From contig CAVPIY010000008.1 in assembly GCA_963705125.1 (NCBI GenBank), positions 719,900 through 783,899 of the forward strand: a DNA stretch of 64,000 bases. The letters are read 5' to 3'. The notes under the pieces were generated by a model. It did no database searches. It saw only the letters and a list, made by a program, of their open reading frames with translations, and had not been told where the DNA came from. Position 1 is the stretch's first letter; the number at the start of each line of letters is the position of its first letter. Positions 1 to 64,000 of the stretch are shown here, piece after piece. Origin of the DNA: an uncultured Bacteroidales bacterium (GTDB lineage: Bacteria; Bacteroidota; Bacteroidia; Bacteroidales; UBA10428). The translations under genes were made by a program, and so were the position numbers.

Positions 1-420
1 AAAAAGAAACACTATCTGCATCACATTCATGTTGGTACCGGAAAAGATCCGGATTACCATACTGGTAATCAGAACTTCTTTGTATGGTGGTTCTCATTTA
101 TGAGGCAATACCTCACGATATGGCAGCTACTTATCATGGCTGCTATTTTTAATGTAGGCCTGCTTTTTTTTAATGAACTTCAACTTATCGTGCTTTGGAT
201 AGTTCCCTCCGTTTTGTCAACTTTTCAGCTCTTTTTCTTTGGAACATATCTTCCCCATCATCTTCCGCATACAATCGAAATGGAACCTCATAAAGCCAGG
301 TCGCAAAGGCGGAACCATTTCTTGGCTATGTTATCATGCTACTTTTTTGGATATCACTTCGAACATCATGAATCGCCTCAAACTCCATGGTGGATGCTTT
401 ACCGGATTAAGGGGCTATGA
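1..420 (+). CDS. crtW: beta-carotene ketolase-like carotenoid oxygenase (fatty-acid-desaturase type); 5' end lies outside the window
   Basis: Frame 1 is open from nt 1 (KKKHYLHHIHVGTGKDPDYH...) into the listed 100..420 ORF. The His boxes HYLHH and FEHHESPQTPWW fit the CrtW/desaturase pattern. The gene heads a carotenoid cluster. Confidence 0.55.
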   Translation, partial: KKKHYLHHIHVGTGKDPDYHTGNQNFFVWWFSFMRQYLTIWQLLIMAAIFNVGLLFFNELQLIVLWIVPSVLSTFQLFFFGTYLPHHLPHTIEMEPHKARSQRRNHFLAMLSCYFFGYHFEHHESPQTPWWMLYRIKGL

Positions 421-552
421 TATAACCTTATCGTGTCCGGGATTTGTTATTGTAAAGGAAATTTTCATTATATGTGAAAACAATTCTTTAATTTTATTGT
501 TAGCCAAATAACAATAAGACCAGAATCAGAAATAGGAACAAACCTGCAAGTT

Positions 553-1392
553 ATGATGCAACTTTATGATAATGTTTCATTCAGTATAAGCAAGATTGTA
601 ACGCGCAAATACAGCACATCGTTCTCAATTGCTGTAAGTTTTCTGAAACCGGAAATCAGAAATGCAATTTACAGCATCTATGGTTTTGTAAGGATTGCAG
701 ATGAAATTGCAGATACTTTTCATGCATATGATAAAAGTAAATTGTTAGATGAATTTGAAGATGGTTACTATAGGGCATATAATGAGGGTATTAGTCTTAA
801 TCCGGTATTGCATTCTTTCCAGATTACAGTTAAAAAATATAGTATACCTGATGATCTTATCCAGGCTTTTCTTAGAAGTATGAAATCAGACCTGGTTAAA
901 AATGGCAGTTATAGTAAACCCGAATTCGAAGAATATATTTATGGATCGGCCGAGGCAGTGGGATTAATGTGTCTATGTGTATTTGTAAGGGGAGATATGA
1001 GCCTTTACAAGAAACTGCAGGATCCGGCAAAGAAATTAGGATCTGCCTTTCAGAAAGTAAATTTTTTAAGGGATCTTAATAATGATTTGACTGAACTTAA
1101 AAGAAGCTATTTCCCGGAGTTGGATTCTAAAACGTTTAACCACGAGGCAAAGGATATAATCATTAAAGATATTGAAGCCGACTTTATAGAATCTTTGCAA
1201 GGAATCAGGAGACTGCCAGAAGATGCAAAACTTCCGGTTCTGATTGCATATTACTATTATTTAAACCTGCTGCATAAAATCAGAAATACACCTGCAGAAA
1301 AACTGATAAAGACAAGGATCAGAGTTCATGATTTGAAGAAGTTTTTTCTGCTTAACAAAGCATATGTTGCTGTGAAGATGGGATTTATTTAA
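553..1392 (+). CDS. crtB: phytoene synthase (squalene/phytoene synthase family)
   Basis: 279-aa ORF with YSTSFSIA, YGFVRIADEIAD, YGSAEAVGLM and FLRDLNNDL, the Asp-rich and family motifs of phytoene synthases. The neighbours are carotenoid genes. Confidence 0.85.
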   Translation: MMQLYDNVSFSISKIVTRKYSTSFSIAVSFLKPEIRNAIYSIYGFVRIADEIADTFHAYDKSKLLDEFEDGYYRAYNEGISLNPVLHSFQITVKKYSIPDDLIQAFLRSMKSDLVKNGSYSKPEFEEYIYGSAEAVGLMCLCVFVRGDMSLYKKLQDPAKKLGSAFQKVNFLRDLNNDLTELKRSYFPELDSKTFNHEAKDIIIKDIEADFIESLQGIRRLPEDAKLPVLIAYYYYLNLLHKIRNTPAEKLIKTRIRVHDLKKFFLLNKAYVAVKMGFI

Positions 1393-1399
1393 TTTTAGC

Positions 1400-1921
1400 A
1401 TGAAAGAAACTTACGTTATACTGGTTGATGAAAATGATAATCCTATTGGATTGATGGAGAAGATGGAGGCTCATAGGAAAGCTATGCTGCATCGTGCCAT
1501 ATCGGTATTCATTATCAATTTAAAGGGAGAGTGGATCTTGCAGAAAAGAGCTCTGGATAAGTACCATTCCAAAGGATTATGGACAAATACTTGTTGTACC
1601 CATCCTTTGCCGGATGAATCGGAAATCGAAACAGCTAATCGCCGGTTAGCAGAAGAGATGGGTTTGAATTGTAACCTCAGGAAATTGTTTAGTTTCATTT
1701 ATAAAGAAAAGCTTGATAATGAGCTTACTGAGCATGAATTAGATCATGTCTTTATTGGGGTTACAGATAATGAGCCGGTAATTAATACTGCTGAGGTTGT
1801 TGACTGGAAAAAGTTGTCTTTCGAAGAACTGCACATCGATATTAAAGCCAATCCTGGCAACTATACCTATTGGTTCAAGCAGATTTATCAGAATGTTAAC
1901 GCTCACATTCTTAATGAATAG
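1400..1921 (+). CDS. idi: isopentenyl-diphosphate delta-isomerase, type 1 (Nudix)
   Basis: 173 aa. LHRAISVFI...WTNTCCTHP...E..A..RRL.EEMG matches the type-1 IDI signature. It starts 8 nt after crtB. Confidence 0.85.
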   Translation: MKETYVILVDENDNPIGLMEKMEAHRKAMLHRAISVFIINLKGEWILQKRALDKYHSKGLWTNTCCTHPLPDESEIETANRRLAEEMGLNCNLRKLFSFIYKEKLDNELTEHELDHVFIGVTDNEPVINTAEVVDWKKLSFEELHIDIKANPGNYTYWFKQIYQNVNAHILNE

Positions 1922-1923
1922 TT

Positions 1924-2625
1924 ATGCCGCTCTATTCTGTTATTTTGCTTTTTTCTATTTTCATTCCATTCATTCTGAGTTTCGACAGGAAAGTCAGCTT
2001 CTACAGAATTTGGAAAAGTATTATACCTTCTTCAATAATTGTTGGTGCAGTCTACATCATTTTCGATATCATTTTTGTAAAGAACGGAGTCTGGGGATTT
2101 AACCCGGGTTATCATTCAAAAGTCTTAATTTTTGGGTTGCCCCTGGAGGAGTGGCTCTTTTTTATCCTTATTCCATATGCTTGTGTATTCATCCATTATG
2201 TATTAGTTGCCTATTTTCCAGATCTGAGGATCAGCGATAGTCATGTGAGAATCTTGTCTGGATTAATTATCCTGTTTTTAGTAATAGCAGTTGTACTGAA
2301 TTTGGATAAAACTTACACCCTGTTCAATTTCAGTTTACTGATACTTGCTCTCATTTGGGCTCTCTTTGATAAAACCAAGTTAATGAACCGATACTATTTA
2401 TCATTTCTGATGATTTTAATACCTTTCTTCATTGTAAACAGTATATTAACCGGTACATTCATTGACGGCGAAGTTGTTTGGTACAATAATGCAGAGACAC
2501 TCGGAATAAGGATTGGAACAGTCCCTGTTGAGGATGTGGGTTATGCCTTCAGCCTGGTACTTCTGAATTTATTATTGATAAACTGGTTTCAGGGATTTTA
2601 TAAGCACTATAAGGTAAAAAACTGA
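1924..2625 (+). CDS. lycopene cyclase domain protein (fused CrtYc/CrtYd-type)
   Basis: 233-aa polytopic membrane ORF with two repeated halves and PLEEWLFF / PVEDVGY-type motifs typical of heterodimeric-type lycopene cyclases. It starts 3 nt after idi. Confidence 0.65.
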   Translation: MPLYSVILLFSIFIPFILSFDRKVSFYRIWKSIIPSSIIVGAVYIIFDIIFVKNGVWGFNPGYHSKVLIFGLPLEEWLFFILIPYACVFIHYVLVAYFPDLRISDSHVRILSGLIILFLVIAVVLNLDKTYTLFNFSLLILALIWALFDKTKLMNRYYLSFLMILIPFFIVNSILTGTFIDGEVVWYNNAETLGIRIGTVPVEDVGYAFSLVLLNLLLINWFQGFYKHYKVKN

Positions 2626-2626
2626 T

Positions 2627-3304
2627 ATGTTATTGGTTTTTAATGATATTAGAAATTATTTTACAAACAACAAGCGCTTTGTTGAAACCTTCTTTATTAT
2701 TTTTTACGCTATTGGTTTTATAGGAATTGCGCTCCCGTTTTCACATCTCCTGTTTGTAAAACTGGTTCCGGTAGCCCTTCTGATCAGCCTCATCGCCATA
2801 TTGCTTTTCCATCAATATGCATTTGACACGAGGACTGTCCTGGTTCTCGCAACAATTGGTTTATCTGGTTATATTATTGAGGTTGTCGGGGTTAATACCC
2901 ACCTTGTGTTTGGCCAATACCAATATGGCCGCGCCCTGGGTATAAAAATAGCTAACACCCCGGTTTTAATCGGCCTCAATTGGTTGATGCTTACTTATGC
3001 CGGCAGTTCATTAGCAGAGCGGATGAGTCTGCCTGTATGGCTTAAAATCATTATTTCTTCACTTCTTGTTCTTATATATGATATTATACTTGAAAGGGTT
3101 GCCCCTGCTATGGATATGTGGTACTGGTATAACAATGTTGTACCTTTGCAGAATTATATCGCCTGGTTCATTATCGCACTTTTATTTCAGGTTTTAATTA
3201 AGGCATCCGGGATAAATACAAAAAATTCAATAGCCTTTATGGTAATGCTATCACAGTGTATCTTTTTTTTATCTTTAATCATCCTTTTTAATCTTACAAG
3301 ATGA
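2627..3304 (+). CDS. carotenoid biosynthesis membrane protein (CruF-like 1',2'-hydratase family candidate)
   Basis: 225-aa multi-TM ORF immediately after the cyclase. Its size, topology and position match the 'carotenoid biosynthesis protein' (DUF422/CruF) family. The assignment comes from context and recollection, not a search. Confidence 0.45.
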   Translation: MLLVFNDIRNYFTNNKRFVETFFIIFYAIGFIGIALPFSHLLFVKLVPVALLISLIAILLFHQYAFDTRTVLVLATIGLSGYIIEVVGVNTHLVFGQYQYGRALGIKIANTPVLIGLNWLMLTYAGSSLAERMSLPVWLKIIISSLLVLIYDIILERVAPAMDMWYWYNNVVPLQNYIAWFIIALLFQVLIKASGINTKNSIAFMVMLSQCIFFLSLIILFNLTR

Positions 3305-3927
3305 TAATTAAGGCCAGACATCATCCGATAGTTCATTCATTCTTTAAACTATATGTTCCTTATATAATCAGAAGGAATTTCCATAAGGTGAATATTTCAG
3401 GAAATTACCAGGAGAAAAACAAACCTCTTTTAATTATTGCAAATCATATAAGCTGGTGGGACGGTTTCTGGACATTGCATCTGATCCTTAATTTATTCCA
3501 TCGTAAATTTCACTTCATGATGCAGGAAGATCAGCTCAGGAAGATCAGTATTTTTAGCCTTACCGGTGGTTTTTCAATTAAGAAGGGATCAAGATCCATT
3601 TTGGAATCAATAAAATATACCATTGAACTTCTGTCGGATAATAGAAATCTTGTTCTTTTATTCCCCCAAGGTAAAATTACTTCTTTATACAGTCAGTCAT
3701 TCTATTTTGAGAAGGGCCTGGAACGCATTATTAAAGAGGTTAACGGTAGGGTTCAGTTTTTTTTTCAGGCTAACCTGATTGATTATTTTTCGCATAAGAA
3801 ACCTTCACTCTTTATCTACCTGAAGGAATTCGAAAAGTCAAACCTTGACATTGTCAGCATTCAGGATGAATATAGCGCATTTTATGCTGCATGTGTTGCA
3901 GAAAACATTAAAAAAGCGGAGGCCTGA
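3301..3927 (+). CDS. lysophospholipid/PlsC-type acyltransferase
   Basis: 208 aa. The HX4D acyltransferase box is present as NHISWWDG, and the FPQGK motif is present. There is a 4-nt start/stop overlap with the upstream gene. Confidence 0.6.
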   Translation: MIIKARHHPIVHSFFKLYVPYIIRRNFHKVNISGNYQEKNKPLLIIANHISWWDGFWTLHLILNLFHRKFHFMMQEDQLRKISIFSLTGGFSIKKGSRSILESIKYTIELLSDNRNLVLLFPQGKITSLYSQSFYFEKGLERIIKEVNGRVQFFFQANLIDYFSHKKPSLFIYLKEFEKSNLDIVSIQDEYSAFYAACVAENIKKAEA

Positions 3928-5024
3928 TGCTGTATCTCGCCTGGTTTATTTTTTTCTTTACAATGCTGAAATTGCTTATAGCCTTCGTGAACCTGCTTTT
4001 TATATCAAAACTTTTACCAGGAAACAGGAATGAGAAACCCCTGGTTTCCATTTTGATCCCTGCCAGAAATGAAGAAAAAAACATTGGTAATGTTTTAAAC
4101 GATATCCTGCACCAGGATTATTCCAACATTGAAGTGATTGTTTTTAATGACTTATCAACCGACTCAACAGCTGAAATTGTTCAGGAATATACGCGGCGCG
4201 ACAACAGAATCAGCAAGATAAACGCCGAACAGTTGCCTGAAGGATGGCTTGGTAAAAACTGGGCCTGCCATACATTATCCAGGCATGCCAAGGGGGAGTA
4301 TTTTTTGTTTCTGGATGCGGATGTAAGAGTGGGTAATGAATTGATATATAATGCGATATCTTATTTGGTCCGCTTCGATCTGGCACTGGTTTCAATTTTT
4401 CCAAGGCAGATCATCAAAACAATTGGGGAAAAGGTTACTGTCCCGGTTATGAACTACATTCTGCTCTCTCTGTTGCCGCTTGTGCTTGTGAGAAAATCAA
4501 CTTTTCCTTCATTAGCCGCAGCCAACGGACAGTTTATGCTATTTAATGCCATAGTATATAAATTATTGGATCCGCATGAAAAAATGAAAAACAACCTGGT
4601 TGAAGATATTGAAATTGCGCGTTATCTGAAAAGGGAGAAATTTAAAATTGCCTGCCTTACAGGTGACAAAACTATTCAGTGCAGGATGTATTCCGGATTA
4701 AACGAGGCTATCCGGGGTTTCTCAAAGAATGTTTCCGCATTTTTCGGCAATTCAATAATGCTTTCATTCCTCTTTTGGTTCATAACCACATTCGGTTTTC
4801 TATTTGTTTTTTTTGCATTGCCGATGCCGTTATTTATAACTTACTTATTATCCTATATTTCAATAAGGATAATCATATCTTTCGTCAGCGAACAAAATAC
4901 GGTTGAAAATCTGTTATTGATATTTCCACAGCAGATTTCGCTGGGTTTATTCATCTTTTTCGCATTCATCAATAAAAAAAACAAAACCTATCATTGGAAA
5001 GGACGAGATATAAAATCCTTGTAA
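3927..5024 (+). CDS. family 2 glycosyltransferase (membrane-anchored)
   Basis: 365 aa. VSILIPARNEE...DADV matches GT2 signatures (DxD-like LDAD). TM segments lie at the N and C termini. There is a 1-nt overlap with the acyltransferase stop. Confidence 0.75.
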   Translation: MLYLAWFIFFFTMLKLLIAFVNLLFISKLLPGNRNEKPLVSILIPARNEEKNIGNVLNDILHQDYSNIEVIVFNDLSTDSTAEIVQEYTRRDNRISKINAEQLPEGWLGKNWACHTLSRHAKGEYFLFLDADVRVGNELIYNAISYLVRFDLALVSIFPRQIIKTIGEKVTVPVMNYILLSLLPLVLVRKSTFPSLAAANGQFMLFNAIVYKLLDPHEKMKNNLVEDIEIARYLKREKFKIACLTGDKTIQCRMYSGLNEAIRGFSKNVSAFFGNSIMLSFLFWFITTFGFLFVFFALPMPLFITYLLSYISIRIIISFVSEQNTVENLLLIFPQQISLGLFIFFAFINKKNKTYHWKGRDIKSL

Positions 5025-5731
5025 TCTTTCTGATATCCCTGGGTGCGAACGCCAGGGCCAGCTATAAATCGGAGATATACACTGCCTATGTGTATAATCA
5101 TATGGCAAACTGGAAAAGAATCATTGACAGAATGGAGGGGCTAAAAAACAAGGGGCCCGATCTTATGATTGAGTTAGTGAACTACCAGTATGGTTATATA
5201 GCCTGGTGCATAGGTAACAAGAAAATCGATGAAGCGAAGTACTACCTTGAACTGGCTGAAAAAAATATTTCAATTCTCTCTAAAGACATCAATAACCTTT
5301 CTATGGTTAATTCATACAAGGCAGCATTTTATGGCTACAGAATAGGATTAAACAATTTATTGGCTCCGTTTTTAGGGATTAAAAGTATTGATTGTGCTAA
5401 ACTTGCAATAAAAATTGATCAGGAAAATCCCTTAGGGTATGTTCAATATGCAAATATTCAATTTTATATGCCCTCGGTATTTGGCGGATCAAAAGAAGAA
5501 GCCTTGACATATTATCTCAAAGCGATGGAACTCATGGAGAAAAATGTAAGTGATATTAAAGAAAACTGGAATTATCTTAGTCTTCTTACAGTAATTGCTC
5601 AGTCTTATTCCTATCTGAATGACTTTAAATCTTCTATATTTTATCTTGAGAAGATATTGAAGCTTGAACCTGAATTTAGTTATGTGAAAAACGAATTGTA
5701 CCCAAAGGTACTGAATAAAATGAAATTGTAA
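4994..5731 (+). CDS. hypothetical helical-repeat (TPR-like) protein; start uncertain (TTG)
   Basis: 245-aa ORF with a signal-like N terminus and repeated Y/A-rich helical segments. No ATG occurs near the 5' end. It is embedded in the carotenoid operon. Confidence 0.4.
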   Translation: MERTRYKILVIFLISLGANARASYKSEIYTAYVYNHMANWKRIIDRMEGLKNKGPDLMIELVNYQYGYIAWCIGNKKIDEAKYYLELAEKNISILSKDINNLSMVNSYKAAFYGYRIGLNNLLAPFLGIKSIDCAKLAIKIDQENPLGYVQYANIQFYMPSVFGGSKEEALTYYLKAMELMEKNVSDIKENWNYLSLLTVIAQSYSYLNDFKSSIFYLEKILKLEPEFSYVKNELYPKVLNKMKL

Positions 5732-5734
5732 AAT

Positions 5735-7210
5735 ATGGCAAAAAGTGCATTAATTGTCGGAGCCGGACTGGGAGGACTTGCAACAGCTTTGCGGCTTGCA
5801 AAAAAAGGTTATAAAGTTGAGATAATTGAGAAAAACAATCAGGCAGGAGGCCGGGTAAACCAGCTTAAGAAAGATGGATTCACATTTGACACCGGGCCCA
5901 GTTTTTTCAGCATGTCATATGAATTTACGCAGTTTGCCAAAGATTGCAATATTGAATTACCCTTTAAATACATTAGTCTCGATCCTTTATATACTGTTAA
6001 CTTCAGAGGAAATCCCAAGACCTATTTTTTATATAAGGATATTCATAAACTGGCTACCCAGTTCAGTGATGTGGAGCCTGATTTTGAAGAGAAAATGACC
6101 AGATATCTTGAAAAAAGCAAACGGCTTTTTCATGATACTGTAGATGTCGCAATTAAAAACAACTATGACTCTCTTTTTGATTATTTCGTAAAACTCCTTC
6201 GTGTAAATCCTGTACATCTGCCTGTGCTTTTCCGCAATTTCTGGCAGCAGGTCTCAAAATATTTCAAGTCGGACGATGCAATACAGATTTTATCACTTGT
6301 CGCATTTTTCCTCGGGAAGACTCCTTTTGATACGTCGGCTGTATATACTTTACTCTCCTATACTGAGTTCATGCACGATGGCTACTTCAACGTTGAAGGA
6401 GGTATGTATAAAATTATTGAGGGTATTGTAAATGAGCTTGAAAAAGAGAATGTTAAAATTACCTATAATACAGAAATAGTTGATTTTGTCTCTGATAATG
6501 ATAAGCTTACAGCCCTGATTGATATGAATGAAAGGAGATGGACTGCAGATATAATTTTAGTAAATGCCGATGCTGCAGTATTCAGAGGTTCTGTTTTCAA
6601 ACGAAAGGAATTCTCTGAGAAAAAGCTTGATAAAAAGTCATGGACCATGGGTCCCCTGACAGTTTATCTGGGACTTAAATGTAAACTGCCGATGGTTCAT
6701 CATCACAACTATTATCTGGGAGATAATTTCAGCGAATATGCCGATAAAGTATTTAAGAGTCCCGACTCATTGGAAAAACCCTATTATTATGTAAATGTGC
6801 TTTCGAAGCATAATCCCGGTTGTGCTCCGCATGATTGTGAAAGTTTGTTCATAGTTTGTCCGGTTCCTGATCTCAGGTTTAAACCTGACTGGAGCGACAA
6901 GGATCAAATAGTTGACAGTATTATAGAAGATTTTTCAGGAAGGATTGGAAAAGATATAAAGCCTGAGATTGTTTCTAGAACTGTTTATACCCCCGAAGAC
7001 TGGCAGAATCAGTATAATCTGCATCGTGGGAGTGGACTGGGACTTTCGCACGATATGTTGCAAATCGGAGGATTTCGCCCAAAAAATTATGATGAAGTAT
7101 TTAAAAATGTATTTTACGTCGGGGCCTCAACCATACCGGGTACCGGATTGCCTATGGTGATGATCAGTTCAAAACTGGTTTGTGAAAGAGTCGAAAAACA
7201 TTCAAGATAA
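5735..7210 (+). CDS. crtI: phytoene desaturase family FAD oxidoreductase
   Basis: 491 aa. N-terminal dinucleotide fold (VGAGLGGLATALRLAKKGYKVEIIEKNNQAGGR) and C-terminal YVGASTIPGTGLPMV are typical of CrtI. Confidence 0.85.
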   Translation: MAKSALIVGAGLGGLATALRLAKKGYKVEIIEKNNQAGGRVNQLKKDGFTFDTGPSFFSMSYEFTQFAKDCNIELPFKYISLDPLYTVNFRGNPKTYFLYKDIHKLATQFSDVEPDFEEKMTRYLEKSKRLFHDTVDVAIKNNYDSLFDYFVKLLRVNPVHLPVLFRNFWQQVSKYFKSDDAIQILSLVAFFLGKTPFDTSAVYTLLSYTEFMHDGYFNVEGGMYKIIEGIVNELEKENVKITYNTEIVDFVSDNDKLTALIDMNERRWTADIILVNADAAVFRGSVFKRKEFSEKKLDKKSWTMGPLTVYLGLKCKLPMVHHHNYYLGDNFSEYADKVFKSPDSLEKPYYYVNVLSKHNPGCAPHDCESLFIVCPVPDLRFKPDWSDKDQIVDSIIEDFSGRIGKDIKPEIVSRTVYTPEDWQNQYNLHRGSGLGLSHDMLQIGGFRPKNYDEVFKNVFYVGASTIPGTGLPMVMISSKLVCERVEKHSR

Positions 7211-7441
7211 TCAGGACAACGGGACTATTAGGCCTGTACAGTGCCAGAAACAAAATCCGCTCATGTTCTCTCCGGGGGGACTGAATTCAAACCAGTTATT
7301 TCTTGATCTACTGAAAATCAATAGATTAAAGCGGCTTTTGTAATTTATATACCGAACTTACTTTTGCCACATTTCTAGGAAATACGTAATCTCTGTAAAT
7401 TTGATATGATAAATCTGACTAATTAATTAGGGGTCGATACA

Positions 7442-9859
7442 CTATTCAAATTTCAATGTCTTAACAGGATTCATCATAGATATCCTATAAGCCCTAAACC
7501 CACTAATTGCAAGTGCAACAAAAAGGGTAATTAATCCGGAGAGAACATATATCTCCCATTGCGTACCAATATGGCTCGAATAGTTGTTTAACCAACGTGT
7601 TGTTGCAAAGTAGCTAACAGGCCATGCGATGAGGTTTGACAATATCAAAAGTATGAAGAACTCATTTGACATTAATCTAATAACACTACCTGTGGAAGCA
7701 CCCAGTACACGCCTGATACCTATCTCTTTGGTTCGTTGCTCGGCAAGGAATGAAGTTAAGCCAATAAGACCCAGACTGGCTATAATGATTGCCAAAACGC
7801 TAAGCATTACAGTAAATTTTCCAAATTTCTCCTCGTCGTTATATTGGCTGCCAATCTGTTGTTCAAAAATATTATACTCGAATGGACGGCTTGGTGCAAA
7901 CTTGTTCCATTTACTTTCTATAAACTTTAATGCTTCACTATATTGATTTGAATTTATCCTGACTGCAATTACTCTTGCAAAAGCTTGCGGCCGCCGGAAC
8001 ATATCAATAATGAAGTTGTTCAGAGGAGTACGCAACGACATAGCATTGAAATCCTTAACTACTCCAATAACCCTTTCATCACCATCCTGCGATTTGACCT
8101 TTCTGCCAATAGCATTTTCTAAAGTCCAACCCATGTTTTTCACCATTGTTTCGTTTATAACAACTGCATGTAAAGTATCACTTGGAAAATCCCTTGAGAA
8201 CGCCCTGCCTGAAATAACTTTAAAATCAAAAGTTTGAATAAAATCCCAATCCACCAAAAATGCAGGTACATAATAATCTTCATCTGGGTTTAATCCTTCA
8301 ATCTGATATGCCCGGGTATTATGATTTACACCGAGTACATCTTCCATACCGGTAACAGATACTATATCACTATTCTCTTTTAATTCCTGCTTAAAAGCCT
8401 CATAATTTCTGAATAGCTGCCCGGTTGTTTCGAATGTGATAATTTGATCCTTCTTAAACCCTATATTGGCGTTTCGCATAAAATTGAGCTGGGCGAAAAC
8501 AACAAAAGCAGCTATAATTAAACCTATTGAGATTGTAAATTGGAATACTACAAGAGATCTTCGCGCAGTTGCACTTTTTGAGCCATTTTTGAGTAGTCCT
8601 TTCAGGATATTTAATGGTTTAAAGGACGATAGGATTATTGCAGGGTATATTCCGGCAAGTATACCCACCACAAAAGAAAGCAGTAGTGCAAAAGAAAGCA
8701 GTCTGGGCTGAAGCAAGAACGAGGTAAGTATCTGTTTGCCTGTGAAGTTGTTAAGGCCTGGTAGAAAAAGCGCCAGAAGGACAAAAGCGATTATCATTGC
8801 AAAAACACTCTGAATAATCGCTTCGCCCAGGAATTGAATGGCCAGCCCCCTGCGATCGCCGCCGAATACTTTTTTAATCCCAATTTCTTTGGCCCTCCCC
8901 GCAGAACTTGCAGTAGCTAAATTCATGAAATTGATGCATGCAAGGATTAATACAATGCCGGCAATAATAGACAGTATGTAAACATACATAATATCGCTGT
9001 TCTGATGCATTTCGTACATATGATGCGATTTCAGATGTATATCGGTTAAACTCTGCAGATAGTGCCTGACATCCTGGTTTTTAATTTCGGTATAGTAGGT
9101 TTTATAAAAATCAGGAAATTTTTGATCGAGCATCTCTGGTTTTATGCCTGGTTTAAGCAAAACATAAGTCCAAAAAGGATTACCAATCCATCCCGGGTTA
9201 AATTGACTTCGTCCACCACTAAATTGAATAAATGTTGACATGGGAGCCAGCATATCGATTCTGAAATGCGATTGAGGGGGGATATCCTTAATAACACCCG
9301 TTATCTCAAAATCTGTAAACTCCTCTATTCGTAATGTTTTTCCGATTGGTGAATCGTTGCCAAAATATCTTTTTGCAGTTGATTCTGTTAATACAATAGT
9401 GCCTGGCCTCGCAAGTGCTGTTTTGGGATCACCTTGCACGAAAGGGAAGGTAAAAATCTCAAATACGGTTGAATCAACAAAGTAAAAATTGACTTCATTA
9501 AACTTTACAACCTCATTCTTGGCATTTGTATAATCAAAGAACCACTTAGGTCTTTGTCCATTGAAAAACATCACAGTTTTTTCAACCAGTTCAGGGTAGG
9601 CTGTTTCCAGGGTTGAGGCCAGTGGGAATGGACAGGTTGCGGCGTCCTCATTGGCATTATTGGCATTATAAAACCGGTTAACCCTGTAAATTCTGTTGGC
9701 CTTGTCGTTAAACTTGTCATAGCTCAGCTCATCTGATATGTAAAGGACAATAAACATGAAACTTGCTAAACCAATAGCCAGTCCTGTAATGTTTATTAAT
9801 GAATAGTTCCAGTACTTCAGAATATTCCTTAGGGCTATGGTAAAGATATGGTGTATCAT
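7442..9859 (-). CDS. ABC transporter permease, FtsX/MacB-like (double FtsX domain, ~800 aa)
   Basis: 805 aa. It has an N-terminal TM segment plus a MacB-type periplasmic domain, and two FtsX blocks (EIGIKKVFGG..., EIGIRRVLGAS...). It is a paralog of 42371..44797. Confidence 0.85.
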   Translation of the reverse strand: MIHHIFTIALRNILKYWNYSLINITGLAIGLASFMFIVLYISDELSYDKFNDKANRIYRVNRFYNANNANEDAATCPFPLASTLETAYPELVEKTVMFFNGQRPKWFFDYTNAKNEVVKFNEVNFYFVDSTVFEIFTFPFVQGDPKTALARPGTIVLTESTAKRYFGNDSPIGKTLRIEEFTDFEITGVIKDIPPQSHFRIDMLAPMSTFIQFSGGRSQFNPGWIGNPFWTYVLLKPGIKPEMLDQKFPDFYKTYYTEIKNQDVRHYLQSLTDIHLKSHHMYEMHQNSDIMYVYILSIIAGIVLILACINFMNLATASSAGRAKEIGIKKVFGGDRRGLAIQFLGEAIIQSVFAMIIAFVLLALFLPGLNNFTGKQILTSFLLQPRLLSFALLLSFVVGILAGIYPAIILSSFKPLNILKGLLKNGSKSATARRSLVVFQFTISIGLIIAAFVVFAQLNFMRNANIGFKKDQIITFETTGQLFRNYEAFKQELKENSDIVSVTGMEDVLGVNHNTRAYQIEGLNPDEDYYVPAFLVDWDFIQTFDFKVISGRAFSRDFPSDTLHAVVINETMVKNMGWTLENAIGRKVKSQDGDERVIGVVKDFNAMSLRTPLNNFIIDMFRRPQAFARVIAVRINSNQYSEALKFIESKWNKFAPSRPFEYNIFEQQIGSQYNDEEKFGKFTVMLSVLAIIIASLGLIGLTSFLAEQRTKEIGIRRVLGASTGSVIRLMSNEFFILLILSNLIAWPVSYFATTRWLNNYSSHIGTQWEIYVLSGLITLFVALAISGFRAYRISMMNPVKTLKFE

Positions 9860-9983
9860 TCCCAGTCAATTATATTTATAATTCCGCCTCATAAATCAGG
9901 AATATAAATATAATCGGTTAAATCAAAATTTACAAATATTTGGCTCATCAACAATCCTTACCTGGAATAAATGGTATTAAACC

Positions 9984-10222
9984 CCAGAGCAAACTCTGGA
10001 CACATTGTTCCGGGGCAAGCCCCGGGGAATTAAACCAAAACTTCTCGTCCGCCGAAGCGGAACGCGAAGGCGGATTAAAAAAGTTCACCAGGGCTTATGC
10101 GGAAAAGCCAGAGACCTTTACCATATTTGGCCGGAATAACTTGACCATCCATCGCCGGAGTTAAATTCTTTTTATTTAGCTGTGTATGTTAAATGTAATC
10201 TGACCGGCCAAATGTGGTCAAG
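9984..10222 (-). other. hairpin-rich GC island in a divergent intergenic region; candidate structured RNA or 5' leader
   Basis: On the minus strand there are consecutive stable hairpins with tetraloops: UCCGC-UUCG-GCGGA (10048-10061), CCGGGG-CUUG-CCCCGG (10010-10025) and CCAGAG-UUUG-CUCUGG (9984-9999). A 19-bp inverted repeat (10116-10134 / 10204-10222) matches at 17/19 positions. Confidence 0.3.
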
Positions 10223-10391
10223 CTGTCCGGTTTTTGCACTCACTGCATAATAAGAAATTATGTAGCTTTGATAAATACGATCTCTTTTTTTATTGGAAAA
10301 GGATTACCTATCCTTCTCTTGAAAGGTGTATTGGTAACTATTGCTAAATTTTTTTCTATAAACAATTTGACAGTTAATTAATTATTGAACA

Positions 10392-11459
10392 ATGAATTCC
10401 AGGGAAAGAGTATTGGCAGCATTAAAAAGAACAGGTAAGCCTGATAAAACTCCCTTTGAAATCAGCTGGGGGGCATTTACGCCTTTACTAATGAAGACAT
10501 ATCGGGAAAAAACGGGATCAGATTTACCACCTGAAGAGTATTTTGACTTTGATACAAGGTTTGTGCTCCCTAAACCAACAAGAGAAAATACTGATTTCGG
10601 CCAGTTTTTCAGGTTCGAATCTCTCAATGAGAATGTACATTTTGATGAATGGGGAATAGGTTCAGTTCCGACCATGTATGAAATTCCACATTATAAGTAC
10701 CACCCTTTGGAACATATGTCCACGGTCGAAGAAATCAACAATTACCCCTGGCCTGACCTGGGTGAAGAATACCGGTATATTGAAGTGGCAAAAAAAACCA
10801 GAGAATTTCAAGCCAGGGGTTATGCAGTATGTGGAGAATTGTACCAGACTATTTTTGAAACTGCATGGTTGATGAGGAATATGGAGCCATTCATGATTGA
10901 CTTGCTCCTGAATGAGGCGATTGCTCATGCCATTTGCGAAAATATTACCCAAATCAGGATAAAGCAAGCACGTTTGTTTGCCAGAGCAGGTGTTGATATC
11001 ATTCGGTTAGGCGATGATATTGTGAGCCAGCAGGGTTTGATGATGTCGCGGGAAACCTATAATACTTTTTTCAAACCAAGGATTCAAAGAATCATTGATG
11101 CGGCAAAAGAAGTAAACCCCGAAGTAATCATCTTTATGCACAGCTGCGGAAAGGTCGAAGAGGTTATTGACGACTTTATTGAAGCCGGTGTAGAAGTGTT
11201 AAATCCACTCCAGCCTGAGTGTAATGACCTCAATGAGATTTATAAGAAATATAAGAACAAACTCTCTTTCTGGGGAGGTATAGGCTTGCAGTCAGTGATG
11301 TTTAATGGAACACCGGAAGACGTGACTTTAAAAGTCCGGGAGACAAATAGACTTTTTGGAGAAAATGGCGGTTTCCTGGTGGCACCGGCCCATATTTTGG
11401 ACCCGGCGATACCATGGGATAATGTTGTAGCCTTTATTGATGCTGCCAAAGGCTTATAG
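10392..11459 (+). CDS. uroporphyrinogen decarboxylase (URO-D) family protein, non-HemE paralog
   Basis: 355 aa. It has the URO-D-fold C-terminal pattern RLGDD...HSCG...LNPLQPEC...SFWGGIG...PAH. It is a paralog of 55796..56866. Confidence 0.7.
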   Translation: MNSRERVLAALKRTGKPDKTPFEISWGAFTPLLMKTYREKTGSDLPPEEYFDFDTRFVLPKPTRENTDFGQFFRFESLNENVHFDEWGIGSVPTMYEIPHYKYHPLEHMSTVEEINNYPWPDLGEEYRYIEVAKKTREFQARGYAVCGELYQTIFETAWLMRNMEPFMIDLLLNEAIAHAICENITQIRIKQARLFARAGVDIIRLGDDIVSQQGLMMSRETYNTFFKPRIQRIIDAAKEVNPEVIIFMHSCGKVEEVIDDFIEAGVEVLNPLQPECNDLNEIYKKYKNKLSFWGGIGLQSVMFNGTPEDVTLKVRETNRLFGENGGFLVAPAHILDPAIPWDNVVAFIDAAKGL

Positions 11460-11552
11460 CCCATTAAGGGAAAATATAAAAATTACTTAATTTGTGAAAA
11501 TGCTGACGTATTAATATCACTTGGGAAGGCGCTTGAAATATAAAAACATTGA

Positions 11553-14500
11553 ATGAATAAAATTATTATCGTTATCACAATTGCAGCAACCTTGTTTGCA
11601 GGCAGCTGTTCGCCACATAAGGGCGAACCGGCATTTTCGGAATTGAAGAAAGGGTTTATGAATCCTCCTGATTCTGCTCGTCCAGGTGTTTATTGGTTTA
11701 TTATGGATGGCAATATATCGAAACAGGGAATAACTGCTGATTTGGAGTCGATGAAAGCCGCGGGCATTGGAAGTGTATTGTTTATGGAGGTTAATGTGGG
11801 TGTTCCCCGGGGGAAAGTTGATTTCATGAGTGAAGAATGGATGAATTTGTTTACCCATACTGTGCGCGAGGCCGAGCGCATAGGTATCGCCATAACCCTT
11901 GGGGTTGGTCCAGGGTGGACCGGCAGCGGTGGTCCATGGGTTACAGGTGCCCAGTCAATGAAACATCTTGTTTATAGTTTAACTCAGGTTTCAGAAAATG
12001 AAAAGAAGCCAATCATCCTTCCGAGGCCGGCTCCTATGAATCCCTATTTTGGTGAGGACGTTTTCACTCCGGAACTCAGGCAAAAATGGCTCGAATATTA
12101 TGAAGATGTTTGTGTGCTTGCATTTCCTACTCCGGTTGGCGAATTCCGAATGACTGATATTACCAGAAAAGCCTTGTATTATCGCGATCCATTCACTTCA
12201 ATGCCTGGTGTAAAACCATTTCTTCCATCGTATGCAGTTTATAGTGAACCTGCTAAAGGAGCTGTAATTTCAACGGATAAAATTATTGATGTAACCCGGT
12301 ACCTGAAACCGGATGGCGCCCTGGATTGGAAAGTTCCCAGGGGTAATTGGACCATTATGCGTTTCGGAAGCAGAAATAACGGCGCTGTTACCCGCCCTGC
12401 TCCAATACCGGGTTTGGGTTTTGAAGCCGACAAATTCGATACCACAGCCATTGATGCACATATGGCAAGTTTCACCGGCAAGTTGCTTCAAAAAACAGGT
12501 ACGTCTGACAACAGAATGCAGGGAGGCTTAAAGATGCTCCACATGGATAGCTGGGAGATGGGTGCACAAAACTGGAGTTCCCGGTTCAGGGAGGAGTTTC
12601 AAAAGCGAAGAGGCTATGATCCGCTTCCTTATTATCCTGTTTATTCGGGACTGGTGGTTGAAAGCCTGGAGAAAAGCGAACGTTTTCTGTGGGATTTGCG
12701 GCTGACCGCTCAGGAATTAGTTATTGAAAATCATGCTGTCCATCTCAAAAAATACGCACAAAAATACAACATGGGATTTTCCATCGAGCCTTACGACATG
12801 ACCCCTGTTGCCGATATGGAACTGGGTGCAGTGGCTGATGTTCCAATGTGTGAATTCTGGAGTAAAGATTATGGATTCAATGCGTCTTTCAGTTGTATTG
12901 AGGTGGCATCTATTGCCCATATCGAAGGAAAGAAGGTTGTTGCTGCCGAGGCTTTCACAGCCTATCTCGATGCCTGGACGCAATATCCCGGATCAATGAA
13001 AGATCAGGGCGACTGGGCTTTTGCAACCGGAGTTAATAAATTCGTGTATGTTATTTTTCAGCATCAGCCACTCAATGACAGCCTGAAACCGGGGATGACT
13101 TTTGGGCCCTATGGTGTGCATCATGAACGCAATCAGACCTGGTGGCCAATGGTGGACGGATACCATAAATATGTTTCCCGTTGTCAGTACCTTCTGCAAC
13201 AGGGACAAACGGTAGCTGACATTCTGTATCTAACACCTGAAGGTGCACCCCAGGTATTCCGTGCACCGGTTTCTGCTCTGACAAAAGGAATGGTACCGGA
13301 CAAATCGTTGGTTTTAACAGCCAAAGAGGATATGCTGCCGGGTGAGTCAAAAGATGCGTTTCTTCCTGACCGGAAAGGCTATAACTTTGATGGCTGTGCG
13401 CATTCCCAGTTATTGAAAGCATCAGTCACTAACGGGAAAATCGTATTCCCGTCAGGGGCTTCCTATTCCGTCCTTGTTCTGCCGAATACTGAAACAATGA
13501 CTCCGGTATTACTCAATAAAATTGAATCATTGGTGAACGACGGCGCTGTAATTATAGGAAATCCTCCGCTTAAATCGCCCAGCCTGGTGAACTACCCCGA
13601 ATGTGACAGGCAGGTTGCATCGAAATCCGGATCCATGTGGGGTGCAACAACCGCACCTTCACAAATTTCCGAACGAAGGTTGGGAAAGGGTAAAATTTAT
13701 TGGGGCGGTGCTTTCTCCGGTATTAAATTGCCAGAGCTATACCCGGACTATGATTCCACGGCTTCAATACTCCGCGAAATGGGTATTCCTGAAGATTTTG
13801 AATCAGATGGTTCTGTAAGATATACGCATCAATTGATCCCTTCCGGAGAAATTTATTTTGTTTCAAATAAAACCAATGCTGCCATACATGTCAATTGTTC
13901 ATTCCGGGTTAGCGAAGGAACACCCGAATTGTGGAATCCTATGACCGGAGAAACGCGGGAACTTCCTGACTTTGAAATAAAGAAAGGTCAGATACAAATA
14001 CCACTTCATTTTGAGGCTTACGAAAGCTTATTTTATTGTTTTCAATCGAAATAGTAAAGTAAAACCAGCCAGCTCTTCAGGCATGAAAAATTTTGCCCAA
14101 CCGGAAGTTTTATTTGAAGTGGACAATCAATGGAAGGTATCCTTCGACCCGAAATGGGGTGGACCTGAAAATGTTGTTTTCGATAAACTTGTTGACTGGA
14201 CTTCAAGACCGGAAGAAGGCATTAAATACTATTCAGGAATTGCAAATTATCACAATACAATAAAATTTCCTGAAAATATTATTGCTGATAAAAAGACTGA
14301 TGTATATATTGATCTGGGAGAAGTGAACAACCTGGCCCGTATTCATGTAAATAGCAAAGATATGGGTGTAGTATGGACTGCTCCTTTCCGCATAAAAATT
14401 ACAGATGCAGTTATTCCGGGTGAAAACAAGATTGATATAGAAGTGGCCAACCTCTGGCCCAACCGGCTTGATTGGTGATGAACAAGAAGCCGGACGACGG

Positions 14501-14657
14501 GATTAAAGACAATCAATGGCCTGATTGGCTGCTAAACGGAAAACCAAGGACCTCAGGGAGGTATACATTTACTACCTACAAACACTACAACGCCGATTCT
14601 CCTTTATTGAAATCGGGATTAATGGGTCCGGTTAAAATACTGATTGTCAAAAAATAA
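11553..14657 (+). pseudogene. large glycoside hydrolase (Bacteroidota 'GH2 sugar-binding / GH106-like' family) interrupted by frameshifts
   Basis: Three consecutive ORFs (11553..14054, 14011..14478, 14472..14657) read as one protein. The first junction lies in the T run 14031-14034 (ESLF|IVFNRN). Around 14467-14489, frame A gives NLWPNR, frame B gives LIGDEQ and frame C gives PDDGIKDNQWPDWL...GRYTFTTYKHY. Confidence 0.7.
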
Positions 14658-14668
14658 AGTAGTGAAGA

Positions 14669-14703
14669 GTAAACAGACACCTCCTATGGAGGTGTCTGTT
14701 TAC
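14669..14703. terminator. perfect 16-bp stem / 3-nt loop hairpin downstream of the hydrolase
   Basis: The sequence gtaaacagacacctcc-tat-ggaggtgtctgtttac starts 12 nt after the last stop codon (14657). No clear U tract follows, so function as an intrinsic terminator is inferred from position only. Confidence 0.5.
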
Positions 14704-15288
14704 TAAGCAGGTAAACTTCACAAAGTCCGGTGGAAATATCCAGCCGGTGTCCGATCATTTCAGCATTCCGGCGGGCGAAGTCCAGCAGTACCGGGCTTTT
14801 CCTTGTTATTTTCTGCAATGCGGATGTCCCAGAAATTGTTGTGCCCAAAATAGAGCACAACTGCATCGGGACGGGTAGTGTTTTTTACATTCATAGATTA
14901 ATGGTGTTTTTATTTTTCTAAAATATGTTTTATAAGCATTTTAAAGTCGTGTTTTTAACTCCAACCTAATAAAGGGATTAAGTGGCAGAAGAAAAATTGA
15001 TACAACATTATTGCAGTATCCAGGTTTGATATTTTATGGTGCAAATGAAAAAGCCACTCAGTTGAAAAGCGTTTGAATGGTTTGATTTTTCTAGTGACCC
15101 CGTCGGGACCGTATTCGAACCATTTATGGTTGACTTGCAGAAATTCAATAAATTACGGTCATTTCACTAATGATTTAACCGAATGGAGCTACAAACCCTT
15201 TAGGCACGATGATGATTATTCGTTCCGGGGCAAGTTTCTCACTATGGATCCCTTTCCCAAATTTTCCCGGTAATTGGGAATAAATTGC

Positions 15289-15296
15289 TAATTTTG
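15289..15296 (+). promoter_or_regulatory. Bacteroidota -7 promoter box (TAnnTTTG)
   Basis: TAATTTTG lies 43 nt upstream of the ATG at 15339. This is a motif match only. Confidence 0.35.
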
Positions 15297-15338
15297 TTGT
15301 GAAATTGACAATGAAGGAAAAATTAATTGCTTAAGACT

Positions 15339-15593
15339 ATGCAAACCATACTGGTGGAACTCAGGGATGAAAAGGCTTTTGAGGAACTTCATAACTTAGA
15401 AGAAAAGCAATTAATCCGTATTATTAGTGAAAATGAAGTCACATCCTCGTATAGTCTGCCCGGAGATCCTATGACCGTGGAAGAATTTAGAAAATGGATA
15501 TATCTTTCAGAACATACCCCTACTGTTAGCCTAACGCAAGCAAAACAACAATGGCAAAACCGAAAGAAAAAACTCCAACAACTTATCAAGTAA
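15339..15593 (+). CDS. small protein upstream of ParE; putative antitoxin
   Basis: 84 aa from the ATG at 15339 (the ORF track begins at the TTG at 15327). It overlaps the toxin ORF by 43 nt. Small genes of this kind are a recurrent partner of RelE/ParE genes. No DNA-binding motif was recognised by eye. Confidence 0.5.
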   Translation: MQTILVELRDEKAFEELHNLEEKQLIRIISENEVTSSYSLPGDPMTVEEFRKWIYLSEHTPTVSLTQAKQQWQNRKKKLQQLIK

Positions 15594-15901
15594 GGGTTAC
15601 CGAAAACGCGCAGCAGGACATTGATTACATTACGGGTTACATTGCCTTTATCAATCATCAGCCATTTTATGCCATCCGTGTGGGCGATGCCCTATTTGAA
15701 ACCATCGACCGCATAGGGAAAAACCCTTTAGCTTTTCGTGAGTGTGAAGAGATTCTGACAGCAGGTAAAATATATCGCAAAGCGGTTTGCCAGAGCTGGC
15801 TTATTATCTACAAAATAAAACCCGCAGAAGTGATTATCCTGGGTGTTATTCACAGTGCACGCAAACCCTCACGGATTAATAAGCTGAGAAAAATCAGTTG
15901 A
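15551..15901 (+). CDS. parE: type II toxin, RelE/ParE superfamily
   Basis: 116 aa. The pattern ...A..DIDYI..YI......A.......ETI..I..NP........E......YRK.V..SWLIIYKI....V.ILGVIHSAR fits the ParE/RelE fold. Confidence 0.7.
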   Translation: MAKPKEKTPTTYQVRVTENAQQDIDYITGYIAFINHQPFYAIRVGDALFETIDRIGKNPLAFRECEEILTAGKIYRKAVCQSWLIIYKIKPAEVIILGVIHSARKPSRINKLRKIS

Positions 15902-15991
15902 TCTTGCTGTAAAGTAAAATACGATTTTGAATCACGTTTGGTATCTGGCTGCTGCTTTCAAAGTTTAAGGCATTGTTGTTTCAACGGACAA

Positions 15992-18892
15992 ATGGAGAAT
16001 CTTCAAACAAAAATATCCTTGTTCAGATCCCTTTTCAAAGGGCGCGAAGATGTTTTCGCTATCCGGTGGGAGAAAGACAAAAAGAGCGGCTATATGCCTG
16101 CCTACTTTTTCGATCCTTACCGTTTCCGCGCCCACAAAATGAAAGGAGGTACTTTTCAGAACTATCCTGATAAATCCTATCTCCAACTGACCAATGACCA
16201 AATTGCCAAACATCTGAATGGAGAGCAGGTCGTTGGTTTGTACCCACTTCTTTCGGATAATACCTCATGGTTTATTGCTGCCGATTTTGATGAGGGTGAT
16301 TGGATTGCATCCTGTAAAAAGTTTATTCAGGCTTGCAATGATGTTTCCTTACCTGCTTATTTTGAACGTTCACGTTCCGGAAAGGGTGGGCATATTTGGA
16401 TATTTTTTGACAAGCCATTTTCTGCTTTTAAAAGCAGAAAAGTAATCTTATCATTGTTAACATCATCGGGTATTGTATCAGCATTTGATAAGAATACAAG
16501 CTTTGACAGGTTGTTCCCAAATCAAGACAATCTTTCAGGAAAAGGATTGGGAAACCTCATTGCTCTGCCATTAAATGGTACTTCATTGCAACAATGCAAC
16601 AGTTGCTTTATCAACCCGATAACTTTACATCCTTATTCTGACCAATGGCAGTTTCTTCAGCAGATAGAACGGGTTTCAACGGAGCATTTTGAAGGATTGT
16701 TTTCCAAGCTATCGAATACTCCACATCAGGTAAACAATATAGGCATACTAAACATTACACTGAGGAATAACATTGTACTGAACAGAAATGCCATTGATCC
16801 GACATTATTCCATTTCATTAATGAGGAACTGAATTTTCTGAACACAGAATTTATCATCAAAAAGAATAGCCGCAGGAATACTTTTGGCACTGACCGGTAT
16901 TTCCGGTTCATTGAAGAACTGGGTAATAATATCCTTTTGCCTAAAGGGTTCATTGGAAAGCTAATCCGTTTTTGCCGGGATAATTCGATAGCACATAGTT
17001 TTATAGACCAGCGAAAATTGAATAGCCCGGTTACCTATTCGTTTCAGGCAAATCTGCGTTCTTATCAACAGGAAAGCATGGAAGCCATCAATAAAAAAGA
17101 TATCGGAGTTATAGTGGCGCCACCGGGTTCCGGGAAAACTGTAATGGCATTGAAAATTGTGGCCGAAAAACAGCAGCCAGCATTGATCGTTGTTCACAGG
17201 AAACAACTTGCCATGCAATGGATGGAACGGATTGAAGCTTTTTTAGGTATTGTACAAAAGGATATTGGGCACATCGGACAGGGAAAAACAAAGATCGGAA
17301 AGCAGATCACCGTAGCCACGATACAAAGCCTTGCCAAAGTTGATTTACAAAATCTCACGGATATGTTCGGGCTTATCATTGTTGATGAATGCCATCACAT
17401 TCCTGCTGCAACATTTCGCAATACAATCGGTAAATTCAATTCACGATTTCTTTATGGATTAACAGCAACTCCCTTCAGAAAATACGATGATGGCAGGCTC
17501 ATCTTTATACATCTTGGCGAGATAATTGCAGAAATTCGGACGAATGAGCTCTCCACTTCAAATCACCCAGAAATTATCATCCGGAATACCCAACTGGATG
17601 TTCCCTTTAATGGAAAAACTGACCGGTTTGAAACTTTATCAAAAATACTGGTACATGATTCAGAGAGGAACAAGCTTATATTGCGTGATGTGGTCATTGA
17701 ATTGAATAAAGGAAAGAAGGTTGTTATCTTAACAGAAAGGAAAGAGCATATTGATACTTTACAACAATTCCTCAAACAATCGTTTGAAACAATAACTCTC
17801 AGTGGTGAAGATTCCGAAAGCAATAGGAATATAAAATGGAAGTTATTGAGGGAGGGTATCTACCAAGCATTGATCACTACTGGCCAGTTCTTTGGGGAAG
17901 GGTCCGATCTACAAAACACTCAATGCCTGTTTTTGGTTTATCCTTTTTCTTTTAAGGGCAAGTTGATCCAATATATGGGCAGGGTGCAACGATCGGAAAT
18001 CAGCCCAACTATATATGATTACAGGGATATTAAGATAGATTACCTGAACCGTATGTTTCTTAAAAGGAATGTTTCTTACCGAAAACTGGAAAAGCAAAGA
18101 ACACTTTTTGATCTGCCAGACGAAGAAAACATCGATCAATCAAAGCCCTTAGATGAAGAATTAATCCTGGAAAGAACCATTAAGGTTAAAATAGAAGATT
18201 TGGAATTTCTCTATGGCGGTTTTCAGTTCCGGTATAGTATTCCGGAATATTCAGATGAATTGATCTTCGATATTGAAAACCTGAATATCCGTCCTGAATT
18301 TGAAGTGCTGAAACCTTATTTTGAAAATTTCTTTAAGTCGAAAACAGTAACAGTCTTCATAACTGCCATTATGAATAAACAGAAAGCTGTCACTGCTTTA
18401 TCTGCAAGCTCCTCAGATCTTGAAAAGCTGAACAGGGAAATTGTAGAAGGTGTACGCTTCCGTTTTGTGGAAAGGAACTTTTTTGGCAAGGGTTTTCCAA
18501 TAGAACAAAAAGGTTTAAATAGAGATCTAAGTACCGGAACCGGAAGCAGCATCTATGAATCGGCAGAAGAAATACTCTCAGATGTTTTGAGCAGAGACAA
18601 CTACAAGCACCAAAAGCAATTACATTATTTGTCGGAACGGCATGAAGGCAGTGTATTAAAGATCCGGTTTGTTTTATGCCCTTTTGCCTTCGTTTTCTTA
18701 CTTACAGGTATCGAGCAATATCACATTGTTATGGAAACCTTGGATACCGAGGAAGCCACATACATATGGCACTTGTCCAAAAATATTAATTCACTAAAAC
18801 AAGGCATTCTGGAAATAGACAAACAGCTAAATAAAATCGCAATGAAGGCAGGAATGTTTCTGGAAACAAATCAGTCAATTTTAGCAGAATAA
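15992..18892 (+). CDS. archaeo-eukaryotic primase (PrimPol-like) domain fused to an SF2 DEAD/DEAH-type helicase and an uncharacterised C-terminal domain
   Basis: 966 aa from ATG 15992. AEP motifs are IAADFDEG (DxD), SRSGKGGHIWIFF (sGxGxH) and FDRLFPNQD. Helicase motifs are APPGSGKT (I), IIVDECHH (II), GLTATP (III) and QYMGRVQR (VI). The last ~250 aa have no motif I recognise. Confidence 0.8.
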   Translation: MENLQTKISLFRSLFKGREDVFAIRWEKDKKSGYMPAYFFDPYRFRAHKMKGGTFQNYPDKSYLQLTNDQIAKHLNGEQVVGLYPLLSDNTSWFIAADFDEGDWIASCKKFIQACNDVSLPAYFERSRSGKGGHIWIFFDKPFSAFKSRKVILSLLTSSGIVSAFDKNTSFDRLFPNQDNLSGKGLGNLIALPLNGTSLQQCNSCFINPITLHPYSDQWQFLQQIERVSTEHFEGLFSKLSNTPHQVNNIGILNITLRNNIVLNRNAIDPTLFHFINEELNFLNTEFIIKKNSRRNTFGTDRYFRFIEELGNNILLPKGFIGKLIRFCRDNSIAHSFIDQRKLNSPVTYSFQANLRSYQQESMEAINKKDIGVIVAPPGSGKTVMALKIVAEKQQPALIVVHRKQLAMQWMERIEAFLGIVQKDIGHIGQGKTKIGKQITVATIQSLAKVDLQNLTDMFGLIIVDECHHIPAATFRNTIGKFNSRFLYGLTATPFRKYDDGRLIFIHLGEIIAEIRTNELSTSNHPEIIIRNTQLDVPFNGKTDRFETLSKILVHDSERNKLILRDVVIELNKGKKVVILTERKEHIDTLQQFLKQSFETITLSGEDSESNRNIKWKLLREGIYQALITTGQFFGEGSDLQNTQCLFLVYPFSFKGKLIQYMGRVQRSEISPTIYDYRDIKIDYLNRMFLKRNVSYRKLEKQRTLFDLPDEENIDQSKPLDEELILERTIKVKIEDLEFLYGGFQFRYSIPEYSDELIFDIENLNIRPEFEVLKPYFENFFKSKTVTVFITAIMNKQKAVTALSASSSDLEKLNREIVEGVRFRFVERNFFGKGFPIEQKGLNRDLSTGTGSSIYESAEEILSDVLSRDNYKHQKQLHYLSERHEGSVLKIRFVLCPFAFVFLLTGIEQYHIVMETLDTEEATYIWHLSKNINSLKQGILEIDKQLNKIAMKAGMFLETNQSILAE

Positions 18893-19090
18893 TACATGAT
18901 TATTCCAATGAACGTAAGGGGTTTGTTTTATGGAAAGATGCACTGGAGGAAAGGCTTGTTTAGAATGAAACCTGGTAGTACTAGAAGCAAATATCAATGT
19001 ATATAATGGATTGAAAATTAAACAGATTTTGGCTCTTATCGAAAAAAATAGTTCAAAATCAATGACTTTGAAGGCTATTTAAAATAATCG

Positions 19091-19108
19091 GTGACCCAGG
19101 AGGGATTC
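19091..19108 (-). repeat. partial duplicate of the tRNA-Arg 3' end (att-like direct repeat)
   Basis: gtgacccaggagggattc matches gtgaccccggagggattc (19268-19285, the 3' end of the tRNA gene) at 17/18 positions, in the same orientation. Confidence 0.6.
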
Positions 19109-19152
19109 TCGCTGCCGCTCGATGATCCGCAGGAAGAGGGTCTACAAGATAA

Positions 19153-19196
19153 ATGCTGCCGGCAGCATAGCTGCCTTACATTTTTTTTTGTTTTTT
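19153..19196 (+). terminator. GC hairpin(s) followed by T9-G-T6
   Basis: The arms gctgcc/ggcagc/gctgcc allow two hairpins (atgctgccggcagcat or ggcagc-ata-gctgcc). They are followed by ttaca and a long T run. This is the only terminator-like signal after the helicase gene. Confidence 0.4.
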
Positions 19197-19268
19197 CTGC
19201 AATTGAAAGCGAAGCTTTCTCTGGCCTCCAAAACAAAAAAAGCCGCTAATGGCGGGCACTTTATTTTG

Positions 19269-19342
19269 TGACCCCGGAGGGATTCAAACCCCCGACTTTC
19301 AGAACCGGAATCTGACGTTCTATTCAGCTGAACTACGGGGCC
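19269..19342 (-). tRNA. tRNA-Arg (anticodon CCG)
   Basis: I folded a 74-nt cloverleaf by hand: acceptor GGCCCCG/CGGGGTC, D stem GTTC/GAAC, anticodon stem TCAGA/TCTGA with loop TTCCGGT, and T stem GGGGG/CCCTC. The discriminator is A and no CCA is encoded. Confidence 0.85.
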
Positions 19343-19346
19343 TTAT

Positions 19347-19376
19347 TGGGTGTGTGTGGGTGTGTGTGGGTGTGTG
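19347..19376. repeat. tandem decamer (TGGGTGTGTG)x3
   Basis: Three exact 10-bp units begin 5 nt from the 5' end of the tRNA-Arg gene. Confidence 0.9.
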
Positions 19377-19555
19377 CGAGAGTGCATCGCCCGCCGGAGC
19401 TTCAGCAAAGGCGGGGGTGTGAAAGTGCAAAGGTATGGAAAATTGGATGTAAGGCAAAATAATATCCACAGAAAATCGGAAAACAATCGGGGATTAAATA
19501 GTATTTGAATATTCATCAGAAAATACTTAAATAAGGGACTTATTTTATCAATCCT

Positions 19556-19563
19556 TAATTTTG
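19556..19563 (+). promoter_or_regulatory. Bacteroidota -7 promoter box (TAnnTTTG)
   Basis: TAATTTTG lies 48 nt upstream of the ATG at 19611. This is a motif match only. Confidence 0.35.
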
Positions 19564-19610
19564 AATTACTGAAATTTGAATATTTGTGTTTCAGATCTAA
19601 AATGTAAGGC

Positions 19611-22061
19611 ATGATACTAATTAGAAATTTCATCGGTAGATACACTTTGTTCATTCTGGCACTAATGCTCTCTTCAGGTTTCGTGTTTACACAAACCCTG
19701 CAGGAAATCGAATCGCACCGTATAGTCCTGCCTAACGGCTGGAAGCTGACCCCAGCCGGTAAAATCCTTCCCCTTGGCGATCTTCCGCTGAATATGGTCT
19801 TATCAACATCTAAAAAATACCTGGCTGTTACAAACAACGGACAGAGCGACCAGATGGTGCAGATCATCGATGCAATCCAAATGGAGGTGGTTGATTCGGT
19901 GGTTATGGCGAAATCATGGCTGGGGCTGGCATTCTCAGATGATGAAAAGTTCCTGTATGCTTCCGGAGGTCATGATAACTGGATTGTCAGGTTCGCCGTG
20001 GATAAGGGCAGGCTGAAACCCTATGATACCCTGGTAATCGGCAAGCCCTGGCCGGAAAAAATATCCATAGCCGGAATTGCATTGGATGATTCACGGCATA
20101 TTCTGTATGCAGTTACAAAGGAAAATAATTCGCTGTATCTCCTCGATGTTAACTCAGGTCAGGTTATGGGGAAATACCCGCTTGGTGCAGAAGGATATAC
20201 CTGTATACTTTCACCTGACCATAAAATCCTCTATATATCCTGCTGGGGATGCAACAAAGTTGAAATCTTCGATACCGGGAAACGAATCTTTACCGGTTCA
20301 ATTGCCGTCGGGGATCATCCTAACGAGCTTTGCCTTACCCTTGACGGCAGATACCTTTTTGTTGCCAATGCCAATGACAATACCGTATCGGTAATCGATA
20401 CCCGGGAGTGGAAAGTAATGGAAACCCTGAATGCTGCCTTGTTCCCGGATGCGCCAAGTGGTTCCACAACCAACAGCCTTGCCCTGAGTGAAGATGAAAA
20501 GACACTGTATGTGGCAAATGCGGATAACAATTGTCTGGCTGTTTTTAATGTCAGCCAGCCGGGTAACAGCATTAGTAAGGGATTCATTCCCACAGGCTGG
20601 TACCCTACCTGTGTCCGCGTTACCGGCAATACCTTGTTTATCGCAAATGGCAAGGGACTTACATCTTTAGCCAATCCCTACGGGCCCAATCCAACGGATG
20701 TGGATGAGGAGGTTGAATATCAGCATGCAGGTGAGGTGAATAAAATAAGGGTCCAATATATCGGTGGTTTGTTCAGGGGTTCAATGTCCATCTTGGTTGA
20801 GCCTGACCAAAAGCAGCTGGCAATTTATTCCCAGGCTGTATATCACAATACGCCGTATTCAAAAGACAAGGAATTCATGGCAGAGGGGAAGAAAGGGAAT
20901 CCAATTCCCATGCGGGTAGGGGATGCCTCGCCTATAAAATACATTTTCTATGTGATTAAGGAAAACCGCACCTATGACCAGGTTCTGGGTGATATACCCG
21001 GAGGCAACGGCGACCCAAGCCTGGTGCTTTTTGGTGAACGCATTACCCCGAATCAACATGCCCTGGCGCGTGAATTTGTGCTGCTTGATAATTTTTATGT
21101 GGATGGGGAAGTTAGTGCCGATGGCCACAACTGGAGCATGGGTGCGTATGCGACCGATTATATAGAGAAAAACTGGCCGACAAGCTATGGTGGAAGAGGA
21201 GGCAGTTATGACTCAGAAGGAAGACGGGGAATCGCCAACAACAAAGACGGGTATTTATGGGATTTTTGCAAGGAATATGGCGTAACCTATCGCACATATG
21301 GCGAGTTCATCAATAACAACAAACCCAGCATACCGGTTCTTGAGGGGCATTATTGCACCCATTTTACCGGATGGGATGGAAGCGTCAGGGATACAGTAAG
21401 ATTTTATCAATGGAGGCGTGATTTTGACTCCCTGCTTACCCTGAATAGCATTCCTAAGTTGAATACCATACGTTTCATAAATGACCATACGGAAGGTCTG
21501 AATGTGGGTCGTCCGACCCCCTTTGCCCATGTGGCGGACAACGACCTGGCCGTAGGTCTGTTTATTGATTACCTCAGCCATAGTCCCATCTGGAATGAGA
21601 GTGCAATTTTTATCGTGGAGGATGATGCCCAGAACGGCCCGGATCATGTGGATGCCCATCGCACCACAGCTTATGTGGCAGGGGGATTTGTTAAGGAAGG
21701 TTATGTGGATCACACCCTGTATTCAACTTCTTCGATGCTCCGGACCATTGAGCTGATCCTGGAATTGCCCCCGATGAGCCAGTACGATGCCTCAGCCACA
21801 CCCATGTGGCGATGCTTTAGCAATACTCCCGGCCACAAACCTTTCACAGCAAGAGCCTGTCAGGTTGATCTGAATGAGAAGAATACGGTTAGTAGCAAAT
21901 GGTCAAAACTCAGCGAGGGATTCAATTTTGCAAAAGAAGACCGTGCCCCGGATGCCGAATTTAACGAGGTGATCTGGCATGCTGTAAAAGGACTTGACAG
22001 TCCCTGTCCCGCTCCGGTGCATGCGGCGTTTTTTATGGCTGGGGAGGAGGAGGAAGAATGA
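19611..22061 (+). CDS. secreted beta-propeller (YVTN/YncE-like) fused to a phosphoesterase (phospholipase C / acid phosphatase AcpA family) domain
   Basis: 816 aa with a signal peptide. The N-terminal half has repeated LY(V/I)(A/S)N..DN.(V/L)(S/A)V(I/F)D propeller blades. The C-terminal half has ENRTYDQVLGD, NFYVDGEVSADGHNW and IVEDDAQNGPDHVDAHR. Confidence 0.75.
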   Translation: MILIRNFIGRYTLFILALMLSSGFVFTQTLQEIESHRIVLPNGWKLTPAGKILPLGDLPLNMVLSTSKKYLAVTNNGQSDQMVQIIDAIQMEVVDSVVMAKSWLGLAFSDDEKFLYASGGHDNWIVRFAVDKGRLKPYDTLVIGKPWPEKISIAGIALDDSRHILYAVTKENNSLYLLDVNSGQVMGKYPLGAEGYTCILSPDHKILYISCWGCNKVEIFDTGKRIFTGSIAVGDHPNELCLTLDGRYLFVANANDNTVSVIDTREWKVMETLNAALFPDAPSGSTTNSLALSEDEKTLYVANADNNCLAVFNVSQPGNSISKGFIPTGWYPTCVRVTGNTLFIANGKGLTSLANPYGPNPTDVDEEVEYQHAGEVNKIRVQYIGGLFRGSMSILVEPDQKQLAIYSQAVYHNTPYSKDKEFMAEGKKGNPIPMRVGDASPIKYIFYVIKENRTYDQVLGDIPGGNGDPSLVLFGERITPNQHALAREFVLLDNFYVDGEVSADGHNWSMGAYATDYIEKNWPTSYGGRGGSYDSEGRRGIANNKDGYLWDFCKEYGVTYRTYGEFINNNKPSIPVLEGHYCTHFTGWDGSVRDTVRFYQWRRDFDSLLTLNSIPKLNTIRFINDHTEGLNVGRPTPFAHVADNDLAVGLFIDYLSHSPIWNESAIFIVEDDAQNGPDHVDAHRTTAYVAGGFVKEGYVDHTLYSTSSMLRTIELILELPPMSQYDASATPMWRCFSNTPGHKPFTARACQVDLNEKNTVSSKWSKLSEGFNFAKEDRAPDAEFNEVIWHAVKGLDSPCPAPVHAAFFMAGEEEEE

Positions 22062-22121
22062 AAAATGAACAATGAATAGTGAACAATGAACAATGAATAG
22101 TGAACAATGAATAATGAACAG
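22059..22121. repeat. nine tandem heptamers TGAAyAr, containing an exact 21-bp duplication
   Basis: The units are tgaaaaa tgaacaa tgaatag tgaacaa tgaacaa tgaatag tgaacaa tgaataa tgaacag. Positions 22066-22086 are identical to 22087-22107. The first TGA is the stop codon of the upstream gene. Confidence 0.9.
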
Positions 22122-22175
22122 TTGGGATTGTAATTACAAGTGATATAATCTTATATAGTTCTTAATTCTAATGTC

Positions 22176-23414
22176 ATGAAACAATTCTTATCTCCAGTAT
22201 TGGTTGTGCCAATCGCCTTTTTCACAGGCTGGTTTCTGACCCGGTCACTGACGGTGCACCCGGTGAAGCTCTACTTTTCCGTATTTATTCTATCGATCTT
22301 TGTATGCCTTAGTCTGGCAGGAATTGTGCTGTTCCTGAAGTATAAAAGCTTCATTCCGATTCTGATCGGGCTGTGTTGTTTTCTGCTGGGTTACCTGATT
22401 AATGCCAGGATATTTCTATCCCGGCAGGATAGCCGGTATATTCCACCGATAACCCGTGTTGCAGGTGCTTCTGCAGATCATACCGCCATTGTGTATTTTA
22501 CCCATGGCGAGCCGGAAACCTTTAACCCGATTGGATGGATCAATCAGTTCAGGGAATTTGATGAACAGGGGATCCGGTTTATACCCTTTTTTGCCAGGCC
22601 GGCCTTTATCTATGCCCTGAGACAGAAATACCTTGAGGTTGGCAGAAGCAATCACAGGCAAGGTCATATCAATATGCTGAAGGCGCTGGAGGCTGCTTAC
22701 CGGATAGATGGAGACTCAACCACCCGGTTTTACCTGTCATTCCTGGATGATGAACCCCGGCCCGACGCAGCGGTAATAGAAGCATTGAACGATGGGGCAT
22801 CTAGAATAGTTGTGGCAACTGTTTTTTTGACCATCTCCAATCACACCGCTGAAGGTAAGCATTTGATTGAACAACTTGACGTAGAGAATAATTATAAGGT
22901 TCCCATTCGATTTTCCGATCCGCTTTGGGATTCGGAAATACTTGTCCAGGCTTTTATTGACAAGGTAATGCAAAATATCGGGGATACCCCAAAGGAAAAA
23001 GTTGCCGTTGCATTGATCGGCCATGGACAACCCGATGAATGGGACAAGGAGTGGCCGACCGAAACAGCCCAGGAAATTAAATTTCGTGAGCGTGTAATTG
23101 AGAAGTTGGTGACAGCAGGCTTTGAAAGAGAAAATCTGGGAAATGCGTGGATGGAGTTTAAGGTGCCGAAACCCCGTGAACTGATGGATAAGCTTGTCAA
23201 GAACGATGCAAAGAAAATTCTGTATTTCGCTTCTGCGATTAGTGCTGATGCCATTCACAGCCAGGCAGATATCCCCGCACTGGTGCATGAATACCCCTTC
23301 CCGGATAATATCGAAGTCATTAACCTGGGCGCGTGGAATGCCCATCCATTGGTGATCAAAGCAATTAAAGAAAAAACAGACCAGCAATTGGCTGGCTTTA
23401 AACAGAATCAATAA
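22176..23414 (+). CDS. membrane-anchored ferrochelatase-fold (class II chelatase family) protein
   Basis: 412 aa with about 3 N-terminal TM helices. The remainder aligns by eye with HemH blocks: AIVYFTHGEP, YLEVG, DEPRPDAAVIEALNDGASRIVV, LIGHGQP (HemH SAHSLP) and ASAISADAIHSQ (HemH GFVADHLEVL, with the Glu not conserved). Confidence 0.5.
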   Translation: MKQFLSPVLVVPIAFFTGWFLTRSLTVHPVKLYFSVFILSIFVCLSLAGIVLFLKYKSFIPILIGLCCFLLGYLINARIFLSRQDSRYIPPITRVAGASADHTAIVYFTHGEPETFNPIGWINQFREFDEQGIRFIPFFARPAFIYALRQKYLEVGRSNHRQGHINMLKALEAAYRIDGDSTTRFYLSFLDDEPRPDAAVIEALNDGASRIVVATVFLTISNHTAEGKHLIEQLDVENNYKVPIRFSDPLWDSEILVQAFIDKVMQNIGDTPKEKVAVALIGHGQPDEWDKEWPTETAQEIKFRERVIEKLVTAGFERENLGNAWMEFKVPKPRELMDKLVKNDAKKILYFASAISADAIHSQADIPALVHEYPFPDNIEVINLGAWNAHPLVIKAIKEKTDQQLAGFKQNQ

Positions 23415-23461
23415 TAACCGGGCTGAGAGCAGACCATTACATATACCCGCTGACCCTTGCT

Positions 23462-25753
23462 TTGCCTGTGCAGCTAACAGGCAACAAAGGGCAGTCTTTG
23501 CTGTTTTTGCAGAAACATGGATTCCGGATTCCAAAGTCATTTATTGTGTCTTCCGCCGCTTTTTCAGACTATCTTGAAGGGAGTAAACCGGTATTGGAGA
23601 AATTAAAGAAAGAAATATCAGCATTGCCACCCTACCGGTTTGCCGTCCGGTCCTCTACCCGGACTGAAGATACGGATACTCATTCATTTGCAGGCCAGTT
23701 TCGGACCATTACTGATATTTCCGGGGAGGATAATATTCTGAATGCCATTCTGAAGGTATGGGAATCAGTGAACTCAATAACAGGGAGCGAGTATCACAAA
23801 CGGGTGTCATCCAGTTGTGAAGATATTACATGCGCGGTTATTTTGCAGGAAATGGTTAAGCCAAAACTGGCCGGAGTGAGCTTTAGTAAAAACCCGGTTA
23901 CTGATTCAAACGAATCTGTCATCGAAGCGGTAGAGGGTCCCGGTGAGAATCTGGTGCAAAAGGGGATTACCCCGCAGCGATGGCGTTTTAAAGGCGGTTT
24001 AATACTTGAAGGCAATCGGGATGATTTACACTATATTGAAATACAAAGGATTGCCAGAGATACGCAGAGGTTAAAGCGGCATTTCGGCTGCCACGTGGAT
24101 ATCGAATGGGCATATGATGGCCGGGATTTATATTATCTTCAGATCAGGAGTATCACAGGCAAAAACTCACCCCCTGTATATTCCAATAAAATGGCAAAGG
24201 AAATGCTGCCCGGACAGATAAAACCCCTGGTATGGTCAGTCAATATACCCCTCGTGAATGGTACATGGATCAAGCTGTTGTCTGAAATTACCGGACCACT
24301 TCCCATGAATCCCGAAGATCTCTCAAAGTCATTCTACTACAGAACATATTTCAATATGGCAAGACTGGGGGAAATATTCCGGGAATTCGGACTTCCGCCT
24401 GACAGTCTTGAATTTATGATGGGAGATGATCAGGTAAGGAAACCCAGGTTCAAACCGGGTGTAAAAATCCTGAAACATACATTCAGGATCATCCGGTTTG
24501 TGTATTCTAAACTACATTTTGAAAATACCTTCCTAAAGGAGTATGCCCGTCTGCAAAGCATTTATGATGAGATTGATCAGGAAATCAGGGATCATTTTAC
24601 GCTGAATGCCTATCCTGAAATCTTTCGCAAACTCTTTGAAGCGGGCAGGGGAACGGCCTACCTCAACATCGTTGTGCCTCTGCTGATGCAGCTGTATAAT
24701 AAAAGACTGTCCGCGAAACTGAAGAAACTGAACCGGAATTACAGTCAGCTGGATTTTCATCCTGATTATCCCGAATTGGCAACACTTTCTCCAGTGGTAG
24801 CCTTGGAATGGCTAAAACAAAAGTACGATACCCTGCCGGATGAGATAAAAGAAAGGTGCAATACATATGCTGCATTGTCTGAATGCGAGGAAGCCCGGTC
24901 TGTTATGAAGGATTTTAACAGTTTGATTACAAGTTTTGGGCATTTGAGCGAAAGCGGGAATGATTTTTCTGTACCAAAATGGCAGGAAATGCCTGAATTT
25001 GTTTATCAAATGATGCTGCATGCATCGCCCCATGAGAGCCGGCCAGATCACTTTGCTTTTAAAGGGCTGCATTATTCAATCTTCCTCCATCCCTCATTGA
25101 AATGCCTGTATCACAAATCAGGTAAATATAAAGTCTACCGCGAGCAGATCAGTTCTTTGTATATATACGGATACGGGCTTTTCCGGGCCTTGTATCTTAA
25201 ACTCGGGAATGAATTTGTTCAGCACGGTATAATTGACCAGGTTGCTGATATTTTCTATATTTCCAGCCATGAAATTGACCAGCTGCTGCCCGGTATTGTT
25301 TCCGGGCAAATACGGCAATATAAACTGGAAGTAACCGAAAGAAAAAGGGAAATGGAGGAAACAAAGGATCTGCTCCTGCCTGCCCTGATATATGGGGATG
25401 CTGCCCCCATAATCGAGGCAGGCAATGTAAAGAACCACCATGGCCTGGGGACCTCTCCGGGTACTTACCGTGGAAAAACCCGTATTGTCAGCGGGGTTCA
25501 AGATTTCAGCAGGGTAAACCGCGGGGAAGTACTCATCATCCCCTTTTCTGATGTCAGCTGGACACCCATACTGGTAAAGGCGGGAGCCATTATATCGGAA
25601 TCAGGCGGGTTACTTTCACATTGTTCGATAATTGCAAGGGAACTGGGTATTCCGGCACTGGTATCGCTAGAAAATGCCTGTTCTCTCGGGAATGGTCTCA
25701 CTGTCACCGTTGACGGATCCAACGGTATTTTAACTGTTCATGATCATGCATGA
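23462..25753 (+). CDS. PEP/pyruvate-binding (ATP-grasp) + C-terminal PEP-utilising swivel-His domain protein; rifampin-phosphotransferase-like architecture
   Basis: 763 aa, with a non-ATG (TTG) start. The N terminus (GNKGQSL..L...GF.IP..F.V) matches PPDK_N. The C terminus (GEVLIIPFSDVSWTPILVKAGAIISESGGLLSHCSIIARELGIPALV) matches the phosphohistidine swivel domain. About 350 aa of helical middle region lie between them. Confidence 0.7.
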   Translation: MPVQLTGNKGQSLLFLQKHGFRIPKSFIVSSAAFSDYLEGSKPVLEKLKKEISALPPYRFAVRSSTRTEDTDTHSFAGQFRTITDISGEDNILNAILKVWESVNSITGSEYHKRVSSSCEDITCAVILQEMVKPKLAGVSFSKNPVTDSNESVIEAVEGPGENLVQKGITPQRWRFKGGLILEGNRDDLHYIEIQRIARDTQRLKRHFGCHVDIEWAYDGRDLYYLQIRSITGKNSPPVYSNKMAKEMLPGQIKPLVWSVNIPLVNGTWIKLLSEITGPLPMNPEDLSKSFYYRTYFNMARLGEIFREFGLPPDSLEFMMGDDQVRKPRFKPGVKILKHTFRIIRFVYSKLHFENTFLKEYARLQSIYDEIDQEIRDHFTLNAYPEIFRKLFEAGRGTAYLNIVVPLLMQLYNKRLSAKLKKLNRNYSQLDFHPDYPELATLSPVVALEWLKQKYDTLPDEIKERCNTYAALSECEEARSVMKDFNSLITSFGHLSESGNDFSVPKWQEMPEFVYQMMLHASPHESRPDHFAFKGLHYSIFLHPSLKCLYHKSGKYKVYREQISSLYIYGYGLFRALYLKLGNEFVQHGIIDQVADIFYISSHEIDQLLPGIVSGQIRQYKLEVTERKREMEETKDLLLPALIYGDAAPIIEAGNVKNHHGLGTSPGTYRGKTRIVSGVQDFSRVNRGEVLIIPFSDVSWTPILVKAGAIISESGGLLSHCSIIARELGIPALVSLENACSLGNGLTVTVDGSNGILTVHDHA

Positions 25754-26528
25754 TCTGATTGCACAAATAAAAGATGAACCCGGGATCAGTTTTGTCCTTT
25801 GTGCCTTATTGGGATACCTGACGGGTTCTGTTTCCTTTGCCCGTTTGATCAATTATTTTATTACCGGGGATAAAAAGATCAAGCCTCTGGCTGAGGCTGT
25901 TCCTCATTCCAATGAGGTATTTGAATCTGATTTGATCAGTGCAACCCTGGTGACTAAAAACCTCGGAGCGAAATATGGCTGCATGACTTCGGTTGCTGAC
26001 ATGATCAAGGTGGCTTTGCCGACGTTACTTGTTAAAATAACCTTTACAGGACAGCCCTATTTTCTGGTCACAGCGTTGTTCGGGATAATAGGGCACAATT
26101 ATCCTGTATATTATCGCTTTATCGGAGGAAGGGGGGAGTCACCTCTCATCGGAGGTCTTCTGGTTATCAACTGGTTTGGGATAATCGTGGTAAACCTGGC
26201 TGCTACTCTCTTAGGATTCATTTCCGGTAGTGTACTGGTCATCCGCTGGGGGGGCATGGTGCTGATGATATTCTGGTACTGGTATTATTTTCATACTATC
26301 TGGTATGTTTGTTATATTGTGTTCGCCAATTTCCTGTTTTGGTTTTCCATGCGAAAAGACCTCGCCCGTTATATTGAGCTGAAAAGGAAAAAAGGTTTGG
26401 CCTTTACCGAAGAGGATGTTTCAGAGTTCATTCTAATGGGCCGGAAGTTGGGCAGGGCATTGGATAAATACAGTATATATGCTTTGGTGAGAAAGATCTT
26501 CTCTAGTCAAGGTACAGGCAGGACATGA
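25740..26528 (+). CDS. PlsY (acyl-phosphate:glycerol-3-phosphate acyltransferase) family membrane protein, divergent
   Basis: 262 aa. LGYLTGSVSFARLI, IGHNYPVYYRFIGGRGESP and multiple TM helices match the PlsY layout. The GSGNxGATN box is replaced by TKNLGAKYG. There is a 14-nt overlap with the upstream gene. Confidence 0.55.
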   Translation: MIMHDLIAQIKDEPGISFVLCALLGYLTGSVSFARLINYFITGDKKIKPLAEAVPHSNEVFESDLISATLVTKNLGAKYGCMTSVADMIKVALPTLLVKITFTGQPYFLVTALFGIIGHNYPVYYRFIGGRGESPLIGGLLVINWFGIIVVNLAATLLGFISGSVLVIRWGGMVLMIFWYWYYFHTIWYVCYIVFANFLFWFSMRKDLARYIELKRKKGLAFTEEDVSEFILMGRKLGRALDKYSIYALVRKIFSSQGTGRT

Positions 26529-27679
26529 GACCGGATTATACATATTTCGCGATTATCTTTTGCTTTTTTTTGACTAGTGCAGGCAGAGCTCAGCAGTTGC
26601 ATCTAAATCTTGAGAACCAGATCAGCGGCTGGGCCACGGCTGGATTCAGCGATCCACTGATCTATCAGTTTGGCAGCCGGTATATTCCTTCCCTGAGCCT
26701 GTCCGACAGTCTGAGAAAAAACCGGATCATCGATACTGAGTTATCCTGCAACGCATATGGGAATGTGAATTTCACAGGTCAGGATTATGATGGTGGTAAC
26801 GTCGTAATTAAGCCTTACCGGCTCTGGATCCGTTATGGAACACCCAGGTTGGAGTTCAGGTTCGGATTGCAGAAGATCAATTTTGGTTCTGCTGCGATCC
26901 TCAGACCCCTGATGTGGTTTGACAGAATGGATTACCGTGACCCCCTGCAACTCACCGACGGAGTATATGCTTTACTGGGCCGGTATTATTTTCAGAAGAA
27001 TGCCAATATCTGGCTTTGGGCCTTGTATGGCAATGATGAAACAAAAGGATGGGAAAAAGTCCCTACCCAGGAACACACGCCTGAATTCGGCGGACGATTT
27101 CAGCTTCCACTTGGAAAAGGAGAGGCTGCCCTTAGCTTTCATCACCGTCATGCTGAATTATTTCTGGCTACCGATACCCTGCCTGTTGTCATTCAGGACC
27201 GTTATCCCGAAAGCAGGATTGGCCTGGATGGGAAATGGGACCTGGGTGTGGGCCTTTGGTTCGAAAGTACGCTCATGCAAAGCCATACCAATAACGTCAT
27301 GATCAGGAGATGGGAAACTTATTTTAACTTTGGCATGGACTATACCCTCCCGCTGGGGAATGGACTGAACCTTACGGCGGAATATTTCCGTTATGGTCGT
27401 ACAGACGATCTGACCGAAAAAGGTCAGCATACGACCTATACGGCAGTAGCGGCCAATTATCCGATAGGGGTACTGAACAACATCATGGGCATGGTTTATT
27501 ATAACTGGGACCAGCAGGACTGGTACCGTTTTCTCAGCCTGCAGCGAATATATGATTACTGGAGCTTCTATCTGATGGCTTTCTGGAATCCCGATCAACT
27601 TGCACTATACAGTGGTGGTAGTGACGAAAGCCTTTTTGCAGGGAAGGGAATCCAGTTCATGGTGGTAGTAAGTTTTTAA
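26525..27679 (+). CDS. outer-membrane beta-barrel protein (porin-like), family unknown
   Basis: 384 aa with a signal peptide (FFLTSAGRAQQ), alternating aromatic/hydrophilic strands and a C-terminal ...QFMVVVSF beta-signal. It has an ATGA overlap with the upstream gene. Confidence 0.5.
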   Translation: MRPDYTYFAIIFCFFLTSAGRAQQLHLNLENQISGWATAGFSDPLIYQFGSRYIPSLSLSDSLRKNRIIDTELSCNAYGNVNFTGQDYDGGNVVIKPYRLWIRYGTPRLEFRFGLQKINFGSAAILRPLMWFDRMDYRDPLQLTDGVYALLGRYYFQKNANIWLWALYGNDETKGWEKVPTQEHTPEFGGRFQLPLGKGEAALSFHHRHAELFLATDTLPVVIQDRYPESRIGLDGKWDLGVGLWFESTLMQSHTNNVMIRRWETYFNFGMDYTLPLGNGLNLTAEYFRYGRTDDLTEKGQHTTYTAVAANYPIGVLNNIMGMVYYNWDQQDWYRFLSLQRIYDYWSFYLMAFWNPDQLALYSGGSDESLFAGKGIQFMVVVSF

Positions 27680-27705
27680 TATAGGTTATTCAACATACTT
27701 ATCTA

Positions 27706-28407
27706 ATGGAAACAGGAAGAATCATTTCAATTGAAGGTTTGAAAAAGCATTTCCCTATGGGAAGTGGCAGGTTTACGGCACTAAACGGCATAGACCTCTC
27801 ATTTGTCAAGGGTGAGTTTGCGGGAGTTATTGGTCCGAGCGGGTCGGGGAAGACCACCCTGCTCAATATTATCGGTTCGCTTGACTCTCCTTCCGAGGGG
27901 AGGGCAACCGTAATGGGTCAATCTGTTGGAGAATTAAGCGCCAGGCAATCGGCTACTCTTCGCAAATCGCAGCTTGGATTCATTTTTCAGAGTTATAACC
28001 TGCTCCATGTACACACGGTATTTGAAAATGTTGAGTTTCCTTTGCTTCTGCTGGGCATTGAAAGCGCCAGGCGGAAAAAAATGGTGTTGGATGCCCTGGA
28101 GTGGGTGGGGCTTTCTGATAAGTTAAAATCAAAGCCTTCCCAGCTTTCCGGGGGTGAATGCCAGCGGGTGGCTATCGCCAGGGCCATGGTCAAAATTCCG
28201 GTGATCGTACTGGCCGACGAACCTACCGCCAATCTCGACGCGGCCAATTCACACCATATCCTTCAGACCATGGAAAAACTGAATAAAGAGCTTCAGACCA
28301 CCTTTATTTTTGCCACACATGATGAGAAGGTGATCAGCTATATCCGCCGCAAGATCTATCTAGAGGATGGGAAAGTGGCCCGGGATGAAATCATTTCCAA
28401 AAACTGA
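27706..28407 (+). CDS. ABC transporter ATP-binding protein (LolD/MacB-type)
   Basis: 233 aa with Walker A (GPSGSGKTT), Q-loop, signature ([14 protein letters not shown]) and Walker B (VLADEPT). Confidence 0.9.
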
Positions 28408-28421
28408 CGGAGGACATACTG

Positions 28422-29594
28422 ATGATGGCAATTCAACTGGCATTGCGAAATTTGTTGGGTGCAGGTTTACGAACCTGGCTCAATGTAATCGTGTTGTCCT
28501 TTGCCTTCGTGGTCATTATCTGGCATAAGGGATTCCTCGATTCGTGGGACCGGCAGGCCAAAACCGATATGATCAACTGGGAACTGGGAGGCGGTCAGTA
28601 CAGGCATATGGCCTATGATCCCTATGATCCATTTACCCTGCAGGACAGTCATGGCACAATACCAAAAGAACTAAGTGATCTGATAAAACAGGGAGACCTT
28701 ACCCCAATTCTGATTTCACAGGGTACCCTATATCCTTCGGGCAGGATGCAGGGTGTCCTTATTAAAGGTATAGATCCAGGGCAAGGTATACTTTCAATTC
28801 CGTCCGGACGTTTGATCGGTCAGGGTGACGGCATCCCCGCCATCATCGGGAGCAACATGGCAGCCAGTGCACGACTCAAGGAAGGCGACCTGGTTACCTT
28901 GCGCTGGCGTGACAGGAATGGTGCGTTTGATGCAGCAGAGATCAGGATCGCAGCTGTCTTTAAAACCAATGTTCCCACAGTGGATGTTGGACAGATCTGG
29001 ATCCCCCTGCCGGAATTGCAGCGTATCTTACTCCTGCCTGATGAGGCGACCCTGCTGGTCGTGAAGGATCCTCGGGCATCCTGGTCAAAATTTGAAGGCT
29101 GGATCTACCATAGCCAGGAAAACCTGCTGGAAGATATCAGCAAGATTATCCGTGCCAAGGCAACAGGCGGGGCCATCCTCTGGGGAGTACTTTTGTTGTT
29201 GGCCATGCTGGCAGTTTTTGACACGCAGGTGTTGTCCATCTTCAAGCGCCAGAAGGAGATCGGCACCTATGTAGCCCTGGGGATGACGCGGAGACAGGTA
29301 GTAGCACTTTTTACCGTCGAAGGGGCCATGCATTCCGTGCTTGCCGCAATGCTCGGTGCGTTGTACGGTATTCCCCTCCTGGCATTGCAGGCCTACAAGG
29401 GTATCTCCATTCCCATGAGCAGCAAGGATTATGGCATATCCGTGGCAGATACGATATACCCGGTATACAGCCTAAACCTCGTGCTCAGCACAGTGGTCAT
29501 TATCATGATCACCACCACCCTGGTAAGTTACTGGCCATCCAGGAAAATATCTAAAATGAAACCAACAGATGCTTTAAGGGGGAAAATACAATGA
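28422..29594 (+). CDS. ABC transporter permease, FtsX family (LolC/E-like)
   Basis: 390 aa. It has an N-terminal TM segment, a periplasmic domain and a C-terminal FtsX block (KEIGTYVALGMTRRQV...). Confidence 0.8.
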   Translation: MMAIQLALRNLLGAGLRTWLNVIVLSFAFVVIIWHKGFLDSWDRQAKTDMINWELGGGQYRHMAYDPYDPFTLQDSHGTIPKELSDLIKQGDLTPILISQGTLYPSGRMQGVLIKGIDPGQGILSIPSGRLIGQGDGIPAIIGSNMAASARLKEGDLVTLRWRDRNGAFDAAEIRIAAVFKTNVPTVDVGQIWIPLPELQRILLLPDEATLLVVKDPRASWSKFEGWIYHSQENLLEDISKIIRAKATGGAILWGVLLLLAMLAVFDTQVLSIFKRQKEIGTYVALGMTRRQVVALFTVEGAMHSVLAAMLGALYGIPLLALQAYKGISIPMSSKDYGISVADTIYPVYSLNLVLSTVVIIMITTTLVSYWPSRKISKMKPTDALRGKIQ

Positions 29595-30865
29595 TCCGGT
29601 TTTTGTGGAAAGGTTTATTGCGCGACAGACACCGCAGTTTGTTGCCATTGATCGTAGTGGCTATCGGAGTGATGCTTACCGTTTTTTTCCAGAGCTGGCT
29701 TTCAGGAATCATGGGTGACAGTATCGAATTTAATGCACGGTTTACGACAGGACATGTGAAGGTAACAACGGCGGCCTATGCAGAGAATATTGATCAGATT
29801 CCCAACGACCTGGCATTGCTAGGCAGCGATACTCTCCTTGGATTACTAATGAAGGAGATGCCGGATATGAATTGGGCTGAACGCATTCACTTTGCAGGTC
29901 TGATTGATGTGCCTGATGAAAAAGGAGAAACACGTGCACAGGGGACCATCATTGGATTTGGCATTGATCTTCTTTCAGGAAATCCTTCGGAAATTGACAG
30001 GATGAATATCAGGAAGTCGGTAAAGAAGGGACATCTACCGGGAGGAAGCGGGGAAGTGCTGATCAGTGATGCTGTGGCAGAAAAAATGGATGTAAATCCC
30101 GGAGATACAGTAAGCCTGATCAGTTCAACCATGTACGGTGAAATGACGATTTATAATTTTACCGTAGCCGGTACGGTGGAATTTGGAACCAGCGTTATGG
30201 ACAGGGGTACTGTGATCGCTGATATACAAGACATACGGGAAGCACTTAACATGGAAGATGCTACCGGTGAAATATTGGGTTTCTTTGGTGAAGGCTTTTA
30301 TGACCAGGGACTGGCCAGAGAGGTATCAGCCCGCTTCAATGCAGCATATAACATATCATCCGATGAATTTTCGCCACTGATGAAACCGTTGCAGGATCAG
30401 AGCGGCATGGGAGTGTTCGTGGAATATGCATCGAAACTACTGGGAATTATGGTATTCGTATTTCTATTTGCCATGTCGATTGTGCTTTGGAATGCAGGTC
30501 TTCTGGGTGGTTTGCGTCGTTATGGTGAATTTGGTATGCGCCTTGCAATAGGTGAATCAAAGGGGCATGTATATAAAACCATGATTTATGAATCTCTGCT
30601 GATCGGCATACTGGGTTCAGTGATCGGCCAGATTGCTGGTCTGGGCATAGCCTTGTATCTGCAGACATATGGACTCAACCTGGGAATGATGACCAGGAAT
30701 GCTGCCATCATGATGCCTGACGTGTTTCGTGCACGCATCACACCGGAAACCTGGTTCATAGGCTTTATCCCCGGAGTGTTTTCCAAACTGATAGGTACCC
30801 TGCTTTCTGGCATTGGTATCTTTAAACGTCAAACAGCACAACTTTTTAAGGAGTTAGAAGCATGA
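29591..30865 (+). CDS. ABC transporter permease, FtsX family (LolC/E-like), second subunit
   Basis: 424 aa with the same topology as the upstream permease (GEFGMRLAIGESKGHV...). It has ATGA overlaps on both sides. Confidence 0.8.
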   Translation: MIRFLWKGLLRDRHRSLLPLIVVAIGVMLTVFFQSWLSGIMGDSIEFNARFTTGHVKVTTAAYAENIDQIPNDLALLGSDTLLGLLMKEMPDMNWAERIHFAGLIDVPDEKGETRAQGTIIGFGIDLLSGNPSEIDRMNIRKSVKKGHLPGGSGEVLISDAVAEKMDVNPGDTVSLISSTMYGEMTIYNFTVAGTVEFGTSVMDRGTVIADIQDIREALNMEDATGEILGFFGEGFYDQGLAREVSARFNAAYNISSDEFSPLMKPLQDQSGMGVFVEYASKLLGIMVFVFLFAMSIVLWNAGLLGGLRRYGEFGMRLAIGESKGHVYKTMIYESLLIGILGSVIGQIAGLGIALYLQTYGLNLGMMTRNAAIMMPDVFRARITPETWFIGFIPGVFSKLIGTLLSGIGIFKRQTAQLFKELEA

Positions 30866-31593
30866 AAACAATACTGGCCTTTTTACTGCTTGGATTTACC
30901 AGCATTTTTGCCCAACCTGATGCAAAAGAAATACTCCGGAGGATTGATCAGAATATGACTTCCGAGAACCGGGTATTTACTTCCAAAATGATCATCCATG
31001 GCCGGAGAAGTGATCGCACGGTAGAGTCGAAAACCTGGACTGCCGGGGAGAATAAATCCTATACCGAGTACCTCTTCCCTGTCCGGGATCAGGGAACAAA
31101 AATGCTGAAGCTCGAGGATCAGTTGTGGATATATTCACCCTCAACCGACAGGATCATTCAAATCTCAGGTCATATGCTGCGACAGTCGGTAATGGGATCG
31201 GACCTTTCCTACGAGGACCTGATGGAAGATGACCGGTTAACCGAACATTACAATGCTGAGGTCACCGGGAGTGAAAAGTTAGAGGAACGGTCATGCTGGA
31301 TTATAAAACTCACTGCTTTCGATCCCGAAGTGACCTACCAGGGAATGAAACTCTGGGTTGACCGGGAGCGGTATATCCCATTGCGCGAGGAACTGTATGC
31401 CAAGAGTGGTACCCTGCTGAAGCTTACCGAACTGTCGAATGTTGAAAACCTGAACGGACGATGGTACCCAAAAAAGATCATTTTCAAGGATATGCTTAAA
31501 GATGGCGAGGGTACCGAGTTTATCATCGGAGATATCCAGTTCAATGTTCACATCCCGGATTATACATTTTCAAAAGCGAGTCTGAAAAAATAA
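30862..31593 (+). CDS. outer-membrane lipoprotein-sorting (LolA-like) protein
   Basis: 243 aa with a signal peptide. Its size and the pattern ...KMLKLEDQLWIYSP..DRIIQISGHMLRQSVMGSDLSYEDL... match LolA-like proteins that accompany FtsX-type ABC systems. Confidence 0.6.
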   Translation: MKTILAFLLLGFTSIFAQPDAKEILRRIDQNMTSENRVFTSKMIIHGRRSDRTVESKTWTAGENKSYTEYLFPVRDQGTKMLKLEDQLWIYSPSTDRIIQISGHMLRQSVMGSDLSYEDLMEDDRLTEHYNAEVTGSEKLEERSCWIIKLTAFDPEVTYQGMKLWVDRERYIPLREELYAKSGTLLKLTELSNVENLNGRWYPKKIIFKDMLKDGEGTEFIIGDIQFNVHIPDYTFSKASLKK

Positions 31594-31602
31594 ATCTGCA
31601 GT

Positions 31603-32229
31603 ATGACCCTTACTGATAGCAATTTTTGGGAGGTAATATTCAATACCCATAAAATCATTGAGATTGGGGGATTACTATTTGTTTTAGTCATTGTATACAT
31701 TGAAACCGGCTTTTTTCTGGGGCTTGTTTTACCGGGGGGTGACTATATGCTTTTTGCCGCAGGGATGTTCTGCGGAACAAAATATCTCGAAGTACCGATT
31801 TATTGGCTTGTTTCCCTGTTGATTCTGGCCTCCTTCCTGGGAGATCTGACCGGTTACCTCAAAGGCAGGTGGCTGGGCAGCAAACTCTTTACTGATAACA
31901 AATCCCGATTTTTTAAAATATCTTACCTGGACAGGGGTAAGAAGTTCTATGGCAAATATGGCATCTGGGCCTTTGTTCTGGGACGCTTTATGCCCGTGAT
32001 CCGAACGTTGGTCCCCATGATTGCCGGAGTGACCATTTTCCCTTTCAGGAAGTTTTTACTTTCCAGTGGGTTTGGAGTGATTACCTGGGTTGGCAGCCTT
32101 GTTCCGCTGGGATATTTTATAGGCAAGGCATATCCCGGAGTAATCAATTATTCGGTTTATATTCTTTTGCTGGTTGTTGTCATTGCCTCCTTTCCTCTAG
32201 TAAGAATGATCTTTTCCAATAAGCCATGA
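31603..32229 (+). CDS. DedA/VTT-domain membrane protein
   Basis: 208 aa with GFFLGLVLPGGDYMLF, GRFMPVIRTLVPMIAG and 4-5 TM helices. It starts 9 nt after the LolA-like gene. Confidence 0.75.
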   Translation: MTLTDSNFWEVIFNTHKIIEIGGLLFVLVIVYIETGFFLGLVLPGGDYMLFAAGMFCGTKYLEVPIYWLVSLLILASFLGDLTGYLKGRWLGSKLFTDNKSRFFKISYLDRGKKFYGKYGIWAFVLGRFMPVIRTLVPMIAGVTIFPFRKFLLSSGFGVITWVGSLVPLGYFIGKAYPGVINYSVYILLLVVVIASFPLVRMIFSNKP

Positions 32230-32293
32230 AGGGCTTCTTTTTCCTGATAAATTTTATATTTCGCACGAATTCCGGCTTTAATTATTTATTTTT

Positions 32294-32301
32294 TACATTT
32301 G
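32294..32301 (+). promoter_or_regulatory. Bacteroidota -7 promoter box (TAnnTTTG)
   Basis: TACATTTG lies 31 nt upstream of the leuS ATG at 32332. This is a motif match only. Confidence 0.35.
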
Positions 32302-32331
32302 CCGATTCATTTATTATTCAGGATCAACAGA

Positions 32332-34989
32332 ATGGAATACAACTTTGGTGAAGTAGAAAAGAAATGGCAACTATACTGGGAGGAGAACAAAACATTTAAA
32401 ACCCGGGATGATTTTTCCAATCCAAACAAATTCTATATATTGGACATGTTTCCCTATCCTTCTGGCAGCGGACTGCACGTCGGGCACCCCGAGGGATATA
32501 CGGCTACCGATATTGTTGCCCGTTATAAGCGGATGAAGGGTTATAATGTACTTCACCCGATGGGTTGGGATGCTTTCGGACTGCCTGCCGAACAATATGC
32601 CATACAAACCGGGACTCATCCTGCCATCATCACCAACGACAATTGTGATACATTCAGGCGTCAGATCAAATCACTTGGACTGGGATACGACTGGGACAGG
32701 GAAATCAATACAACGGATCCGGGGTATTTTAAATGGACCCAGTGGATCTTCATCCGGTTGTATAATACCTGGTTTGATGATATGCAACAAAAAGGCCGAC
32801 CCATACATGATTTGCCTATACCGGCTGAAGTGAAGGAGAAGGGAAAAAAAGCCGCACGGGAATATACTGACAGCAAACGACTGGCTTATTATGACAATGC
32901 CCAGGTTTGGTATTGTGAGCATTGCCGTATCGTTTGCTCAAATGAGGAGGTACTGACTGATGGCTCACACGAGAAATGCGGTAATCCGGTGATCCGCAAA
33001 AACCTGAAGCAATGGATGCTGCGAATACCGCTCTATGCAGAAAGATTACTGAATGGTCTGGACCAGCTCGATTGGCCGGAAGGGATAAAAGATATGCAGC
33101 GAAACTGGATCGGACGTTCAACTGGAGCTGAGGTGGATTTCGGCATTGAGGATCTGAATGCCTCCCTCAGGGTATATACTACCCGACCAGACACACTATT
33201 CGGGGCTACCTATATGGTCATTGCACCTGAGCATGACATGTTGAATCAGATAACGATCACCGGACAGTGGGATAGGGTGTCTGCTTACATCAAAGAAGCC
33301 TCTTTAAAATCGGATCTCGACCGCACTGACCTGGCAAAGGAAAAAACAGGTGTATTTACCGGCCGGTATGCTATAAATCCGGTAAATGGCAAGAAAATCC
33401 CGATCTGGGTGGCCGATTATGTATTGATCGGTTATGGAACCGGCGCCATTATGGCCGTTCCTGCACATGATTCGCGTGACTTTGAATTCGCGGAGAAATT
33501 TAAGCTGCCCATCGACTGCATCATGGATCCTGCCGGTGCAGATGAAGCACTTCGGCAAAAGGTGCTGAGCGGTAAGGCCTGCTGGACCGAAGACGGGATT
33601 TATATCAACTCTGCCAGCCAGGAAAGGGGCATTTCCATCAATGGGTTGAACAAGGAAAAGGGTATACAAGCCATTATAGCCTGGCTGGAAAAAAAGGCCA
33701 TTGGTAAGGCCACGGTGAACTACAAGTTACGCGACTGGCTGTTCAGCCGGCAGCGTTACTGGGGAGAGCCCTTCCCGGTTATCCACTGGGAAGATGGTGA
33801 AATAGAGGTGCTCAGTGATGAGGAACTTCCTTTAGAATTGCCGGCACTCACCAAATACCAGCCCGGGGCGGACGGTGAATCTCCCCTGGCCAATGCGACG
33901 GAATGGCTGCATGTAACAAAGGAAGGAAGGAAGGGTCGCCGCGAAACCAATACCATGCCGCAATGGGCAGGATCATGCTGGTATTATTTACGGTTTATCG
34001 ATCCGGGAAATACCCGTGAGCCTTTCTCAAAGGAAAAGGAAAATTACTGGATGCCCGTTGACCTGTATATTGGTGGAGCAGAGCATGCAGTGCTTCACCT
34101 GTTATACAGCCGGTTCTGGCATAAGGTACTGTTCGATCTGGGTATTGTTTCAACCGATGAGCCATTCCGGAAATTGTTCAATCAGGGTATGATCCTGGCC
34201 TTTGCCTATGAAACGGTTACCGGAGCGAAGGTGCCGGCTGACATGGTTATTGACCAGGAGGGGAAGTATTTTCACAAGGATAGTGGGGAAGAGCTGCACC
34301 AGATCGTCGCCAAGATGTCAAAGTCATTGAAGAATGTTGTTAATCCCGATGATGTAGTAAGGCAATATGGCGCCGATTCCCTCCGCCTGTATGAAATGTT
34401 CATGGGACCACTTGATGTGATCAAACCCTGGGCCGACAATGGTGTTAAAGGTGTATACGGTTTCCTGAACCGGGTGTGCCGTTTTTTTGGTGAGGCCGGT
34501 AACATAGTTGACGGGGAAGAGGATATAGAGATATTGAAAGGATTGCATCAGACCATCAAAAAAGTGGGACACGATATCGAGCACCTGCATTTCAATACAG
34601 CCATCTCGCAGATGATGATCTTTACCAACCTGTGTATTAAAAAGGGCAAAGTAACCATTGAAACAGCACAGGCATTTGTCAAAGTACTTTCTCCTTTTGC
34701 CCCGCACCTGTCCGAGGAGCTTTGGGAAAAACTTGGAAACAAAGCAGGAATTACACTGCAGCCATTTCCGGTTTGCAATGAATTGTATTTGCAGGAAGAT
34801 GAATTTGAATATCCGGTTTCCTTCAACGGGAAGCTCAGGTATAAACTATTAATGCCACTTGATATGCAGGCTGACGAGGTTGAACAGAAGGTCAGGACCA
34901 ATCCGCAATCCCGAAAATGGATCGAGGGCAAGCAAGTTAAAAAGATCGTATTTGTTCCAGGTAAAATCATTAATGTTGTGGTTGTGTAA
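32332..34989 (+). CDS. leuS: leucine--tRNA ligase
   Basis: 885 aa from ATG 32332 ([16 protein letters not shown]). It has the HIGH motif as [13 protein letters not shown] and KMSKS as AKMSKSLKN, with the LeuS-type CP1 insertion. Confidence 0.95.
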
Positions 34990-34992
34990 GAT

Positions 34993-36264
34993 ATGAAAAG
35001 AGGCCAAAAAATATGGATCGGAGCGGGAATTGTCCTGATGCTCATGATAATCGCCTATTGGATCGTATTTACCCGATATCTTATCATGCGTGAAAAATGG
35101 GGCAGACCTGAGCTGATCTCCCTGGAGAAACCGGTTCCCCGGTTATTCGGGCTGGCAATTGATTCATTCAACATTGAAACCGGTGCGGTGGGAAGAGATC
35201 AGAATCTGGGACAGATACTCCGGAAATATAACCTGCAGGAACGAGCGCATACACAGCTGCTGCTGTATGCCGGCAATGTTTTTGATGTACGCAAAATCAG
35301 GCAAGGCAACCGGTATACCGCTTTTTTGTCGAGAGACACCCTTTATCGGCTGCAATATTTTGTATATGAACATTCGCCGGTTGAATACGTGGTATTTGAT
35401 TTTACCGATAGTGTTCAAGTCAGTGTCAAACAGAAGGATATTGTCACCCGGCATAAAAAGGCACACGGGGAGATCATAACTTCGTTGTGGGATGCCATCA
35501 AAAAAGATGAGATCAATCCGCTGTTGGCGATTGAGCTATCGGAAATGTATCAATGGACAGTTGATTTCTTCGGTTTACAGCCTGGAGACAAGTTTACAGT
35601 AGTGTATGATGAGTTATATGTGGATACGGTCTCCATCGGTCTGGGCCGGATTCATGCTGCTTCTTTTTTTCACGGGGGCCGTGAATTGCTGGCCGTGCCT
35701 TTTACCCAGGACAGCATTGAAACCTATTTCGATACAGATGGTAACAGTCTACGCCGTGCCTTTCTCAAATCACCGCTGCGGTTTTCCTCCCGGATTTCTT
35801 CACGGTTTTCCAGTAGCAGAATGCATCCCATCCTGAAGATCAGGCGTCCGCATTACGGGGTAGATTATGCCGCACCTGTCGGTACACCGGTGTATTCAAT
35901 CGGTGACGGGCGGGTAATCATGGCCGGCACCCAGAGCGGATCCGGAAGGATAGTCAAGGTCAGGCACAATGGTGTATACACCTCTGTCTACATGCACCTG
36001 AGTGGATTTGGAAAGGGAATAACGACCGGAAAATACGTAATACAGGGTGAATTGCTGGGCTACGTGGGCAGTTCGGGTTTGTCCACCGGTCCGCACCTCG
36101 ATTTCAGGGTCACCCGAAACGGTTCCCCCATTGATCCCCTGAAAATGGAATCGCCCCCGGTAGATCCCATAAAACCGGAAAACAAAGTGGCGTTTGATTC
36201 TGTGAAACTGGCAACATTGCAATTGTTGAATGGAAAGGGATTTGCATCGACCGGACTTCGGTGA
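34993..36264 (+). CDS. M23 family peptidoglycan metalloendopeptidase
   Basis: 423 aa with an N-terminal TM segment. HYGVDYAAPVGTPV...GDG.V...G...G.G..V.V.H....T.YMHLS...G.VGSSGLSTGPHLDF is the LytM/M23 signature. Confidence 0.9.
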   Translation: MKRGQKIWIGAGIVLMLMIIAYWIVFTRYLIMREKWGRPELISLEKPVPRLFGLAIDSFNIETGAVGRDQNLGQILRKYNLQERAHTQLLLYAGNVFDVRKIRQGNRYTAFLSRDTLYRLQYFVYEHSPVEYVVFDFTDSVQVSVKQKDIVTRHKKAHGEIITSLWDAIKKDEINPLLAIELSEMYQWTVDFFGLQPGDKFTVVYDELYVDTVSIGLGRIHAASFFHGGRELLAVPFTQDSIETYFDTDGNSLRRAFLKSPLRFSSRISSRFSSSRMHPILKIRRPHYGVDYAAPVGTPVYSIGDGRVIMAGTQSGSGRIVKVRHNGVYTSVYMHLSGFGKGITTGKYVIQGELLGYVGSSGLSTGPHLDFRVTRNGSPIDPLKMESPPVDPIKPENKVAFDSVKLATLQLLNGKGFASTGLR

Positions 36265-36270
36265 CAGAAA

Positions 36271-36714
36271 TTACTCTCTTTTTTTTGCAAAAAAGTCCTT
36301 CAGCAGCTTGCTGCATTCGGATTTCATCACCCCCCCCAGTACAACGGTTTTCGGGTGGAGCAACGACTGCCTCACCAGGGTAAAGCCACGCTTTGCGTCA
36401 TCTGCACCATAGACTATTCTGCCCAGCTGTGTCCAGAAAGAAGCACCAGCACACATCACACAGGGTTCGAGGGTCACATACAACGTGCATTCTTCAAGAT
36501 ATTTTCCACCAATGGTATTGGTTGCAGCTGTATAAGCCTGCATTTCCGCATGGGCTGTCGGATCGCTCAGTGTTTCCACAAGGTTATGGGCCCTCGCAAT
36601 GATTCTGTTTTTCCAGACCACTACCGCGCCCACCGGAACCTCATCCTTTTCCAGAGACAATAGGGCCTCCTTATAAGCCTCATGCATAAAATATTCGTCG
36701 CTGAATAATCTCAT
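36271..36714 (-). CDS. tadA: tRNA adenosine(34) deaminase
   Basis: 147 aa from ATG 36714 (the ORF track's GTG at 36732 lies inside a palindrome). It has the CDA zinc motifs HAEMQA and PCVMCAGA. Confidence 0.85.
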   Translation of the reverse strand: MRLFSDEYFMHEAYKEALLSLEKDEVPVGAVVVWKNRIIARAHNLVETLSDPTAHAEMQAYTAATNTIGGKYLEECTLYVTLEPCVMCAGASFWTQLGRIVYGADDAKRGFTLVRQSLLHPKTVVLGGVMKSECSKLLKDFFAKKRE

Positions 36715-36729
36715 TTTACAAGCTTCATA

Positions 36730-36761
36730 CACCCTGTCAGGGTGCCACCCTGACAGGGTGG
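36730..36761. repeat. two abutting palindromes (caccctgtcagggtg / ccaccctgacagggtgg); REP-like intergenic element
   Basis: The palindromes are read directly from the sequence. The 18-mer accctgacagggtggttt (36747-36764) recurs exactly at 38321-38338. Both copies lie just downstream of a minus-strand stop codon. Confidence 0.8.
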
Positions 36762-36771
36762 TTTGTCAACT

Positions 36772-38310
36772 TTAATAATGCAAAATAAATCTCCCTGTTA
36801 AATCCTTCTTTTTCTGTTGTGAGATCCTCACAAAGTACATCCCCGGAGACAGTGCTTCATCCAGTGCAATTTCAATCCTGCTGGTAAGGTATTCATTTGA
36901 TTGATGAGTAGCATTTTGTACTTCATTACCATGGATGTCAATAACAGAAACCTCGAAATAATTTCCCTGAATGGGACTTTCGACTGATAAAATCAACTTT
37001 CCGGCAACCGGATTGGGATAAATGGTGAGGGTTGATGAATTTAGTTCTGTTAGCAAGCTCGGCAGGGCATTATACCTGAGTTCGAAAATCGACTGAACTG
37101 TATCATTCTGGCAATCAATTCCAGTAACGCGTATCCTAAATACATCAAGTCCTGTCATGCCGGGGGCCTTCCGGATGAATAGTGAATCATGACTGATGGT
37201 GAAGAAACTATTCTGCAATTCACTGGAATCAGGTGTTAAATAATAGTTTAATAGTAACGGATGGGAGTTATAAAATCTGCCTATGAAGCTTCCTGGTTGG
37301 ACATCTGATTGAATCTCCTGTTTTGTCAGGGATAAGTGTTTGGGAATCCGGAAAATGCTGTGATAGGGTAAAATCCTGTCAGGCATACGGCCAAATCCAT
37401 GGATTACAAGTTTATCGGGGTATATCTCCAGTAAGCTGAAAGTATTGTGCTCATATGTATCTAGCATGGCTGCCTGCGTCAGATAGTGGATTCCCTTTTG
37501 AAAGCCATAATTGCCTTCATGAAAATGGCCGTTGATATATGCCACTACATTCGGGTATTCTTCGATCAGCTGAATGACCTCCGCTTCGTTCCAAAGGTTC
37601 AGATATACACTGTCGGGATAGACTGGAAAATGGCAGAACAGGATAACCTGCTGACTGCTGTCAAGGGCGGTTTTCAACTGATTCCTGATCCAGCCTCTCT
37701 GTTTCCTGCCGATGCCCCCATTCCAGGGCTTGTTGGTGATTTTATCCTGAACCTGCTGGATAAGACTGTCACCTTCACCGGCGAGTTCCGGATGAAGGCT
37801 GCGTGAGTAAGTGGCAAGCTCGGTTCCGTCGAGTACCAGAAACTGCCAGTTTTTGTAATTGAATCCGTAATAATAGTCCGGCATTCCGTAACGGGATAAA
37901 ATGAACGGCTTCAGGCTATCTGGTATTTCCTCAAATTCGTGATTACCAAGAAGATTGTAATAAGGCATTGTCAGTTTATTATAGAACCGGCTTACCGAAT
38001 CGTAGCTTACCGCATACCGGTCGATCATGTCACCCAGGTTCATGACAAAATCAACGCCCCACCTGTTCATTGAATCGATTGCCACAGGAAGCTTTTTTAA
38101 AACCTCCCGGTATATCCGGGATCCTGAGGGATCGCAATCACAATACTGGGGATCACTGATAAGCCCGATTTTCAGAACCGGGGTCTCAGGACAGGGGGGA
38201 GCAAGCAAGGTATCAGCAGCCCATTCAAACGGACCGTACCCCTGGGGGAAAGCGCCTGCAAACGATAAGATCAACAAGGCACAAGCCGAGATTTTCCTGA
38301 ATGCTTTCAT
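36772..38310 (-). CDS. calcineurin-like metallophosphoesterase with a T9SS C-terminal sorting domain
   Basis: 512 aa with a signal peptide. It has the motifs GDMID, GNHE and NGHFH. The C terminus (TIYPNPVAGKLILS...GMYFVRI...GRFILHY) matches the Por secretion tail. Confidence 0.8.
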   Translation of the reverse strand: MKAFRKISACALLILSFAGAFPQGYGPFEWAADTLLAPPCPETPVLKIGLISDPQYCDCDPSGSRIYREVLKKLPVAIDSMNRWGVDFVMNLGDMIDRYAVSYDSVSRFYNKLTMPYYNLLGNHEFEEIPDSLKPFILSRYGMPDYYYGFNYKNWQFLVLDGTELATYSRSLHPELAGEGDSLIQQVQDKITNKPWNGGIGRKQRGWIRNQLKTALDSSQQVILFCHFPVYPDSVYLNLWNEAEVIQLIEEYPNVVAYINGHFHEGNYGFQKGIHYLTQAAMLDTYEHNTFSLLEIYPDKLVIHGFGRMPDRILPYHSIFRIPKHLSLTKQEIQSDVQPGSFIGRFYNSHPLLLNYYLTPDSSELQNSFFTISHDSLFIRKAPGMTGLDVFRIRVTGIDCQNDTVQSIFELRYNALPSLLTELNSSTLTIYPNPVAGKLILSVESPIQGNYFEVSVIDIHGNEVQNATHQSNEYLTSRIEIALDEALSPGMYFVRISQQKKKDLTGRFILHY

Positions 38311-38320
38311 TTATTTATAT

Positions 38321-38338
38321 ACCCTGACAGGGTGGTTT
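38321..38338. repeat. second copy of the accctgacagggtggttt palindromic element
   Basis: This is an exact 18-nt match to 36747-36764. It lies in the 30-nt gap between the lepA stop and the next start codon. Confidence 0.8.
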
Positions 38339-38340
38339 TA

Positions 38341-40128
38341 TTAATCCAGTTTCAATACAGCCAGAAAGGCTGACTGGGGAACTTCAACATTACCAATCTG
38401 CCGCATCCGTTTCTTCCCTTTCTTTTGCTTCTCCAACAACTTCCGCTTCCGGGTAATATCACCCCCGTAACATTTAGCAGTCACGTCTTTTCTTACCGCC
38501 TTAACCGTTTCACGGGCAATAATTTTGGCTCCTATGGCTGCCTGAATGGCTATGTCAAACTGCTGACGGGGTATCAGTTCCCGTAATTTTTCGCATATTT
38601 TCCGGCCAAAGGTATAGGCATTGTCACGGTGGATCAATGAAGACAAAGCATCCACCATATCTCCGTTCAGGAGGATATCCAGTTTTACCAGGTTCGCGGG
38701 TTTGTACCCGGTGTAATGGTAGTCGAATGATGCATAGCCCTTGGATATGCTTTTCAGCTTATCGTAAAAATCAAATACAATTTCAGCAAGGGGCATTTCA
38801 AACCGGAGCTCGATCCGGTTGGTGGTAAGGTAGATCTGGTTCTTCAGCACACCGCGTTTATCAATGCAAAGTTTCATGACAGGACCCACGTAATCGCTCT
38901 GGCATATGATCTCAGCCTCAATATAGGGTTCCTCGATAACATCGAGATAGGTCTGCTCAGGCAGGCCTGAAGGATTGTGCACATCAATGGATTCACCCTT
39001 GGTTGTGATGACCCGGTATGAAACGTTAGGCACCGTATTGATCACATCCATGTTGAATTCACGGTCGAGCCTTTCCTGTACGATCTCCATATGGAGTAAT
39101 CCCAGGAAGCCGCAACGGAAGCCAAATCCAAGGGCCGCTGATGATTCCGGAATGAAAGACAGGGAAGCATCGTTCAGCTGCAGTTTTTCAAGGGAAGCGC
39201 GCAGTTCCTCATAATCATCCGCATCAATCGGATAGATGCCGGCAAAGACCATGGGCTTCACTTCAACGAATCCTGAAATAGCCTTCTCACAGGGATTGTC
39301 ATATTGTGTGATTGTATCGCCTACTTTAACCTCTTTGGCCGATTTTATACCCGAGATTATATATCCTACATTCCCCGCCTGTAATTCTTTACAGGCTTCA
39401 AAACGCAATTTCAGCACCCCGATTTCATCTGCAAAATAGTCTTTCCCCAGATTGACAAATTTCACATGATCACCGCTCCGGATCGTACCGTTCATAATCT
39501 TAAAATAGGCATAAATTCCACGGAAGGAGTTAAATACAGAATCAAAGATCAGGGCTTGCAGCGGAGCATCCGGATCTCCCTTAGGGGGGGGTATCTGCAT
39601 AATAATCCTTTCAAGAATGGTCTCCACACCCATGCCGGTCTTGGCACTGGCTTCAATGATCTCATCGCGCCTGCATCCGGTAAGGTCAACGATCTGATCT
39701 TTTACCTCTTCGGGCATGGCGCTTGGCATATCCAGCTTGTTCAGCACCGGAATGATTTCAAGTGCATGGTCGACAGCCAGATAAAGGTTTGAAATGGTCT
39801 GGGCCTGAATGCCCTGTGTTGCATCCACCACCAGCAGAGCTCCCTCGCAAGCTGCAATGGCACGTGATACCTCATAAGAGAAGTCAACGTGCCCTGGTGT
39901 ATCTATGAGGTTGAGTATGTAATTATTCCCCTGATATTCATACTCCATCTGGATGGCATGGCTCTTGATTGTTATGCCTCTTTCCCTCTCCAGATCCATA
40001 TTATCAAGTACCTGATCCTGGAAATCCCTTTCTGCAAGCGTATGCGTGATCTGTATCAGCCGGTCGGCCAGTGTACTTTTACCATGGTCGATGTGTGCGA
40101 TAATGCAAAAATTGCGGATAGGGTTCAT
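38341..40128 (-). CDS. lepA: translation elongation factor 4
   Basis: 595 aa. [32 protein letters not shown] and the LepA-specific C-terminal domain are present. Confidence 0.95.
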
Positions 40129-40154
40129 GGGAAATCATTATACTTTAAAGGACA

Positions 40155-40162
40155 CAAAGATA
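40155..40162 (-). promoter_or_regulatory. Bacteroidota -7 promoter box (TAnnTTTG) upstream of lepA
   Basis: The minus strand reads TATCTTTG, 27 nt upstream of the lepA ATG. This is a motif match only. Confidence 0.35.
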
Positions 40163-40257
40163 TTTATTTGGGGGTAAATAAAAATAACATTTAACCGAAC
40201 TTGTGACAGGCTGAATATTCATTTATCTTTATAGTCTATTAGCCCAAAATTCGTGGT

Positions 40258-40731
40258 ATGACAAGCAATATCAATATTATTCCCTGTGATTTCAACAATC
40301 CGGAACATTGTGTCGCCCTTGTAAACCTGATGAACGAGTATATCACGGATAAGATGGGTGATGGTATTCCATACACCGATGAACAAAAGGTTCAACTGGT
40401 TGAGGGACTGCGGAATCATCCTTCAAAGCTGGTAATACTGGCACGATCCGGAGCCGAGTATGTCGGGCTGAGCATTGGGTTTATCAATTTTGCCACCTTC
40501 ACGGTAAAACCCTATATCAATATCCATGACCTGATCGTGATCAATACCTGGCGAAATAAAGGAGTCGGACGGAGGATGATTGAAAGAGTCATTGAAATAG
40601 CTGAAGAAATGGGGTGCTCCAAAGTTACGCTTGAGGTCCGGGATGATAACCACAATGCCAAACATCTTTATAACAGCCTGGGCTTTAACAACGCTAAACC
40701 CCCCTGGTACTACTGGGCAAAGTATTTATAA
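40258..40731 (+). CDS. GNAT family N-acetyltransferase
   Basis: 157 aa. WRNKGVGRRMIE... fits the Q/RxxGxG/A acetyl-CoA motif, and the LYNSLGF tail is present. Confidence 0.8.
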   Translation: MTSNINIIPCDFNNPEHCVALVNLMNEYITDKMGDGIPYTDEQKVQLVEGLRNHPSKLVILARSGAEYVGLSIGFINFATFTVKPYINIHDLIVINTWRNKGVGRRMIERVIEIAEEMGCSKVTLEVRDDNHNAKHLYNSLGFNNAKPPWYYWAKYL

Positions 40732-40784
40732 GGATCAGATTCTGAAATAATATAAACAATGTTTTTCATTTTAACCGGATTGAT

Positions 40785-41660
40785 ATGGATGAGAAGTTGA
40801 TACTTGATTTTACTCCTACCGGAATGATTCCCACCAAGAGTATGACGCCTCATGTACCGATCAGTGTATCTGAAATAGTGGAGGATGTTCATCTTGCCTG
40901 TGAGCTCGGCATAACCAAGGTACATTTGCATGCCCGGGATTCCGCGACGGAAAACCCAACCTATAAGAAGGAGGTTTATGCTGAAATAATTGCAGGGATC
41001 AGGAAATACGCCCCTGGTCTGGTTATTTGTGTTTCATTGAGTGGCAGAACGTTCAACAAATTTGAGGAGCGATCAGATGCACTTGATCTGGAAGGAAACC
41101 TGAAACCCGATATGGGTAGTCTCACGCTCAGCTCACTGAATTTCAATAAAATAGCCAGCATAAACTCACCCGATATGATTCAGGATCTGGCCGCCAAAAT
41201 GAAAAGGCTTGGCATCGTACCGGAGTTGGAGGCTTTCGATGCCGGAATGATCAACTATGCAAAGTATCTCCATGCGAAGGGTTTGCTTGATCCGCCATTC
41301 TATTTTAATCTCCTGCTGGGGAATATTGCCTGTGCACAGGCGGATATCCTTTATGCCGGCATCATGATCCGGGATTTGCCGGAAAATTCCATCTGGAGTC
41401 TGGCCGGAATTGGTGATCAGCAATTGAAAATGAATTCAGTGGCAATTGCCATTGGCGGGGGCGTGCGGGTTGGACTTGAGGACAACATCTGGTATAATAC
41501 GGCAAGAACCACACTGGCACGGAATATTGATCTGCTGAAGAGAATACATGTCATTGCAGGGGCGAACGGGCGTGTTGTAATGACACCCGAAGAGTTCAGG
41601 CATAAAATGAAAATGGAAAATGGTTTTGGCAAATATGGTTGTGCTGTATCAAATAGCTGA
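40785..41660 (+). CDS. beta-keto acid cleavage enzyme (BKACE / 3-keto-5-aminohexanoate cleavage family, DUF849)
   Basis: 291 aa. TPTGMIPTK...PHVPISVSEIVEDV..A.ELG...VHLHARD and the later GGGVRVGLEDN match the BKACE TIM-barrel signature. Confidence 0.75.
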   Translation: MDEKLILDFTPTGMIPTKSMTPHVPISVSEIVEDVHLACELGITKVHLHARDSATENPTYKKEVYAEIIAGIRKYAPGLVICVSLSGRTFNKFEERSDALDLEGNLKPDMGSLTLSSLNFNKIASINSPDMIQDLAAKMKRLGIVPELEAFDAGMINYAKYLHAKGLLDPPFYFNLLLGNIACAQADILYAGIMIRDLPENSIWSLAGIGDQQLKMNSVAIAIGGGVRVGLEDNIWYNTARTTLARNIDLLKRIHVIAGANGRVVMTPEEFRHKMKMENGFGKYGCAVSNS

Positions 41661-41666
41661 AATACA

Positions 41667-42320
41667 ATGCATAATCCTAAAAAGAGAAAAAAAGAACTGT
41701 CCCTGATGCAGAAAATCGGCATCAAAATCCGCTATGGGATGGTGTTGCAGGTAATCAAGAACAGGATTGGCAGGCTTGGAATAGAGATTGTGCCCTATTA
41801 TTTGTACCTGGAAGAGGTTACTGTTGTTGCAGAAATGCCTAAGATCAAAGGTAATGTTTCAGATTATCGGTTTGAGTTTCTTGGACAAGCCGATATGAAA
41901 GTAATCGCTGAAAACAATTCAGGGTACCATAAGGAGGACTACATGTCCTTTTTGGCTGCAGGGCAAATTTGCCTTGGAATGAAACTTGGTGATGAGATTG
42001 CAGCTTTCATGTGGATTAATATAAAGGAACGTGGATTTAAAGAAACCATCATCCCGCTTAAAAGTAATGAAGCGTACTTGTGGAACATGTACACCATGGA
42101 ATCATTTCGTGGAATGAATCTCGCACCCTACCTACGTTACAAAAGTTATGAGGTATTGAAAGGGATGGGACGCGACCAACTGTATAGTATCAGCGAGTAT
42201 TTTAATACGCCGGCAGTTAAATTCAAGCAGAAATTGAATGCCAAAAGAATTAGACTGGGTTTGTACGTTAAACTATTTAAAAAATACCATTGGGATCTAA
42301 CATTAAGATCCTACTCATGA
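41667..42320 (+). CDS. hypothetical protein, possible GNAT-fold acyltransferase
   Basis: 217 aa, starting 6 nt after the BKACE gene. The segment ...AAFMWI........YLWNMYT...FRGMNLAPYL... resembles a GNAT core but lacks a clean motif. Confidence 0.35.
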   Translation: MHNPKKRKKELSLMQKIGIKIRYGMVLQVIKNRIGRLGIEIVPYYLYLEEVTVVAEMPKIKGNVSDYRFEFLGQADMKVIAENNSGYHKEDYMSFLAAGQICLGMKLGDEIAAFMWINIKERGFKETIIPLKSNEAYLWNMYTMESFRGMNLAPYLRYKSYEVLKGMGRDQLYSISEYFNTPAVKFKQKLNAKRIRLGLYVKLFKKYHWDLTLRSYS

Positions 42321-42370
42321 CATAGATGCTTCGCTTCACTCATCCTGACACCTATAGGAATATTTTAAAA

Positions 42371-44797
42371 TCACTCATGTTTCAAAGCCAGTCCCGGGCT
42401 GGTATTTGCTGCCAGGTAAGCCTGATATAATATCGTAAACAGGGAAATAAGCAGGATGGCGGCAAAGGGTATAAAGAAATACAAGGCATTCACGTCAATT
42501 TTATAGGCATAATCACCAAGCCAGGATTTGATCAGGAAATAAACCCCAATCCAGGCTAAGCTAGATGAGACAAGCACAAGGAGAATAATCTTCCTGATCT
42601 CATAGAGCATGATTATATGTACATCAGCACCAAGGGCTTTTCGAACACCGATCTCAAAACCTCGCCTGCTATAGGTATAGGAGGCCAGTCCGAACAGTCC
42701 AAGGCAGGCTATCAGCAAGGTTACCAGGGAGAGGATGGAGAATATCCTTGCAGTTTCCTGCACGCGATCATAGCGGCTTTGCAGATCATGGTCCAGACGG
42801 AAATATACAAAAGGATAGGCACTGGTGAAGTTTTCCCATGATGTTTTAAGCTGCCGGATTACCGGTTCCGGATCCCCCGGTTCTAATCTTACGGCAAGGT
42901 AACCTTCAAAATTGCCGGGCATCAAAACCATCACCAAAGGCATGATGGGATTTTCAAGGACTTCAAAATTAAAATCTTTCACAATACCTATAATTCTGAA
43001 TTCATGCGTTTTATTTGGTTTACCGGTTGGCTGCATGAGGATTTTACCCAGCAGGTCAGATCGGCCAAGCTTCTGTGCCATGGATTCATTGATCACGCAT
43101 GTCCCGGAATCCGAAGGCTGGGATTTTTCAAAGAACCTGCCCTGGCTTATGGTGATTCCAAAGGTTGAATCAAAGCCGTGGCTGACCAGATAGGTGGATG
43201 CAGAATAATTATGTATGGCCGGAGCCCCTGCCAGATAATAGGGCGCTTTGGAGGAGGAACTGCCAGGTATGCTGGTGCTGTTGGAAACAGAGATCACGCC
43301 AGGGATCCTGCTTATCTGTGTTTTTAAATCTTCCAGTCTGTTCTTAAGACCATCGGGACGTCTGATAATTAAAAGATCTTTCTTATTAAAACCCAGATCC
43401 TTATCAATCAGATAGTGGTACTGCCCTGATACGATACCCGTCATGGTAATGACGCCCATGCTGATGAAGAGCTGGAAGAGGACAAGTCCTGAACGGAAAT
43501 GGTTTTTCCCGGAAAACCGTTGGGGCTGGTTTCGCAATACAGACTGTGGCTCGAAAGAGGAGAAATGCAAGGCCGGATAAAGTCCGGAAAAAATGCCAAT
43601 GATCAGGATCAGGCCGATCATAAGCAGAATGCCAGAAGAATTCAAAAGTTGGGAAAGCCTGAGATCGAGCATCATATAGCGGTTAAAAGCGGGAAGTGCC
43701 ATTTCGGTTATAAACAAGGCCAATGCCATGGAAAGAAAGGCCAGCAAGGAAGATTCGACAAGGAATTGCCTTACCAGGATGTTCTTTTCCGATCCGGCAA
43801 TCTTCCGTATGATCACTTCCCTGGCCCGGCTTGCAGACCGTGTTGTTGCCAGGCTAATGAAATTGATGCAGGACAGAATAAGGATGACGATGGCAAGCGC
43901 GGTGAACAGGTAAATGTAAAGGATATTGCCCACCGGTTCAAATTCCGCAGAAAATGAAGATTTCAGGTGGATATTGGTGAGAGGCTGTATAACAAAATTG
44001 TACGTGTCCCTGCTGCTGTCAGCCGTTTCAGGAGAAATACCTAAAAATTTCTGGTAGTCGGGCAGGACATATTTCAGGACAAATGATTGTAAAGGCGCTT
44101 CCAGCATCTCTTGGGAATAACCCTGTTTTGCGAGCATGTAGGTATACATGTAATTTGCAATCCAGCGATTATCAAGCAAGAACTTATCGAATGTGTTCAG
44201 GGACCCCACCATATCAAAATGCATATGCGAATTTGCCGGGATATCTGCCATTATTCCTGTCACCCGGTAATAAACGGAATCATTTTCGATCCGTAACAAT
44301 TTGCCTAAGGGGTCTTCATTTCCAAAATATATCTGCGCAACAGACTCACCCAGTACAATGCTATTGGGTTCCCGCAAAACTTCACCGGCCTTTCCCCTGA
44401 TCAGCGGAAAAGAAAAGATGTTGAAAAACGAGGTGTCTGCAAAAATGATATTGTCTTCATTATACCTTGCATTCCCATATCTTACAAGCCATGCGCCGAA
44501 TCGAGCCACCCTTACGGAATTTTCAATACCCGGCATTTCACGGATCAATGCTCCGGCAAGTGGCGCGGGAGTAGTCGCATGGTTGAGGATATTGTCAGAG
44601 ACTTTTCCCTTCACACCGATCCGGTACAAGCGGTCAGCATTTTTATGAAAGCGGTCGTAACTGGTTTCCTGGTGTACATATAGGAATATGATTATGCTGA
44701 AAGCCAGGCCAATGGCCAGTCCGAAGATATTGACCAGCGTATGAACACTGTCCCTTATCAATATCCTGTATGCTACTTTAAAAAAGCTGCTGAACAT
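42371..44797 (-). CDS. ABC transporter permease, FtsX/MacB-like (double FtsX domain)
   Basis: 808 aa from ATG 44797 (MFSSFFKVAYRILIRD...). The layout matches 7442..9859. No ATPase gene is adjacent. Confidence 0.85.
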   Translation of the reverse strand: MFSSFFKVAYRILIRDSVHTLVNIFGLAIGLAFSIIIFLYVHQETSYDRFHKNADRLYRIGVKGKVSDNILNHATTPAPLAGALIREMPGIENSVRVARFGAWLVRYGNARYNEDNIIFADTSFFNIFSFPLIRGKAGEVLREPNSIVLGESVAQIYFGNEDPLGKLLRIENDSVYYRVTGIMADIPANSHMHFDMVGSLNTFDKFLLDNRWIANYMYTYMLAKQGYSQEMLEAPLQSFVLKYVLPDYQKFLGISPETADSSRDTYNFVIQPLTNIHLKSSFSAEFEPVGNILYIYLFTALAIVILILSCINFISLATTRSASRAREVIIRKIAGSEKNILVRQFLVESSLLAFLSMALALFITEMALPAFNRYMMLDLRLSQLLNSSGILLMIGLILIIGIFSGLYPALHFSSFEPQSVLRNQPQRFSGKNHFRSGLVLFQLFISMGVITMTGIVSGQYHYLIDKDLGFNKKDLLIIRRPDGLKNRLEDLKTQISRIPGVISVSNSTSIPGSSSSKAPYYLAGAPAIHNYSASTYLVSHGFDSTFGITISQGRFFEKSQPSDSGTCVINESMAQKLGRSDLLGKILMQPTGKPNKTHEFRIIGIVKDFNFEVLENPIMPLVMVLMPGNFEGYLAVRLEPGDPEPVIRQLKTSWENFTSAYPFVYFRLDHDLQSRYDRVQETARIFSILSLVTLLIACLGLFGLASYTYSRRGFEIGVRKALGADVHIIMLYEIRKIILLVLVSSSLAWIGVYFLIKSWLGDYAYKIDVNALYFFIPFAAILLISLFTILYQAYLAANTSPGLALKHE

Positions 44798-44982
44798 GAA
44801 ACCTGATGTATTTTGAAAAAGACTATGTCCAATGACATTACCCAAGTTTTATGCCAATTGCTATATAAATAACATAACCAGCTGTATACATACGAAATAT
44901 CTGCCGGAAAGCATGATCCAGGGTGTACGGTTTTGATACAGCGGGTGTACGAAAACGGATAATTAATCCGATAATCTGATTG

Positions 44983-45270
44983 CTATTCTGCTTTATCCAC
45001 AAACCGCAGATTATAAAAGCTTACCAGATTGCTGTCAATGACAAAGGTATCTCCGGGGGCCCACTGTTCAGTGTATCGCCTGCCTTTTAAATAGTAATAG
45101 CGGGTGCCCTGCGGATTGCTGAAATATACCTTGTTTGTCTTCACGGATTGCACCAGCAATACCTTTTGCCGGTATAATGCATAATGGGGTTCCTCGATCT
45201 TATCCGAAACATGCTGAATTGTCCTGCATGAAAAAAAAATCAAATACAGGCTGATGACAAGATGCTTCAT
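44983..45270 (-). CDS. small hypothetical lipoprotein
   Basis: 95 aa with a lipobox-like LIFFSC. It starts 14 nt downstream of the redoxin gene stop on the same strand. Confidence 0.45.
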   Translation of the reverse strand: MKHLVISLYLIFFSCRTIQHVSDKIEEPHYALYRQKVLLVQSVKTNKVYFSNPQGTRYYYLKGRRYTEQWAPGDTFVIDSNLVSFYNLRFVDKAE

Positions 45271-45283
45271 GATTCAGGACTTG

Positions 45284-46528
45284 CTAATAGTATCTTCCGA
45301 TCAGGGGGTGTTCCACGATCTTTTGCTTCAGCTCCAGGAGATCCACGGCTCCCTGTACCGAATATATGATCCTGCCTCCGGGTTCTACCAGCATAGTGTA
45401 AGGAAGAGCCCCATTCCAGGCAGGGTCTAGCGCTTCAATGAGGGCATATTTGTCATCCTGGTTAAAAATATAGTTCTTTACAGCAGAATGTCTGGATTTG
45501 AGGAAGTCCAGCACCTTTTCGGGATCGTCAGGTTTATCTGCTGACAGGGAGATGAACTCAAATTTCCGGTCGCCATACATCCGTTGTAATTTCACCAGTT
45601 CGGGATATTCAATAACACAAGGCCCACACCAGGTTGCCCAAACGTTTATCAGTCTGATTTTTTCGGATTTGTTGGCCAAAAGGTCTGCAATACTGGCTTT
45701 GCTGATCTTTTCGAGTGTAACCGGCCTGTTATTCCAGTCATTGTTCACTTTTTCTGTCCATTCGGTTTTCCATGCCCATTTTACTGAACATCCGAAGGAC
45801 TTGTTTTCAGGATTTTCCACGGGTTTGCCGGCAAGAATTGCATCAACAGCTGCCCTCAGGTCCCCGGCATTAGCGGTACCCGGTTTTTCAGATGCATCCA
45901 GTCTGCCCACATAACATAGTTCCCTGTTCTTATTGAAAACAAAGGCATGGGGGGTAGCTGTCGGGCCATATTGTATTGAGACAGCTTCATTGTCACCGTC
46001 ATATAAGTACGGGAAATTGAAATTCTTTTCTTTTGCCCGGATGGTCATGCTTTCATAGGTATCATCCAGGTCGCTGTAACCGCATTCCTCGAGAAGCAGG
46101 GAATACGCACTGTTGGGCATAATGGCCACAACCGATACACCCTTGTCCCGGTAATCGGAAGTAAACTGAATGATCCGGTCCTCATAGGCCTGGGCAGTAG
46201 GACAATGATTGCAGGTAAAGATGATCACCATTACCGCAGATTCTTTGAAATCATCAAGCTTATATAACCTGCCGGATACATCAGGGAGATTGAAATCCAC
46301 CGCCTTATCTCCGATTTTCATTGTCTGAACATCCCTTTCTTCAATTTTCTGGGGATTGGGTTTGAATCCAACCGCTGAAGTATCCTGGTCCCCAGGCGCA
46401 GTTGCTTTTTTACCCCTGTTGGGATTGCAGGAAAGCAGGACGGCGGTTACAAGCACCATCACGACAGAGCTTGACCGGATAAAATATCCCGGGAGGCGCA
46501 TCATATTGGTTTTTTGATGACTTTTCAT
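45284..46528 (-). CDS. tandem thioredoxin-fold (TlpA/redoxin-like) lipoprotein
   Basis: It has two Trx-like halves with CNHCP and WATWCGPC active sites. The signal/lipobox is ...VTAVLLSC. I chose the start at MKSHQK (the ORF maximum extends to 46591), so the start is uncertain. Confidence 0.7.
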   Translation of the reverse strand: MKSHQKTNMMRLPGYFIRSSSVVMVLVTAVLLSCNPNRGKKATAPGDQDTSAVGFKPNPQKIEERDVQTMKIGDKAVDFNLPDVSGRLYKLDDFKESAVMVIIFTCNHCPTAQAYEDRIIQFTSDYRDKGVSVVAIMPNSAYSLLLEECGYSDLDDTYESMTIRAKEKNFNFPYLYDGDNEAVSIQYGPTATPHAFVFNKNRELCYVGRLDASEKPGTANAGDLRAAVDAILAGKPVENPENKSFGCSVKWAWKTEWTEKVNNDWNNRPVTLEKISKASIADLLANKSEKIRLINVWATWCGPCVIEYPELVKLQRMYGDRKFEFISLSADKPDDPEKVLDFLKSRHSAVKNYIFNQDDKYALIEALDPAWNGALPYTMLVEPGGRIIYSVQGAVDLLELKQKIVEHPLIGRYY

Positions 46529-46609
46529 GGAACTCAGGTTTGAATTTATTCCTAAAATTAATCTAATTTTAAAATTCATACCCGTGTGCAACTCTAAATA
46601 AAAATATCT

Positions 46610-47407
46610 ATGAAAAGAAATTGTTTCTTAAATGTACAGGTATCTGTTCTTCTGTGTTTTGCATGCGCAGGCTGGGCACTTGCACAGAATAGCCTGACCG
46701 ATGAGCAGATCCTGAAGATCTATGATGGTCTCCGTGTGGCTGATGTTTGCGATGGAATGGATATGGTTGGTTTACGTGATGCGGGCACCATGGATGCAAG
46801 TATTGAGCCCTTATGGCGGGATACTGAGGATTTCAAACACCGATTTTGCGGGATTGCCGTTACAGCCAGGTATGTCCCAACCAACAAAGTAGTAAAAAAT
46901 CCCATGTCGAAAGAAGAGTTCCAGCAATGGGAGGGCAGCTGGTATAACCAGGTTTCGCCTGAACCATTTGTACCCTTCCTGAAAGAAGGATCGGTTGTGG
47001 TCCTTGATGTACAGGGTGACGGAGATGTGGGCTCAGTGGGATCGAACAATGCTTTATCCTGGGTAAGCAAGGGAGCCAGGGGCGTTGTATCCAACGGCGG
47101 AATCCGGGATATTGATGAAGTCATCAAAGAAAAAATACCGGTTTATCTGGACTATTCGGAAAGGGGCAGGGGAATCCGGCCGGGCAGGAATGAAATTGAA
47201 TCAGTTAACAAAGCTGTCACCGTCGGTGGTGTTCTTGTCCGGCCCGGTGATGTAGTGGTGGCCGATGGCGATGGGGTTATTGTTGTTCCCAGGGAATATG
47301 CTGAGGAGGTTGCCGGGTATGCTACCGAAATCCTGAATGGTGATAAGGCAGGACGACGCAGTTTATATGAAAAGTTGAATATACCTCTGGACAATACGGT
47401 TAAATAA
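46610..47407 (+). CDS. RraA/DlpA-family protein (aldolase/decarboxylase fold) with an N-terminal signal peptide
   Basis: 265 aa. GSNNALSW..KGARGVVSNGGIRD and GDVVVADGDGVIVVPRE match the RraA family. The N terminus (MKRNCFLNVQVSVLLCFACAGWALAQ) looks like a cleavable signal peptide. Confidence 0.65.
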   Translation: MKRNCFLNVQVSVLLCFACAGWALAQNSLTDEQILKIYDGLRVADVCDGMDMVGLRDAGTMDASIEPLWRDTEDFKHRFCGIAVTARYVPTNKVVKNPMSKEEFQQWEGSWYNQVSPEPFVPFLKEGSVVVLDVQGDGDVGSVGSNNALSWVSKGARGVVSNGGIRDIDEVIKEKIPVYLDYSERGRGIRPGRNEIESVNKAVTVGGVLVRPGDVVVADGDGVIVVPREYAEEVAGYATEILNGDKAGRRSLYEKLNIPLDNTVK

Positions 47408-47430
47408 TAAACAAAAGCAGGATCAGCCTT

Positions 47431-49080
47431 ATGATGAATCAGCCAGAAATTAAATACGGAATAATCATAACCTTGGCATATTCATTTCTTAGTTTATCTG
47501 CACAGGATACATCCGTTCAATCGCTTAATAGACCCGGTAAAACCGAATTTTTCATTTCCACGGATGAGGGTATACCCCTGGGCACAACGATATTTTTACC
47601 AAAGGGCAAAGATAAGTGCCCGACAGTTCTAGTGCGCACTCCTTACAACAGGAAATCGGAAGAATGGATGGGCAAGGCATTTAATATGTTTGGTATCGCC
47701 GTGGTTTTACAGGACGTAAGGGGACGGTATCAATCAGGGGGTGATTACTATCCCTTTATTCATGAACGGATGGACGGACTGCAGACGCTCAGATGGATCA
47801 GGGAACAATCCTGGTCAAACGGGACGGTTGCCGGATGGGGAGGAAGTTATGTGGGTTATACACAATGGGCAATCTCTGACTCTCTTGATTTTCTGACCTT
47901 ATTGCTTACAGGTGCCAATCTGTATGATTTTGCCTATCCCGATAGTCTTTTTTCTTTGCAAACCGCTTTTGTATGGGGATTTCAAAATTCCACCCGGGAA
48001 GCTGTCCAAATACCGGCTGAGAAATTGAAAGCAAGTGCTCTTATCCTGCCCTTATCCATAGCCGATGATTCTGTTATTCAGGATATTCCTTTTATGAATG
48101 ACTGGATTAAGCATGAAAAATATGACAGTTTCTGGAAACAAATGAATTTCAGGGGGATGACACGATCTCCGGTTTTATCCATGGCCGGTTGGTATGATAT
48201 TTTCCTGAAATCACAGATTGAGGATTTCCAGTCCCTGACAGACAAAGGAAATCCTGACAGCAGGCTGATCATCGGTCCCTGGTGTCATGGGTCCATGGGG
48301 GAGCAAAATGATTACGGAGGGCTGAAGAAAACAGGAAAACCCTCAAAGATATTCAAGTATGTCAAGAGCTTCCTGAAGGGAAAGGAGAACAAACTCACCG
48401 CTCCTTTGAAGAATTCAAAGTACAACCTGTTTATCATGGAAAGAAATGAATATGTGGGATCGGAGGTATGGCCACCCCTTGAAACTAAAACGGTGCCCTA
48501 TTATATTGGACCATCAGGATTTCTCAGTCCTTTGAAATTCGAGAAAACAGGATATCTCTCATATGAATACTCAGCGGCAGATCCTTTCCCAAGCATGGGA
48601 GGAACCGCCCTGGGTGAAGGTGTAGGTCCGGCCAGGCAGAATGCAAATGCAGATCGCGAAGATCAGCTTGTCTTTGAAATGAATGTATCAGAACCTTTGA
48701 TTTTGCTTGGTCCTGTTTCCGCCACACTTTGGATCTCGAGCGATGCACCCTGTACTGATTTTATAGTAGGCCTTCAGGATGTTTTTCCGGATGGAAGGAT
48801 AATAAATATCCAGGAAGGTGCAGTAAAAGTAAGGATCAGCAATGAACAACCTGCAAGAACAGAAATCTCTGTCTGGGCAACCGGATACCAGTTGAATACC
48901 GGGCACAAACTAAGGGTATTTATATCTTCGAGCTGGTTTCCCCGGTATAACCGCAGTCTGAACAGATGTGACCCGATGTACACTGCCCGGGAAATGGTTC
49001 CTGCAAATCAGAAAGTTTTTTACGGGCCCGAAACGCCTTCATCTCTAAATCTTCCGGTTTTTAAGATCAGCAGCAAGTAA
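47431..49080 (+). CDS. CocE/NonD family (S15 X-Pro dipeptidyl-peptidase-like) hydrolase
   Basis: 549 aa with a signal peptide. VLVRTPYNRK, GWGGSYVGYTQW (nucleophile elbow GxSYxG) and a C-terminal jelly-roll domain are present. Confidence 0.75.
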   Translation: MMNQPEIKYGIIITLAYSFLSLSAQDTSVQSLNRPGKTEFFISTDEGIPLGTTIFLPKGKDKCPTVLVRTPYNRKSEEWMGKAFNMFGIAVVLQDVRGRYQSGGDYYPFIHERMDGLQTLRWIREQSWSNGTVAGWGGSYVGYTQWAISDSLDFLTLLLTGANLYDFAYPDSLFSLQTAFVWGFQNSTREAVQIPAEKLKASALILPLSIADDSVIQDIPFMNDWIKHEKYDSFWKQMNFRGMTRSPVLSMAGWYDIFLKSQIEDFQSLTDKGNPDSRLIIGPWCHGSMGEQNDYGGLKKTGKPSKIFKYVKSFLKGKENKLTAPLKNSKYNLFIMERNEYVGSEVWPPLETKTVPYYIGPSGFLSPLKFEKTGYLSYEYSAADPFPSMGGTALGEGVGPARQNANADREDQLVFEMNVSEPLILLGPVSATLWISSDAPCTDFIVGLQDVFPDGRIINIQEGAVKVRISNEQPARTEISVWATGYQLNTGHKLRVFISSSWFPRYNRSLNRCDPMYTAREMVPANQKVFYGPETPSSLNLPVFKISSK

Positions 49081-49118
49081 GGCAAAGGTTTACTAAAATA
49101 GGGCTAACTTCAAAAGAA

Positions 49119-51248
49119 ATGAATTACAAAGAAACCTCTGGTACCGGAGGGAAAGCCTTATTGGCCTTATCGGGCATGTTGCTCTTCCTCGCAGGATTCA
49201 TGATATTCATTCCGGTGTTGGCTTTGTTTCCTGCATCAGCTGTACAATGTCAGGATTCGGAACCGGAAATACTTTGGGACAATTATGGTGTGCCGCACAT
49301 TTATGCCTCCGGACCAACTGAAATGTACTATGCATTCGGCTGGTCTCAGATGGAAAATCATGCGGACCTGATCCTGAAACTTTATGGGCAGGCAAGAGGA
49401 AAAGCATCCGAATACTGGGGAACGGAATTTCTGGAAACCGACAAACTCATCACACTTTTTGAGATACCGCTCCATGCCGAAAATAATTACAAACAACAGA
49501 AGGAACCGTACAAATCCTATATCGACGCATTTGTAAGAGGATTGAATGATTATGCCCTTGCTCATCCTGAAGCAATCTCGGAAAAATTCAGGCAAGTCCT
49601 TCCTGTCAGCAGGAATGATGTTTTTGCGCACCTTTTGAGGATTCTTTGTTTGGAGATTTTAGCAGGCGAGGATTTATATATAGTAAAAAAAACTGTTGAG
49701 AATGGTTCCAATGCCTATGCCATTGCCCCATCAAGATCGGCTTCAGGGAATGCCATGCTGCTTACAAATCCGCACCTTCCCTGGAGTGATTTCTTTCTCT
49801 GGTTCGAATCCCATTTGGTATGTCCCGGTTTTAATGCATATGGGATTACGCTCGTTGGGATGCCTAATTTGTCCATGGCATTTAATATGCATCTGGGTTG
49901 GGCATTTACCGTAAATACCCTGGATGGGGCTGACCGTTACGAGCTTCTCCTGAAAGATGGCGGATATGTATTGGATGGTGAAATAAGGCAATTCGAAAGA
50001 AAAATCGATATTATCCGTACCATTCAGGAAGACGGAACCCTGAAAGAAGTACCGGTGGAATGCCGGTACTCGGTTCACGGACCGGTAACCGGTGAAAAGG
50101 GTGATAAAGCATTTGCGCTGCGTGTTACAGGGATGGAAAACCACAGGATATTTGAACAGTATCACAAAATGGCAGCGGCCACCAGTCTTTCTGAATTTGA
50201 AGAGGCTTTGAGAATGCTTCAGAATCCGATGTTTAATATATTGTATGCTGACAGATCCGGGAACATTTTGTATCTGTTCAACGGCAACGTTCCCAAACGT
50301 TCAGGAGGTGATTTTGCATTTTGGAAAGGAACCATCGATGGCACAAAAGCAAAGTACATCTGGAACGAATACCTTGCATACAATGAGCTTCCAAAGGTTC
50401 TGAATCCCGAATCCGGCTTCCTTCAAAACTGCAATGATCCACCCTGGACATGCACCTTTCCACCTGTTCTCAGGCCCGAAAAGTTTCCATCGTACATAGC
50501 ACCGCAGTTTATGCATTTCAGGGCCCAGCGTGCAGTGAATATGATCAGGAAAATTCCATCCCTGACGTTAGATCAGCTTATACAATGCAAATTCAATACC
50601 GGGATGGAGACAGCTGATCGTTTGCTGGATGATCTGCTGGATGCGGTTGAGCAATTCCCGGATTCGCTTGCGCTTAAGGCTTCTTCGGTTTTAAAGAATT
50701 GGGACAGAGCCACGGAATCAAACAGTCGCGGAGCCATCCTGTTTGCAACCTGGTTTGATAAACTTACCGGCAGTATGTTTAAAATTCCGTGGAGTCCGGC
50801 CAATCCTACAGAGACACCTGACGGGCTGGCAAATCCGGAATTGGCTGTCAGACTGCTGGCTGAATCGGCTGATGCAGTTCAGAAGGAATATGGGTCGCTT
50901 GATGTGGAATGGGGCAGTGTACACCGTTTCAGGTTGAACGGGACGGATTATCCTGCCAATGGAGGACCCGAGAAATACGGTATTTTCAGGACAATTGATT
51001 ATACCGGGACATCTGACCATAAAAGACAGGCCAGCTATGGAGATACTTTCATAGCCGTTACTGAATTTGGGGATTCTACCCGGGCCTTTGTTTTACTGGG
51101 CTATGGAAATGCAACACAGCCGGGGAATAAACATATTGGAGACCAGATGGAATTATTATCCGCGAAAAGACTGCGGCCTGCCCTGCTCAGCAGGAAAAGC
51201 ATTATGGAGAATCTTGAAAAGAAAGAAGAATTGAGTGTTTCATGGTAA
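49119..51248 (+). CDS. penicillin acylase / AHL-acylase family Ntn hydrolase
   Basis: 709 aa with an N-terminal TM/signal segment. ENGSNAYAIAPSRSASGNAMLLTNPHLPW carries the Ser nucleophile context of the beta-subunit N terminus. Confidence 0.75.
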   Translation: MNYKETSGTGGKALLALSGMLLFLAGFMIFIPVLALFPASAVQCQDSEPEILWDNYGVPHIYASGPTEMYYAFGWSQMENHADLILKLYGQARGKASEYWGTEFLETDKLITLFEIPLHAENNYKQQKEPYKSYIDAFVRGLNDYALAHPEAISEKFRQVLPVSRNDVFAHLLRILCLEILAGEDLYIVKKTVENGSNAYAIAPSRSASGNAMLLTNPHLPWSDFFLWFESHLVCPGFNAYGITLVGMPNLSMAFNMHLGWAFTVNTLDGADRYELLLKDGGYVLDGEIRQFERKIDIIRTIQEDGTLKEVPVECRYSVHGPVTGEKGDKAFALRVTGMENHRIFEQYHKMAAATSLSEFEEALRMLQNPMFNILYADRSGNILYLFNGNVPKRSGGDFAFWKGTIDGTKAKYIWNEYLAYNELPKVLNPESGFLQNCNDPPWTCTFPPVLRPEKFPSYIAPQFMHFRAQRAVNMIRKIPSLTLDQLIQCKFNTGMETADRLLDDLLDAVEQFPDSLALKASSVLKNWDRATESNSRGAILFATWFDKLTGSMFKIPWSPANPTETPDGLANPELAVRLLAESADAVQKEYGSLDVEWGSVHRFRLNGTDYPANGGPEKYGIFRTIDYTGTSDHKRQASYGDTFIAVTEFGDSTRAFVLLGYGNATQPGNKHIGDQMELLSAKRLRPALLSRKSIMENLEKKEELSVSW

Positions 51249-51256
51249 TAAAACGA

Positions 51257-52825
51257 TTACCAGAAGTAAATATACAATACACACAGAATACAGACAATGC
51301 CCATGGAAAACCATTTAAAAATCCGGTCTTTGTTGTGAAATATATCCGGTGGCAGTTCCCATTCTGAAGTTTGTTTATCGGACTTTTTAGCGAACAGGGA
51401 CATCACGATGATCTGTGCGGAAATGATCAGGAAGGAAAGGGCCATATTGTCCAGAAATGGCAAGTCCGGAAGGATCAACTTCAATATTACCGGTACGGGA
51501 ACCGCTATTAATACGGCAATCCAGGCAGCTCTTGTCGTGGTCTTTTTCCAGAAGATACCCAGAATGAACAGGGCAGTAATGCCCGGACTGATCAAACCGG
51601 TATATTCCTGGATGAACTGAAAAACCTGATTAATCCCGGTCAGCATGGATGCCAGTGATGCGGCAAGGATAATGATGATAAAGCTTGAAATGCGACCGGT
51701 TTTTACCAGACCGGCTTCAGATATCCCGGGCCTGAAATGGACCTTGTAAATATCGATGGAAAAAATGGTGGATGCACTGTTGATGATGGCCGCCAGTGAT
51801 GAAATGATGGCTGCGATCAGGGCTGCAAAAACAAAGCCTTTTACGCCTGAAGGGACAAAGCGGTCCAGCAACCAGGGATAGGCTTCATCAGGCCGGGTAA
51901 TGTCGGCATGCAGCACAAAGGCAGAAATTCCGGGAAGGACAACCAGTATGGGGATGATCAGTTTTAAATAGCCTGCAAAAACCATCCCGCGCTGTGCTTC
52001 CTGCAGATTCTTTGCACCCAGGGCTTTTTGGATAATGTATTGATTTGCCCCGAAATAATAGATGCCGGCAATCCATATCCCACCCAATATGGATCGGATT
52101 CCGGGCATATATTTGAAATTTGGGTCCGACCTGGACAGGATCATGTGAAACTTTTCAGGTGCTTTTTCCATCAACAGGGCAAATCCGCTGAAAAACCCCT
52201 GACCGTCAGACACCGTATTCAGGGCCAGGTAAGTGGTGGTAAGACCACCCGCTACCAGAAAAACTACCTGAATGATATCGGTATTTGCAATGGTTTTTAA
52301 TCCCCCACCGGCCGCCAGAAAAACTGAAAAAAGAGCCAGACCGGTGATGGCGTAAACCATTTTTACTCCAAAAACCGTTTTTAGTGAGAGCGCTCCCAGG
52401 TAAAGAATGGATGTCAGATTAACAAACACAAACAGGAACAGCCAGAAAATGGCCAGCACCGTTTTGATCCGGTGATTATATCTCATTTCCAGGAACTGGG
52501 GCATGGTATAAATCTTTTTGTGCATAAAAACCGGTAGAAACCACCATGCCACCATGATCAGCATGATCGCAGCCAGCCATTCATAGGTAGCTATCGTCAA
52601 TCCCATGGCAAAACCTGATCCTGACATGCCTACAAACTGCTCTGCTGAAATGTTGGCCGCAATGATAGAACTTCCGATCAGATACCAGGGAAGGGTGCTG
52701 CCTGCAAAAAAATAACTCTTTGAATCTTTCTTCCTGTTGACCTTGCGTGATATGTAAATACCTACGCTGATAACAATGCTGCAATAAATAAGGAATACAA
52801 GTATATCAGGGATTGTGAACTTCAT
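51257..52825 (-). CDS. sodium:solute symporter (SSS/SGLT family)
   Basis: 522 aa with about 13 TM helices. YFFAGSTLPWYLIGSSIIAANISAEQFVGMSG is the SSS N-terminal signature. Confidence 0.85.
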   Translation of the reverse strand: MKFTIPDILVFLIYCSIVISVGIYISRKVNRKKDSKSYFFAGSTLPWYLIGSSIIAANISAEQFVGMSGSGFAMGLTIATYEWLAAIMLIMVAWWFLPVFMHKKIYTMPQFLEMRYNHRIKTVLAIFWLFLFVFVNLTSILYLGALSLKTVFGVKMVYAITGLALFSVFLAAGGGLKTIANTDIIQVVFLVAGGLTTTYLALNTVSDGQGFFSGFALLMEKAPEKFHMILSRSDPNFKYMPGIRSILGGIWIAGIYYFGANQYIIQKALGAKNLQEAQRGMVFAGYLKLIIPILVVLPGISAFVLHADITRPDEAYPWLLDRFVPSGVKGFVFAALIAAIISSLAAIINSASTIFSIDIYKVHFRPGISEAGLVKTGRISSFIIIILAASLASMLTGINQVFQFIQEYTGLISPGITALFILGIFWKKTTTRAAWIAVLIAVPVPVILKLILPDLPFLDNMALSFLIISAQIIVMSLFAKKSDKQTSEWELPPDIFHNKDRIFKWFSMGIVCILCVLYIYFW

Positions 52826-55799
52826 CCGTACTGAATTTCATGGTTACTTTGTTCGCATATTTGTCAGGAACACGGATCAATTTCATATAATTTCCCCAAA
52901 GCAGGTCAGGGTAATCCCAAAGGTTATTGATCACAAGAATGATTTTACCGGGATCATTCTGATAAACACGGCACCCGACGGAACCATCTGAAAAAACGCT
53001 CAGTGCATTTCCGGATAAAGTATTCACCAGCGCATACCTGTATATATTTTCTTTTAATGCGGCTACAATATTGGGGAAATGATATGTATACCGGGGATTA
53101 TCCATTCCCTTATAATAGAAACTGCATACATCATACGCCCAATCCTTTTCAGGGATTTCCCGGTATTTCTCCTCAACTGTGTTGCGTAAAGGTTCTTCTC
53201 CTGAAGGGCGACCCATATGGCCGTCAGGATAAACTGACCAATAACTTTTACGATTCCAGATCAATTTGTCAAAGCTGGCAGCCAGTTGATAATTTACACC
53301 GATTTCAAATATTTCCTTTTTTGTTGGTTTTTCAAAGGAATATGCAGTGCTTATCTCACCATTCTCCTGGATGGTAAGATGATAAGCAACCGGAAAGGAA
53401 TTATTATAAGATCCCTTGATTTCAATTTTCGCACACGCATTAGCAATTAAACCAGTCAGGCTTTTCAATTTCCAGTCGGAGCTGAGGAATTCCAGCTTTT
53501 TGGTGGTGAAGGCAAGGTATTCCCCGCCCAGGGTATATTGCAGGAATGGTCCACTCTTGATTAACGTATCGCCTCGATAGATACCTGCTTTAACAAGACC
53601 AGTCTCTGCATCGAATTGAACCGTGAAATCCTTTCCGCTGACAGACAACATCCCTTCCGTTTCAACCATATCAATCGGATTATCCTTTCTTTCCTGAACA
53701 ACAGCTATTTGCTTTGTTGCTTCTCCGATCCTGATATTGTAAATGTCGATAAGTTGGTCGTCTGCGTTTAGAAACGACACCTTTAAGTCGCTACCGTTTT
53801 TCCAGTTCTGTGCAGGAATGATTTGCAGCCCGGTCTCACGCGGAACAAGGTTTACACCGGCAACAGTTCCTGATAACCCTTCATACTCCCATTTTACACT
53901 TGTCTCATTCAGGTTAGTATGGTCATACCGGTTGAAAACAGACAGTTCAATTGGTTTATTGGATACCGCCTGTTTAACTTCGGTAGTCAGAATCCGGATC
54001 GGAGAGTAAGCTTTTTTTACGCTCCAGAATTCAGGTTTTTTTCTTCTCCAGACATCAACGAATCCCCATTCGCCATATCCAATGTTTTTGCTTTCGTAAC
54101 GGATGGGAGAACCTTTGGGGTTGATTCCCCACCAGTCATCATAACCAGCCATGGTATCAGGCATCATAAAGGTTTCATCGATCATCCCCCATATAGCCCC
54201 GCCCAGCGAACCGCTTGCCGCAAAACTGTTTATCCACATGCTGTCCAGGCTTCGTCCCCAGAATTCACGGATATTGATATCATTTTGAATTGTGGGTTTA
54301 TTGTAACATGCCACATGGGCCCATTCATCATACAACACGGGCATCGTATCATTTCTGAAACGGATTATGATAAGCTTAAAATTGTCAGTATTTCCATCAT
54401 ATGTGGGATAATGTATACTCATGATATCAAAGCACTTCTTGCCATCGGGTACGGTACCGGGATAGCTGAAGATGACCGGACGGCTGAGATCAGTTGATTT
54501 GATATAATCATATCCCTGCTGAAAGTTTTCATCGTATAAACTTTCATTCCCCAAGGACCATATGATTACGGAAGGGTTATTCCGGAAAGCCTGCACCATT
54601 TCCTTTAGCTGGGTATTAAGCGATTCATTAAATTCGGGTCCATAATGCCTGACTGTATCATATTCCGGAAGGCGGTGGGTACGCACGAAACATGCCGCGT
54701 TTTCTACCTCGAGATATATACCCAGGGAGTCACATAGGTCTGCAAACCTTTTTGTGGGGGGATAGTGTGATGTCCGGATGAAGTTCATATTGGCTTCTTT
54801 GGCCAACCGGGCATCAAGCAGATCATATTCAGGTGTGGCAACTCTGCCCAGCAGGGGATGGACGTCGTGGCGGCATGCTCCACGGAGTTTCACGGGTTTG
54901 CCATTGACCAGCAATTCATTGCCCATGATTTCAATTTTTCTGAAACCCACTTTTTGTGAAATGGTTTGCAGGATTTTCCCCTTCTTTGACAATTCAAGTT
55001 TCAGGGTGTAAAGATGAGGGTGTTCTGCATCCCATTTCAGGGGATTGACCACCGGATATTTCAAGATTCGGTTTTCATCAGATGCTGCCAAGGTGACCTT
55101 ACTGTCAGGCAATTTTATCCTGTTTCCCTTTGGATCAAACAAGGTTACTCTCAATTCTGCATTTTCTTCAAGCTGTAATGATAAATCAACAGCCAGAACA
55201 GCGTCTTTATAATCAGCATCCAGGATGGTTTCAACATGACAGGTGTTGATCCGGTCATGTGATAATGCTTTAACATAAACATCACGAAGAATCCCGCCGA
55301 TCTGGTGTTTGGCATATCCGCTGGCAAAAGACTGGTCATTCTTTTTGTCAGTGCATTCAACTGTAATCCAGGCTTTTTCGCCAGGTCTTACCAAAGCGGT
55401 TATATCACATTCCCAGGGAGTAAAACCGCCGGTATGATCACGGACATAGGTGCCATTCACCCAGATTCGGGCGTAACTGTAAACCCCGTCAAAACATAAA
55501 AAAATATCCTGATTTATAAAATGTGCTGGAACTTCAAATTCTTTTTTGTAAATAAAAGGTTTGTCATGTTTTATAGCAAAACCCTGCATCTGACATTCTC
55601 CCGGTACCTGAATGTCACGCCATCCTTCCATATTCAAATCGTTATTTTCAAAACCCGGCAGTGGATTCAAGGATAACTTCCAGGTTCCGTTTAAAAGAAT
55701 GTGATCGGGTTCCTGTTTTTCACATCCCGAAATGAAGGGCATAAGAAATAGCAACAGAAAGGCAATTTTGCCTGAAGAAATACTTAACAAGGATTTCAT
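52806..55799 (-). CDS. glycoside hydrolase family 2 lipoprotein
   Basis: 997 aa with the lipobox FISGC. It has the GH2 sugar-binding N domain, NFIRTSHYPP, and WSLGNES (acid/base Glu). Confidence 0.85.
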   Translation of the reverse strand: MKSLLSISSGKIAFLLLFLMPFISGCEKQEPDHILLNGTWKLSLNPLPGFENNDLNMEGWRDIQVPGECQMQGFAIKHDKPFIYKKEFEVPAHFINQDIFLCFDGVYSYARIWVNGTYVRDHTGGFTPWECDITALVRPGEKAWITVECTDKKNDQSFASGYAKHQIGGILRDVYVKALSHDRINTCHVETILDADYKDAVLAVDLSLQLEENAELRVTLFDPKGNRIKLPDSKVTLAASDENRILKYPVVNPLKWDAEHPHLYTLKLELSKKGKILQTISQKVGFRKIEIMGNELLVNGKPVKLRGACRHDVHPLLGRVATPEYDLLDARLAKEANMNFIRTSHYPPTKRFADLCDSLGIYLEVENAACFVRTHRLPEYDTVRHYGPEFNESLNTQLKEMVQAFRNNPSVIIWSLGNESLYDENFQQGYDYIKSTDLSRPVIFSYPGTVPDGKKCFDIMSIHYPTYDGNTDNFKLIIIRFRNDTMPVLYDEWAHVACYNKPTIQNDINIREFWGRSLDSMWINSFAASGSLGGAIWGMIDETFMMPDTMAGYDDWWGINPKGSPIRYESKNIGYGEWGFVDVWRRKKPEFWSVKKAYSPIRILTTEVKQAVSNKPIELSVFNRYDHTNLNETSVKWEYEGLSGTVAGVNLVPRETGLQIIPAQNWKNGSDLKVSFLNADDQLIDIYNIRIGEATKQIAVVQERKDNPIDMVETEGMLSVSGKDFTVQFDAETGLVKAGIYRGDTLIKSGPFLQYTLGGEYLAFTTKKLEFLSSDWKLKSLTGLIANACAKIEIKGSYNNSFPVAYHLTIQENGEISTAYSFEKPTKKEIFEIGVNYQLAASFDKLIWNRKSYWSVYPDGHMGRPSGEEPLRNTVEEKYREIPEKDWAYDVCSFYYKGMDNPRYTYHFPNIVAALKENIYRYALVNTLSGNALSVFSDGSVGCRVYQNDPGKIILVINNLWDYPDLLWGNYMKLIRVPDKYANKVTMKFSTDEVHNP

Positions 55800-56866
55800 T
55801 TTAGATTTTTTTGAAATTCATTTGCGGCTTCTTTAATGGCCAGGATGTTTTCCCAGGGTACCTCAGGTTCCACGATATGAGTAGGGCCAACAACGATTCC
55901 TCCCTTTAATCCGCAGGTTTTAAGCCTGTCGAGTGTGACACTTCTGACCTCTTCCCTGCTTCCAAAGGGCAATAGTTGCTGTGTTCCCAATGTTCCCCAG
56001 AATGAAACACGGTGGCCGAAAAGAGTATGAACTTCATTAAAATCCATACATTCGGGTTGTATGGGATTCAGGATATCAATACCTGTTTTTATCAGACCGT
56101 CGATAAAGGGCAGGACATAACCGCAGGAATGATAGAAAATGAGGATATCCGGTTTTATCTCCCGGGCAGTCCGGATCACTTTTTGCAATCGTGGCTGGAG
56201 CCATTTTTTCCACAGATCCACATCGATCATAAGTGAATACTGGGTGCCAATGTCGTCTCCGAGCGACAATATGTCAATGCCGGCTGTTGCATAAGCCCTG
56301 GCTTTCTCGCATGCAAAGCCGGTGATTTTATCCAGCAATACGGAAGCGGCACCGTTCCCCATCATCATGTCCATCATGAGTTCTTCCATGGAGCGCAGGT
56401 ACCAGGAGGCCTCCCAGACAGTCATCTGCATAAAACCGAGTGAGGCAAGTCCCATTTTGTGAAGAGCAGCCACCCTGTGGCTGAATTCATCCAGTTTTGC
56501 TATATCAACTGTCGGATAAGGATAGTCCGCTATCTCCCCGACATCAGCACCAAGCAGGGGATGGTGCATCCGGGTCATATGAAATGCCAGTTCCGATCCT
56601 TTGGAATGACCTATACCATACTCATCAAATACAGTGCTATCCGGGACAATTTCACGGTGAAACTGCTTTCTGCCATCTGCAAAATTCCTTTTTACCGGGA
56701 TCTCAAGCTTTCTGTGGCTTAGTCCCAGGTAGGTTTCATAATCGGCATGTCCGAATCTCGCCTTAAAGTTGTCAATTTGCGATTCGCAGAAAACATAATC
56801 CACATGCACATTCTCAAATCCCTCGCGGCGCAGGCAACGCAGCAGGTCTTCACGGGGTATATTCAT
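55796..56866 (-). CDS. uroporphyrinogen decarboxylase (URO-D) family protein, non-HemE paralog
   Basis: 356 aa with SLGDD...HSCG...LNPIQPEC...SFWGTLG...PTH. It is collinear with 10392..11459. Its start shares one nucleotide with the upstream stop (TAATG). Confidence 0.7.
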   Translation of the reverse strand: MNIPREDLLRCLRREGFENVHVDYVFCESQIDNFKARFGHADYETYLGLSHRKLEIPVKRNFADGRKQFHREIVPDSTVFDEYGIGHSKGSELAFHMTRMHHPLLGADVGEIADYPYPTVDIAKLDEFSHRVAALHKMGLASLGFMQMTVWEASWYLRSMEELMMDMMMGNGAASVLLDKITGFACEKARAYATAGIDILSLGDDIGTQYSLMIDVDLWKKWLQPRLQKVIRTAREIKPDILIFYHSCGYVLPFIDGLIKTGIDILNPIQPECMDFNEVHTLFGHRVSFWGTLGTQQLLPFGSREEVRSVTLDRLKTCGLKGGIVVGPTHIVEPEVPWENILAIKEAANEFQKNLK

Positions 56867-59016
56867 TATACCTTCTTCAATGCAGCCAGCACCCGTTCAT
56901 GTGTCATGGGCAGATTATACAGCCTGGCACCGGTGGCATCAAATATGGCATTGGCGACGACGCCCGGCATGAGCACGATTGCGGGCTCACCTCCGCCCTG
57001 AGGTGGTTCGTTCTGCCTGTCGAGGATTACCGTATCGATCTTAGGAACCCATGAAAAACGGGGTATTTCATACGAATAAAGGCTCTGCGTGTTCACCTTT
57101 CCGCCCCTGAACAGCACTCCTTCCGTGAGGGTATACCCCAATCCCATGATGATGCATCCATCCATCTGTATTTTCGTCCCCTGCGGATTAACGCACATTC
57201 CCATGTCCTGTGCGCAGGCAACGCGAACAACCTGCACATGCCCGGTGTTTTTGTCCACTTTCACCTCGGCAAACGAAGCCACATAAGTTCCTGCATCTGT
57301 GCCGCAGGCAATGCCATAGCCTCTTCCGCTGGGCCCTTTGGCAGGTGTGTAACCGAATTTATCCGCTGCTGCCTTCAGCACAGCGATCAGTTTCTTATCC
57401 TTCAGATTCTTCAGGCGGAATTCGAGCGGATCAATGCCGGCAGCGACGGCCATGATGTCTACCTGCGATTCCCGGGCAAGGGTATTGTTGCCGTTGGCCG
57501 GTGCACGCCAGGGTCCGGTGAAGAAGGGATGGACCCTGACATTTTTGCCTTCGTCATAGGCCATGGTACGCCTGTGCGGAACATCATAGAAAGTATCAGA
57601 GCCCCTTGATCCGGCAAAATACACATGATAATCCCACAGGGTGATCTTTCCGCCGGCATCCATGCCTGAATTCAGTTTGATCACACAGGCAGGCCGGAAA
57701 TTATCATAAAAGAATTCTTCCTTCCGGGTCCAGATCAACATGATGGGTTTGCCGGTCAGTTTAGTCAGGCGTGCTGCTTCCACCATCTGCTGGTATGCGC
57801 TTTTCCCACCAAAACCACCCCCCACAAAGGGCACGATCACACGCACTTTTTCCCTGGGAATTTTTAATACAGCTGCAATTTCCTCCTGGGCCGGATAGGG
57901 AGTTTGCGTTGATCCCCTGACGATCACACGGTCACCCTCCATATAGGCCAGTGCAGAATGTGTTTCTATGGGAGAATGTGCCACATAGGGACTGTTGAAC
58001 TGGCTGGAAAAGGTGGTTTTCGAAATGGACTTTCCCGTTGCAAGATCACCGGCCTCATCGATTATTTCACCTTTGGCACCGGCATTCAGCATGAAATCAT
58101 TCACGGTCTTGTCGTCCACTTTCATTTCTTCCCCGCTATACTCTCCCTTCACCTTTACAATGGCTTCATCGGCTTTGTCACGCAGTTCATGCAATACCGC
58201 AACCAGGTCACCGTCACGGACCACCTGGATGCCGGCAATTTTTTCAGCTTCGGCTGTATTGACCGATAACAGTTTCGATGCATGCGAAGGAGGCCTCAGA
58301 ATACGTGCATATACCATGCCCGGCATGCGGAAATCACCTGTGTATTTTGCCTGTCCCGTAACTTTTAACCGGGAATCGTGCCTGAAATGGGGTTTTCCCA
58401 TGATCTTGAATTCTGCGGGACTTTTCACGGGAGGCTTCTTGTCCATGTACCTTTCGATTTTCTTCCCTTTGGCAAGTTGTCCGTAGGTCACCTTGTTGTT
58501 CGGGTTATTCTTGTCGGTGATCACACCTTCTTTCACTTCCAGTTGGGATACTGGGACTTTCAGTTTTTCTGAACCGAGTTGCAGCAGTATGGCCCGGGCT
58601 TCAGCCGCAGCGGCACGGAAGGTCTCACCAAAAAAGCGTGTGGATGTGGATCCCCAGGTACCGTCATCCCAGGGGCACAGGTCCGTATCACCCATTACCA
58701 GGTTAACCTGGATGTAAGTTACATCCAGTTCATCGGCCAGCTCCTGCACCAGGGATGTGATAGGTCCCTGGCCCATTTCAATCTTGCCGGCAAAGCCATG
58801 TACAATGCCATTTTCATCGATCCGGATGAAGGCATTGAAGTCGGGAGTGTCCTCATCCAGCTTCTTTACAGGAGATGCCATCAGATCCAACGGATCCCAG
58901 GTATTGAAAAAAACGAATATACCACCTCCCATCAGCCTAAAGAAATTTCTCCTTTTCATTCCCGGACGTTCCGAAGATATGGCATTCGCTGCTGTAGTTG
59001 ATTTTTCTTTTTTCAT
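56866..59016 (-). CDS. xanthine dehydrogenase-family molybdopterin-binding subunit (IorB-like), Tat-exported
   Basis: 716 aa. The twin-arginine signal is MKRRNFFRLMGGG. The aldehyde oxidase/XDH a/b-hammerhead and Moco-binding blocks (GGGFGGK, QG..Q..G) are present. Confidence 0.85.
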   Translation of the reverse strand: MKKEKSTTAANAISSERPGMKRRNFFRLMGGGIFVFFNTWDPLDLMASPVKKLDEDTPDFNAFIRIDENGIVHGFAGKIEMGQGPITSLVQELADELDVTYIQVNLVMGDTDLCPWDDGTWGSTSTRFFGETFRAAAAEARAILLQLGSEKLKVPVSQLEVKEGVITDKNNPNNKVTYGQLAKGKKIERYMDKKPPVKSPAEFKIMGKPHFRHDSRLKVTGQAKYTGDFRMPGMVYARILRPPSHASKLLSVNTAEAEKIAGIQVVRDGDLVAVLHELRDKADEAIVKVKGEYSGEEMKVDDKTVNDFMLNAGAKGEIIDEAGDLATGKSISKTTFSSQFNSPYVAHSPIETHSALAYMEGDRVIVRGSTQTPYPAQEEIAAVLKIPREKVRVIVPFVGGGFGGKSAYQQMVEAARLTKLTGKPIMLIWTRKEEFFYDNFRPACVIKLNSGMDAGGKITLWDYHVYFAGSRGSDTFYDVPHRRTMAYDEGKNVRVHPFFTGPWRAPANGNNTLARESQVDIMAVAAGIDPLEFRLKNLKDKKLIAVLKAAADKFGYTPAKGPSGRGYGIACGTDAGTYVASFAEVKVDKNTGHVQVVRVACAQDMGMCVNPQGTKIQMDGCIIMGLGYTLTEGVLFRGGKVNTQSLYSYEIPRFSWVPKIDTVILDRQNEPPQGGGEPAIVLMPGVVANAIFDATGARLYNLPMTHERVLAALKKV

Positions 59017-59021
59017 GACTA

Positions 59022-59492
59022 TTATCCTTTCATTACTTTGGATGCTGTCTCGATTGCTTCAATGATCTGTCCGTGGGCACCGCACCGGCACAGGTTATTC
59101 TCCATCCCCTTGATAATTTCATTTCTGTCAGGAGAGGGGCTCTTTAAAAGCAGGCTGTAGGCACTCATGATCATGCCTGGTGTGCAGAAACCACACTGCA
59201 GGGCATCATGCTGTACAAAGGCCTGCTGAATCGGGTGCAACTTGTCACCTGGTGACAGGCCCTCAATGGTCAGTACTTTTTTCCCTTCCACATCGGCAAC
59301 CGGCAACTGACATGATCTTACCGGTTCATTGTCGATTATCACGGTGCAGGAACCACAAACTCCTTCCCCGCAGCCAAACTTGGTTCCCGTAAGTCCGAAC
59401 TGGTCGCGCAGCACCCATAAAAGGGTCAGGTTAGGGTCGAGGAGCTTCTCCACCTTTTTACCATTCAGTTCAAAATGAATCATTTGTTCCAT
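59022..59492 (-). CDS. [2Fe-2S]-binding small subunit (IorA/CoxS-like)
   Basis: 156 aa. CGEGVCGSCTV and CGFCTPG...CRCG are the two [2Fe-2S] cysteine clusters. Confidence 0.9.
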   Translation of the reverse strand: MEQMIHFELNGKKVEKLLDPNLTLLWVLRDQFGLTGTKFGCGEGVCGSCTVIIDNEPVRSCQLPVADVEGKKVLTIEGLSPGDKLHPIQQAFVQHDALQCGFCTPGMIMSAYSLLLKSPSPDRNEIIKGMENNLCRCGAHGQIIEAIETASKVMKG

Positions 59493-60097
59493 ATCCGGTT
59501 AGTTAATTTGATTTCGTTTTTATAATCCTGATCTGTGTCAATATCTCTGAGTATATCTGGTGTCTGTACTTCAACTTCAAAGATATCATCCCTGTATTTT
59601 TCCATAAAGGTATGCATTCCTTCTGGTGCAAAAAGGGTATCAATAATGTCTTTGTACTTTTTATCGATCAGCACAGGATGTCCCTTTTTTCCCCGGTACA
59701 CCGGGATCAGGATACCCTTATCCGACTGCCCGAAGGCCCGGATAATTTTCCGGGTAACCTCTGCCGGGATCATAGGCTGGTCACCCAGATATACAATGGC
59801 TGCATCTGCTGATGAAGGCATGTTCCGGAAACCACATTGCACGGAGGTAAACATGCCCTGCTCATAGTCAGCATTAAAGCAATGATTGACAGGAAGATCC
59901 CTGATAGCAGCAAGCATATCATCGCGAAATGCACCAAGCACAATCCATATATGATCGACTTTCGCCTGTTGCACATGGTCAATTACCTTGTTGATCATAG
60001 GTTTGCCATGAAAAGGCAGGAGCAGTTTGTTTGTTCCCATCCGTTCCGATTTACCGGCAGCCAGTATGATTGCGCAGGTTTCAGGCATATGCAACAT
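59480..60097 (-). CDS. MobA-like NTP transferase (molybdenum cofactor cytidylyltransferase MocA-like)
   Basis: 205 aa. The N-terminal IILAAGKSERMG..K matches the MobA/MocA signature. It overlaps both neighbours. Confidence 0.7.
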   Translation of the reverse strand: MLHMPETCAIILAAGKSERMGTNKLLLPFHGKPMINKVIDHVQQAKVDHIWIVLGAFRDDMLAAIRDLPVNHCFNADYEQGMFTSVQCGFRNMPSSADAAIVYLGDQPMIPAEVTRKIIRAFGQSDKGILIPVYRGKKGHPVLIDKKYKDIIDTLFAPEGMHTFMEKYRDDIFEVEVQTPDILRDIDTDQDYKNEIKLTNRIWNK

Positions 60098-61151
60098 TTT
60101 TTTTATTTCTGACCTGGATCAACTGGGCTGCAATACTCACCGCTATTTCCTGCACTGTTTTTGAACAGATATCAAGACCAACGGGGGCATAGACTGAATC
60201 CCACTGTTCCGGTGTTGCAAATCCTTCCGCCATGAAATTATTCCGCATCAGGGCTATCTTCTTCGTACTGCCTATCATGCCGACATAGGCTGCCTCACTG
60301 CCAATACAACCTCTCAGTGCATTTGCATCGTCCTTATGTCCCCGTGTAACAATCACGATGTAGGTGTCAGGTGTAAAATTCATTGCCTGCATAGTCCGTC
60401 CAATATCATCCACCACAATCTGATCGGCATCCGGTATATTTTCCGGGTTGGCATATTCCGCCCGGTCATCTGCAATCACCACCTCGAATTCCAGGAGGTT
60501 TCCCAAATGGGCTAAAGCCTTTCCGATATGCCCGGCGCCGGCAATCACCAACCTGGGCAATGGAAAAAAAGGCTCCAGGAAATACCGTGTTTCCTTATCT
60601 CCGGCAGGAATTGCCAATTCACGGTAATCTGATGCATGTAAATCTGAGAGCATGGCTTTAATAACGGGTGCCAGATAAGGTAAATGATCGGGTGAAATGG
60701 TATATTTTTCATCTTTGGTTACCCATATACGGTGTATACTGACCCGTATGCCGGTCAAAGCCGTAACCTGCGTGATCAGTATTCCCGGAATTCTTTTCTC
60801 CATCGACTGCCTGACCTGATCAAACACAAGGGTATGATCACCAGGTGTTGTATCCAGCAGTATGTCCACCTGTCCTCCGCAAATGGCTTCATCCTGCTGG
60901 CTGATGTCGTTGTTGAGCATGAAATGGTAATACCCGGATTCCCTGGATAATAATGCGTTTTTTGCAATCTCCTGCACTTTTGCCTCAAGAATCCCTCCGC
61001 CAACAGTCCCGCATATCAGACCCGTGTGATCAAAAAGGGCAGAGCAACCAGGCTTCTGTGGTGTTGAGCCCTTTGTCGCGGTAATGGTTGCCAAAGCCAT
61101 CGGAGAATCTGCCAGCTGTTTATCAGGTATTTGCAGGTAAATATTTTTCAT
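60081..61151 (-). CDS. XdhC/CoxI family molybdoenzyme maturation protein
   Basis: 356 aa. It has an N-terminal XdhC_CoxI domain (ATITATKGSTPQKPG) and a C-terminal Rossmann domain (LVIAGAGHIGKALA). Confidence 0.8.
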   Translation of the reverse strand: MKNIYLQIPDKQLADSPMALATITATKGSTPQKPGCSALFDHTGLICGTVGGGILEAKVQEIAKNALLSRESGYYHFMLNNDISQQDEAICGGQVDILLDTTPGDHTLVFDQVRQSMEKRIPGILITQVTALTGIRVSIHRIWVTKDEKYTISPDHLPYLAPVIKAMLSDLHASDYRELAIPAGDKETRYFLEPFFPLPRLVIAGAGHIGKALAHLGNLLEFEVVIADDRAEYANPENIPDADQIVVDDIGRTMQAMNFTPDTYIVIVTRGHKDDANALRGCIGSEAAYVGMIGSTKKIALMRNNFMAEGFATPEQWDSVYAPVGLDICSKTVQEIAVSIAAQLIQVRNKKNVAYA

Positions 61152-61382
61152 ATCCTGAAAGATTCAGTTTAAAATAATATCCTGGATAACCCATGACGAA
61201 CTGGCTGTCCTTGCATTGAAATTGTATTATCTTGGTATATTAATATTTTAACAGAAATGTACTATTCCGTGAAATTAGTAATTATTTTGTTTAATTTCCA
61301 ATCAATTCAAATCCGATATGAGGAGCGGACAAACTTGTTCTGAGTGCAGTTGCAACCGTACTCTTAAAATTTGATTTTGTAT

Positions 61383-62528
61383 ATGAATGATAGCATTTTC
61401 TTCACAGTTATGGAAGAGGAAAATCATCCATCCTGGGACAATTTCGTTGCCGGTCTGCCAGGAGGATTTCATGAGCAAACCATTCCCTGGGCTTCAGTTA
61501 AGAAAAATTATGGCTGGAATTCAAAATTGATTATTTTTGAAAAAGGCGGCAGCATTATTGCCGGAGCACAGGTATTAATACAATTTGCAAGACCATTCGG
61601 GAAAATCGGTTATATCTCCTATGGCCCTTGCATTTTGGGTAATTCAGAATCGCTCTCCCGACAGGTCATTTCAGGGATTAAACAGTTTACAAAACAAGAA
61701 CAAATAGTTTATCTTATCCTGGTTCCTCCTTATTATGGTGAGCATTTGGTCCCCCTTCTAAACACCATGGGATTTAATATTGCAGTTGAAGGATTACCGC
61801 CAAAAATCCACCTAACGTCGACCTTGCTCATTGACCTGAACAAAACCGCTGCGGAGATTCTGGGCGAAATGAAACCAAGGACACGGTATAATATAAACCT
61901 GTCAATCCGAAAGGGGATAAAGATCAGAGAGGGAAACGGACAGGATATAGAACCTTTTTTCAGACTGATGCTTGCTACATGTGCACGCAGAAAATCGCCA
62001 CCAACACCTTCCGATAAAAAATTTTTCGAGTTACTCTGGTCTGAATTTCACCCCAGGGGATGGATAAGGTTACATTTTGCAGATTATAATAATGAAGAGG
62101 TTTGCGCCGCTTTAAGTTTTACCTTCGGAGATACTTTCAGGATTTGGAAATTTGGCTGGTCAGGACGATATGGCAACCTTAGTCCCAGTAATGCATTGTA
62201 CTGGAACCTGATTGAATTATCCAAAAATGAAGGATTTCGTTATTTTGATTTTGTATCCGTCGATACTGATATTTCAAAGGCTTTGGAGAACGGGGATGTC
62301 CTGACACCTGAATTAAAGGCGAAATATTTCTTTGGTCCGACCATTTTCAAGATGGGATTTGGTGGAGACCTTGTCCACCTGCCCAAAGCATACTGTTATT
62401 TTCCAAACCCAATTATCAGATTGCTTTACCATCTGTTTGGCAGATTATTTTTACAACCGGCATGGCTGAAAAAATCAATCAACAGGATATGGGCATGGGG
62501 AAGCCGTAAGCGTCCTGATAACCTGTGA
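61383..62528 (+). CDS. FemAB-family (GNAT-fold) aminoacyl/peptidyl transferase-like protein
   Basis: 381 aa from ATG 61383. The pattern ...FHEQTIPWASVKK..GW.......E.G..I.GAQVL...MKPRTRYNINLSIRKGIKIREG... is typical of FemA/FemB/FemX-like proteins. Confidence 0.6.
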   Translation: MNDSIFFTVMEEENHPSWDNFVAGLPGGFHEQTIPWASVKKNYGWNSKLIIFEKGGSIIAGAQVLIQFARPFGKIGYISYGPCILGNSESLSRQVISGIKQFTKQEQIVYLILVPPYYGEHLVPLLNTMGFNIAVEGLPPKIHLTSTLLIDLNKTAAEILGEMKPRTRYNINLSIRKGIKIREGNGQDIEPFFRLMLATCARRKSPPTPSDKKFFELLWSEFHPRGWIRLHFADYNNEEVCAALSFTFGDTFRIWKFGWSGRYGNLSPSNALYWNLIELSKNEGFRYFDFVSVDTDISKALENGDVLTPELKAKYFFGPTIFKMGFGGDLVHLPKAYCYFPNPIIRLLYHLFGRLFLQPAWLKKSINRIWAWGSRKRPDNL

Positions 62529-62620
62529 AAGCTTACGAATTATATATCCATGCTGGTTCGGATAAATTCACGACTCATCTTTAGACTGTCCCTGAGCGGA
62601 CGTGTGGGTATGGGCTTAGG

Positions 62621-64000
62621 TCAATGGGCGGCAAATACAATCTTCCATCCCACATCCTGGTTCGTTTCCGATTTGAGAGACAATATTGCCAGACCATTGT
62701 TCATAATTTCAATTTCAGTTTTGGCATTTCCGGCTGAACCGGATTTCGGCCTATACCCGTTAAGTGCAATAACAATTTTGTAGGTTTCACCGCCTATAAC
62801 CTTTGATGTTCCGGTTAATTCCTTCTTCCCGGCATGCCATTCCGGTAATACAGTCATGTCAACCAATCCCTGCATAATATGGCGATTGGTGGAAATGAAC
62901 TGCGGACTTTTTTCCTCAGCATGTATGCTGATCATACGGGTTTCACCCGGACGCAATTCCTGTCTGATAACTTCATTGCCTTGATATTTGCCTACAAGCA
63001 GGTCGTTCCAGAAATCATACAAGTAATAATTCCTGTTGGTGTCCAATTCCAGCCCCCCTTCATTGAGTGAAGTCCCCAGGTTAACTTCAACACCGTTCAG
63101 ATGGGGTGAGGCCGAATCCTGATTGGGATTATATAAAGCAAGTTGATGCCAGGAAGGATTAACCTCATAATCGAAAACACGGGGCACTGCAAATCCATTG
63201 GTAAAGGCATCAACAGGGCGAGCACTTTTAGGCGAAGCATGATACGGAAAAGTACGGCTCATGATATGCAACTGGTCACCGGACAGCTGATAAAATCCAC
63301 GGGCCATCAGGAATCGCGCACTTACAATATAACACATTGTCATTAATGTTTTCAATCCATCGTTATTGTATGCAGGTTTGGCCTTGAACGGGTCTTTTGC
63401 ATCCAGATCATAGTTGACCACCACCCGGTTTTTGTACCATCGCAAGCCACTACGGCTTACCATTTCAGGCACAAACTGATCATTGTCGCCCCATACCCTT
63501 TGCGAAGCAATTAAGCCTAATGAGATATCCGATCCGCGTCCGATTAAACGTTCATCTATATAAGAATCCTCTCCTAATCCATCATAGGCCAACTGGAAAA
63601 TGTTGCGATAAGCCCTGGCTGTGGTAGCATATTTGTTTTCAAAACCGCCATTAAAAGCCCAGCCGGTGGCTTCCGGATAATCAAACATTATGCCTTTTAT
63701 GCCAGCGTTCTTCAGGTTGGCATACACCTGTTTCATATGGCTGATAAAGCCTTCATCCGTAAAATCATAACAATTCATGTTTTCTTCATCCCACCATTGA
63801 TTCATGTAGCCTTCTTCCGACTCTCCTCCCAGATCATAATTGAGACGTTTCATTTTATCTGTCTGTCCGGTGGCTAAACGGTAAGGATCATTAAACAGCA
63901 TGAATTGCGGAAATTGTTTGACAAAATCTTCGGAACGACGGCCGGATTGAAAGTAAGTAAGCGGAATGCCACCTTTCCTGATAATTTCTTTGCACCAGCT
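62621..64000 (-). CDS. glycoside hydrolase, alpha-galactosidase-like (clan GH-D) C-terminal part; 5' end lies outside the window
   Basis: The frame stays open to nt 64000 (SWCKEIIRKGGIPLTYFQSG...). The blocks GIKGIMFDYPE, RVWGDND and LRWYKNR resemble melibiase-type TIM barrels. The family call is tentative. Confidence 0.5.
   Translation of the reverse strand, partial: SWCKEIIRKGGIPLTYFQSGRRSEDFVKQFPQFMLFNDPYRLATGQTDKMKRLNYDLGGESEEGYMNQWWDEENMNCYDFTDEGFISHMKQVYANLKNAGIKGIMFDYPEATGWAFNGGFENKYATTARAYRNIFQLAYDGLGEDSYIDERLIGRGSDISLGLIASQRVWGDNDQFVPEMVSRSGLRWYKNRVVVNYDLDAKDPFKAKPAYNNDGLKTLMTMCYIVSARFLMARGFYQLSGDQLHIMSRTFPYHASPKSARPVDAFTNGFAVPRVFDYEVNPSWHQLALYNPNQDSASPHLNGVEVNLGTSLNEGGLELDTNRNYYLYDFWNDLLVGKYQGNEVIRQELRPGETRMISIHAEEKSPQFISTNRHIMQGLVDMTVLPEWHAGKKELTGTSKVIGGETYKIVIALNGYRPKSGSAGNAKTEIEIMNNGLAILSLKSETNQDVGWKIVFAAH

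Follow-up and report, generated by a model that had tools for sequence, protein, structure and literature searches.

A toxin-antitoxin-coupled AEP-helicase islet at a tRNA-Arg gene of a Bacteroidales genome is a candidate defence cassette

The window analysed here, a stretch of 64,000 nucleotides from an uncultured Bacteroidales bacterium, carries a mobile islet of 4.2 kb (15094-19285) at the end of a tRNA-Arg(CCG) gene. Three genes, all on the plus strand, form one operon within it: an 84-aa ORF, a ParE toxin gene and a gene for a 966-aa protein that combines an archaeo-eukaryotic primase (AEP) domain with an SF2 helicase and a C-terminal part referred to below as CTD (Table 1). The hairpin, the tRNA gene and the three genes that an earlier note had described from the bare sequence are all present. 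The flanks of the islet consist of GH106, URO-D-like and beta-propeller/phosphoesterase genes, of which the GH106 alpha-L-rhamnosidase gene is split into three ORFs (11553-14054, 14011-14478 and 14472-14657; Glyco_hydro_106, E 6e-175).

Table 1. Features of the islet and its borders (positions in the window; empty cells, no entry)
Feature	Position	Strand	Remarks
Perfect 17-bp hairpin	14668-14684/14688-14704		100% complementary; ends the broken GH106 gene; outside the islet proper
Left-end att-like module (direct repeat 1)	15094-15155	+	tRNA 3'-end-like fragment (15094-15121) and conserved arm
Candidate Bacteroidota -7 promoter element TAATTTTG	15289-15296	+	43 nt upstream of the antitoxin ATG; kept in alignment
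Putative antitoxin, 84 aa, Pfam-less family	15339-15593	+	Same gene pair called in L089
ParE/RelE-fold toxin, 116 aa	15551-15901	+	PF05016, E 1.1e-12, 48.8 bits vs cut-off 23; phrog_5232 'toxin'
hipA 3'-end vestige (AAAFKV + stop)	15948-15968	+	Last 7 codons; at the toxin-antitoxin swap junction
AEP-SF2-CTD gene, 966 aa as it stands	15992-18892	+	AEP 16010-16693; SF2 helicase 17051-17995; CTD ~18149-18871
Out-of-frame remnant of last ~24-25 codons, IIHDYSNERKGFVLWKDALEERLV	18893-18963	+	Ancestral stop 18961-18963
Conserved cassette 3' flank	18964-19090	+	Degraded T-arm-like fragment ~18968-18990; weakened terminator hairpin 19050-19074
Direct repeat 2, copy of tRNA 3' end	19091-19108	+	17/18 match
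Remnant unit, 159 bp, between repeat 2 and tRNA	19109-19267		Hairpins at 19153-19168 and 19243-19255
tRNA-Arg(CCG)	19268/9-19342	-	ARAGORN; Rfam 59.3 bits; 100% identical in L009 and L036

The islet is bordered by direct copies of the tRNA-Arg(CCG) 3' end. Repeat 2, GTGACCCAGGAGGGATTC, deviates from the tRNA end at a single position (0.01 such matches expected by chance), GTGACCCCGTCGGGA at the start of the left-end module (15094-15108) matches it at 13 of 15 positions (0.08 expected), and the end of the tRNA gene itself (19268-19285) constitutes repeat 3. The tRNA-derived fragments that had been suspected at both edges are thus real and non-random, while an Rfam E-value scan for further tRNA-like genes picked up the real tRNA alone, the fragments being too short to score. 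To judge from these repeats, the 3' end of tRNA-Arg(CCG) is the integration target of the islet. At the related locus L036 the position of repeat 2 is occupied by the tRNA itself (L036 10675-10692); the 159-bp remnant unit is missing there and present in L009.

Comparison with related loci also locates the edges. On the left, DNA homology with L009, L036 and L089 begins at about 15085-15094, and the stretch 14705-15093 does not belong to the unit conserved across other genomes. The block had been described as starting at 14704; its link to the tRNA holds, but that left edge was drawn about 390 bp too far to the left. On the right, cassette homology stops at 19083-19099, and the terminator hairpin of the 3' flank (CCTTCAAA/TTTGAAGG) is kept in eight loci. 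The region between the large gene and the tRNA, which had been taken for a gene-poor scar, does contain a tRNA-derived fragment; part of it (18893-18963), however, belongs to the large gene, whose 3' end has been frameshifted there. A 66-aa ORF across the left end (15073-15273) was judged non-coding because its five aligned copies differ by frame-breaking indels. The AT-richness remarked on earlier is real but weak: the islet has a GC content of 0.389, the window a mean of 0.438 (sd 0.033), 14% of equal-sized windows are as low, and the region from 1 to 10 kb is lower still. Composition was therefore rejected as island evidence.

Mobility is evident from the distribution of the islet. At the same tRNA in L009 and L036 it is 92-95% identical, compared with 100% for the tRNA and about 70% for a flanking 816-aa core gene, and a version with a HipBA-type pair forms a discrete block of about 5.0 kb that is 86-93% identical between unrelated flanks. 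Elsewhere the helicase cassette adjoins four other tRNA genes, namely tRNA-Leu(GAG), tRNA-Leu(CAG), tRNA-Arg(TCT) and tRNA-Arg(CCT). Three copies of the 62-nt left-end module in L009, and further ones in L079-L084, border other cargo. HigB, cupin, AbiEii and TIR/TPR genes are among the passengers of this module, which also forms tandem arrays. No integrase was detected within 10 kb at any locus for which flanking ORFs were examined, L009 and L036 included, and no recombinase among the window ORFs tested, the three islet ORFs among them, by a search of limited sensitivity. An integrase N-terminal fragment in L083 lies 10 kb from the left-end motif and is unlinked to it. The picture of a tRNA-linked accessory islet devoid of its own integrase or recombinase is upheld by the direct repeats and by these relatives; the accompanying statement that it has no replication module is uncertain because the primase-helicase could in principle be one. 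A phage origin was rejected: none of 50,697 phage records and no IMG/VR entry contains the AEP+SF2 fusion, and IMG/VR lacks the left-end motif as well.

Among known elements the islet recalls cis-mobilizable elements (CIMEs), whose tandem accretion at tRNA genes has been described (Pavlovic 2004; Bellanger 2011; reviewed in PMC5704250). With them it shares attL and attR as direct repeats at the target gene's end, a location in the tRNA 3' end, the absence of integration and transfer genes from its three ORFs, and tandem arrays of related units (L009). It differs in that islet-type units are very small (0.2-5 kb), have a common 62-nt end and carry toxin-antitoxin or defence cargo. The islet is a small att-flanked integrative element without integrase that resembles a cis-mobilizable element; neither an ICE/IME parent nor a helper integrase was found for it. 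In their small size, conserved end and cargo such units are also similar to integron cassettes.

The first two genes of the operon have the layout of a toxin-antitoxin pair. The toxin is a clear member of the ParE/RelE fold (Table 1), and its ORF overlaps by 43 nt with that of the 84-aa protein, a small upstream gene conserved alongside it in L009, L036 and L089. The 84-aa putative antitoxin belongs to a family of 44 clusters of 82-84 aa proteins, named in Bacteroidales/Bacteroidota only, and gave no match in Pfam, NCBIfam, PHROG or PADLOC; the toxin likewise gave no PADLOC hit. A ParE_toxin gene behind a small overlapping gene is reminiscent of ParDE, and in relatives the same slot is filled by HTH+HipA_C or AbiEi+AbiEii, as in HipBA and AbiE (type II/IV) systems. 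Unlike in ParDE, the putative antitoxin of the window has no match to the ParD, Phd or RHH families, and a primase-helicase gene of about 990 aa is next in the operon. The motif TAATTTTG is the sole one of its kind in 15000-16100, and one match is about chance level (0.31 per kb), so that it is to be regarded as a candidate promoter element.

The association of the AEP-SF2-CTD gene with such pairs is regular, and the identity of the pair varies. In 15 of 17 related places a toxin-antitoxin pair on the same strand directly precedes the large gene, with 1-125 bp between the toxin gene and the latter (1 bp in L075, 24 bp in the HipBA type, 90 bp in the window). The pair is of the ParE type in the window, L089, L009 and L036, of the HTH+HipA type in eight places, to which L073 with a broken HipA is added, and of the AbiEi/DUF6577+AbiEii type in L074 and L075. 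The two exceptions are L094, with a PDDEXK_4 gene upstream, and L095, with nothing upstream. Twelve of the 17 places belong to one lineage of at least 86% identity, and counted by lineage the rule holds in four of six. A trace of the exchange is preserved in the window, where DNA homology to the HipBA-type islets begins sharply at 15946 and is followed by the last codons of a hipA gene; the pair has been swapped, in the direction from HipBA to ParE. The link between the pair and the large gene is generic and not biochemical because the pair is interchangeable, is absent in L095, and outlasts decay of the large gene in L009 and L036, where the latter has suffered independent internal deletions and the toxin-antitoxin genes are intact. 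Of the idea that the three genes act as one system, the recurrent upstream pair survives, but not a fixed partnership.

The large protein combines well-recognized domains. Its AEP domain is a full-length match to PF22548 "AEP-TOTE" (E 5e-82, 275.5 bits vs a cut-off of 27, covering profile positions 2-228 of 230), and the helicase part matches ResIII (E 2e-31), Helicase_C (E 7e-8) and DEAD in Pfam. The catalytic motifs are intact: homologs of 27-94% identity all share D98, D100, H134, GKT381-383, DECH465-468 and R664/R667. The remaining positions of the DxD, sGxGxH and downstream acidic motifs of the AEP superfamily (S127/S129/G132 and D172/D179) are invariant in the 16 homologs compared, and motif III (T491-T493) and Q660 of motif VI complete the conserved SF2 set around the Walker A site. 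What had been called an unusual architecture proved to be a large and already named family: 7,483 homolog clusters were retrieved at E<=1e-10, and NCBI names homologs 'TOTE conflict system AEP domain-containing protein'. In Firmicutes and Proteobacteria the homologs (28-35% identity) have no CTD, and their neighbourhoods are heterogeneous, with no consistent toxin-antitoxin pair. The proposed searches with PADLOC and NCBIfam yielded domain-level matches for the large protein; no system-specific model exists for the AEP-SF2-CTD family in PADLOC 2.0.0, which returned PrimPol (E 2e-65), PbeA and type IV REase matches. The AEP domain also resembles that of CRISPR-associated PrimPol (NF040561 PrimPol_Msp, E 5e-31; PADLOC PDLC01465), but the NF040561 score of 108 bits is below the cut-off of 200, the domain fusion is different, and no cas genes occur among the ORFs tested around the locus; membership in that group was rejected.

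The CTD, of about 270 aa, is Pfam-less, and a PDB profile search gave no match. For two AlphaFold models (pLDDT 74 and 76) two Foldseek searches against PDB and one against BFVD returned no significant fold match (best E-values 0.04, 0.09 and 0.01; TM below 0.3). By eye the second CTD subdomain recalls a restriction-endonuclease-like core; we do not claim this likeness, as the catalytic residues are absent and Foldseek is unsupportive.

A role in conflict or defence, as suggested by the earlier note, is supported by annotation and by context. In other lineages homologs adjoin type IV restriction, AbiL, Dnd/Pbe and GmrSD-like genes, with neighbour matches in PADLOC to a type IV REase (E 5e-222), AbiLi/AbiLii, RT, NsnA/PD-T4-2_A and DndD/PbeC. 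The AEP-helicase gene of L074, L075, L094 and L095 resides inside defence islands, and neither a tRNA nor an att signature is seen there. This association, together with the Pfam and NCBI family names, points to a defence role and makes the islet a good candidate for an anti-phage or anti-plasmid module.

Taking these data into account, we propose that the locus is a cis-mobilizable, toxin-antitoxin-stabilised islet whose conserved payload, the AEP-SF2-CTD protein, is a nucleic-acid-directed conflict enzyme acting against phages or plasmids, an explanation that we hold to be fairly probable. The SF2 motor would load on and translocate along foreign or aberrant DNA, on which the AEP domain would prime or extend, and the CTD might serve in recognition or control. 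The swappable toxin-antitoxin pair would donate a promoter and autoregulation and render the islet addictive, so that the cassette is kept, and it may provide an additional growth-arrest back-up. Mobilisation would occur in trans by an integrase encoded elsewhere. Priming interference, regulation and addiction by the toxin-antitoxin pair and mobilisation in trans are thus predictions of this proposal, as is the defence role itself. It is tempting to go further and to see the AEP-SF2-CTD protein as the central component of an anti-phage or anti-plasmid system of wide occurrence that works by helicase-coupled priming or polymerisation, has a regulatory or abortive plug-in toxin-antitoxin arm (ParE, HipBA, AbiE), and is spread in Bacteroidota on undescribed integrase-less, tRNA-targeting mini-cassettes with a common 62-nt end and integron-cassette-like arrays; taken jointly, these propositions form a speculative and somewhat doubtful reading.

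Among the replicases of plasmids and satellites, AEP-helicase fusions are a classic type, for example pRN1 ORF904 and P4 alpha, and the islet could accordingly be viewed as a minimal integrated replicon or satellite, with the large protein as its own replication protein and the toxin-antitoxin pair as addiction module. We regard this as unlikely. It is true that the window protein shares with pRN1 ORF904, P4 alpha and PICI Pri-Rep the primase-helicase fusion on a small mobile element, that CyRepA1, a protein of plasmid replication, is a weak NCBIfam match to it (E 4e-10, far under the cut-off), that toxin-antitoxin pairs are typical plasmid stabilisers, and that mobile islets carry the gene, as do plasmids, where it is located beside recombinase trios or within a Tn3-family element. 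However, its motor is an SF2 helicase of the ResIII/XPB-like type and not an SF3 or DnaB-type replicative helicase; on the plasmids examined the gene is cargo, replicon typing pointing to other rep genes; and some islets that share these ends have different cargo and lack an AEP-helicase gene. The absence of the fusion from the phage collections, the four defence islands that have no tRNA or att signature, and the fact that no iterons or tandem repeats were found within the islet likewise argue against a replicon.

The constant order of antitoxin, toxin and helicase genes in 15 of 17 places, and their tight juxtaposition on one strand, would also be compatible with a true three-component toxin-antitoxin system in which the primase-helicase regulates or neutralises the toxin or is its activator or sensor. 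PsyrTA with its RecQ-like antitoxin and TAC systems with their chaperone offer comparable cases. As in PsyrTA and helicase defence systems, an SF2 helicase is here genetically coupled to a toxin and its gene is found in defence islands; those systems, however, have no AEP domain and no CTD, and the toxin type is interchangeable here. Since one slot is shared by three mechanistically unrelated toxins (ParE, the HipA kinase and the AbiEii nucleotidyltransferase), a specific protein-toxin partnership is unlikely, and the intact ParE pairs beside deleted helicase genes and the solitary helicase gene of L095 point the same way, so that we judge this model improbable.

TOTE denotes TPR, OB, TBP and Effector (Aravind, Iyer & Burroughs 2022, as cited in PMC12458937). 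That the locus is a canonical system of this kind with the AEP protein as effector is suggested by the full-length, high-scoring PF22548 domain, the name given to homologs and the conflict role predicted for both, but is contradicted by the gene content of the window locus and hence very improbable. In Pfam the three islet proteins have no TPR, S1/CSD or TBP match, no TPR match was obtained for the flanking genes tested, and those flanks are the neighbours named above (GH106, URO-D-like, beta-propeller/phosphoesterase). TPR, OB and TBP partners are absent beside the gene in all related loci examined for neighbours, and the CTD has neither a TBP nor an OB match in Pfam or Foldseek. In place of TPR-CSD and TBP partner genes, the window has an AEP domain fused to an SF2 helicase and the CTD and coupled to toxin-antitoxin pairs. 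That the gene is a housekeeping one for repair or replication, passed on vertically and placed near a tRNA by chance, is scarcely credible and is contradicted by an islet far more conserved than its flank in L009 and L036 and by the variety of places that harbour the gene (five different tRNAs and contexts that are unrelated), to which are added the direct repeats at the borders, the ready decay of the gene (L009, L036 and the window tail) and XPB and RadD repair-helicase similarities in NCBIfam that are weak and far under the cut-offs (89 vs 610 and 58 vs 720 bits).

We therefore regard the toxin-antitoxin-stabilised islet with its conflict enzyme as a candidate defence cassette of a computationally known kind, the TOTE-named family, of which the toxin-antitoxin-coupled fusion is a variant and for which a defence function is predicted. 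To our knowledge, hardly any experimentally characterised defence system contains a primase-polymerase domain, and our literature search found no experimental work on the AEP-SF2-CTD family and none linking AEP-helicases with HipA, AbiE or ParE. If restriction of phages or plasmids were shown, a new enzymatic principle for defence, based on priming, would follow, since the family has thousands of members and occurs in defence islands. The locus also amounts to a clean natural experiment on how modules are swapped, with one payload, three unrelated toxin-antitoxin types and a fossil hipA at the junction, and bears on the question of whether toxin-antitoxin pairs cluster with immune genes for addiction, regulation or abortive back-up. 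Integrase-less mini-cassettes with a conserved end at tRNA genes suggest a route by which defence genes are traded in Bacteroidota. Should the protein be a replicase instead, the locus would stand for a very small kind of integrative replicon.

The window copy of the large gene is frameshifted at its 3' end. Compared with L089 it is short of 1, 2 and 1 nt behind positions 18838, 18854 and 18872, and these deletions appear to have cost it the conserved last ~24-25 codons, still recognizable out of frame downstream. The window protein may be inactive because it is missing this C-terminal tail, which is conserved even among distant free-standing CTD proteins (~410 aa); alternatively, the indels may be assembly errors. 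An intact copy of the islet is present in L089, on a contig that ends at the repeats.

All three plus-strand genes that the earlier note had listed between the hairpin and tRNA-Arg(CCG) are present, as are the tRNA-derived fragments, which take the form of two tRNA-Arg 3' end copies oriented as the tRNA end itself. The low GC content of the block was also recovered (0.389 versus a window mean of 0.438), but this proves little about island status because equally low values occur in 14% of windows of the same size, and positions 1-10000 fall lower still.

Features of the islet and its surroundings (window positions)
Feature	Position	Strand	Remarks
GH106 alpha-L-rhamnosidase gene	11553-14657		three overlapping ORFs (833, 155 and 61 aa)
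Perfect 17-bp hairpin	14668-14704		closes the GH106 gene
tRNA-Arg 3' end copy, left	15094-15108		13/15 match; 0.08 expected in shuffled sequence
Candidate Bacteroidota-type -7 element	15289-15296		TAATTTTG; ahead of the putative antitoxin gene
84-aa ORF (putative antitoxin)	15339-15593	plus	
116-aa ParE_toxin ORF	15551-15901	plus	PF05016, E 1e-12
hipA last codons and stop	15948-15968		AAAFKV, then stop
Big ORF, 966 aa	ATG at 15992	plus	start set by homolog comparison
Ancestral stop of big gene	18961-18963		
Degraded T-arm-like fragment	18968-18990		
tRNA-Arg 3' end copy, right	19091-19108		17/18 match; 0.01 expected in shuffled sequence
tRNA-Arg(CCG)	19268-19342	minus	
Tandem repeat (TGGGTGTGTG)x3	19347-19376		just 5' of the tRNA-Arg gene

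Sequence comparison with related loci points to a mobile islet whose true limits are 15094-19285. Two Bacteroidales MAG loci, L009 and L036, carry its homologous unit at the corresponding tRNA-Arg(CCG). The left boundary at 14704 proposed earlier does not hold, as homology with these loci begins only at 15085-15090, exactly at the tRNA-like fragment. Identity is 92-95% through the ParE pair and 100% in the tRNA; on the far side of the tRNA, identity of the orthologous gene drops to ~70%, and the flanks to the left bear no relation to each other. In L036 the repeat corresponding to position 19091 is the tRNA end itself, and thus window positions 19109-19267 are an extra 159-bp remnant unit. L009 contains three successive units at tRNA-Arg(CCG) (L009 1-5464), each starting with a hairpin, a tRNA-like fragment and a conserved arm. 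Between them the units carry a ParE pair plus helicase remnant, a HigB toxin accompanied by a 128-aa partner, and a cupin protein. The 390 bp separating hairpin and islet in the window (14705-15093) are not common to L009, L036 or the intact sister islet L089, and hold short minus-strand ORF fragments (e.g. 14684-14866) with no Pfam match.

A pattern derived from the 62-nt left end was found in ten further metagenome contigs and had no match in IMG/VR. This end flanks an AbiEii cassette in which a 116-aa ORF precedes AbiEii (L079), an AbiEii fragment (L087), and TIR-like/TPR genes (L083). In agreement with the earlier note, no integrase was detected in the islet, within 10 kb in annotated related loci, or among the window ORFs tested, and phmmer searches with eight recombinase and transposase queries gave no match in the window. 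The islet thus matches the description of cis-mobilizable elements (PMC5704250), which are likewise att-flanked, devoid of integration genes and accreting in tandem at tRNA genes; a helper integrase would act from elsewhere.

The N-terminus of the big protein matches PF22548 ('TOTE conflict system, archaeo-eukaryotic primase domain') over its full length (E 5e-82) and is followed by an SF2 helicase core (ResIII, E 2e-31; DEAD; Helicase_C). NCBIfam and PADLOC yielded only sub-threshold or domain-level likeness, namely to CRISPR-associated PrimPol, XPB, RadD, type IV restriction and PbeA. Both enzymes look active, as 16 homologs spanning 27-94% identity share without change the primase DxD and histidine motifs and, in the helicase, motifs I, II (DECH), III and VI. 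A C-terminal domain (CTD) of ~270 residues completes the protein; it belongs to no Pfam family and has no sequence match to any solved structure, and Foldseek searches with two AlphaFold models (pLDDT 74 and 76) returned no significant match. Elsewhere the CTD makes up the C-terminal portion of proteins that are free-standing and Pfam-less (~400-440 aa; P0265-P0388, e.g. P0298, P0282 and P0268). These combine a ~130-aa N-terminal part of no known family with the whole CTD and keep its HDYS...GF.KWK tail, and some are encoded on Mb-sized contigs. The family of the big protein comprises 7,483 clusters at E<=1e-10, mostly of 990-994 aa, some of which NCBI names 'TOTE conflict system archaeo-eukaryotic primase domain-containing protein'. 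Proteobacterial AEP-SF2 homologs are shorter (~800 aa) and lack the CTD. Their genes sit as cargo on plasmids (L091, NC_009957 pDSHI03; L093, pCB3090_3; L092, E. albertii pESA134_1) and converge on three tandem tyrosine recombinase genes in an arrangement reminiscent of a recombinase in trio; a Tn3-family element holds one of these copies, placed between its resolvase and its transposase.

The closest relatives of the big gene (L001-L008 and L090, from Prolixibacteraceae and other Bacteroidota MAGs; 86-91% DNA identity) are preceded by genes for an Xre-type HTH protein and a HipA_C kinase, the latter 24 bp from the big gene. Homology to them opens sharply at window position 15946 and closes at 19083-19099, leaving the ParE pair outside. 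The HipBA-type islet forms a self-contained block of ~5.0 kb, whose copies are 86-93% identical and lie between flanks that are unrelated. Its 3' flank adjoins tRNA-Leu(GAG), tRNA-Leu(CAG), tRNA-Arg(TCT) or tRNA-Arg(CCT), and its left end carries a hairpin followed by a tRNA-like fragment homologous to that of the window. Since the window junction retains the end of hipA (the remnant is ~32 nt in L089 and L036), a HipBA version must have given rise to the ParE version when one toxin-antitoxin pair was exchanged for another. Six aligned HipBA-type islets (L001, L002, L004, L005, L006 and L090) display a T-arm-like fragment (GGACTCGAACC) directly downstream of the big-gene stop, probably an older tRNA-end scar. 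In L002, a second, 77% identical copy of the HTH-gene region (13197-13555) directly follows the islet, which suggests tandem islets there too.

More distant homologs are directly preceded by a broken HipA (Solitalea lacus, L073; 72% identity to the window protein), DUF6577 and AbiEii (Dyadobacter, L074; 63%), or AbiEi and AbiEii with a 1-bp gap (Ferruginibacter, L075-L078; 61%). Exceptions are L094 (63%), with a PDDEXK_4 gene, and L095 (68%), with no upstream partner. Overall, a toxin-antitoxin pair is found at 15 of 17 distinct places, 12 of which represent one close lineage, or in four of six lineages. L009 and L036 have kept the ParE pair whole, while their big genes carry large deletions that differ between the two. 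The proposal that the three genes act as one system is thus partly supported: a pair in the upstream position is the rule, but it is interchangeable, outlives its payload and is lacking in L095. The same facts, that the toxin can be exchanged and that each part occurs without the other, speak against a genuinely tripartite toxin-antitoxin system.

ParE poisons gyrase, HipA is a protein kinase and AbiEii is a nucleotidyltransferase. As these toxins share no biochemistry, the payload cannot rely on the specific action of the toxin. Common to the three modules are generic traits: their promoter is autoregulated, their antitoxin is labile, and they are addictive. ParE and the big gene are likely co-transcribed, because the interval between them contains no further -7 motif and no predicted terminator. 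Given that the shared traits are generic, the pair may serve as a plug-in module that both drives expression and gates it, and that prevents loss of the islet, a model that matches survival of the pair after payload decay; growth arrest by the toxin is a possible back-up role. We infer that the primase-helicase would be the working enzyme against invading DNA, with the SF2 motor translocating on DNA, the AEP domain priming or extending, and the CTD adding recognition or control. That the protein is instead the replicase of the islet is disfavored by its motor, which is SF2 rather than SF3 or DnaB, by sister islets without the gene, by fixed copies in defense islands, and by its distribution: the fusion is cargo on plasmids and was found neither among 50,697 phage records nor in IMG/VR.

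The earlier suggestion of a conflict or defense locus gains support from the PF22548 match and from the neighbors of homologs. Genes next to non-tRNA copies match PADLOC models for a type IV restriction enzyme (E 5e-222), AbiLi/AbiLii, a reverse transcriptase, NsnA/PD-T4-2_A and DndD/PbeC, and Pfam adds Mrr-nSTAND, NERD, HEPN and NADAR domains. This context points to conflict rather than housekeeping. A role as housekeeping repair gene is contradicted by the islet being far better conserved than its flank and by the occurrence of the gene at five different tRNAs. A canonical TOTE system (TPR, OB, TBP, Effector, as cited in PMC12458937) shares the AEP domain but is ruled out, as TPR, OB and TBP are lacking in the islet and beside those relatives whose neighborhoods were examined. 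In S. lacus, the homolog has genes for a large serine recombinase, a reverse transcriptase and AbiL on its upstream side and a cluster of five tRNA genes (Leu-TAA x2, Gly-GCC x3; L073 9540-10035), convergent with it, 558 bp downstream.

Computational work had already given the family its name as a conflict-system component, and neither ParE pairs nor islets at tRNA genes are unusual. Judging by the literature and databases searched, new aspects are a payload fixed in an operon behind swappable pairs with a fossil junction, an unassigned CTD, and integrase-less mini-cassettes sharing a 62-nt end.

The window copy is slightly damaged. Its protein aligns collinearly with homologs of 991 aa as far as residue 960, and the islet DNA is 95.6% identical to the intact L089. 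All 16 gap positions (3.17 kb compared) fall in 18838-19060, most being a lost C or CC. Losses of 1, 2 and 1 nt that follow positions 18838, 18854 and 18872 first scramble eight codons and then shift the frame, so that the tail (...IIHDYSNERKGFVLWKDALEERLV), conserved even in distant free-standing CTD proteins, is lost; the gaps also weaken the terminator hairpin. They would represent either real local decay or an assembly artefact. The neighboring GH106 gene is likewise frameshifted and would be either a pseudogene or the product of indel errors. Window positions 1-10000 (GC 0.36-0.39, below that of the islet) form the most atypical tetranucleotide region of the window, with candidate carotenoid-related genes as judged from N-termini.
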